Shown here: piece by piece, positions 1 through 49,470 of the stretch | Numbering within the stretch: the stretch's first letter is position 1 | How the letters are laid out: each line of letters starts with the position of its first letter | Assembly (NCBI RefSeq): GCF_001194135.2 | Contig: NC_068982.1 | Span: 72,180,906-72,230,375, forward strand | DNA length: 49,470 nucleotides | Direction of reading: 5' to 3' | Source: Octopus bimaculoides | Taxonomy: Eukaryota | Translations under genes and position numbers: made by a program | The notes under the pieces: model-generated | Database searches by the model: none | What the model saw: the letters and a program-made list of their open reading frames with translations, nothing else | Told to the model about the DNA's origin: nothing

Positions 1-240
1 TGTACTCTTTCACCACAACTTTCTCTCACTCTTACTTCCTGTTTCTGTTGTGCCTGTAATTCAAAGGGTCAGCCTTGTCACACTGTGTCACGCTGAATAT
101 CCCCGAGAACTACGTTAAGGGCGCACGTGTCTGTGGAGTGCTCAGCCACTTGCACGTTAATTTCACGAGCATGCTGTTTCGTTGATCGGATCAACTGGAA
201 CCCTCGACGTCGTAAGCGACGGAGTGCCAACAACTACTAC
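1..240 (+). mobile_element. SINE family A, 3' part (cut by window edge)
   Basis: Matches 10345-10575. Confidence 0.85.
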
Positions 241-439
241 TATTTCGTCTGTCTTTACGTTCTGAGAACAAATTCCACAGAGGTCGACTTTGCCTTTCGT
301 CCTTTTGGGATCGATAAAACAAGTACCAGTCGAGCATAAGGGTCGATGTAATCGACTAACTCCCACCCCACACCGAAATTGCTAGTCTTGAGCCAAAATG
401 TGAACCCCATATATATCAATACATATCAGTAATAATGGG

Positions 440-755
440 AACAACAACGGTGATGTAGATGGAGATGAGGAAGGTGATGACGACGATGATGTTGACAATG
501 AGAATGGAGATGATGGCGGTGATGTTGTACACCAGTTGGTGGTGGTGGTGATGAAGACTACGGTGGTGATGAAGACGACGGTGGTGTTGTCAATGATGAT
601 AATGGTGATGTTGGCAATGATAATGATGATAGTGATGGTGATGATGATGATGAGGCGACGACGACGTCTGAACGACGACATAAATTATGATGATAGACAT
701 GATAATGACTACGATGGTGACGATGCATTTACCTTTTCTGAGAAGCTGCAATGAC
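440..755. repeat. Degenerate (GAT/GGT/GAC)n low-complexity tract
   Basis: Directly visible; explains the Met/Val/Ile/Asp-rich spurious ORFs. Confidence 0.9.
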
Positions 756-1908
756 ATTTGAAGACAAGCGAGCTGGAGAGCCTTAACCTGGTCTCTTAAC
801 GTGCTAGAAATAGCGGCAAAATTCAGAGGAATTGTATCCAGTCACCCTCAGTACGGAGAGACACAATTGACAGTGGAATTCCTGAGATATAAAAATACAG
901 GATGGCCACAGTTGTAATATACATATACACTCATTACCTATTTTCCTGTCTTCCATCGAATTATTTACATAGACATATTCGTTTACGAAACGTAACTTTC
1001 AATGCTGGCTCTAGTTTGTATAGAAAATCTGCAGAGATAACTTTAAAAAGTGCTGGAATAGAATAATGGTACAGACAAGAGGGAATCATAAATATTGGTG
1101 AATTGGAAGAATCGCTAAAGCATTGAGCAGAATGCTTCGCGTTATTTCTACCGATTCCCTGCGTTCTGAGTGCAAGCCTTGATGAGAATCAACTTTACAT
1201 TTCTTCCTTTCGAGATCGGGGGTGGAAGGGAAGTACCAATCCAGGGCGCTTGACGAGGGAACCTGTAGGAACTGCGAACAATTCGATGGAAGATAGGAAA
1301 ATAGGTAATGGATATATATACAAATTACAGCTGTGACCATCCCGTATTTTTATATCTCAGGGATTCCACTGTCCATTCTGACTCTTCTTACTGAGGGTGG
1401 CTGGATATAATTCCACTGAATTTTGCCGCTATTTCTAGCGCGGATGCTTTGCGGTATATCTTCCGTGTGTTTATGTTCTGAGTTAAAATCTTGACATGGA
1501 TTATTTAGGTGATAGACTTAATCTATCACTCGGCGTAACACGATCGACCACCTGGCACCTTCGATGTCTCTGGTGCAGTCGACTCCACCGGTTCTTCCGT
1601 TTGATAACTTCCTGCCTCTCTCTCATCCGTCCGTGTGAAAGGTCGCAAGTGCTACCTTCTCTCCTTATTTAGTGATTTTTTGAAAAAAGAAATATCATCT
1701 CCAAAACTTTATTTGTTTTATATTCAATTAAATAATCGAGTAAATTATCATTTTTCATAAGACAGTTTTAGTTTTGATTAAAAAAGGAACTCCGAGGAAG
1801 AAAAAAACAACAAAAATAAAGAAATGAAACTAAGAAAAATGGTTATTTTTTTACGGCACCCGTGTGTCTTTTATACCAACAAACACTGCAAGTCAGTGTC
1901 TAGATATA

Positions 1909-2580
1909 CAGGGCATTTCAAAATTCTATGTCACATTCTAAGAATCCTTATATCATGAACTACAAATGGTAGCATGATTGAACTGGTACCGTTTAAAAGC
2001 TAAAAGTGTCAAATTTTCTTCTGTTAATTTAATTTTAATTTAATTAATTAAACTTGATTAAATTTTGTTTTCTGCCTCTTTTCAGATCCAGTAATGTCAT
2101 TCATAAAATAAGAGAAGTCATTTTGCATCCTAGAATACGCTAAAACTGAATCATGGACCCGTGTTCAACGCAAATTTCGTACAACGTTTATCAAGCAGGC
2201 ACCAGACAGACGTTCCATTTTGAATTGGCATGCAAAATTTAAGGAGGAGGGGTGTTTGTGTCCAGCAAAGGGAACAAGTCACCCCTCAACTTCAGATGAT
2301 ACGGTTGAACAAGTTCAGCAAGCCTTCCAGCGCAGCGCCCAGAAATCTGTCAGAAGAGCCAGTCGAGAACTTCAGCTTCCATCAACAACTGTTTGGCGCG
2401 TCTTAAGGAGACGGGTACAGTGCCCACCATACAAGCTGCAATTGGTTCAACAGTTGGACACTGATAAACCTATTCGCCATGAATTTTGCACAGGGGTGTC
2501 TGCTGGCATGAAATGATAGGTCAGCGTGTAACATCTTAAGATATATCTTTTTCTCTGATGAAATTACGTTCATAACATAT
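1909..2580 (+). mobile_element. Tc1/mariner-superfamily transposon, 5' part, degenerate
   Basis: TA then CAGGGCATTTCAAAA terminus. From 2094 it reads MSFIK*EKSFCILEYAK...RVQRKF...WHAKFKEEG...QKSVRRASRELQLPSTTVWRVLRRR...PYKLQLVQQL...FSDE, i.e. HTH plus start of the DDE domain, with stops. Confidence 0.85.
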
Positions 2581-2838
2581 AAATGCAATTTTAAAGCATA
2601 AATTTGTAACTTGCCTACTGGGCACTAATGGAAACGGCTGCAAGAAGTAAAGATTACCAATTTTTTAATAATAAATATTTATTAACTTTCAACTCTCCAT
2701 TTTCTTTCCTTCAATTAACTGAACATGGATTATATATATATACTAAAGTTCATTTGGCAAATAAACTTTACTATTCGGTACTTCGGTACTGTTACTGCAT
2801 ATCTCTCGCTCAGAGATTTAAAACTAGCTGCTTTTCTC

Positions 2839-2879
<41 letters not shown>

Positions 2880-3314
2880 NNNNNNNNNNNNNNNNNNNNN
2901 NNNNNNNNNNNNNNNNNNNNNNNNNNNNNNNNNNNNNNNNNNNNNNNNNNNNNNNNNNNNNNNNNNNNNNNNNNNNNNNNNNNNNNNNNNNNNNNNNNNN
3001 NNNNNNNNNNNNNNNNNNNNNNNNNNNNNNNNNNNNNNNNNNNNNNNNNNNNNNNNNNNNNNNNNNNNNNNNNNNNNNNNNNNNNNNNNNNNNNNNNNNN
3101 NNNNNNNNNNNNNNNNNNNNNNNNNNNNNNNNNNNNNNNNNNNNNNNNNNNNNNNNNNNNNNNNNNNNNNNNNNNNNNNNNNNNNNNNNNNNNNNNNNNN
3201 NNNNNNNNNNNNNNNNNNNNNNNNNNNNNNNNNNNNNNNNNNNNNNNNNNNNNNNNNNNNNNNNNNNNNNNNNNNNNNNNNNNNNNNNNNNNNNNNNNNN
3301 NNNNNNNNNNNNNN
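2880..3314. other. Assembly gap (N). Others: 4528-4996, 9610-9661, 13994-14235, 15436-15942, 31116-31541, 38297-38400, 41495-42064, 48124-48485
   Basis: N runs; most abut microsatellites, poly-G or RTE repeats. Confidence 0.99.
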
Positions 3315-4234
3315 ATATATATATATATATATATACATAGGAACAGGCGTAGTTGTATGGTAAGAAACTTGCTTCCCAGCCACATGTTCCAGATTCAGTC
3401 CCACTACATGACACCTTGGGCAAGTGTCTTCTACTATAGCCTCGGGCAGACCAAAGCCTTGTGAGTGGATTTGGTACACGGAAACTGTCCCCCTCACCAT
3501 CGCTTGACAACCGATGTTGGTGTATTTACGTCCCCGTAACTTAGCAGTTCGGCAAACGAGAAAAATAGAATATGTACTAGGCTTACAAAAAATAAGTCCT
3601 GGGTTCGATTTCTTCGGCTAAAAAAATGCTTTAAGGTGGTGCCCCAGCATGGCCGCAGTCAAATGGCTGAAACAAGTAAAAGAATAAAGACTAAAGAATA
3701 TAAAGCAAGGGTCAAGTGAGAGGGGCTACTACTTCGCACTACTTTCTCAGATAACCAACTAACAATAAAAAAAAGCAGAGACTAACGTCCAGCAATTGCT
3801 TTTCCATCTTAGAATCAGGAAATAGAATGTAATCCCTAACCCTTTAAAGAGCTTTCAAAACTGGTGAGAGAAAGGACGAAGATGTCCTTAAACCAGAGAA
3901 CTGTCCCGGATACTCATAACAGAGAATACTCTGCTAAAACAAAAAAAGGTATCCAAAGGTGGTGGTGTCAAACCGGGTCATGAAGTCTACCACGTAAATA
4001 GGCTGTGGCGGAATTTGAACTCAGAAAGCAAACAGCCAGAACAAATAGCACAAAGTATCTGGTTTGACATTCTTATGGTCCTCCGATTCACCGCTCCAGA
4101 TTGGTACTTTTTTATTGAGCTCGAAAAGATAGAGGACCAGGTTGACCTCCGTGAGATTTGAACTCAGTTTAGAGTCAAATAAATTGTAAGTTTTATCTTT
4201 TCATCCTACCATCGATGTAATAATAAATCCTTGG

Positions 4235-4452
4235 AAGGCATCGAGCTGGTAGAAACGTTAGCACGCCGGGCGAAATGCTTAGCAGTATTTCGTCTGCCGT
4301 TACGTTCTGAGTTCAAATTCTGCCGAGGTCGACTTTGCCTTTCATCCTTTCGAGGTCGATAAATTATGTACCAGTTGCGTACTGGGTCGATCTAATCGAT
4401 CCCCCCCCCCTCCCTCAAAATTTCGGACTTTGTGCCTAGAGTAGAAAAGAAT
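4235..4452 (+). mobile_element. tRNA-type SINE family C. Other copies at about 240-400, 5030-5420(-), 6366-6570, 8461-8580, 9670-9830(-), 10870-11050(-), 18915-19085, 28900-29100, 40200-40350(-), 43604-43811(-)
   Basis: AAGGC.GCGAGCTGG..GAA head, GAGTTCAAATTC B-box-like motif, conserved core gactttgcctttcatcctttcggggtcgataaa..aagtaccag. The core may be a MetaSINE-like domain (recalled, unverified). Confidence 0.8.
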
Positions 4453-7400
4453 ATATAAGGTGAAACTAGACATTTGGACGTCGAGTAAACTGAACCCAGT
4501 ATTTGCTGCTACGTTTATCGAGTCAGGNNNNNNNNNNNNNNNNNNNNNNNNNNNNNNNNNNNNNNNNNNNNNNNNNNNNNNNNNNNNNNNNNNNNNNNNN
4601 NNNNNNNNNNNNNNNNNNNNNNNNNNNNNNNNNNNNNNNNNNNNNNNNNNNNNNNNNNNNNNNNNNNNNNNNNNNNNNNNNNNNNNNNNNNNNNNNNNNN
4701 NNNNNNNNNNNNNNNNNNNNNNNNNNNNNNNNNNNNNNNNNNNNNNNNNNNNNNNNNNNNNNNNNNNNNNNNNNNNNNNNNNNNNNNNNNNNNNNNNNNN
4801 NNNNNNNNNNNNNNNNNNNNNNNNNNNNNNNNNNNNNNNNNNNNNNNNNNNNNNNNNNNNNNNNNNNNNNNNNNNNNNNNNNNNNNNNNNNNNNNNNNNN
4901 NNNNNNNNNNNNNNNNNNNNNNNNNNNNNNNNNNNNNNNNNNNNNNNNNNNNNNNNNNNNNNNNNNNNNNNNNNNNNNNNNNNNNNNNNNNNNNNNGGGG
5001 GGGGGGTCGCCAATTACATCGATCCCAGTAACCTAGTACTCAACTGGTACTTTGTTTTATCCACGCTGGAAGGATAAAAGGCAAAGTTGACTTCGGCAGA
5101 TATCTGAACTCAGAACTTACACAACAGAAGAAATGCAGCATAGCAATTTGGCCGACTCGCTAACGATTCTGCCATTTCGTCGCTTTTGTAGTAATAATTT
5201 ATATCTACAATTGGCACAAAGCCTGAAATTTTGGGAGAAAGAGTCTAGAAGGAGTTGATTACGTCAACCTTTGTGCTCAACTAGTAATAATTGTATCGAT
5301 TCCGAAAGGACGAAGGGTGAAGACGACTTCGACGAAATTTGAACTTAGTGCATGAACAGCCGGAAGAAATGTCGCTAAGTATTTTGTCCGACTTGCTAAC
5401 GATTCTCCAAACTCGCCGCCTTCGTCTTGCATGATCATCACGACATCATTTTACATTTATTTTTCCAGTACTTGCATGGGTTGGGCGGTTTATTCCAGCA
5501 CATCATCACACCACTTGTTGCCGTTCTTTCTAAGATCCAGTCCCCTGATGTCACCTTCGCCACTTTTTCTGTTTTCCTTTTTTGCATTTGGATTATTTGG
5601 CACTTCTTCATCACATATGTGACGCAAACACGACTGTGTAGTAAGGAAATTCGTTTCCTACCAACGTAGTTTCGTGTTCAATTCCCCAGCGTGACACTTT
5701 AGGCAAGTGTCTTCTACCATAATGCAAAACCTCGTGAATGGACGAAAACTGGAAGAAACCCGTTAAGAGCGTCGTTGTTATATGATTGGTATCGTTCGTT
5801 TCCAATCATCCGTAAAAACATGTTCAGCCAAGGGGGAAATATTACTTTGCTTGGAAACAGACGGAGGTTGGCGACGCAAAGAGCATCCAGTCGCAGAAAA
5901 TTTGCCTCACCGAATTGCTTCTGACCTATGCCAGCATGAAAAAGCAGATGATATAGTAATAATAATAATGATGATGATAATGATGGTGCTGGTGCTGGTG
6001 ATGATGATATCCGTTCCAGTGCAGTCTCCTCTCTTTCGCACTTTGTCTGAAGCCTCTTAAAACCGGATTTTCTCTCGAGTTATTTCTGCTCCATCGTTCA
6101 CACCTGCCTCTTTTCTTTTCAACCGTCACACACCTACATTACGTTTCCACGTTTCGGGCCCTGTGTGACATCGTACTTCATACAAAAGCAATCTTAAAAA
6201 TCTAGTCTTTCCCTCGGAAAATAAATCCTTTTTGTAGCAATCAGGTGTTATAACTTCCTGAACTTTTTTTCCACCTTACTCCTGCTGCACCACGATATCC
6301 TTATCAGCCTAACTGTGAGCCCAGCGGCTATTCGCAATACCAATGAATGTATTATTCACTATCCTAAGGCAGCGAGCTGGAAGAATCGTGAGCACGCCGG
6401 GCAAAATGCTTAGTGGTATTCGTCTGCCTTTATGTTCTGAGTTCAAATTCCGTAGAGGTCGACTTTGCCTTTCATCTTTTCGGTGGGTAAAATAAGTAAC
6501 TGGAGTTGATGTAATCGATTTACATCCTCATCCCCTCCCCCAAAATTTCTGCCCTTATAGCAAAATTTGAAACTATTATTCACTAGCCTATACATCAGAG
6601 GTGACAAATTTCGACAAAGTATGTCGCTGCGAGAACACATCATTGACAACGCCCAAAATGCATCTTGTTTCTCACTAGTTTTCGTCTCCTAATATATTAT
6701 GTTGTTTTCAATACATGAGAAATTTTATCTCGGACAAAAACTAGCACCTTGCCTGTCAAACATCATCATTGTCTTGTTCTAGCTTCCGTTTTGAGTAGGA
6801 CGGCTTGGCTGGAACTGGTAAGCTGCATCAGGCTCGTCTGTTTTGGCTTTGTTTCTATGGCTGGATGCTCTTCCTAACACCAACCGCTCCACAGAGTATA
6901 CTAGGTGTTTTTCATGTGTCACCAACACTGGTCACAACGACGGTTTCTCTTACGTTAAATATGATACATAGATGGTCATTGCCCCCATGGCTTATACAGG
7001 CTACAATAAACGCTACACTGAGCTTGACCGTTCCTCCGATAGTAGACGACTTACCTATTAACTAAAACTTTCGTCTTTGGTTGGCATTTAAAACCCCTGT
7101 CTCGATTCTAGGTTTAAACTTTCAGATTAGGAATTTCTTTAATTCTTTGGCGGATTCACTTGAAAACTGGGTCATCAATATACAGGTCTAGTTTGAATCA
7201 ACATATGGTCAAAGTCATCTAAGTTATAATCATCTCTGGTTTTCAGATATTATGCATCTGTGGAAATATATTTATGTAATGTGTTTTTTTTTTTTTGCAC
7301 TTTTTAAGGTGAGTAGTGTGCGATTTGAGGGAGATTTATTATTTCTAGCAGACTCAATACCTGCATAGAACAGGGGTTCTGAAAGTGGTCCTTATAGACC

Positions 7401-7886
7401 CCTGATGGGGAGTGAATAAAATTTTGAGAGGGATACATAAAAGCTTAAGGGTCCACGAGTTTGCATTCATAAATCTCTTTATAACAGAACAAAAACTGCT
7501 GAGTTTAGTCGTGTTCATTACTTATTAAATAGAGAAGCACTTTGAACACAGAACGTGATGACTAATAGTTAAAACTTACAAATCTACAACCTAATATTCA
7601 GGACCTTCCTCATGCCCATCAAACCCATCTTTCTTAATGAAAGACAACTCAAGCATTGTGCTTGCAGTTATAGTTTATTGATTATTTATTCACATAAATT
7701 GTTTTATAATTCTACATTATGTTTTGAGATGGTCGTTTTTAATTCTCTTTCTTGCCAAATAAACACACGCACTATATATTCGTTCTTCACTTGTAATTGA
7801 GCAGAATGGGCTAAATAGGAGATACATGGGATGGAAGAGCCGCTGAAGAGGTCACAAGTGTGTGACGAAAGATTTCTAGACAATGG

Positions 7887-8267
7887 TTGTTGTTATTGTT
7901 GGCACTCCGTCGCTTACGACGTCGAGAGTTCCAGTTGATCCGATCAACAGAACAGCCTGCTCGTGAAATTAGCGTGCAAGTGGTTGAGCACTCCACAGAC
8001 ACGTGTACCCTTAACGTAGTTCTTGGGGATATTCAGCGTGACAGTGTGACAAGGCTGACCCTTCGAATTACAGGCACAACAGAAACAAGAAGTAAGAGTG
8101 AGAGAAAGTTGTGGTGAAAGAGTACAGCAGGGTTCACCACCATCCCCTGCTGGAGCCTCGTGGAGCTTTAGGTGTTTTCGCTCAATAAACACTCACAATG
8201 CCCGGTCTGGGAATCGAAACCACGATTGTATGACCGCCAGTCCGCTGCCCTAAGCACTGGGCCTCCA
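7887..8267 (-). mobile_element. SINE family A copy
   Basis: Reverse complement of the 10194 copy; TSD CTAGACAATGG at 7876-7886 and 8268-8278. Confidence 0.9.
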
Positions 8268-8587
8268 CTAGACAATGGACATAAGAACAATAATGAGTGG
8301 AGAACGAATATATCGTGCGTGTTTATTTGGCAAGAAAAAAAATTACCTTTCTGAAATATGTATAACAAGATCTGTTTCAACACACAATTTCACATCAGGA
8401 AAGTTGCAAAACACAATTCATAAAAGTAATGTTTTGTAATTCAATATTTACTAATTTGTGAAGGCAGTGAGCTGGTAGAATCGTAAGCATGTAGGACAAA
8501 ATGCTTAGCAGTATTTCATCTGTCTTAACATTCTAAGTTCAAATGCCACCAAAGGAGACTTTGCTCTTCATCCTTTTAAGGCCTAGT

Positions 8588-8628
<41 letters not shown>

Positions 8629-8864
8629 AAAATACATGGTTTTTCCTACCACTGCCTGACAACTGGTGTTGGTTTGTTCATGTCCCCATAATTTAGACAG
8701 AATATGTAGTACCAGACTTAAAAATAAACTACTGGGGTCAATTTGTTTGACTAAAACCTTTCAAGATGGTCCCCCAGCATGGCCACTGTCTAATAACTGA
8801 AACAAATGATGAAAAATGCTTACAACAATGAAAAAAAGGCAAACACTTTATGTTTAAAAACCAT

Positions 8865-8870
8865 TTTATT
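8865..8870 (-). terminator. Candidate NSA2 polyadenylation signal AATAAA
   Basis: AATAAA on the minus strand 14 nt after the stop codon; no transcript support available. Confidence 0.45.
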
Positions 8871-8884
8871 CCCACCTCTCTCTG

Positions 8885-8952
8885 TTACACTAACAATATA
8901 GCATTAATACAACCATCGTTTTCTGGATTGTTTGTTACTTGTGCATATTTAC
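8885..8952 (-). CDS. NSA2: NSA2 exon 10 ([21 protein letters not shown])
   Basis: tgcag|GT ... TAA. Confidence 0.96.
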
Positions 8953-11900
8953 CTGCAAGGAAAAAGGAGAAAAAGGATAAATTAACATGGAATATTTTAT
9001 CACAGTGTAAACATTATTATAATAATTACTCAGGGTGACGGATTGGCAGAAGTGTTTTGAGGAAGAGAGAAAAAAAATCATTTGCAGTATTTGTTCCAAT
9101 ATATTCAGAGTTCAAATCTGGCTGAGGCCAAACTTTGCTTTTGATCCCTCTAGGACAGTGGTTTGCAAACAGGGTCCCTATGACCTTTGGGGGAAGGGGG
9201 AGAGCACATAAGATTTGGGGGGATGGGTCCACACAAGTAAAATAGTAAATTAGGGATTCACAGTAGTATCTTAAAGGCCAATGAAAACAATTTTGCTTTT
9301 GAAGTATTTATTGCTAGAAACAACTTTCTCAAACATTCTGTAAATTAGGGATCCACAGAAATATCTTGAGGGCCCCATGAAAAAGTTCTGCTTTTTACAG
9401 GCTAGTTATGTAATGCTGGTGTCAGCCACAACTATGATCTCAATTGGCTTGACAGGTTTTCTCAAATGTGTTATATTGCCAAAATGTCTCAGTCACTTGT
9501 CACTGCCTCGGTGAGGCCCAATGTTCGAATGGTATGGCTTACGTGCCAGTTACGCAACACTGGCATTGGCCACAAATTTTGGCACAACGCCAGCAATTGT
9601 TTTTTTTGGNNNNNNNNNNNNNNNNNNNNNNNNNNNNNNNNNNNNNNNNNNNNNNNNNNNNGGGGGGGGGGGGGGAATAAGTTGATCACATCAACTCCAG
9701 TGCTGAATTGGTGTTTGCTTTAATAATCCCAAAAGGATGAAAGACAAAGTAGATCTCAGTGGAATTTGAACACAGAATATAAAGACAGACAGAGTTCTGT
9801 TAAGCATTTTGCCCAGTGTGCTAATTATTCAATTTGTGATATTATCATGTCTGTAAGGGGGTGAGGAGTGGCAAAGATTGTGATGCTCTGAGCAGTAATT
9901 AATTTTGTTGATTAATGACATACGTCAAATTCTGACAGTCAGCTTCAACAATGCACTGGTGGTCTGCAGGAAATAATTACTATATTCAGTTAAATAAACT
10001 ACAGCTGCCCCAACACATTATGAGTGAGTGCATACAAGTTATATTATGTAATAAAAAATTTATACAGGCTCAAGGGATCACCAAAACCCAAGTAACAGGG
10101 TAGACAGAGACGACAATAACAGCAGGACCTTTCAGTTAGTATATAAGGTTGCTTAATGTAAATACCATATAATTCATTTCTATATCAATTATAGTGGAGG
10201 CGCAATGGCCCAGTGGTTAGGGCAGTGGACTCGCAGTCATAGGATCGCGGTTTCAATTCCCAGACTGGGCGTTGTGAGTGTTTATTGAGCGAAAACACCT
10301 AAAGCTCCACAAGGCTTCAGCAGGGGATGATGGCGAACCCTGCTGTAGTCTTTCACCACAACTTTCTCTCACTCTTACTTCCTGTTGTGCCTGTAATTCA
10401 AAGGGTCAGCCTTGTCACACTGTGTCATGCTGAATATCCCCGAGAACTACGTTAAGGGTACACGTGTCTGTGGAGTGCTCAGCCACTTGCACATTAATTT
10501 CACGAGCAGGCTGTTCCGTTGATCGGATCAAATGGAACCCTCGACATCGTAAGCGACGGAGTGCCAACAACAACAATCAATTATAAAAGGTTGTGCATTT
10601 TTTTTTTAACCTTGACAATTTTTCCCCACAGCTTTAAGCAACTGTGAGATGAAAAGCAGACTGAGACAAACAGAATACTATGTCCTACCCAGGACAAGTT
10701 AAATGGTTGTAATAAAGAGTTCAGTGTTAAAATATGGTCAGTATGTTATGTTATACAAGATTATTAGTTCTTCTTGAGCCCTAAAGCAGGTTACACAGTT
10801 TCTATGAAAGATAAGTGACCAAGATCATAACAACCCATGAGTATAAATCTGGTCTATTGCAAGTGATTTTGAGGGGAGATAACAAGTCAATTACACTAAC
10901 CCCAGTACTTGACTGGTACTTTTTTCTTATCAACTCCTAAGAAATGAAAGGCAAAGTTGATCTTGGCAAGATTTGAGCTCAGAACATAAAGAGCCAGAAG
11001 AAATTCCACTTAGCATTTTGTCAAATGTGCTCATGATTCTGCCAGGTTGCCACATTATACTAGTTTATAAGTAGTTGAAATAGTTCTGTAAGTCTACAAT
11101 GCTGGGTTCAATTCAACCGAATCAGTGTATCCTTAATCATAAAACTACAACACTAACCTTTTTAGTTAAATATAGATTTGTTGAAATACACTATATTGTT
11201 CCAATTAATTAAACTGGTATGTGGAGCGAAAATTAACATGAAATATTTTTTAAAAAAGATTTTAATTTAAATCACTTAAAAACAAGTTTGTATCAAAGAA
11301 TCAGGCAGGTTGGTATCATTACAAGGGTTAAGACAAAATGCTTGAGGATTCCTAACAACTCAATGCAGGAGGAGGGGAGTAACCAAATATTAAATTTACT
11401 ATTGTAACTATACAGGTAAGCAGATCAAATAATATTTGCCAAACTATTGTAATGAAGTGTATAACAAACTTACCCCAGATTACTTTACCACCTTGCGTCA
11501 CTAAACCCAATTCACTTACATTAACCTAAAATAGAATAAAAATTGTTAAGAGAGAGAAAAAATATAGGATTAAGTATTTTTCCTGTATATGTTAAGTCGT
11601 CACTTAATGATTAGAGACCACTTTTCAAAGAAAGTTTTGATTTTTAAAAATAATCACAAAAGTTGAGCAACAAGTGGGTCCAATGTTAATGATAAATATT
11701 ACAGAATATAAACGAAGGGATTAAAGTTATTTCCCTTAGATTAGAAAGGTCGTAACTTCCTTTAAAACAAATGTAAAGAGGGGTTCACAAATCTTGCAGT
11801 TTCAGTAAATATAGAAGTAACAAACGGATTTCATAACTTGCAGGATGTTATGGCCTGATGGTTGAGGTAGGATTTTTATGGTTGGATGCACTCCTTGTTG

Positions 11901-12586
11901 ATAATCTATTGCTGTTTTTCAGGTAATGGCTCTTTTCTTTTTATTCCAGAGGACCTCAAAAATGCAGACCAAAGTTTGTTGCAGGCTTGTCACCAGATTT
12001 TGGTCCCAGGGGCCCTTCAGAATATTCTGGGTGGGCACTAATTTGCAACAACGGTATAGTGGAGTTTCGAAATAAGTGCACCAGTGAATAGTGAGGGGGA
12101 AGTGCTGACCAGTGCACCCCCTTAGCAACAGGCATGGTTTGTCGACAGAAATACCAACAAATGCCACCAGTTGCAACCCAGCTACAAATCGAGACGTCAC
12201 TGGTTTCAGGTTTGGAATTTAAGCAGTAGCTTATCAATAATGTGCTGTAATATTTCTACCAGACCACAATCAAGTTGAGCTACTTATCGAGCTAGTTTGC
12301 CTACAATTACATAGTCTACAAGCTAAATCATCATTGACATCATTGTAACGTTCACTTTTCCATGCCTGCATGGGAGCATGGAGTTTATAATGAGGCAGAT
12401 TTTCTATGGCTAGATAACCTTTCTGAAGCCAACCCTCATCCGTTTACAAGCAAGATAAATATTTCCCTGTGGCAAGTCATGTTCTCACAGAATATTGGAA
12501 ATGAAGGATACTAATTGTATGATAGTAACACTCGTCTACAACCAATCACATGATATCAAGACAAAGAGACAGTAAACACATATATA

Positions 12587-12642
<56 letters not shown>

Positions 12643-15600
12643 GCTTCCTTCAGTTTTTATCTACCACATTCATTTACAAAGCTTTGGTCAACCTAGGACT
12701 ATGGTAGAAGACACTTGCCTTAGGACCCAATACCTTGTTGTTGAGAATCAAACTTCTTATCACTAAGCCACACATGCACCTATTACAGTCTTACACAAAA
12801 GCATTTGGCCATTGTGCTGTTTGCATTGAAAGGCCTAGGGAAAAACATTACTTTGCATGGAAATAAGAGAGGGTTGGTGACAAGAAGACCATCCAGCCAT
12901 GGGAAATCTACCTCAATAAATTTCATTTTGATTCTTGCAAGTCGAGCATGGGTAAATGGACATTAAAAGGAAAAAGAGAGAAAAGCTGCAAAGTGAATAT
13001 ATGAATATTGTCTCCTTACCTCAATAATGGTTCCTTTGGTGATAACTCCTAGAGATGTGTACATGGGTGAACTTGGATTCTTCTTTACACTTATGATGGG
13101 CAAATGAAATGTAGCTCTCAATTCTGGGTGGGTTACATGAGCTTTCTTGAAACGAAGACCCTGTGAAAGAGATATATATGTATATATGTATATATATAAG
13201 TTCAAATTTACAGAAAACAAGATGAAGACGGGAGGGAACGATAAGCAGGTGTATTAGTTTAACACTCAGAAAGAATGGAAAAGTCTGATACTTCAAACTT
13301 ATGCTCTTCAACAGAAAGGATTAACAGGAAAAATATGGAGAGAGAAAAAAAATTTTGAAGGAATTAAAGGTTCAACATGATGAAAATACATACATACATA
13401 CAATAGGTGTGTTTTATATGATATATAGGTGTGAATAATCATATTTAACAAGTTTGTGTGCACTTGGACATGGAAAGACAATTAGCATCTAAAACTGTCC
13501 AAGAGAAGAAAAATTCTCCTTACAGACAATATATATGAAAAACACACCACTGGGCCACAGTCCAAGGATATCATTCATGGCCCAGTGGTGTTTGCATCCA
13601 TATTGTCTATAAAGCGAATTTTTTTTCACTCAAGTCAATTTCTGCACCTAGTACATTTTGTAAAGTGGTTGGCTGTAGAAGGTATGCCAATAAAGCCCAT
13701 GCAATTTGGTGCAGCCCCTGGCCTTGCCATTTCCTGTCAAGCTGTCCAACTCATGCCAGCATGGAAAATGAATACTAAATGACACACACACACACACATT
13801 TTTTTTGTACAAAGTCTGATCCTTATTTATTAGTTACTTCGGATGAACAGAAACATAAACAGACCAAGTGAGGTAGGACAAACAGAAAGGCACCACTATC
13901 TCTTTTCTTCCCTTTGCTTTTCTCTCTCCCTCCCTCCTTACCACCTACCCCCCTCTCTCTCTCTCTATATATATATATATATGTATATATATANNNNNNN
14001 NNNNNNNNNNNNNNNNNNNNNNNNNNNNNNNNNNNNNNNNNNNNNNNNNNNNNNNNNNNNNNNNNNNNNNNNNNNNNNNNNNNNNNNNNNNNNNNNNNNN
14101 NNNNNNNNNNNNNNNNNNNNNNNNNNNNNNNNNNNNNNNNNNNNNNNNNNNNNNNNNNNNNNNNNNNNNNNNNNNNNNNNNNNNNNNNNNNNNNNNNNNN
14201 NNNNNNNNNNNNNNNNNNNNNNNNNNNNNNNNNNNTAATAATAGTTGTGATATTTTTTAATAAATTCTTCCACAATGCTGAGAAGGGAAAAAGTTAGGAA
14301 CAGAAATTGAGTTTAATCTAACAAATGAAAGAAACTTTAACAGAGAGCGCAAACCTCTCAACGATTATTCGGAGATGATTTTTAAAATGAGAAAATCTGA
14401 AATAAACTCGACTGCTCTCACAAACAAGAATACTAAAAATGAACCCGACCGCCCATAATCCAGAATCCTTGCCCGGTACCGGATCGATCCCAAAATCTAA
14501 TCAGTTCGTGCCAGTCACGAGGCCAAACATCCCTGAAAGTTTAATCCGAATCCATCCATCAGTTCTTGAGATATCTTGTCCGCAGAGAAACAAACACGAC
14601 TGAAACAATACCTCCGCCTTCCGCCTTTGCCAAGACGGAGGTATTGTTTAAGAAATGGAATGAAGGGAGGTAATTCAAAAACGGGAGTTAACTTTCGAAG
14701 ACTTCCTTTAAAATCCATGAGAGTTATCTTTCTTGATATATCAATGTTTACAGTCCCGTTTGACATTAAAATATTAATGAGGTTCTACGAGGATGGCTGA
14801 AAAGTTCATAGGCTGACTGTGAAGGAGTAGTGCTAGAGATGTGGAATCTTGCATGCATCAATATCAACTCTTTTTTATTAATAACTGAATTGTTTCTTTC
14901 AGGTAAACTGATACCTCACTGTTTAAAGAAGACTTCAAAAGTAACCTGCAGAACATTCATGCTGACATAGTCACTACATTAGGAGATGGTGCTCGAGCAG
15001 TGCTAAAGTGGGCAGCTGAATTCAGGAAGGGAACAGAGAGTCTTGAAGATGGTCCTAGGTCTGGACATCCTGCAGCTGCCATGATCGAGGAAAACAATCA
15101 TGTTCACTACATGGTGATGGATGACAAGCAATTGACTATAAATCAAATAGCCAATCATCATCATCGTTTAACGGTCGGGTAGTCCTGGCAACGACCATGC
15201 TCAAAATGGTGTATTTTACGTGCCACCTACACAGGAGCCAGTCCAGCGGCACTGGCGCGATCTCGCTCGAATGTCTTTACACGTGCCACCGGCACAAGTG
15301 CCAGGAAGGCGACGCTGGGCACAGGTGCCATCATGATTTCACTTTCGCTTGCCCCAACAGGTCTTCGCAAGCAGAGTTTCATGTCCTGCATAGGAGCCAG
15401 TCTAGCGGCACTGGCTAGACTGGCTCCTATGCAGGNNNNNNNNNNNNNNNNNNNNNNNNNNNNNNNNNNNNNNNNNNNNNNNNNNNNNNNNNNNNNNNNN
15501 NNNNNNNNNNNNNNNNNNNNNNNNNNNNNNNNNNNNNNNNNNNNNNNNNNNNNNNNNNNNNNNNNNNNNNNNNNNNNNNNNNNNNNNNNNNNNNNNNNNN

Positions 15601-18600
15601 NNNNNNNNNNNNNNNNNNNNNNNNNNNNNNNNNNNNNNNNNNNNNNNNNNNNNNNNNNNNNNNNNNNNNNNNNNNNNNNNNNNNNNNNNNNNNNNNNNNN
15701 NNNNNNNNNNNNNNNNNNNNNNNNNNNNNNNNNNNNNNNNNNNNNNNNNNNNNNNNNNNNNNNNNNNNNNNNNNNNNNNNNNNNNNNNNNNNNNNNNNNN
15801 NNNNNNNNNNNNNNNNNNNNNNNNNNNNNNNNNNNNNNNNNNNNNNNNNNNNNNNNNNNNNNNNNNNNNNNNNNNNNNNNNNNNNNNNNNNNNNNNNNNN
15901 NNNNNNNNNNNNNNNNNNNNNNNNNNNNNNNNNNNNNNNNNNAGAACATTCATGCTGACATAGTCACTACATTAGGAGATGGTGCTCGAGCAGTGCTAAA
16001 GTGGGCAGCTGAATTCAGGAAGGGAACAGAGAGTCTTGAAGATGGTCCTAGGTCTGGACATCCTGCAGCTGCCATGATCGAGGAAAACAATCATGTTCAC
16101 TACATGGTGATGGATGACAAGCAATTGACTATAAATCAAATAGCCAATCATCATCATCGTTTAACGTCCGTTTTCCATGCTAGCATGGGTTGGACGATTT
16201 GACTGAGGACTGGTGAAACCGGATGGCAACACCAGGCTCCAATCTGATTTGGCAGAGTTTCTAATGCCAACCATTCAGAGAGTGTAGTGGGTGCTTTTAA
16301 GTGTTACCCGCACGAAGGCCAGTGAGGCGGTACTGGCAACGGCCACGCTCAGAATGGTGTATTTTATGTGCCACCCGCACAAGAGCCAGTCCAGGGGCAC
16401 TGGCAACGATCTCGCTCGAAAATCCTACAAAGGCCAGTCAGGCGGTACTGGCAACGGCCACGCTCAAAATGGTGTAGTTTATGTGCCACCCACACAAGAG
16501 CCAGTCCAGGGGCACTGGCAACGATCTCGCTCATAAAAATATAAAAAAACACTTGGCTGGGCACTAGTATCAGTGATGATGAGGTCATATCTGCTGTTGA
16601 AGACTTTTTTGACAAACAGGATTAAAACTTCTTCTCTAATGAGATCCAAAGCACTGTAACACTGATGGAAGAGAGTGAACCACAAGGGGAACTATGTTGA
16701 AAAATAAAGTTCATTTCATCACATTCCATGAAAGTATCTTGGCCAGCCTTTGAACATTTCAGCTGACCTTCGTATCAATACTGTGCTTTCTTGATTTGCA
16801 AGGAAAATATTGGATGCAAATATTGTTAATTCCATATTTTAGATTATCTGCAGTTAAAAGGGAAACAACAAAACCAATACAAGTGAGAGATATCAATCAA
16901 TGGGATTTTGTTAAGACTAATTAGCAGACTCATTAGAGCATTGCATGAAATGTCTTGTGATATTTGACAATTGGCGTTCAGAGTTGAAATCCTGCAAGAA
17001 GCCCGTTTGTGTGTGTATGTGTATATACATTTATATAGATGAATGTGTGTGTTACTGTTTCTTTGACAGTTGTAAATGAGTTTCCAATCTTCCATGAAAA
17101 CATATCAGGTTACAGGAAGATATGCTCTTACTTAAAAGCAGGCATGGATTGGTAACTGGAAGGGCATTCAGCCAAAGAAAATCCGCCTCAACAAATTCTG
17201 TCCATCCATGCAAGCATAGAACAGTGAACATTAAAAAGACGATGATGATAATGAACTTGAACCACAAAGTAGTTGCAGCAAAGAAGGTGCAAATTAGAAT
17301 ACTTACCATTGGCCGAATAAATCTTTCAAATTTTGGAGGCTTCCTTGTGAAACCGTCACCAACAAATGTGACTTTTGTTACCATTCGTTTCCAAGCTTTC
17401 TCTGTAAAAATAGAAAACAAAGTTCCATAAGACATTCAGTTCATTTATTACAAGTGTCTGCAGAGATACAAACATAGTAGCTGCCTGTGTCTCTCATATA
17501 CACGTGTATGTGTGTGTGTCTATGTATAGACACACTTAGGCACATGGTTCAGTGGTTAGAGCATCAGGCTCACAATCATAAGGTAGTGAGTTCAATTCCT
17601 GGACCAGGCAGTGTGTTGTGTTCTTGAGCAAGACATTAGAAATGAGTTGTGGCATTACTGGTGCCAAGCTGACTAGGCCTTTCCCTTGGGTAACATCGGT
17701 GGCATGTATGCATACGGCTGATCTTCCATAAGCAACTTTGTGTGAGCTTGTGCCTCGTGTCGAGGGGGATAACTTTTTAGGTGTAATCCCATGGTCATGG
17801 TCATTCATGGGCGAAGGAGGTCTTTACCCTTTTTGTTGTTGTCGGCACTCCGTCGCGAGTTCCAGTTGATTCGATCAACAGAACAGCCTGCTCGTGAAAT
17901 TAACACGCAAGTGGCTGAGCACTCCACAGACACATGTACCCTTAACGTAGTTCTCGGAGATATTCAGCGTGACACACTGTGACAAGGCTGACCCTTTGAA
18001 TTACAGGCACAACAGAAACAGGAAGTAAGAGTGAGAGAAAGTTGTGGTGGAAGAGTACAGCAGGGGTCGCCACCATCTCCTGCCAGAGCCTCGTGGAGCT
18101 TTAGGTGTTTTCGCTCAATCTGGGAATCGAAACCGCGAGTCCATTGCCCTAACCACTGGGCCATTGCGCCTTTATACACACACAAGTGCTTGGACAAAAG
18201 TTTGTTGTTCTTCATACATTTATTTTTCCATACTTGTATGGGTTTGATGAACATGTTATTGAGGCATTGTTTTACAACCAGATGCCCTTTTTAACTCTAT
18301 ACTTTACCACTTTCTCAATTAAGAGATCACTTACTCCAAACACCTGTGAAGTTACAAAGTGCCAGGGTGATTTGTTGACAAGAGAACCTAACAACACTGA
18401 CTGTCACACTTCCATATAAGCAACTGCAGATATCATACACAGTCTTCTTTCAATTTCTGCCCGTCAAATCCACTCAGAATGGTTAAACTGGTAGAATCAG
18501 AGCACTCAACAAAATACCTAGTGGTATTTTGTTCTGGCTCCTTACATTCTGAGACGAAATCCCGCTGGGTTCAACTGTGCCTTTCATCTGTATTTTTGGG

Positions 18601-21600
18601 GGGAGGGGGGTGATGAAAAATACCAATCCAGGGCAGCTGATTAGTGGAACAAAAGGGATGTTGAACTGGATACCTCTCAAGAGTATTCTGGACCTTTGTG
18701 TTTTGAGTTCAAATCCCACCATAGTCTACTCTGGTGGCAGGCAATCTATCATCCAGTCTGACACAAGATGTGCCTTTAGCCAAGGCCGTTTTGTTGTAAG
18801 TATACAAGCCAGGTCCTCCCTCCCCTCCCACTACACTCAGATGCCCTGTAAAGAGTCATGATCATTGCCTTGCCTCCTGATTATAAAACAAAATGTGGTT
18901 TCACCCAAACTAGGCAGGTAAAATGCTTAATGTCATTTCATCCATCTTTACATTCTGAGTTCAAATTCCACCAAAGTCAACTTTGCCTTTTGTCCTTTCA
19001 GAGTTGATAAAATAAGTACCCGTTGAACACTGGGGTTGATGTAACTCACTCTCTCCCTTGAAATTGCTAGCCTTGTACCAAAATATAAAAGTAATATTTA
19101 CTTACTTTGTCTTTTGCCAGTTTTGACTACTTTGAAAACTTCTGTCTCACTGATACCCTTTACTTTGGGGAGAGGCACATTCCATTTACCCTGAAAATAG
19201 AAAACATTACTTTTAGACAGAAACAAACATCAATTTTGCTATGTATACAATGGCAACCAAAATTAATCAACTTGTGTTAATTCTACAATAATTGCACAAA
19301 ATAAATTAAACACTAAACACAGTTTTGTACTACACCAGATTTGCTTTTGGAATATTTCAATTTTCATCAAAACGGTTTTTATGCTTTACACTTTTGTATC
19401 AAACTAATACACACAAAGAGGTTACAATAAAGTACCCTCATTTTAGAGTAAGAAATACTAAAGATGCAGAATAGTTCCCAATGGGCTACCATACATCTAA
19501 CATAAGTTATTGTTTTGTGCAATATCTGTTAATTCATATAATAATTATATTGTAACTTTTATCAAAAGAACACTAAGTTTGAAATGAATATATTTCATCA
19601 TCATCATCGTTTAACCTCTGCTTTCCAGGCTGGCATGGTTTGGACGGTTTGACTGAGGACTGGTGCACCAATCTGATCTGGCAGAGTTTCTACAGCTGGA
19701 TGCCCTTCCTAATGCCAACCACTCCAAGAGTGTAGTGGGTACTTTTACGTGCCAGTCAGGCGGTACTGGCAACGGCCACACTCAAATGGTGTTTTTTACA
19801 TGTCATCTGCACAGGAGCCAGTTCAGCAGCACTGGCAACGACCATACTCGAATGTTGCTTCTCACGTGCCAGTAAGGCGACTTCTCATATGTATATTTGC
19901 AATAAATATATGCTATTACTTTTCTACATTTTATTAGCATAATTGCAATCTAGTCCATCAAAATCTTACCTCTATAAAATTTCATTAAAAATTACATATT
20001 TTTCATTAAGTTGATGTCATGTTCCAGAAAACAACAAAAAACTTTTCTATAGCATTTCAAGCATTTCAGTGATATCAGACAGAATAAACTTTTGAATTTT
20101 TAAAAGATTTATCAGTAAAACTATGATTGGTTATAAAGACTGTCAGTTTAGAATATAAATCTTAGTTACGGGATTGCCTGTTCCAACTATGATGCCATAG
20201 AATACCTAAAGCTTAACACAAGTAATGATGTGTAAATTCAAAACCTCAGAACTATGCCATTCAACATTAACTATTTAGCCACAAACTTCAACTTACAACA
20301 TGAAGAGCTCTACTCAAAGCAGAAGTCTCACTTCTGTTCATCAGACACAAACTTAAATTTGCAAATGTTATAACAACTATATATTTGATGGCAAACAAGA
20401 TGCACCCTAATTTCATATTTGCATATTTATGAAAAAAAAAGTTGTTTGTTGACAAGAGAACCTAACAACAGACTACCACACTTCCATATAAGCAACTGCA
20501 GATATAACACAAACACACATAAAGTCTTCTTTCAATTTCTGCCTATCAAATCCACTCACAATAGCAAACTGGCAGAACCAGAGCATTATATTAAAGCACA
20601 TAATGTAATCTTAACTTTGCATATAGGAACTGAGATCATTTTTTGGAGCAGGAAATGTGCATCTTATATGCCATCAAATACAGTATATATACTTAAGCAC
20701 AAAGTTATGGCCTTAAGGGTTAAATAGTTCAAAGCTTTGACCAAATCTCCTAAATTTCACAATGTAGAAAGTGATAACTTACAGCTTTCTCCTTCCGTTT
20801 CTGTTTAATCATGTTCGACAAAACCTTAGCCCTTGTCTGACCCTCCCTGTCCAACAAATATGCTGGTACGGCTCCTTCTGGGACAGCATCATCAGCCTTC
20901 TGTTTTGTTTTCTTCATTTCATGCATTCTTATGCTATAAAATACAATAAAGACAATATTTAGCATTACAAATGAGCGAAATATTTCACTAAAAAGAATAA
21001 CCTAGCTGTTAGTTTCTCTCTCTCCCCAACATTTCTGTACCAGCTCTACATGTCTTAGTTCACCAAGTGCCTTCTACATTGTCCTGTGTGCAAAGCATTA
21101 CTCCAGCTCAACAGATGCCACAACAGAGAGCTGACAATTCACAATACCCCAGTGTAGTTTAGAAGTTTACTTCACAATCACACAGTTCCAGGTTCAACTC
21201 CACTGTGTGATACCATGAGCGAGTGTTTTTATACACCACAGTACTGGGCTGACCAAATTTTGTCAGTGAAATCAGTGACAGACGCTGTGCAGCAGACAAT
21301 CATAGAAGGCAAACTACCAGAGTTGTAAGAGTGTCAGATAGAATGCCCCTGCATTGGAGTTCAAATCCTGCTGAGGTCAACTTTGCCTTTCATCCTTTAA
21401 GGGTCAATGAAAAAGTAGCAATCCAGGGGACAAACTGGCAGAACTAATAGTGTTGGTCAAGATACCTTGCAGTATTATTTTCCAGATCTTTGCATTCTAA
21501 CAGCAACACCTGTAACAACATGGGTACCAAGTAATATCAGCTCCTGAGTAGCAGCCATACCTTTGGGCAACATTAGTATCATGGAAAAGGGACACTTGCA

Positions 21601-24600
21601 CACATGATCAAATGCCAGTCTTTCACAAGAAGCTTTACCTAAGTTTGCACATACAAATGCTGATAAATGGTCAGCTCTGACTGATGGAGGCTCCAACCTT
21701 TTTACACACACACAATCAAATTGGCTTGGATCAGGAGATGCAAAAACTCTGAAAGGGGCAGTGTTAAACTGGACACATGCTGGGGTTTGATCAACGCATT
21801 ATTTATGGGATGACCCAATATATTAGCACTTGGTGGTGGTTTTCAAATATGTCTTTCATATTTTGAGTTCAAATTCCTCCCAGGTTCACTTCCATTTCTG
21901 CCTTGTTCTGTATTCAATAAAAGTGGTGGGTTCAACTTAATAGACAAACTGAAAGTGATGCCCCAGCATGGCCACAGACCAATGACAAACTAGTAAAAGC
22001 CAAGATTAATAAATTTACAGTAAATGTTGTTGTAAGATTAAAATACATACGTCTTTTTCATTTGTATCTTCTCAGCATGTCGTTTCTTGTGATATAATTT
22101 GGCCCTGTGAAGAGACAAAGTATTAAATAAAATGAGACATGGTTTAGTTTAAAAGAAAGGTAGTATTCTGAACATTATTATTAATGAACTAAGATTATTA
22201 ACTCTTTAGTATTCATATATCAACTGCAATGCTTATTTATTCACAATGTTTTGAATTAACCATGCATTATCTTGTAGCCTGGAGATTTCAATGGCATGAC
22301 TATTTATGTTTAGAATGACATTGTAGGATATGTATGAGAGGCCAAATCTTGCCAGTTTGAATATAAAGCAGGTCAAATATTTGGGCCAGATTTGGCTGGT
22401 TTAAATGCTAAAGGGTTAAATCAAAGAATACATTTACATTAAATGGGAATGAGCAATAAAGAAACAGGAGATACATTTCTTTGTTAACCACAATGGAGTA
22501 CAGTAGCTGTACTTTAAGGTTTAAAATGCTTAAGTACTGTTGAATATGTGATAGGCTCAAACTGTACAACTACACCTCTTATACTGTGCCATTATTCAAG
22601 GCACATAAATTTGCCTGCCTCTGACTGACAAATTTCCTACCTTTTCACTTTACTGCTAATGAGCAGTAAGAGGAGACATTGTTCCCCCATCTTTTCCACC
22701 AAAAATATCCAAATTTGCAAAAATTCATTTAATCCCTTTTGATAACCCATCTGAAACTGTCCTTATTTATACAATACAAATTTGCTGTTTTGATGTAATC
22801 TACATTAAAATCTTCCATAAAATTTCATGTTAAATTATGTTCCAAACACCAGCTTAACCTTCTTGATTCCATCTTGCATGAAACTGCCATTGCTTCTATG
22901 ATACAATTCATCAGTTTTAAAGAGATATAAATTAAAACTGTCTATCAGAATTTCATGTTAATGTATGTTCTAAACACCTACTTAATAATTTTATTATTAA
23001 ATTCTTTATTTAAAAAAAAAAAATTAATTGAAACAAAGTAGTATATTTGAACAAAAATATGGTAATAAAGGGGTTAATAATAACAATTATTTTATTAAAT
23101 GTTTCATAATTTTGAAAATTGAAATAAAGGCAGTGTATTTCAAGAGAAATGAAGTAACAAAGGGGTTAAGTTCATGATAATACAGAAACTAAATATTAGC
23201 AATTTCTCATCAATATCAGTCTGTGTACTGTTAGATTCTTGTATTAAATAAGGTAAAATATATTTCTAGAAAACAAAAAACTGTACTGACTCATAGTGAA
23301 CCAATAGCAACCCCTCCCCACCACCACCCATTGCCAAAGAAGGTCAACAAAATACAGAAAGTAATACTTACTTCAAACCTCTGAGTTTCTGTGCCTTATC
23401 AGACATAATGTGAGGCATACGGCCTTCCTTCTTTCGTCTGGGGAAAAGAAGAAAATGTAACTGAATAAAACAACATCTACATGAACAGATATATCTTTTA
23501 TGAGATGCAATGATAATGATATAATTTAAGATATCATAAATGAAAAGATGAATTTTAAGTAAAAGTTAGCTAATTACTTTTCTTACTGTTTTGATCATGA
23601 CAGTTTTCCTTGCTGGCACTGAATTTGAAGGGATTCACAAGGGGAAATATATCTAGCAGCTATTGTTATCCCATTGAACTTTGCCACAACAGACTTATGA
23701 CACAAAGGCTGCTAATTAAATTTACCTTTAAGCTCCATTTTTTTTTTGTCTGGGGTTAAAATGCATATTCTGTCATGAAGCATGATTGGAATATAAGAGC
23801 ATTCCAAGAATATTGTCCAATATGAAGTTCTTAGAAGGGTTATTTTACAGTTGGTTGCCCAACTAATATACCAAGCAGAAAAACTGAAATGCATTAAATG
23901 TGACTTCTATTTTTTTTTTTTTTCATCCAAGATGTGGAATAGAGGTTGAAATCTGGCAGCTCATCTGCTGGGCTGAATTTCAGTAATATTGGAAAATGCA
24001 TTCAAGCAAATTGTCTACGCTTATTAAAGAGTTTAAAGAATAAGGTAAATACTTATTATGAAGTGAATTAGTATAAGTGGTGTGTGTTAAAGTAATGACA
24101 GTAATGTTAAAAAATACAAAGAGAATTTAACTATCAGGGAATCAGAACTAATGCAATGGTTTATTTATTCCCCAACTGGTCTAGTTTTGTATTTGAATAT
24201 TTTTATCATCTGCATCACTGTCATTTCACCAACATGTTGTAATGCAACTGTACAAATATGTGGTGTAATGACTACCAATATAAGTAGATTGAAGTTATAA
24301 TTGTGTGTTACTGTATTAAATCATTTTGAAATAGAACCTTCTCCAACTGTCTTCCGGTGTCATAGTTTAACATTTGCAATTACTTTCATCTGACATTGGT
24401 TATGCATGAGAGAATACTGGCAAGATTCATTTGGAATGAGGAAACTACATGGCTAAGCCCACACACACATTTGCAAGAAAGTATATAGAGCCTGAGAGAT
24501 ATGTTTCCTTGCTTGTGTGTATGTACAGATATGTGGGCTTCTTACTTTAAATAACAGGTAAAGATTAGAGGCAGAAAGGGCAACGGGTAATAAAACAATG

Positions 24601-24654
24601 CCTCAATAACATATCCATCTAACCTATGCCAGTATTGAAAAATAGAGACATAAA

Positions 24655-24699
<45 letters not shown>

Positions 24700-26802
24700 C
24701 ATACATACACACATGCCATATTTAAGATGCCCATTTTTTCCAGACAAATGTCTCCCCGCCAAAAATCACTCCTATATGTGAAAATTGGACTCTATACTCG
24801 AGTGCTTAAATACATTGAAAACTTTTTCTTCAATATGTGCTATTAAATTGGAGTGTGCTTTTATAGCATCAAATACAATGTGTGTGTATGTATATATATA
24901 TATATACAAACACACAACAGGTTTCCATTTACCAAATCCACTCTGGGGTATTCAAAACACTTGTAATGCCAAAGAGTGGTACCAAACCCATACCTGCGTC
25001 TATATATGTGTGTTTTGTAAATATCTAGCTCCTAAAGACAGCTCGTAGATTAGTCAATTCATAGTGTGCAAGAATTTTAAATGACACAATCTACTTCTAC
25101 CACTATCTTAAAAGAAATGTAAACATAAATGGCTCACTTTTTTTCTTCATAGTCAAACCGACGTCCGTAACGTTTACGGTGGAGTTCAATATGTTCGTTC
25201 TGCGGCTGAAATATTAAGAGAATTTAAAGGTTTTAAAAGAAACATTTTAACAAATTCAGTATAAATAGATGTTTGACATTACGTTAAACCAGGATTTGCA
25301 TATTTATTTTTAATATGGTCCAGTAAATTCAAATATTAAAATGCTAATCATTATTGTTTCGTTACAGAACAGCTTCTCCTTTATGATGAATGTGTGTTCA
25401 TAGCATTTGATTCATTAATCCAAGAGGCTCTGAAGCAACCCAGCGTTTCAACATCAATGTATCTCATCAGCCAGAGGCACTGATGAATATAAGACGAGCA
25501 TTGACTTGTGTTTATAACTTCAGTGAACTGTTTGTCGACCAATATTGATATCTGCCAACCGATATCATCATATGCACGGTGAACAACAAAAATCAAAACG
25601 TTCATGATTTATTACATTCGATGCCATTCAATTTAACATCAGGTTTATAGCAGTCCTATGCTAATCACGATACTCTTCCCAATTCTCCATGTATAACAGT
25701 ATGGAGCTTAACAGTTACAGAAAACATTGGAGTAGTAATTCCTTCATATTCCATAAAACTTCATTTGTTTAGCTGCACTCGTACAACTCACCTACATAGA
25801 TATAATTATTGGTTATGTTGAATGTCTGACCACCTTTGATTACCAACCCACCTGAGATCACTTTGGTTCAATGATACAAATACATTGTTTTAAAATGATC
25901 TAGAGTAAAATTCTTCAACAAAATCTTATGTTTGTTCTAAACACCAGATTAATAATGACAAAATTATTTTACAGAATTCATTATTTTCAAAATTAAGTGG
26001 AACACAGTATATTCCAACAGAAATATATATCCGACAGGGATCCACAGTTTCTGTCAACCCGATTTCTTTAACAGGGATTGTGTTGTCTTGACGCAATATC
26101 CAGACAATATTAATAGTAAATAATATTTTTATTGACACATAATTTTCGAAGTACACACATAATGAAGCGTAATAAAATACCTCGTTGTAAAAAACAACGG
26201 TAATTTCCTATTTGACGTGCTTAAATTTGAATTTGTTTGTTTCAATTTCAACTCGATTAACATGTCTTGTGGACACCCTGCTGCTCCTTGATTTATTGTG
26301 AATCCCAACGCAATACTTACAGATCAGCAGATACTCAATGAAAAGCATACAATTACGACACTGGCCCAATCTTTGTCAAACTCAGAGATTTGTAATTGCT
26401 TGGTATGCCTGCCGTGGATTGTAGTGCCCAGGGAAAAAACTCTATTCAAAATAAGTCTAACGTTTTTCCTCACTTTTTAATCGCTGTTCGCAGTGTGTAC
26501 TACTTATAATTATGAAATATTATATCGAAATAAACTTTTGGGATCACTATGATTTTACGAACGTCCAATAGGAAATTACCTAAACAAATAATTTCCTAAC
26601 ATAATAGGAAATGTAGCCATTATATACTTCTATAATATATTTGGCAGATACCAAAAGTTTTGGGGAAAATTGTTTAATGGAGTGTTTTGTATAAACCAAA
26701 TATCCACACGTGTCGACAAATATTTAACGATAATATAAACTCTTAAAGTATTCTATGATAATTAAATGGTGGAAATATTTTATTATAAACTTTACTTACC
26801 AT
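8885..26802 (-). CDS. NSA2: Ribosome biogenesis protein NSA2 homolog, complete spliced CDS (10 exons: 26800-26802, 25138-25205, 23372-23437, 22051-22104, 20783-20933, 19106-19190, 17307-17401, 13020-13160, 11474-11525, 8885-8952)
   Basis: Hand-spliced translation [30 protein letters not shown]...[18 protein letters not shown]...[41 protein letters not shown]...[45 protein letters not shown]...GCINAILLV* matches recalled NSA2 end to end. All introns are GT-AG, phases are consistent, total 783 nt (260 aa). Confidence 0.97.
10194..10575 (+). mobile_element. Full-length tRNA-derived SINE (family A)
   Basis: A box TGGCCCAGTGG, B box GGTTTCAATTCC, (CAA)n tail, TSD ATCAATTATA at 10184-10193 and 10576-10585. 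Confidence 0.9.
11474..11525 (-). CDS. NSA2: NSA2 exon 9 ([17 protein letters not shown])
   Basis: tttag|GTT ... G|gtaagt. Confidence 0.95.
12589..12637. repeat. (TA)n microsatellite. Others at about 2846-2879, 3315-3335, 8589-8617, 24660-24692, 32750-32790, 42065-42117, 49374-49420
   Basis: Directly visible. Confidence 0.95.
13020..13160 (-). CDS. NSA2: NSA2 exon 8 ([14 protein letters not shown]...TKGTIIE)
   Basis: cacag|GGT ... GAG|gtaagg; overlaps ORF 12963..13220. Confidence 0.96.
14335..14645 (-). mobile_element. Helentron/HINE-like non-autonomous element
   Basis: Terminal hairpin AATACCTCCG...CGGAGGTATT, internal GTTTGT repeats, other end GAGGTTTGCGCTCTCTG. Resembles recalled non-autonomous Helentron-type repeats; family assignment is from memory. 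Confidence 0.5.
14786..16774 (+). mobile_element. Internally deleted mariner element, interrupted by an RTE-tail insertion and an assembly gap
   Basis: Imperfect TIRs TACGAGGATGGCTGAAAAGTTCATAGGCTG / rc TACGAAGGTCAGCTGAAATGTTCAAAGGCTG with TA ends. HTH remnant [24 protein letters not shown]; C-terminal remnant [12 protein letters not shown]...GNYVEK*. Confidence 0.85.
17307..17401 (-). CDS. NSA2: NSA2 exon 7 ([31 protein letters not shown])
   Basis: tacag|AG ... ATG|gtaagt; overlaps ORF 17052..17435. Confidence 0.96.
17833..18170 (-). mobile_element. SINE family A copy
   Basis: Reverse complement of the 10194 copy, with small internal deletions. Confidence 0.85.
19106..19190 (-). CDS. NSA2: NSA2 exon 6 ([28 protein letters not shown])
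   Basis: ttcag|GGT ... A|gtaag. Confidence 0.95.
20783..20933 (-). CDS. NSA2: NSA2 exon 5 (IRMHE...KRKEKA)
   Basis: tatag|C ... GCT|gtaagt; overlaps ORF 20750..20965. Confidence 0.96.
22051..22104 (-). CDS. NSA2: NSA2 exon 4 ([17 protein letters not shown])
   Basis: cacag|G ... AC|gtatgt. Confidence 0.95.
23372..23437 (-). CDS. NSA2: NSA2 exon 3 ([21 protein letters not shown])
   Basis: ccccag|A ... AA|gtaagt. Confidence 0.93.
25138..25205 (-). CDS. NSA2: NSA2 exon 2 ([22 protein letters not shown])
   Basis: ttcag|CCG ... AA|gtgag. Confidence 0.95.
25370..26100 (+). mobile_element. Ancient, highly degenerate LINE reverse-transcriptase relic in NSA2 intron 1
   Basis: Frame-broken translation [14 protein letters not shown] / [11 protein letters not shown] / PFNLTSGL*Q / QGSTVSVN follows the order of RTE-like RT motifs (KAFDS..REAL, PEKL.NII.AL, PF.V.SGVRQG, YLGS.IS). 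Confidence 0.5.
26800..26802 (-). CDS. NSA2: NSA2 coding exon 1 (ATG only)
   Basis: Minus strand reads caaccaaacATG|gtaagt. The next exon starts in phase 0 with PQNEH and lacks its own Met. Confidence 0.8.
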
Positions 26803-26950
26803 GTTTGGTTGTTATAAATATGATCCTTTCTTCTAAAACGTGGGAAATTAATTTGTTTTTGACAAGAAAAACAAATTTCGTGTCAGCGACCGAGGAGCGT
26901 GACACCTTGAAAGGAAGTTTCTTGTGCGCATGTCCGTAAGGGTAATTAAG
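26803..26950 (-). promoter_or_regulatory. Probable NSA2 5' UTR / core promoter region
   Basis: Immediately upstream of the ATG exon. Locally CpG-rich (26880-26940), with GGAAGT (ETS-like) and TGCGCATG (NRF1-like part-site). TSS unknown. Confidence 0.4.
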
Positions 26951-29900
26951 TCACACATTATTATGGCGTCTGCTTGAAATTGCGTCAAACATACGTACAC
27001 ACACCCATGCAAACACGCACATATACAAAACTATCAGGGACCTATCTGCGGATGATGGATTTTCCAACAATAGCAGTAAAATCTGCCTCAAATTTAAACC
27101 TGCAATCTTAAAATAGAGTGTTACATTTGATAAAGCTGTTATAGATACACAATACCTCAATGAAAAAAAACGTAATGGCCGTAAGTGGAACACTTTTGAT
27201 CACAGATCTGCTCAATAAGGGCTAACTTTGGGTTAAACAATAACAACAACCCTTCTCATAGGTTTGCTCCATCAGGTAATTTTACATAGGCACCATAAAA
27301 AATTAGCAGAAGCATGGTATACAGCAGTTCAAATGAAGAAGATATTAGAATAAAAGGACGTATTCTAGAATCTTGTTGCTTAGTGTTTGACATTACGAGC
27401 TAAACCAAACAGGATACATTATATCATCATCATCATTTAATGTCCATATTCTATGTTGGGATTAGAGTCAAACAGTTCATCGGGATGCATTAGTCAGACA
27501 GCTGTGTCTATTTTGGCAAATTTTCTACAGCTTGGTGTCGTTCCTAATACCAAACCACTTTACAGAATGTACTGGGTGCAGTTTTTTTTCCATGGCACCA
27601 GCACTAATGAAGTCACAACATCATCATCATCATCATCGTCGTCGTTTAACGTCCGCTTTCCATGATAGCATGGGTTGGACGATTTGACTGAGGACTGGTG
27701 AAACCAGATGGCTACACCAGGCTCCAATCTGATTTGGCAGAGTTTCTACAGCTGGATGCCCTTCCTAACGCCAACCACTCAGAGAGTGTAGTGGGTGCTT
27801 TTTAGTGGCTAACTTTGGGTTAAACAATAACAACAACCCTTCTCATAGGTTTGCTCCATCAGAAGTGAACTTTATTTAAATTAACATGAATTTTTCTGCA
27901 ACATAGGTTATGTATATTATTGTACTTTACAGAAAATAAAAAAATTTCGAGCTGGCATGGCTGTATTGTAAGTAGCCTCCCTATCACATAGATCTGGGTT
28001 CACTCCCACTGCATGGCATCTTGTGCAGGTGTCTTCTACTGTTGCCTCAGGCCAACCAAAGCCTTGTGAGTGGGTTTGGTAGACGGAAACTCAAAGAAGA
28101 CCATCGTATATGTGTGTAAATGTGTGTGTGAGTGTGTGTGTGTGTTCACAACCACTGCTTGACAACTTGTGCCGGTGGCATGGGAACAAAACATTGGACT
28201 GATTCCTGTGCAGGTGGCACGTAAAATACACCATTTGAGGGTGGCCGTTGCCAGTACCGCCGGACTGGCCCTCGTGCCGGTGGTACGTAAAAAGCACCCA
28301 CTACACACTTGGAGCGGTTGGTGTTAGGAAGGGCATCCAGCTGTAGAAACTCTGCCAGATCAGATTGGAGTCTGGTGTAGCCATCTGGTTTCACCAGTCC
28401 TCAGTCAAATCACCCAACCTATGCTAGCATGGAAAGTGGACGTTAAATGATGAGGATGACTTAGTAGTGAGAGTGTTCAGCTTATTATCATAATGTCAGG
28501 GATTCGATTCTTGGACCAGGTTGTGTGTTATGCTTTGAGTATAGAACTTTATTTTAGGTTGTTCTAGTCTACCTTGTTATGACAAGTGCCAGCCCCCCCC
28601 TCTTACCAGCCAGTACATTGTTGACATCCTGCTTAGGCAAGGAGCTGGATGGGTGGCTATACCTTCTTGCATTTATATTTACATAGGCCCCATAAAAAAT
28701 TAGCAGAAGCATGGTATACAGCCCCCTTTTACTGAAGTTGGTCATTTCCTCTCCCTTAACTCTCCTCATCATATCATGTAACATTAACCAATGACATCTC
28801 AACCTTAGGCAATTTCTACAGTTGCATTTATTCTTCCTTTTTCCCAACTTACCATTCCTCAACACTTCTTCATTATATTCTCTACCTGTTTCCTTTAAGG
28901 TGGCAAACCAGCAGAAGTATTAGCAAGCCAGGCAGAACGCTTAGCAGCATTTTGTCCATCCTTATGTTCTGAATTCAAACTCCACCGAGGTTGATCTTGC
29001 TTTTCATCTTTTGGGATCGATAAATTAAGTATCACTGGGGTCGATGTAATCAACTAGTCCCCTCCCCCAAAATTTCATGCCTGTGCCTATAGTAGAAAGG
29101 ATTATATTCCCTGTCCCTCTTTCACCCATTCAAGCTCTACCCACCTACTACTTCCTATTCTCTTGGAGTGGTTGGTGTTAGAAAGGCTCCCCAGCTTACC
29201 AGTTTTCAGTCAAACCATTCAACCCATGCCAGCATAGAAAACGGATTTTAAACAATAATGATGACGAAGATGTTGACATCTGAGTAACATATTGTGACTT
29301 ATATAGCAGTATTGTCTGTGTCAAGGGTCTGAATATTCACACTATACATGTAGATACTTGTGAGTGTGTGCATGTGTACGCATTTGTATATGTGTAAACA
29401 GAAAAATCTAAATGCAGGTTTTATATATATATATATGTGTGTGTGTGTCAGTGCAAATGATTTATTCAGGAACTGCTTCATAGATCAGTGGTTCTCAACC
29501 AGGTTCCAAATACGATTTTATCATTAAAAATATATCTGTAATAAATTGGATTTACTTCTACAATACACAAAATATTTTTTAAAATGTTGTTTTCATAAAA
29601 TTCCTAATAATATTTAACTATAAAAATGATTTTTTAAACATTAAATGGCCACAAGGGTCTATCCAAGTAAAATAGAGACTAAAGGGACCCATGGGTAAAA
29701 ACCCTGCTATAGGCGGACCCCTTCCTGTTGTTTAACTCTTACTTGTTTTTGAGAGGTTGAGAAGCTTGCTTCCCAACCATGTAGTTCTGGGTTCAGTCCC
29801 ACAGCATGGCACCTTGGACAAGTGTCTTTAATTATAGGTTTTGAGCCAACCATAATCTCATAAGCAGAATTTGTTGGAACTATAAAAAAAAAAATCTTGA

Positions 29901-30094
29901 GTGTGTGTGTATGTATATGTTATATATAAATCTTCTATCTTTCATCTCTTTCAGTCATTAGACCATGGTGATGCTGGGGCATTGCCTTGAAGAACTTTTA
30001 GTCAACTGAATCAACTCCAGTACTTTTCTTCTTTTTAAAGCCTGGTACTAATTCTATTAGTCTCTTTTTGCTGAACTGTTAAGTTACAGGGACA

Positions 30095-30572
30095 GGCGTG
30101 GCTGTGTGGTAAGAAGCTTGCTTTCTAAGCACATGGCTCCAGGTTTAGTCCCAATGTGTGGTACCTTGGCCAAGTGTCTTCTACTAAAGCCTCAGGCTGA
30201 CCAAAGTCTTGTGAGATGGAAACTGAAAAAAGCTTGTTGTATATTTTGCCATGAGAGGAAAATGTTGCTATCGATCTATTTTATTCAAGGTAGGCAGTGC
30301 CTGCCTTGAATAAAATAGATCGATAGCAACATGTGTATGTGTGTGTGTAAACTTGTGTGTCATTGTCCGTGTTTGTCCCCACCATCACTGCTTGACAGAC
30401 GGTGTTGTGTGTTTATCTCCCCATAACTTAGCAGTTCGGTAAAAGAGACTGATAGAGTAAGTACTAGGGTTTAAAAAAAAGTCCTGGGGGGGCGATTCAT
30501 TCAACTAAAATCCTTCAAGGTGGTGCTCCAGCATGGCTGCAGTCAAATGCTTGAAACAAGTAAAATAATAAA
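30095..30572 (+). mobile_element. tRNA-type SINE family D. Other copies at about 3346-3700, 8640-8810, 12640-12770(-), 27950-28110, 29755-29910, 30590-30735(-), 44110-44270(-), 44985-45150(-), 46365-46530(-)
   Basis: GGCGTGGCTGTGTGGTAAG head, GGTT.AGTCCCA box, ccttgggcaagtgtcttctactatagcc core, variable central microsatellite, tail ...cagcatggccgcagtc...gaaacaagtaaaagaataaa. Confidence 0.8.
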
Positions 30573-30754
30573 AGTGTGTATATATATAAAAAACAGGCTT
30601 CTTTCAGTTTCTGTCTACCAAATCCATTGACAAGGCACTGGTCAGCCCGATGCTGTAGTAGAAGACACTTGCTCAAGGTGTCACACAGTGGGACTGAACC
30701 CGGAACCATGTGACTGGGAAGCAATGCCATGCTTGCACCTCCCATTTAAATATA

Positions 30755-31743
30755 AAATGTATCTCATTCCAGGGTGAAAAACTGGAGGTAGTCGATAGCT
30801 TCCGCTATCTGGGCGACCAAGTTAGTAGTGGGGGTGGGTGCACTGAAAGTGTAGCTGCTAGAATAAGAATAGCCTGGGCAAAGTTTAGAGAGCTCTTACC
30901 CCTGCTGGCGACAAAGGGACTCTCACTCGGAGTAAAAGGCAGACTGTATGATGCATGCGTACGAACAGCCATGCTACATGGCAGTGAAACATGGGCTGTA
31001 ACTGCTGAGGACATACGTAAGCTCGCAAGGAATGAAGCCAGTATGCTCCGTTGGATGTGTAATGTCAATGTGAATACCCGTCAGAGTGTAAGTATCTTGA
31101 GAGAAAAGCTGAACANNNNNNNNNNNNNNNNNNNNNNNNNNNNNNNNNNNNNNNNNNNNNNNNNNNNNNNNNNNNNNNNNNNNNNNNNNNNNNNNNNNNN
31201 NNNNNNNNNNNNNNNNNNNNNNNNNNNNNNNNNNNNNNNNNNNNNNNNNNNNNNNNNNNNNNNNNNNNNNNNNNNNNNNNNNNNNNNNNNNNNNNNNNNN
31301 NNNNNNNNNNNNNNNNNNNNNNNNNNNNNNNNNNNNNNNNNNNNNNNNNNNNNNNNNNNNNNNNNNNNNNNNNNNNNNNNNNNNNNNNNNNNNNNNNNNN
31401 NNNNNNNNNNNNNNNNNNNNNNNNNNNNNNNNNNNNNNNNNNNNNNNNNNNNNNNNNNNNNNNNNNNNNNNNNNNNNNNNNNNNNNNNNNNNNNNNNNNN
31501 NNNNNNNNNNNNNNNNNNNNNNNNNNNNNNNNNNNNNNNNNGAGCGTGGCCGTTTTCGTGCGGGTGACACGTAAAAGCACCCACTACACTCTCTTAGTGG
31601 TTGGCGTTAGGAAGGGCATCCAGCTGTAGAAACTCTGCCAAATTAGATTGGAGCCTGGTGTTGCCATCCGGTTTCACCAGTCCTCAGTCAAATCGTCCAA
31701 CCCATGTTAGCATGGAAAGCGGACGTTAAACGATGATGATGAT
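30755..31743 (+). mobile_element. 5'-truncated RTE-clade LINE (RT C-terminus plus 3' tail), gap inside
   Basis: LEVVDSFRYLGDQVSSGGGC...RIRIAWAKFRELLP...KGRLYDACVRTAMLHGSETW...EASMLRWMC; tail ends ggaaagcggacgttaaacgatgatgatgat. Confidence 0.9.
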
Positions 31744-31929
31744 ATGCATTTGTGTATATGTCCATGTCTTTTCATGCCTGGCCATGGGGAAAATATTCCC
31801 TAGCTTGGAAATAGGTGAGGGGAGTGGAAACAAAATGAGCATCTGCCCTTTGAAATCCTACCTCAACAAATTGTGTCCCACCATTGCAAGTATGGAAAAG
31901 TAAATGTAAAAAGTAAAAAGGGAAACACT

Positions 31930-32580
31930 ATGTGACAAGGTGGAAACGGTGAGAGGGTTTTGTTATTTGGGAGATAGGGTGGATGTGAAACAGTTGTGAC
32001 AGCAAGAGCGAGACTTGGCTGGGTGAAGTTCAGGGAATGTGGAGCATTGTTAGATGGGAAAAGGTTCTCATTGGAAATGGAAGGAAAAGTCTATAGGAGT
32101 TGTGTGAGAGCTGCAATGCTATATGGGAGTTAGACATGGTGTCTGAGGGAAAGCAAAATGGCAATTTTGAGAAGGGCCAAGAGAGAGCAGTGGTGAGATA
32201 AATGTGTGGCGTGAGGCTATTTGATAAGAGGTGGACGAAGGACTTGATGGGGATGCTGGGGTCAGAGGAATCAGTGGAATGGCTGGCAAGGGCGAATGGA
32301 ATCCAGTGGAATGGGCATGTGTTGGGGAGGGATGAGGAGCATGTTCTGAAGAGGGTGCTAGAGTTTGAGGTAAATGAACAGCGAAAGCAAGATGGACCGA
32401 GGAAAATGTGGAGAGGACAGATAGAAGAGATTGGGAGGGTTGACTTCAGAAGAGAGGACACCCGAAAATAGGCAAGATGGGGAGATGGTGTGAGGGCAGT
32501 TGCTATGGCATTGAAGTAGATCTGGCTACCCCTATTAACAGGGCAAAACCTGGATTCAAAATGATGGATGATGATGATGA
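31930..32580 (+). mobile_element. Older RTE-clade LINE fragment (second subfamily)
   Basis: VETVRGFCYLGD...GWVKFRECGALL...KVYRSCVRAAMLYGS*TW...MCGVRLFDKR...WNGHVLGRDEEHVLKRVLEFEV, with stops and frameshifts. Confidence 0.85.
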
Positions 32581-32748
32581 CAATGAAGCACATGACAACA
32601 ATATCTTGAATTAAATTAGTCAAAATTGAAAATGTTTTAGAGAATTTTATTGACCAAACGCTCTTGTACATAGACTAAAGTGTGTGTGTGCGTGTGTGTA
32701 TATCCATACATATATATTTGCATATATTTATATATGTAGATATTTGTA

Positions 32749-32796
<48 letters not shown>

Positions 32797-33924
32797 CACA
32801 TACATACATACATACATACATATATGTATATATAAAGGGAGACATATAGAGAATGGCACCACCAGAAGAATTTATAATGAAACAGTAAGCAGTGAGTATA
32901 GTTTAACAGAGGCACATCAATTAAGGAATGGTACCAAAGAGCCATTCCAAAACTTGGCAATCGTGAAGGAAAAAAAAAACAGGTGTACCTGCAAAAAAAG
33001 AAAAGAAAAAGAAAATCAATATAAAAAAAAAAAAACAGTTTGGTGAAGTATATACTCTGACATAGGAGTGTTATTTAACATCCATTTTTTCATGCTAGTA
33101 AGGGTTAGATGAGGAGTTTATTCAGAGCAGAATTTTACAGCTTTCAAAAAAATACATGCTTCTGACAAATTTATTTTTTATCAATGATCCAAGTCTATTA
33201 CAAACAACTGATGTAAATATAAACTCGCTGTTGCATCCCTGGGTATATTCTTTATGGCATTCCAGTTACAAAAATACTGTTTTTTTTTCATTTACTCTTT
33301 TACTAGTTTCATTATTGCACTGTGACCCTGTTAGGGTTCCGCCTTCAAGTGTTTTAGTTGTGTCAACCTACAACCTAGCACTTGGTCTGTATTATTTTGT
33401 CAATATCTATTCAGCAAATGGTTAAGTTCACTTTATTCATTTACATTCACTTTTTTTTTTAGAGTTATTTCCCTTCAGGAACATCACTACCACCACGTCT
33501 ATACATACACGCACACGGCAAACTTCTGCACAGTTCCCACCACTCAATTTCTATTCACAAGGTATTGGTCAACCCAGAACCACATGGCTGTGAAACTAAC
33601 TCCTTAACCATATAGCCATGCTTGGGTACATATTGAAGCATTTTGGGATTTTATTGTTCCATTCAGCCACAGCACCTTTGTCATGAAGCCTACATTGAAA
33701 CGTAAGATATTTGATAAAAAACATTAGATATTTAATTTAAATAGCACTATTTCCACCACCCAGCCTACAAGAAGAAGCCTCCATATAGTTGCTTGGTCTA
33801 TCAGAAATAAGTCAGACTTCCCTCGTAAAACACTATGCTATCATGAAAAAGGAACATCACACCAGAAAGGCTCTGTGGATGATGTATTCCTAGGTATGAT
33901 CATAACTCTTCCTAATCAGGAGTA

Positions 33925-34296
33925 TGTTGTTGGCACTCCGTCGCTTACGACGTTGAGGGTTCCAGTTGATCCGATCAACGGAACAGCCTGCTCGTGAAAT
34001 TAATGTGCAAGTGACTGAGCACTCCACAGACACGTGTACCCTTAATGTAGTTCAGCGTGACATAGTGTGACAAGGCTGACCCTTTGAATTACAGGCACAA
34101 CAGAAACAGGAAGTAAGAGTGAGAGAAAGTTGTGGTGAAAGAGTACAGCAGGGTTCGTCACCATGCCCTGCCGGAGCCTTGTGGAGCTTTAGGTGTTTTC
34201 GCTTAATAAACACTCACAACGCCCGGTCTGGGAATCGAAACCGCAATCCTATGACTGCGAGGCCGCTGCCCTAATCACTGGGCCATTGTGCCTCCA
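33925..34296 (-). mobile_element. SINE family A copy
   Basis: Reverse complement of the 10194 copy; TSD CTAATCAGGAGTA at 33912-33924 and 34297-34309. Confidence 0.9.
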
Positions 34297-34476
34297 CTAA
34301 TCAGGAGTAACATGGGATCTAAAGAGCAACAACAACAACAACAACAACAACGACTCACCTTGCAACAAATAACAAAACAAAATGGAACAGAAGAAGACAA
34401 ATGTTATTTCAGAAGAGAAAGAATGTTTTAGATGTGTTCAATAGAGAAGAAACAACGTACATATTGATTTATTGAT

Positions 34477-34625
34477 CTAGAATTTTTCTTCAGCATCAAG
34501 TATTTTACTCTGGTTCAGATCCTTGAAACGTTCAATGATGTTGACAATGCTATGTTCACCATGGACCTTGTTATCTCGGGTACGTACATTAGTAGTTAGA
34601 TTCTGCACCTCTTTCTCACCAACAA
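34477..34625 (-). CDS. TARS1: TARS last coding exon ([23 protein letters not shown]...AEEKF*)
   Basis: ttcag|TT ... TAG. Confidence 0.95.
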
Positions 34626-37600
34626 CTGAAATGAATATATTACAAATTAATGTTATTTATCATTAAAGGATAATTAATAACCCCAAACTACATTATCATA
34701 ATTAAGATTAATACACCCTCAAATAATAAATGAAATCAAATTATCTATATTATAAAGGATTAATTAAATGACCTGTCAAGGCAAGTGAAATCATAGTTGT
34801 GGCTGATGCCGGTGTTACACAACTGGCACCCATGCCAGCAGCACATAAAAAGCACCCACTACACTCTTGGAGTGGTTGGAGTTAGGAAGGGCATCCAGTC
34901 ATAGAATCCATGCAAATCAGATTGGAACCTGGTACAGCTCCCCAGCTGCCCAGTTTTCAGTCAAACCATCCAATCCATGCCAGCATGGAAAACAGATGTT
35001 AAATGATGATGATGATTATGTGTATTAATTGTATATTTCATCATCATCATCGTCGTTTAACGTCCGCTTTCCATGCTAGCATGGGTTGGACGATTTGACT
35101 GAGGACTGGTGAACGAGATGGCTACACCAGGCTCCAATCTGATTTGGCAGAGTTTCTACAGCTGGATGCCCTTCCCCAAGCCAACCACTCAGAGAGTGTA
35201 GTGGGTGCTTTTACATGTCACCCTTTTATTATAATTTTTTGAAGGACTACAAAGGAAAAGAAAAGGGCTCACAAATTCAAATGATTGTCCATTGACAGAA
35301 AGCTGAAAAGACTGAATATCACAGGCCAGAGGAAAATAAGACAATGGCAGTGAGCTCCAGAGAAGCAGCAGTTCAAATGAAGAAGATATTAGAATAAAAG
35401 GACGTATTCTAGAATCTTGTTGCTTAGTGTTTGACATTACGAGCTAAACCAAACAGGGTACATTATATCATCATCATCATTTAATGTCCATATTCTATGT
35501 TGGGATTAGAGTCAAACAGTTCATCAGGATGCATTAGTCAGACAACTGTGTCTATTTTGGCAAATTTTCTACAGCTTGGTGTCGTTCCTAATACCAAACC
35601 ACTTTACAGAATGTACTGGGTGCAGTTTTTTTTTTCCATGGCACCAGCACTAATGAAGTCACAACATCATCATCATCATCGTCGTCGTCGTTTAACGTCC
35701 GCTTTCCATGCTAGCATGGGTTGGACGATTTGACTGAGGACTGGTGAAACCAGATGGCTACACCAGGCTCCAATCTGAATTGGCAGAGTTTCTACAGCTG
35801 GATGCCCAACGCCAACCACTCAGAGAGTGTAGTGGGTGCTTTTTACGTGCCACCGGCACAAAGGCCAGTCAGGCGGTACTGGCAATGGCCACGCTCAAAA
35901 TGGTGTATTTTGTGTGCCACCCACACAAGAGCCAGTCCAGGGGCACTGGCAACGATCTCGCTCGAAAGTCCTTACACATGCCGCGGGCACAAAAGAAATT
36001 CTAACAGCTCTCAAGGTATATATTAAAAGATTAAGTATAGTGACAATTTTTACCATTAAAATCGTGTTCTGAAATCTTAGTGGAGAAATATTGGACTCAT
36101 CAGTCCTGCTGATGAATTTCATAAATTTTCTTAGTCACGTTAAAAGAAAAATATCATCATCTTTTAATGTCTGTTTCCATGTTAGCATGGGTTGGATGGT
36201 TTGACAAGAGCTGGCCAGCTTGAGGGCGACCCAGGCTAAAACAAAACAAACAACAATGTCCACTTACCAAATATGAAATTATATTGAGCCAACTGAGCAT
36301 TGCGGATTTTCTTGTTCATGGTAGTACCAGGATCTAAATCTACATCACATATAAACCCAGCATCATGAATTTGTTTGCTCACCTGTAAGGGATTCACAGA
36401 GAAGAGTAAAAGCTATTAAAAATCTCCATTTTACATACACAATAATGATTGCATTCATAGACACAGAATCCAATATTTTTTCTTTACTAGAATGTATACT
36501 TAATGGTATACATCTGTGTTAACTTTTAAACACCATTTGTGTTCACTTCTCTATGTCATCGTACCTAACCATTTCTGGTAACCTACTGGTTGATGAGCCT
36601 TGATTAAGAATCCTCATAACTAAATATATATATATATAAATGAGAATGAGTGCTCAACACCACACTGGTGGATAAAATTTCTTTATTTATATATTAAGGT
36701 TACCATTAGTTTCATGTTAAGAAAATATCATTATGTCTTAACAATTTTTCGAGCAGACACCATTCCTCCATGTGATCAGCTTGCTTGAAAAATTGTTAAG
36801 ATATTTTCTTAACATGAAACCAATGGTAGCCTTAAACAAATATGTGCGTGTTTGTGTGTATATGTATATATACAGACACACTTGGAAATGGATGTGTCAC
36901 ATTCAATTCAATAATAAATAATATACATACACACTGTTGAGAAGCAATCTCTTAACCACACAACCAATTTGATACAACCCCAATAAGGTATATAAAGACC
37001 ATATGATGATACAACAGGAAGAAACAAGCATCTTATGGTTGTTTTAATAGAAAAAAAAACATTATAAAACCAAACTACACTTACGAGTTGAGCATAATCA
37101 TCAAATGGTGGGGCAACAGGAACAACAATGGACTGGCGTGGAGAAAGCCAGAAAGGCCTGGAGATAGAGAAATAGAGAGATTATAGAGTCATAGAGTCTG
37201 GTTATATTTAATTCACATAAACTTGTCTATTAAACAAGTCAAAGATAGAAAATTGAGATAACACACACACAATGACTTCTATAGTTTCCATCCAACAAAC
37301 CTGCTCACAAGGCATTGGTTAGCCTCGGACTATAGAAGATCCTTACCCAAGGTTCCACAAAGTGAAACTGAATTTGATAGCACTTGGTTCTGAGCAAACC
37401 TCTAAACCACACAGTCATTCCTCTAGCATAGATATATATATTCAAATTTTAGATAAGCAACATCATCATGATTATCATTTAATGTCTATCTTCCATGCTG
37501 GCATGGGTTGGACGGTTTGACCAGAGCTGGTAAGCTGAGGGACTATACCAGACTCCAGTCTTATTTGGCATGATTTCTACAGCTGGATGCTCTTCCTAAT

Positions 37601-40600
37601 GCCAACTACTCCGAGAGTGTAATCGGTGCTTTTATGTGCTAGTTGCGTGACACCAGTATCTGCCATGACTAGGATACCACTTAGCTTGATGGGTCTTGTA
37701 CTCAAGTATGGCATATTATTGAAGGTCTCGGTCATTTGTCATTGTCTCCATGAGATCCAACGCCTGAAAGGTGCTTGCTATGTAACTACACATGCTGTTG
37801 GCGATTTCTTTTCCTTCTTTCGACTTTTCCCTTTCTCCTTTCTGATGAAGAGCTATGCTCAAAACATCAAACTCTTTCTTTCCCCTTAGCATCAAGCTAA
37901 TACATTCCTTGTGCACATCCTCTTGTTGTCCATTAAGTTCATTATTTGTCTTAATTCTAATTGATTGTTCATTTGAATTGACTATATATATCAGGGACTG
38001 GCTGATAACACTGTGATATCCAAGGTGAATGATGAATTGTGGGATATCGAACGCCCACTGGAAAAAGATTGCACCATCAAGTTTTTAAAATTTGATGATG
38101 ATGAAGGTAAAAATATCTGGTTTATTTATCTAAACAATTTCACTGTAGTCACAATATTTAACCCTTTAACATTTAAACTGGCTTTATCCAACCCAAATAT
38201 TTTACCTGTTTTATGTCCAAACCAACCAGGTCTGGCCTCTTACACTTACCCTACAATGTTATTCTAAAAGTATATAGTCACATCATTGACATCTCANNNN
38301 NNNNNNNNNNNNNNNNNNNNNNNNNNNNNNNNNNNNNNNNNNNNNNNNNNNNNNNNNNNNNNNNNNNNNNNNNNNNNNNNNNNNNNNNNNNNNNNNNNNN
38401 TTACATTTTGACAGAATAATCTGATTGCTAAAGGGTTAAATACAAAAAACTTGTTTATCGTTGCCAGTGCCCATGGACTGGCTCTTGTGCGGGTGGCACA
38501 TAAAATGCACCATTTTGAGCGTGGCCGTTGCCAGTGCCGCCTGACTGGCCTTTGTGCGGGTGACACGTAAAAGCACCCACTACACTCTCTGAGTGGTTGG
38601 CGTTAGGAAGGGCATCCAGCTGTAGAAACTCTGCCAAATCAGATTGGAGCCTGGTGTAGCCATCTGGTTTCACCAGTCCTCAGTCAAATCGTCCAACCCA
38701 TGCTAGCATGGAAAGCGGACGTTAAACGATGATGATGATATATACATACATACACTCTCTCTCAAACCATAGAGAAATAATAAAGACAAACAATAGATTC
38801 TACATTTCTATGAATATATGTTGAGAGCAAGAGACAGATTTTATGTGTTCAGAACTATTTCTCTTGTCTGTCTATATAATAAGGGGGGAAAAAAATCAAG
38901 TTGCTTTCTGTCTTGTCTGATGAAGAGACATAAACAGTTGTTTGAAAGACTAGCCGAAGTTTGTGCTGAAACTAATAAGTTGCATCACAGACCTCTCAGA
39001 TATTTGTATCCTTTTTATTTCGTGTTAATAAAATGAATCTAATAATGTAGAACAGTTTTCCACAACCCTTTTTCACTTGTAGTACACTTATATTTTTTTT
39101 CAAACTTTGACAGCATGCTTGAACGAAAAACAAAAAGTAAAAGTATAGGGAAAAAAATTATATTCAGGTTACACTGCAGCAAAACTGTGTGCTGCAGCAT
39201 ACTGGTTGCGAAGCATTGATGTAGAAAATGCATAATAGATTTACATTTCAATATTGATAAAAAAAAGAAAAGAAAAACTCAAAGATGTTTTTGCTGCTTA
39301 CCATTTCCCGGCATAGTTTTCACAAAGGATAGCAATCATTCTCTCAACAGAACCAAAAATAGCACGATGGACAATCACAGGCGTTTTCTTGTCACCACCT
39401 TCTCCACTAGAAGATAATCAGAAGAAATGAGATGACATGATGTAGATTGTTGTTAAAAACTGGACCATATCAAACACAATACGAATTCAAAAATGCCAGG
39501 ACTTGTGCCTCAGTGGGTAACTTTCTAGGTGTAATCCCGTGGTCATTCATGACTGAAGGGCATCTTTATAATGAAAGGGTAAAATACTGTGTTCATGAAA
39601 AGAAAATCATTAACTCTTTCATGGGTGGGTAATTAAAAATACCCAAATTTACAAATTGTTAGAATTGGTAATTTTTATAACCAGAAACCCTCTCTTCTTT
39701 TAACCATATGGGACATTATGAGCTGAAGTTATGGTCAGTAGTCCAGTACCTTAACCCCACAAGCAGTGTTTCTAAAGTGCTTTAAATAATGAAAGTAACT
39801 TTGAAACATGAAAAAAGGGCAGGGTTTCTCAAACTAGGGTACATGTACCTCTAGAGGTATATGAGAGAAAATATAGTAGAATGTGAGGTTTGTGAAAACC
39901 CTGGAATTCTGAAGTAATCATGAGCTATAAAATGCAACTTGTGTGTCTAGAAAATGCATGGGAAACTTTTTGCAGTTCCCATTGACTTATCTCAAAAAAT
40001 GAAGTATTCAGCAATGTTTACAACGAAAAACAAACTTTGTATCAATTGAGAATGATATGTGGCATATCTCTCTGAGTCACTTGTTGGAGAGAGAGAAAGC
40101 CAAGATAATCCAACTCATTAAAAATGTAATATTAAATTAAATGAACTTATTTTTAATTAAATGTTACATATAGGGGAGGAAACAACTGAATGTATTAATT
40201 CCACACAGATGAAAGGTAAAGCTGACCACGGCACAAGGCTTGAAATTTTGGGGGTAGGGAACAATTAAATTGACTCCAGCATTCGATTGGTATTTTATTT
40301 TGACCTCTGAAGGATGAAAGGCAAAACTGAGAGTGGCAGGATTTGAACTCATCAACATTATTGTTTAACATTTGTTTTCCATGCTGGCCAGTTCAACAGG
40401 ATCCAACCAACCAGAGGGCTGTACCAAACCCCAATGTCTGCTTTAGCATGGTTTCTATGACAGAATGTCCTTCTTAATGCCAACCATTTTACAGAATTTA
40501 ATGGATGCATTTTTCACAAGACAAGACTCCTCAACTCTTTACATGAAATTAAATTAATAACTAACAATATATGTTTACTGTTTGTTCTATGGTATCCAAC

Positions 40601-42064
40601 CATTTTATACTGTTTTCTTCACATTGAGTACACTAACATTGTTGGAACGATGAAAGGGTATGCCATAAGAAATACTTTGCGAACCTCTAAATTAACCCAT
40701 CAGCATTTGAATTGTCCATATGTGGCCCAAATATTCCGTCTGTTTTATGTTCAAACTGGCCAGATTCGGCATTTCACACCTACCCTACAATTACGTTCTA
40801 AAAATAAACAATCACATCATCAAGATCAAGAAGCTACGAGATAATGCATGATTAATTCAAAATGATGTGAATGCATAAGCAGTGCATTTGATAGAGTAAT
40901 CTGAATGCTAAATGGTTAAGGAACAACTAAAGGAGTGTGGAAAAGATTTGGATAACAAATGCACAGATTGAAACCTACCTGATATAAGAGAGATTGAATC
41001 GAAGAGGTAACTGAAAGTCAAGCTGGATAGTAGCACATTGGTGCGGCCGCTGTAACGCATCCAAGATTGTGATGTCAATCTACAAAGCAGGATATAATGG
41101 TAATATTAGCCCAAGAATAAGGAACATAGTCAGTGATTAATAAGCAAGTGATTATCATCATCATCATCATTGTTTAACGTCCGCTTTCCATGCTAGCATG
41201 GGTTGGACGATTTGACTGAGGACTGGTGAACCAGATGGCCACACCAGGCTCCAATCTGATTTGGCAGAGTTTCTACAGCTGGATGCTCTTCCTAACGCCA
41301 ACCACTCCAAGAGTGTAGTGGGTGCTTTTACGTGTCACCCGCACGAAGGCCAATCAGGCGGTACTGGCAACGGCCACGCTCAAAATGGTGTATGTTATGT
41401 GCCACCTGCACAAGAGCCAGTCCAGGGGCACTGGCAACGATCTCGCTCGAAAATCCTTACACATGTCACGGGCACAAGTGCCAGAAAAGTGACGNNNNNN
41501 NNNNNNNNNNNNNNNNNNNNNNNNNNNNNNNNNNNNNNNNNNNNNNNNNNNNNNNNNNNNNNNNNNNNNNNNNNNNNNNNNNNNNNNNNNNNNNNNNNNN
41601 NNNNNNNNNNNNNNNNNNNNNNNNNNNNNNNNNNNNNNNNNNNNNNNNNNNNNNNNNNNNNNNNNNNNNNNNNNNNNNNNNNNNNNNNNNNNNNNNNNNN
41701 NNNNNNNNNNNNNNNNNNNNNNNNNNNNNNNNNNNNNNNNNNNNNNNNNNNNNNNNNNNNNNNNNNNNNNNNNNNNNNNNNNNNNNNNNNNNNNNNNNNN
41801 NNNNNNNNNNNNNNNNNNNNNNNNNNNNNNNNNNNNNNNNNNNNNNNNNNNNNNNNNNNNNNNNNNNNNNNNNNNNNNNNNNNNNNNNNNNNNNNNNNNN
41901 NNNNNNNNNNNNNNNNNNNNNNNNNNNNNNNNNNNNNNNNNNNNNNNNNNNNNNNNNNNNNNNNNNNNNNNNNNNNNNNNNNNNNNNNNNNNNNNNNNNN
42001 NNNNNNNNNNNNNNNNNNNNNNNNNNNNNNNNNNNNNNNNNNNNNNNNNNNNNNNNNNNNNNNN

Positions 42065-42101
<37 letters not shown>

Positions 42102-45100
42102 ATATATATATATATAGGGAGAATTCACAAAAAAACAAGTTGAAGACAGGTGGTGTAGAAAACAAACAGATGTATTAGTATAACGCTTGGGAATTGAAAA
42201 AGTCTTTAATGTTTCGAGCCTATGCTCTTCCACGGAAAGAAACACGGAGAGAAAAAAAATGTGTGTAGAGGTTAGCGATCTAACATGGCGAAAATCAAAT
42301 ATATATATATAGATGCATTAAACAACATATCAAGTAAACAACAACTGAGGTATAAAAACAATATATAAAGGATGTTAAACATTCAAATTAAATTATCATC
42401 ATCATCGTTTAACGTCCGCTTTCCATGCTAGCATGGGTTGGATGATTTGACTGAGGACTGGTGAAACCGGATGGCAACACCAGGCTCCAATCTGATTTGG
42501 CAGATTATCTAATATACTGTGTATGTGTGCATGTGCACATGTATATATGGAAGGTATGGGTTCATGCCCCATAAGCAGCCTTCAACTTTTTTTTCATCCA
42601 AAAGGTTTTCTTAGCCCAATATCAACATTGCTATTATTTATAGCTTTCCACTGTCAAAAAAATAACAAAACTGATTTACTTCCTGTCTCTCAGAGTTTCT
42701 AAATTCACATGAAGTAAACAATACACATGCAATTTCTTTCATACTTCATCCTGTGATATACCTGGTCCGCACATCATCACCATCATGTGTTCTGGGGTCA
42801 TTTGCAATTTTGAGATCTTTCAACACTAAGAAGACCTTCACTCTGAAAACTCTGACAGAGTCAGCACACCAACATCTTTACCTTAATGCTACCTCAGCCC
42901 TTAAAGGGGGAAGACATACATTTTTTTTTTAAGACCAAATATTACTGATACATCTGACCTAAATAAACTCAATAGTCAACCACAAAAGCAATAACCCATT
43001 TTTTTGGAATTCTTAACTTAAATTTTCGAAGACGAGACCAAATGAGAATACACTTTCTAATTCAATGGACATTATTTTCTATAAAGCTAATAATAGTTAT
43101 AGTTTGCCAATTAAACACATGCATTATATATTTGGTCTTTACTTCAGCTCTATTATTAGTATTATTTTAGTTTCTTTGTCAAAGCGCTTTCATCACACAT
43201 CCTGTGACCTCATCAGTGACTCTCTATCCCACATATCTCCTTTAGTTCTGCTTATTCCATTTTGTCTTTCTGCAGTCTTGCAAAACAAATACATAAAAAT
43301 GTAAATATAGTGGTAAAAAAAAAAAAAAAAAAAGGAAAAACTAATCTACATCACTCCAAAGTTTAATTATTATTTTCTAAGCGAAACAAAATCCTAAAAT
43401 GTGGCTTCTTACCTTCTCAGCTTCATTCCACATCTCCAGCGCTCCCATATACTTCTCAGGTCGGGTGGATAGTTTTAGGTTAAACATAAACCCAAATATA
43501 CCATAAATATTCTTCAAGAAGTCTAAACAACCACTGATTTCTTCTTTTATCTAGAAAAAAGTAACAATATATTAAGTCATTAAGTTGTTTACTGTAACAT
43601 ATAATCCTTTCTACTACAGGCACAAGGCCTGAAATTTGAGGGCAGGGGATAGTCAATTATATCGACCCCAGTGCTCAACTGGTACTTATTTTATCAAGGA
43701 TGAAAGGTAAAGTCAACCCTGGCGGAATTTGAACTCAGAACATGAAGACCAACGAAATGCTGCTAAGCATTTCACCCGGCATGCTAATGGTTCTGCCAGC
43801 TCACTGCCTTACAGTAATATATAATGACTACACATCAGAGAGAGTACACAACTTTGTTGGTAATGGGCCATCCAGGGTTTCAATATATGGCAAGGAACTA
43901 TTCACATTAGTATGTGTTCCCAGGGAAGACTTACTCTTATCGACTCATTTATTAATTTCAGGCTCTGGATGCTGGCCATGCTGGGGTACTGACTTGAAGA
44001 GTTTAGTCTAATAAATATATTTTAAACCTGGCATTTATTCTGACAAACCAACCCTATTGTAGTGTTAGTGAGGGAGAAACAAAGATTAAAACACACTCAT
44101 ACATATATACATGTACACATATGATGGGTTTCTACACAGTTTCCATCTACTAAATTCACTTGCAAGATACTGGCTGATCTAGGGGTATAGGTGAAAACAC
44201 TTGTCCAGGGTACCAAACAGTGGGACTGAAACCAAAACCATTTGGTTGCGAAGTTAACTACATCATACAGCCATACCTGCACCTTGTCAAGAAACGTTTA
44301 CATATCCCACATCCATCCTTTGAAGCCAACTCATCTTATTGGTTTTAGATCCATACCTGATCCTGTCGGCAAAATATATGGGCATCATCTTGTTGAAACC
44401 TCCTGACTCTCGTTAGGCCACTCAAAGCTCCAGACAGTTCATTTCGATGAAGGACACCAAAATCGGCAAGCCTGAGTGGTAGTTCTTTCCATGATCTTGG
44501 TCGATGATCAAACATCAAACTGCAAAAATATAAACAGATATATTAGCTTTGTAAAGTTACAGAAACTACTATTAAAAGTAATTTTTTTCTATTTTTTCTT
44601 TTATTCTTTTAACTGTTTAACCCATTACCTCCTATAATTCTATTAACTGGAATTTTTTTAATGAAACTTTGATTTCTAGCATAAAACAGCCTTAGAAACA
44701 CGCTGGAATGATCAAAATAACATTTTAAATAGAAATGAACGAGATATTGGGTGAAAAATTAGCAAACCGCATTTGAATATCAGAGAAATATACCTAGTAG
44801 ATATAGCAAAAAGGTTAGATATGTGTAAATATTGACAGATAATTACGAAATTTGTAATTTTTAAGTGATCTCATATGAGATCACTGGTAGGTAATGGGTT
44901 AAGTCACTGGACTGCACTCACACTAGGGCACTCCTTGAAGGCTTTTAGTCAAACAAATTGAACCCAAAGCTTTTATTTTAAGTTTAGAGTGGCTGTGTGA
45001 TTGAGAAGTTTGCTCCCCAACCAGATGGTTTTCAAAGTTCAGTTCCACTGTGTGGTACCCTGAACAAGTGTCTTCTCTTATAGCTCCAAGCTGACCAAAG

Positions 45101-45661
45101 CCTTGTGAATGGATCTGGCAGATGGAAACTAAAAGAAGCCTGTTGTATATATGTGTCTCTTTGACATCAAGTGATTGTTGTAAATGAATGTCAGTAATAT
45201 CCAATATTCTACTAAAATATGTCTGGCCATGGTGGAAATATTACCTTGTTTGGAAACAGGTGAAGGTTGGTGACAGGAAGGGCATCCAACCGTAGAAAAT
45301 CTGCCTCAATAAATTCCATCTGATCCAATGCAAGGATGGAGAAGTGGATGATGATGACAGCAAATAGGCAGTGGTTGTATATACACAAAAGAAATAGAAT
45401 GTATGTGTATGCACGATCTCAATTTGTTAACAAGTCCCTTGTCAAGCTTGCATGCAAAGGTAGGTTTTCACAAGAACAACATCACTCATAAAAATCACTA
45501 AATCAATTTGTCACCTCTTTTCAAGGATTCCATTCTGCATGTATTTTATTAGACGATGACCATGTCACAGTTTAAAGAACAATAACTTACCAATGGCCAG
45601 GGCAGTTCATTGGTTTCAGAGCAAATGTTTCTTTCTCAGATTGAAATGAGAACATATTCTC
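34477..45661 (-). CDS. TARS1: Threonyl-tRNA synthetase, cytoplasmic-type, 3' part (exons 45591-45661, 44357-44519, 43413-43550, [missing ~26 aa exon], 40979-41079, 39302-39406, 37085-37157, 36268-36382, 34477-34625); 5' exons not seen in window
   Basis: Hallmark ThrRS motifs: [112 protein letters not shown]...AEEKF*. GT-AG boundaries, phases consistent. Confidence 0.96.
36268..36382 (-). CDS. TARS1: TARS exon ([10 protein letters not shown]...AQYNFIF)
   Basis: tacag|GTG ... G|gtaagt; anticodon-binding domain. Confidence 0.95.
37085..37157 (-). CDS. TARS1: TARS exon ([24 protein letters not shown])
   Basis: tccag|G ... CTC|gtaagt. Confidence 0.95.
37995..38106 (+). CDS. Isolated ThrRS TGS-domain exon on the plus strand ([37 protein letters not shown]), antisense to the surrounding TARS gene
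   Basis: Open frame that matches the recalled eukaryotic ThrRS TGS segment ([19 protein letters not shown]). Bounded by atcag| and |gtaaaa. No other plus-strand ThrRS exon found by eye. Confidence 0.8.
39302..39406 (-). CDS. TARS1: TARS exon ([34 protein letters not shown])
   Basis: tctag|T ... TG|gtaag. Confidence 0.95.
40686..40918 (-). mobile_element. TTAA-flanked MITE (piggyBac-like ends). Related copies at about 22198-22419(+), 38158-38438(-), 45807-46004(+)
   Basis: Ends follow TTAACCC.T.AGCATT ... AATGCTAAA.GGTTAA; shared interior sequence; no ORF. Confidence 0.7.
40979..41079 (-). CDS. TARS1: TARS exon ([33 protein letters not shown])
   Basis: tgtag|ATT ... AG|gtagg. Confidence 0.95.
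41155..41494 (-). mobile_element. RTE 3'-tail copy. Further copies at about 15160-16530(-), 19597-19870(-), 27625-27805(-), 28200-28460(+), 34800-35015(+), 35037-35220(-), 35660-35985(-), 37465-37650(-), 38455-38740(+), 42395-42505(-), 46195-46345(-)
   Basis: Shared atcatcatcatcgtttaacgtccgctttccatgctagcatgggttggacg... sequence is the reverse complement of the LINE tail at 31550-31743. Confidence 0.88.
42119..42300 (-). mobile_element. Penelope-like terminal-repeat relic beside (TA)n; related relic at about 13198-13350
   Basis: Minus strand GAAGAGCATAGGCTCGAAAC hammerhead-like stem; abuts a TA microsatellite; similar sequence at 13200-13320. Confidence 0.45.
43413..43550 (-). CDS. TARS1: TARS exon ([13 protein letters not shown]...WNEAEK)
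   Basis: tctag|ATA ... AAG|gtaag. Confidence 0.95.
44357..44519 (-). CDS. TARS1: TARS exon ([10 protein letters not shown]...[11 protein letters not shown])
   Basis: tgcag|T ... CAG|gtatgg. Confidence 0.96.
44617..44902. mobile_element. Second TTAA-flanked MITE type
   Basis: TTAA|CCCATTACCT ... AGGTAATGGG|TTAA. Confidence 0.65.
45591..45661 (-). CDS. TARS1: TARS exon ([23 protein letters not shown])
   Basis: tacag|GAG ... TG|gtaagt. Confidence 0.95.
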
Positions 45662-47053
45662 CTGTAAAAATATACAAAACATATCAATGTATCAGTGTGA
45701 AAAAAAATATCGATGTCACATATTAAAGAAAAATATATAAACCCTGTCAGGTTGTTACTCCTATTACACTGAGAATTTCAGACTTGACACTTTCTAGAAT
45801 TACCAATTTAACTCTTCCACATTCAGATTACTCTAATAAATGTAATGCTTTTTACTCAAATTGTTTTGAATTAATCATTATCTGATAGCTTTGAGGCTTC
45901 AATGATGTGACTGTGAGGTGTGAGAGGCTGGATATGGCCAGTTTGAATGTAAAACACATAGAATATTTGGGCCAGATATGGCAGGTTTAAATGCTAAATG
46001 GTTAATGGAAATGCATGCTTGCATGGGTCAGATGGAATTTGCTGAAGCAGATTTTTTACACCCAGATGCCCTTTTGTGTCGCCAACCCTCATCTGTTTCC
46101 AAGAAAAGTAGCACCAGACAGAATTTTCATGGAAGATTAGAAACAAACAACCTCATTTGTATGGTGGTGATGCTCATTTACAACTACCATGTGATCATCA
46201 TCATCATCATCATCGTTTAACGTCCGCTTTCCATGCTAGCATGGGTTGGACGATTTGACTGAGGACTGGTGAAACCGGATGGCAACACCAGGCTCCAGTC
46301 TGATTTGGCAGAGTTTCTACAGCTGGATGCCCTTCCTAACGCCAACAAAATTACACACAAACATACAACAGGCTTCTTTCAGTTTCCATCATCCAAATAC
46401 ACTAACAGGGCTTTGCTTAGTCCAGAGCTATAGTAGAAGACATTTTCCCAAAATTCCACACAGTGAGACTGAACTTGAGACCATATGGTTATGATAGAAG
46501 GTTCTTAACCCCACAGCCATGCCTGTGGCCACATTAAAACCTGGTCGAATTAAGAATAAATCAGCCAGGCAGAATAAATATTTGTTGTCACTACAGTATT
46601 AGTTTGTTGGCTCAAAGATAAAGTATTCTTTAGTATTTCATTTAATTTAAATTTTTTTGTACTAGGAAGTAAAGCTGACTGTAACCAGACACATCTGGAG
46701 AGGAAAGAGCAAGGCATAGGATGTTCACAACTGCAGAAGTACCACAGGAATTAGAATATTCTGGCAAGGATGAAGGAAAATTCAACCAAATGTATTCTAA
46801 AAGACAGTTTAGAATCACTTGATGAGTATGGAAGTTTTGAAGGTTGAAGACAAAAAAAGGATATGGTGTTTATATTTTACAAACAGAAAGAGAAAACTAT
46901 GTACCACATAAAAAAAAAGACTAGCAGCACACCAAAGAGTAATACTGAAACTAGACTTGTCAATTTTAAGTAAGAGTCTAAATTTTTATATGTTTCTGTC
47001 CAATTCATTTTCCATCAAACTCTTTCTGTTTGTAGAATATATATGTTTTAAAG

Positions 47054-47705
47054 CAGTGTCTGCCAAACTGTGTGCCGCAAAAAATATTTTCAGGATTTTT
47101 GGGAAACAACAATCCAAGAACATTCACAAAGTTTAAGCACAAATATAAATTAATTGTATAAATTGTAAAATACGGTAAATATAAATTAATTATGTGACAT
47201 GACGAACAACAGTTTTGTTACAATATATTACATTTTAAATTTGAGCCTGCAGGAGCAAACGAAAATATTACAATTACAGGCAAATTAAAGTCTTTCACCA
47301 ACAAGTTACAACTCTGGATAAGGAAAGTTAAAAACTCGCAGCTTCATTGCTTCCCAGACTTAGAGGCTTTACCAAACAAATTAAAAATTTTGTCAGAAGT
47401 GCAGAAGACAGCAGAAAACCTTTCTGTATCAATTTCCAAGTATTTTCCATCACTTGATTATCAAATGTACAAGTGGGTCATCAATCCTTTCGGAAGATAC
47501 AACAGTACACACCTGACGTTAACATTAACAGAAGAAAATTTAATAGACTTGAAAACGATCCTGTGCACAAAGCCTCATTTTCTTTGTCAGAATTGCCAGA
47601 ATTTTGGATCTCGCTTTGGAGCCAATATCGCCGATTAGCTACTACAGCCGTTAAATCTCTGTTGCTCTTTGGATCATCGTATCTTTGCGTATATGGAAAC
47701 AAAGT
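47054..47705 (+). mobile_element. hAT (Charlie/Buster-like) transposon remnant, transposase C-terminus
   Basis: CAGTGTCTGCCAAAC terminus. Translation KLQLWIRKVK...KWVINPF...LPEFWISLWSQYRRLATTAVKSLLLFGSSYLC resembles the hAT dimerisation-domain motif FW...YP.L...A...LLPF.STYLC. Confidence 0.8.
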
Positions 47706-47829
47706 TTAAAAAATGAGTTACATATTTGTTTATCTAATTTAGACCTGCATTTTGACAAAATTCTTTCTCAAAATCAATTGCATCCTTCTTACTAAAAACA
47801 TTATTATTGTATCATATTACCTATATATA

Positions 47830-48540
47830 TCATCATCATCATCATCGTTTAACGTCCGCTTTCCATGCTAGCATGGGTTGGACGATTTGACTGAGGACTG
47901 GTGAAACCGGATGGCAACACCAGGCTCCAGTCTGATTTGGCAGAGTTTCTACAGCTGGATGCCCTTCCTAACGCCAACCACTCAGAGAGTGTAGTGGGTG
48001 CTTTTACGTGTCGCCCGCACGAAAACGGCCACGCTCGAAATGGTGTCTTTTATGTGCCACCCGCACAAGCCAGTCCAGGGGCACTGGCAACGATCTCGCT
48101 CGAAAATCCTACAGGAGCCAGTCNNNNNNNNNNNNNNNNNNNNNNNNNNNNNNNNNNNNNNNNNNNNNNNNNNNNNNNNNNNNNNNNNNNNNNNNNNNNN
48201 NNNNNNNNNNNNNNNNNNNNNNNNNNNNNNNNNNNNNNNNNNNNNNNNNNNNNNNNNNNNNNNNNNNNNNNNNNNNNNNNNNNNNNNNNNNNNNNNNNNN
48301 NNNNNNNNNNNNNNNNNNNNNNNNNNNNNNNNNNNNNNNNNNNNNNNNNNNNNNNNNNNNNNNNNNNNNNNNNNNNNNNNNNNNNNNNNNNNNNNNNNNN
48401 NNNNNNNNNNNNNNNNNNNNNNNNNNNNNNNNNNNNNNNNNNNNNNNNNNNNNNNNNNNNNNNNNNNNNNNNNNNNNNNNNNNNNGATACTTACACTCTG
48501 ACGGGTATTCACATTGACATTACACATCCAACGGAGCATA
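47830..48540 (-). mobile_element. 5'-truncated RTE LINE copy, gap inside
   Basis: MLRWMCNVNVNTRQSVSI identical to the 30755 copy; same (GAT)n tail at 47830. Confidence 0.88.
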
Positions 48541-49371
48541 CATACACACACACACACACTATGTTCATAAAACAATATTGTTTTATTGTTACTATGATAA
48601 GAATTTATTTGTATTCATACTAATAAAGTATATTCAATTTTGTTGGGATTTTTATTTGGTGTGCCACAAAATAAATTCTCCTTGCTTAGGGTGTCGTAAG
48701 GCAGACACTGTTTTAAAGAGTATTGGCTGTGGAACTTAGATCCAGACGTTGGTTATATCCCCTCGGTCAGGATTGACAGGTTTAACGTGATCATGGCATT
48801 GTCTCTTTTATGGCGAGAACAGAACATAGTAAACATGGTGCTAGATCAGCAGACTAGAACTCAATGTTATGATCTCATTCTCTGTTGATATCCAGTTATT
48901 ATAACAAGTGCAGTTTTTCTACAATTGGATGTCCTTCTACTCGCCACCCTCCATCTGTTTCCAAACCCGGTTATATATTACCCCTGGCCAGACATGTTTT
49001 CCACAGAGTACTGAAAACAACACCACACCACTTGTATGAAGGTGATGCTCATTTACAACCATCACATGATGTCAAGACAAGGATACGCACAAACACATGC
49101 ACACATATTAATACAAGTGGCTGAACACTCCACAGACATGCATACCTTTAATGTAGTTCTCTGTAAGATTCAGCATGACACAGAATGCGACAAAGTTGGC
49201 CCTTTGAACCACAGGCACTACACAATTTTGACAGCTGAGTGCACTGGAGCAAATGTGAAATAAAGTGTTTTGCTCGAGGAAGACAATGTGCCACCATGAA
49301 TCAAACTCACAAACATATGATCATGAGCTGCATACCCTAACCAGTAAGCCATGTGCCTTCACGTGTGTATA

Positions 49372-49424
<53 letters not shown>

Positions 49425-49470
49425 GATAGATATATACATGTGTGTGTGTTAGCATCACCATTATGCCAGC

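What the first reader, a model, noticed from the sequence alone, without database searches (positions are those of the whole stretch)
37995..38106. Intact ThrRS TGS-domain exon lying antisense inside a TARS intron
An N-terminal ThrRS exon ([37 protein letters not shown]) with open frame and AG/GT ends is on the + strand, between two C-terminal TARS exons on the - strand. It belongs upstream of 45661 and in the opposite orientation. No N-gap separates it from the minus-strand exon at 37085-37157. Options: (a) misjoin at the RTE tail (37465-37650) or near the 104-N gap; (b) a real inverted duplication or transposition of one exon; (c) part of a second, oppositely oriented ThrRS paralogue or an antisense transcript able to pair with TARS mRNA. 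The sequence fits ThrRS better than the MRPL39 TGS domain (recalled comparison).
Basis: partly seen in the sequence, partly recalled or inferred. Interest (0 to 1): 0.7.

Follow-up and report, generated by a model that had tools for sequence, protein, structure and literature searches.

The report
Inverted second copy of TARS1 exon 4
The antisense ThrRS exon is a second, identical copy of exon 4 of the octopus threonyl-tRNA synthetase gene, copied with part of its intron and a SINE into a later intron of the same gene; it is most likely a young by-product of retroelement activity, not a working exon, a paralogue or a simple misplacement.

Summary
Window 37995-38106 (+) translates as stated and lies inside a minus-strand TARS1 intron.

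- **Source.** The window is Octopus bimaculoides (GCA_001194135.2, 100% identity).
- **Two copies.** That assembly carries the exon twice: the normal collinear exon 4, about 21.7 kb upstream and outside the window, and this inverted copy.
- **Extent.** The copy spans 37991-38739: all of exon 4, about 300 nt of intron 4 (a 104-N gap sits inside), and a 5'-truncated SINE.
- **Ends.** It ends at the SINE's (GAT)n tail.
- **Insertion site.** It sits in a (TA)n microsatellite. That site is empty in O. sinensis, and in O. vulgaris it lacks any exon copy. Argonauta also has a single exon 4.
- **Best reading (0.5).** A lineage-specific retro-duplication in which RTE-type machinery copied TARS1 pre-mRNA from the intronic SINE tail (5' transduction or template switch).
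- **Rivals.** SINE-homology DNA repair (0.22), short-read assembly artefact (0.2), functional exon or paralogue (0.03).
- **Not tested.** The copy and exon 4 would pair as a long inverted repeat within the pre-mRNA.

Reads or PCR across the two junctions would settle whether the insertion is real.

The parts
37991..38106 (+). Complete copy (116 nt) of TARS1 coding exon 4, which encodes the C-terminal half of the TGS domain. It is antisense to the host gene, has no native acceptor upstream, and keeps the native donor downstream.
   Evidence: The translation is and the Pfam TGS hit. It is 100% identical to L004 25005-25120. The true exon start was fixed from the exon 3 donor and the reading frame.
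38107..38296 (+). Copy of the first 190 nt of TARS1 intron 4, starting at the donor GTAAAA. From about 38157 it holds the left part of an old MITE-like repeat that is also present in the O. sinensis and O. vulgaris intron 4.
   Evidence: It belongs to the 306-nt block that is 100% identical to L004 25005-25310, and is 96.4% identical to O. sinensis and O. vulgaris intron 4.
38297..38400 (.). Assembly gap of 104 N inside the duplicated segment. The source has 51 bp here (L004 25311-25361).
38401..38456 (+). Copy of 56 nt of unique intron 4 sequence lying just upstream of the intron-4 SINE.
   Evidence: Within the O. bimaculoides locus it matches only L004 25362-25417, and it is contiguous with the SINE in both copies.
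38457..38739 (+). 5'-truncated SINE (283 nt) ending in a (GAT)4 tail. It is cut at the same 5' nucleotide as the SINE in intron 4.
   Evidence: It is 97.9% identical to L004 25418-25700. Three rare states are shared by copy and source alone, or nearly so (one of nine other copies carries one of them), and there are 6 differences, at 5 of which the copy has the family consensus base. Other family members continue further 5'.
37983..37990 (.). Left half of the target (TA)n microsatellite. Its end is a candidate target-site duplication (ATATA).
38740..38744 (.). Right half of the target microsatellite (ATATA), a candidate target-site duplication of 1-5 nt.
37157..39300 (-). Host intron 17 of TARS1, between the exons encoding aa 569-603 and 604-629 of P0155. 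It is collinear with the O. sinensis and O. vulgaris intron on both sides of the insertion.
34480..45661 (-). 3' half of TARS1, coding exons 12-20. Exons lie at about 45593-45661, 44354-44536, 43395-43550, 40981-41079, 39301-39405, 37079-37156, 36269-36382 and 34480-34635. Exon 15 is hidden in the N gap 41495-42064.
   Evidence: tblastn with P0155 and the alignment of RefSeq models.

Best explanation
**What it is**
- The segment 37991-38739 is a real insertion specific to the O. bimaculoides lineage.
- It is a partial copy of the gene's own pre-mRNA: exon 4, the first ~300 nt of intron 4, and the 5'-truncated SINE that sits sense-oriented in intron 4.
- It was inserted in inverted orientation about 21.7 kb downstream, into a (TA)n microsatellite of intron 17.

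**How it most likely arose**
- The reverse transcriptase and endonuclease of an RTE-type LINE nicked the (TA)n tract and primed at a SINE (GAT)n tail.
- It then copied back through the SINE into the flanking intron and exon of TARS1 RNA.
- It either started directly on the pre-mRNA (5' transduction) or started on a free SINE RNA and switched to the homologous SINE embedded in the nascent pre-mRNA.
- Synthesis ended at the first nucleotide of exon 4.

**What it does**
- The copy is not a functional exon. It has no acceptor and no partner exons on its strand. It looks intact only because it is young.

**Shown versus inferred**
- Shown: the two copies, their exact limits, the site that is empty in O. 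sinensis and lacks any exon copy in O. vulgaris, and the lineage-specific truncated source SINE.
- Inferred: the RNA intermediate, the enzyme, and that the junctions exist in the animal and not only in the assembly.
For: 1. **Two copies in one assembly.** Window 37991-38296 equals L004 25005-25310 (306/306). Window 38401-38739 matches L004 25362-25700 (98.2%), in the same internal order as the source.
2. **The insertion site has no exon copy in relatives.** The joined flanks align to a continuous intron with a (TA)n tract in O. sinensis (empty site). In O. vulgaris the site holds only that species' own 120-bp SINE fragment and no exon copy. Each of the three relatives, including Argonauta, has one collinear exon 4.
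3. **The right end is a retroelement feature.** It coincides with the SINE 3' tail, which is shorter than in the source ((GAT)4 against about (GAT)5). The source sequence beyond the tail is not copied. Two other family copies of 20 in the locus also have (TA)n directly after the tail. O. vulgaris has an independent SINE insertion 11 nt away.
4. **The left end is an RNA feature.** It falls on exon 4 nucleotide 1, with a 1-nt ambiguity. A random breakpoint would land there with a chance of roughly 0.5% or less.
5. **The source SINE needs a host transcript.** It is sense to TARS1, is itself 5'-truncated so presumably lacks its own Pol III promoter (not checked), and is absent from O. sinensis and O. 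vulgaris. It could be transcribed only as part of TARS1 pre-mRNA.
6. **The left junction is unique-to-unique.** It joins unique intron sequence to unique exon sequence inside a contig. No repeat at that junction could cause a graph misjoin.
7. **The machinery is active.** An RTE LINE shows recent, polymorphic insertions in O. bimaculoides (PMC9115989). Transduction of flanking DNA is established for L1 and SVA (PMC10681720).
Against: - **Uneven differences.** Differences between copy and source are unevenly spread: 0 in 362 nt of unique sequence and 6 in 283 nt of SINE. At 5 of the 6 the copy carries the family consensus base. A simple one-step copy followed by neutral drift gives p of about 0.01. 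The pattern needs a template switch, gene conversion or repeat assembly noise.
- **No known RNA with this 5' end.** No known RNA species starts at an exon's first nucleotide while keeping the downstream intron. The exon-start coincidence points to RNA but remains unexplained.
- **Target-site duplication unproven.** The insertion lies in a microsatellite, so a duplication of 1-5 nt is only possible, not shown.
- **The LINE partner is inferred.** It was not identified here.
- **One short-read assembly.** All O. bimaculoides sequence seen comes from a single short-read assembly, with a gap inside the insert. No independent contigs were found.
Confidence: 0.5

Rival explanations
1. DNA-level templated repair. 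A SINE already sat at the (TA)n site of intron 17. A break at or in its 5' part was repaired by strand invasion into the homologous, oppositely oriented SINE in intron 4. Synthesis (SDSA, BIR or MMBIR) ran about 415 nt past the homology into intron 4 and exon 4, and the end was then joined to the other side of the break.
For: - It explains the mosaic SINE. The 3' part (positions 131-272) is consensus-like and lacks four private variants of the source. The 5' part shares three rare variants with the source.
- It explains why the right junction looks like an ordinary SINE insertion next to (TA)n.
- The site has also taken up a SINE on its own in O. vulgaris.
- Template and target lie 21.7 kb apart on the same chromosome.
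Against: - It offers no reason for the copy to stop at the first nucleotide of exon 4.
- Positions 80 and 91 differ inside the supposedly converted tract.
- No allele or species with only a SINE in this orientation at this site was seen. O. sinensis is empty, and the O. vulgaris insert is in the opposite orientation.
Confidence: 0.22
2. Artefact of the 2015 short-read assembly. The genome has one exon 4, and the inverted copy was created during contig building, scaffolding or gap closing in a repeat-rich, gap-rich region. A real SINE may sit at the site.
For: - The v2 chromosome assembly only re-scaffolded the published shotgun assembly with Hi-C (PMC9068888).
- A 104-N gap lies inside the insert, and nine gaps lie in the window.
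- The right junction runs through a young, high-copy SINE, and the copy's SINE is consensus-like.
- The window holds a clear gap-edge duplication: 14950-15173 equals 15943-16166, 100%.
- Perfect identity of 306 nt is what a re-used read pool would give.
- The relatives checked, in three other assemblies, have one copy.
Against: - The left junction joins unique intron 17 sequence to unique exon 4 sequence with only a (TA)4 between them. The (TA)n upstream of the real exon 4 is separated from it by 29 nt that are absent here. No shared repeat could mislead a k-mer or read walk, so reads containing this junction must exist.
- Two separate contig ends, on either side of the gap, are each collinear with the source and each carries one junction.
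- An artefact would not be expected to start at an exon boundary and end at a SINE tail.
Confidence: 0.2
3. Functional element: part of a second, oppositely oriented ThrRS paralogue, or an exon of an antisense transcript kept by selection.
For: - The reading frame is open and the donor site is intact.
- The sequence is perfectly complementary to TARS1 exon 4.
Against: - It is the only ThrRS exon on that strand in 60 kb.
- It has no native acceptor.
- No gene is called on that strand.
- It is absent from O. sinensis, O. vulgaris and Argonauta.
- Identity extends equally into intron and SINE, so the open frame reflects youth, not constraint.
Confidence: 0.03

Closest known systems
5' (and 3') transduction of flanking sequence by non-LTR retrotransposons (human LINE-1 and SVA)
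   Same: - A stretch of unique DNA next to a source element is copied with it to a new site, so the source locus can be named. Both 5' and 3' transductions are documented, and SVA 'borrows' host-gene transcription (PMC10681720).
- Here the transduced flank is exon 4 plus intron 4, and the source is the intron-4 SINE. The insert ends in the element's tail, and the site carries no such insert in relatives.
   Different: - The element is a 5'-truncated SINE with a (GAT)n tail rather than a poly(A) element, and the partner is presumably an RTE-type LINE.
- The insertion is back into the same gene, 21.7 kb away.
- The 5' end lies on an exon boundary.
- The SINE part is a mosaic.
- The target-site duplication is unclear.
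SVA exon trapping and retrotransposon-mediated exon shuffling
   Same: A host exon is carried to a new genomic place through a retroelement transcript (cited in PMC10681720).
   Different: In exon trapping the upstream exons are spliced onto the element, so introns are lost. Here intron 4 is retained and nothing is spliced.
Chimeric retrocopies made by reverse-transcriptase template switching (such as U6-L1 chimeras); from general knowledge, not checked here
   Same: One cDNA is built from two RNA templates. This would explain a consensus-like SINE 3' part joined to a source-like 5' part plus flank.
   Different: The switch here would occur within homologous SINE sequence onto a nascent pre-mRNA. 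No direct evidence for it exists.
Intronic editing-complementary sequences (ECS), and inverted repeats that drive ADAR editing or back-splicing; from general knowledge
   Same: An intronic sequence that is perfectly complementary to an exon of the same pre-mRNA (116 nt of exon, 306 nt in all, then a further ~339 nt at 98%).
   Different: Classical ECS elements lie in the adjacent intron, are imperfect and are conserved. This one lies 13 introns away, is perfect, and occurs in one species. No editing data were found.
Processed pseudogene or retrocopy
   Same: An RNA-derived copy of gene sequence is the favoured origin.
   Different: It is not processed. It keeps intron sequence, covers one exon only, and ends in a SINE tail rather than at the mRNA's 3' end.

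Membership tests
TARS1 (cytoplasmic ThrRS) exon 4 / TGS domain | The sequence encodes the TGS domain and matches ThrRS. | tested here: met
   Pfam PF02824 hit, E=2.3e-7, above the cut-off. It is 37/37 aa identical to P0155 and 116/116 nt identical to the collinear exon 4.
TARS1 (cytoplasmic ThrRS) exon 4 / TGS domain | It is a usable exon: a native 3' splice site upstream, and neighbouring exons on the same strand. | tested here: not met
   Upstream lies (TA)n intron 17 sequence rather than ttttcag. No other ThrRS exon lies on that strand.
Non-LTR retrotransposition with 5' transduction | The insert ends at the 3' tail of a retroelement, and the source's downstream flank is not copied. | tested here: met
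   Homology to the source stops within the (GAT)n tail: (GAT)4 in the copy against about (GAT)5 followed by GAC in the source.
Non-LTR retrotransposition with 5' transduction | An identifiable source element with the same 5' flank, lying sense inside a transcribed unit. | tested here: met
   The source is L004 25005-25700, with its SINE sense to TARS1 and truncated at the same 5' nucleotide.
Non-LTR retrotransposition with 5' transduction | An empty site in related genomes. | tested here: met
   The O. sinensis intron is continuous across the site. O. vulgaris lacks this insert but has its own small SINE insert 11 nt away.
Non-LTR retrotransposition with 5' transduction | A target-site duplication flanking the insert. 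| tested here: inconclusive
   The insert lies inside (TA)n. A duplication of 1, 3 or 5 nt (ATATA) restores a perfect microsatellite, but this cannot be proved.
Non-LTR retrotransposition with 5' transduction | An active autonomous partner whose tail the SINE shares. | not testable with these tools
   Recent RTE activity in this species is reported (PMC9115989). In the window a LINE-like ORF fragment (recognised by eye; Pfam found no family) is followed, after an N gap, by the same 3' domain and (GAT)4 tail. The link is hidden by the gap.
Processed retrocopy | Introns are removed. | tested here: not met
   About 300 nt of intron 4 are retained, contiguous with the exon.
Assembly misjoin | Breakpoints lie at N gaps or in repeats shared by the two joined regions. 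| tested here: inconclusive
   The right junction runs through a high-copy SINE. The left junction is unique-to-unique with no gap. Reads were not available.
Second ThrRS paralogue on the + strand | Further ThrRS exons on the same strand, and divergence from TARS1. | tested here: not met
   There is a single + strand hit in the window and a single inverted hit in L004, with 100% nt identity to TARS1 exon 4.
Editing-complementary sequence / inverted-repeat dsRNA | Complementarity to an exon within one transcript. | tested here: met
   L004 25005-25310 pairs with 46744-46439 (100%), and 25362-25700 with 46334-45996 (98.2%). Both arms lie inside the TARS1 transcription unit.
Editing-complementary sequence / inverted-repeat dsRNA | Editing, or back-splicing, that depends on the pairing. 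| not tested
   No ThrRS entry was found in the held supplementary files of PMC8382921. No RNA-seq could be examined.

The most novel reading that the evidence does not exclude
The insertion is real and has created a new intronic editing-complementary sequence. The antisense copy in intron 17 would pair with exon 4 (116 nt perfect, up to about 650 nt if intron 4 is still present) within TARS1 pre-mRNA. That pairing could make the TGS-domain exon an ADAR hyper-editing target, or promote back-splicing of exons 5-17, in O. bimaculoides only. It would be a caught-in-the-act example of SINE/LINE activity seeding new RNA-editing substrates in cephalopods. The start at an exon's first nucleotide could also point to an unrecognised RNA template class for reverse transcription.
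Probability: 0.1. Interest if true: 0.7.

Novelty: new member of a known kind. Interest (0 to 1): 0.35.

Why it matters
If real, this is a dated, source-identified case of a retroelement moving a coding exon within a mollusc genome. The event is younger than the O. bimaculoides / O. vulgaris split, put at 13-33 My in PMC13282606. Transduction-type exon shuffling is documented mainly for primate L1 and SVA.

It also places a perfect inverted repeat of a coding exon inside the pre-mRNA of an essential housekeeping gene, in an animal group known for heavy A-to-I editing. That makes a testable natural experiment.

On the practical side, the exon must not be annotated as a gene, a paralogue or an antisense exon. 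Read mapping to TARS1 exon 4 in this assembly will be ambiguous between the two copies. If it is an artefact, it marks a local error carried over into the chromosome-scale O. bimaculoides reference.

Tried and rejected
- **First protein search.** A 190-aa exon concatenate returned only fragments of 333 aa or less and no cephalopod.
- **Second protein search.** I used a chimeric probe: human TARS1 recalled from memory, with the window's own exons substituted in. It served only to fish out full-length proteins and returned the Octopus protein P0155.
- **Exact-product look-ups that found nothing.** P0155 and P0250 were not on record. Their cluster mates P0241 and P0348 were.
- **Search for independent O. 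bimaculoides contigs.** Three look-ups found nothing, so read-level support could not be obtained. Two ORFs spanned the junctions and one lay inside the copy.
- **Editing data for ThrRS.** One paper was not held, and the held supplements of another had no entry.
- **The 2015 genome paper.** It could not be opened. That it used Meraculous is my recollection only.
- **Misjoin via (TA)n, rejected.** The source has a (TA)9 tract upstream of exon 4, but 29 nt lie between it and the exon, and those 29 nt are missing in the copy.
- **Junction through the GGACTGGCT motif, rejected.** Exon 4 and the SINE share this 9-mer, but the TCAG preceding it in the copy is exon sequence, not SINE sequence.
- **Lariat intermediate, circRNA or exon 3-4 spliced RNA as template, rejected.** None predicts a cDNA end at the first nucleotide of exon 4 followed directly by target DNA.
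- **MRPL39 origin.** This is moot given 100% nucleotide identity to TARS1.
Full report
**1. The observation**

Window 37995-38106 (+) translates without a stop to [37 protein letters not shown]. The peptide hits Pfam TGS above the curated cut-off (E=2.3e-7). It is identical to residues 103-139 of the cytoplasmic ThrRS of Octopus vulgaris/sinensis, P0155.

A tblastn of P0155 against the window finds nine exon matches:
- Eight lie on the minus strand, running from 45661 down to 34480 and covering residues 385-714.
- One lies on the plus strand, at 37986-38123.

The plus-strand match sits between the minus-strand exons at 39301-39405 and 37079-37156. No N run lies between it and the latter. The description is correct and is not a chance match.

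**2. Where the window comes from**

The window is 100% identical to Octopus bimaculoides chromosome CM046602.1 of GCA_001194135.2. I fetched this region as locus L004, in which TARS1 is on the + strand and the window is its reverse. The window's private residues ([29 protein letters not shown]) are those of the O. bimaculoides RefSeq proteins.

That assembly is the 2015 shotgun assembly re-scaffolded with Hi-C (PMC9068888). Local sequence is therefore short-read sequence.

**3. It is a second copy, not a misplaced one**

In L004 the TGS exon occurs twice:
- As the collinear coding exon 4 at 25005-25120 (+), outside the window.
- As the inverted copy at 46744-46629, which is window 37991-38106.

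The O. bimaculoides RefSeq models include the exon in its normal place.

Each relative checked has exactly one copy, collinear with the gene. These are the chromosome-level assemblies of O. sinensis (L001) and O. vulgaris (L002) and the Argonauta hians assembly (L003). That L001 and L002 are long-read assemblies is my recollection; one search gives only accessions and contig lengths. No hit falls in the orthologous downstream intron, by protein or by nucleotide search.

**4. Exact anatomy of the copy**

Matches between copy and source, in the same order and orientation:
- Window 37991-38296 is 306/306 identical to L004 25005-25310.
- After the 104-N gap, where the source has 51 bp, window 38401-38739 matches L004 25362-25700 at 98.2%.

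The copy therefore holds, in order:
- All of exon 4.
- The first 190 nt of intron 4.
- The assembly gap.
- 56 nt more of unique intron 4.
- A 283-nt SINE ending in (GAT)4.

Left end:
- The copy starts at window 37991.
- In the functional gene, exon 3 ends ...GGAATCAG|gtaagg and exon 4 starts after ...tatttttcag|TCAGGGACTGG. AG+T makes Ser101 and CAG makes Gln102. The same holds in O. sinensis, O. vulgaris and Argonauta.
- The copy therefore begins at the first nucleotide of the true exon, give or take 1 nt, because the target (TA)n could also supply the T.
- The native acceptor and polypyrimidine tract are not part of the copy. The native donor GTAAAA is.

Right end:
- Homology stops inside the SINE's (GAT)n tail.
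- The source continues GATGAC TACTTCAT..., whereas the copy continues with intron 17 sequence.

**5. The insertion site**

Left of 37991 and right of 38739 lies ordinary TARS1 intron 17. Window 38738-39300 aligns to the adjoining O. sinensis sequence (88.5%).

Joining the two flanks gives a sequence that aligns to a continuous O. sinensis intron, with the junction inside a (TA)n microsatellite. A target-site duplication of 1, 3 or 5 nt (ATATA) would restore a perfect microsatellite, but it cannot be proved.

O. vulgaris carries an independent 120-bp SINE fragment 11 nt away, in the opposite orientation. The spot has thus taken up a SINE on its own in a second species.

**6. The source SINE**

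- The SINE in intron 4 is sense to TARS1.
- It is absent from the orthologous place in O. sinensis and O. vulgaris.
- It is itself 5'-truncated. Five other copies in the locus continue upstream with shared sequence (...GGATTTTCGAGCGAG|ATCGTTGCC).
- A truncated SINE presumably lacks its own Pol III promoter, which I did not check. It would then reach RNA only as part of TARS1 pre-mRNA.
- The family is young: pairs of copies in this locus reach 99.6% identity.
- Three of 20 copies, this one included, have (TA)n directly after the tail.
- An RTE LINE with recent, polymorphic insertions is reported for O. bimaculoides (PMC9115989).
- The window shows a LINE-like ORF fragment at 30710-31115, recognised by eye only; Pfam found no family for it. 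After an N gap it is followed by the same 3' domain and (GAT)4 tail. This fits a shared tail but does not prove one.

**7. What made it**

The right limit is a retroelement tail and the left limit is an exon boundary. Both are features of RNA and retroelements, not of random DNA breakpoints. Together they would be very unlikely by chance, of the order of 1e-4 by a rough estimate.

My best explanation is target-primed reverse transcription at a nick in the (TA)n tract:
- The enzyme primed on a SINE tail.
- It copied back through the SINE into intron 4 and exon 4 of TARS1 RNA.
- This is a 5' transduction in the sense established for L1 and SVA (PMC10681720).

One result complicates the simplest version:
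- All 6 differences between copy and source lie in the SINE. None lies in the 362 nt of unique sequence.
- At 5 of the 6 the copy has the family consensus base and the source a private base.
- Copy and source share three rare states at SINE positions 17, 51 and 97, found in at most one of nine other copies.
- The pattern is a mosaic, source-like in the 5' part and consensus-like in the 3' part.

Three readings fit the mosaic:
- (a) Reverse transcription began on a free SINE RNA and switched to the homologous SINE in nascent TARS1 pre-mRNA.
- (b) A SINE already sat at the site, and a break was repaired from the intron-4 SINE as template, with synthesis running on into the flank (SDSA or MMBIR).
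- (c) Base calls in a high-copy repeat are noisy in a short-read assembly.

I cannot separate these. The exon-start end favours an RNA route, but I know of no RNA that begins at an exon's first nucleotide and still carries the next intron. I considered lariat intermediates, circular RNAs and exon 3-4 spliced RNA, and none predicts this junction. It stays unexplained.

**8. Could it be an artefact?**

Points for an artefact:
- The region is gap-rich, and a gap lies inside the insert.
- The right junction runs through a repeat.
- The window contains at least one plain gap-edge duplication: 14950-15173 equals 15943-16166.
- Perfect identity is what re-used reads would give.

Points against:
- The left junction joins unique intron 17 sequence to unique exon 4 sequence across only (TA)4.
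- The (TA)9 tract upstream of the real exon 4 is separated from it by 29 nt that are missing here. No shared repeat could mislead a k-mer graph or a read walk, so reads carrying this junction should exist.
- The two contig ends on either side of the gap each carry one junction and are each collinear with the source. This is the picture expected when a true two-copy segment is partly closed from both sides.

I put the artefact at about 0.2. I could not find independent O. bimaculoides contigs.

**9. What it does**

On its own strand it is almost certainly nothing:
- It has no acceptor and no partner exons.
- No gene is called on that strand.
- It has no conservation.
- Identity to the source runs equally through intron and SINE, so the open frame reflects youth and not selection.

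Within the TARS1 pre-mRNA it creates a long inverted repeat:
- 306 nt are perfect, of which 116 are exon 4.
- A further 339 nt pair at 98%.
- The two arms lie 21.7 kb apart, one in exon 4 / intron 4 and the other in intron 17.

By general knowledge, such duplexes are ADAR substrates, and inverted repeats in flanking introns promote back-splicing, here of exons 5-17. Nothing was tested, and I found no editing data for this gene.

**10. Comparison and verdict**

It works like a retrotransposon-mediated transduction and passes most membership tests for one:
- Met: the tail end, the named source with its flank, sense orientation in a transcribed unit, and the empty site in relatives.
- Open: the target-site duplication and the LINE partner.

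It is not a processed retrocopy, because the intron is retained. It is not a paralogue and not a usable exon.

Novelty is modest. It is a new member of a known kind, in an unusual host, with an odd exon-boundary start. Interest is 0.35. It would rise if reads confirm the junctions and species-specific editing of exon 4 is found.

Noticed in passing
window 41495-42064 (N gap); L004 33534-35264 (N gap, outside the window): TARS1 coding exon 15 (aa 509-535) is hidden in the 570-N gap. The O. bimaculoides RefSeq models therefore read on past exon 14 into intron ([10 protein letters not shown]) and are 670-672 aa instead of about 714-718. Exon 11 (aa 352-384) is likewise missing, presumably in the upstream gap.
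   Followed up: partly
window 14950-15173 and 15943-16166: A 224-bp 100% identical direct duplicate. Its second copy starts at the first base after the N gap 15436-15942. It looks like overlapping contig ends left unmerged (a spurious gap) or a tandem repeat.
   Followed up: no
L002 38626-38745 (O. vulgaris), orthologous to window ~37980: O. vulgaris has its own 5'-truncated SINE fragment of about 120 bp, inserted 11 nt from the O. bimaculoides insertion point in the opposite orientation. O. sinensis is empty. The (TA)n site has thus taken insertions twice, independently.
   Followed up: partly
window 30710-31115 and 31542-31746: A LINE-like ORF fragment (...GRLYDACVRTAMLHGSETW...; recognised by eye, and Pfam found no family) is followed, after a 426-N gap, by the same 3' domain and (GAT)4 tail as the SINE family. 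This suggests that SINE and LINE share a tail, but the link is hidden by the gap.
   Followed up: partly
window 27322-27807 and 35366-35849: A 489-bp direct duplicate at 97.1% identity, made of the SINE 3' part plus about 310 bp beyond the tail with the same downstream flank. It is either a composite repeat or a 3'-flank transduction.
   Followed up: no
window 38157-38296 and 38401-38450 (and L004 25171-25411): An old MITE-like repeat with inverted ends (AACCCTTTAAC ... TAAAGGGTTAAAT) in intron 4. It is also present in O. sinensis and O. vulgaris, and diverged copies lie elsewhere in the locus. The 104-N gap of the copy falls inside it.
   Followed up: no
window 37991-38003 vs 38473-38482: Exon 4 starts with TCAGGGACTGGCT. 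It shares the 9-mer GGACTGGCT with a motif that recurs in the SINE 5' region. I considered this as a possible template-switch point and found that it does not explain the junction.
   Followed up: partly
(tool behaviour): With a 190-aa query the protein search listed only targets of 333 aa or less, about 1.75 times the query length. Full-length ThrRS proteins appeared only with a query of about 680 aa. Short exon concatenates may miss full-length relatives.
   Followed up: no
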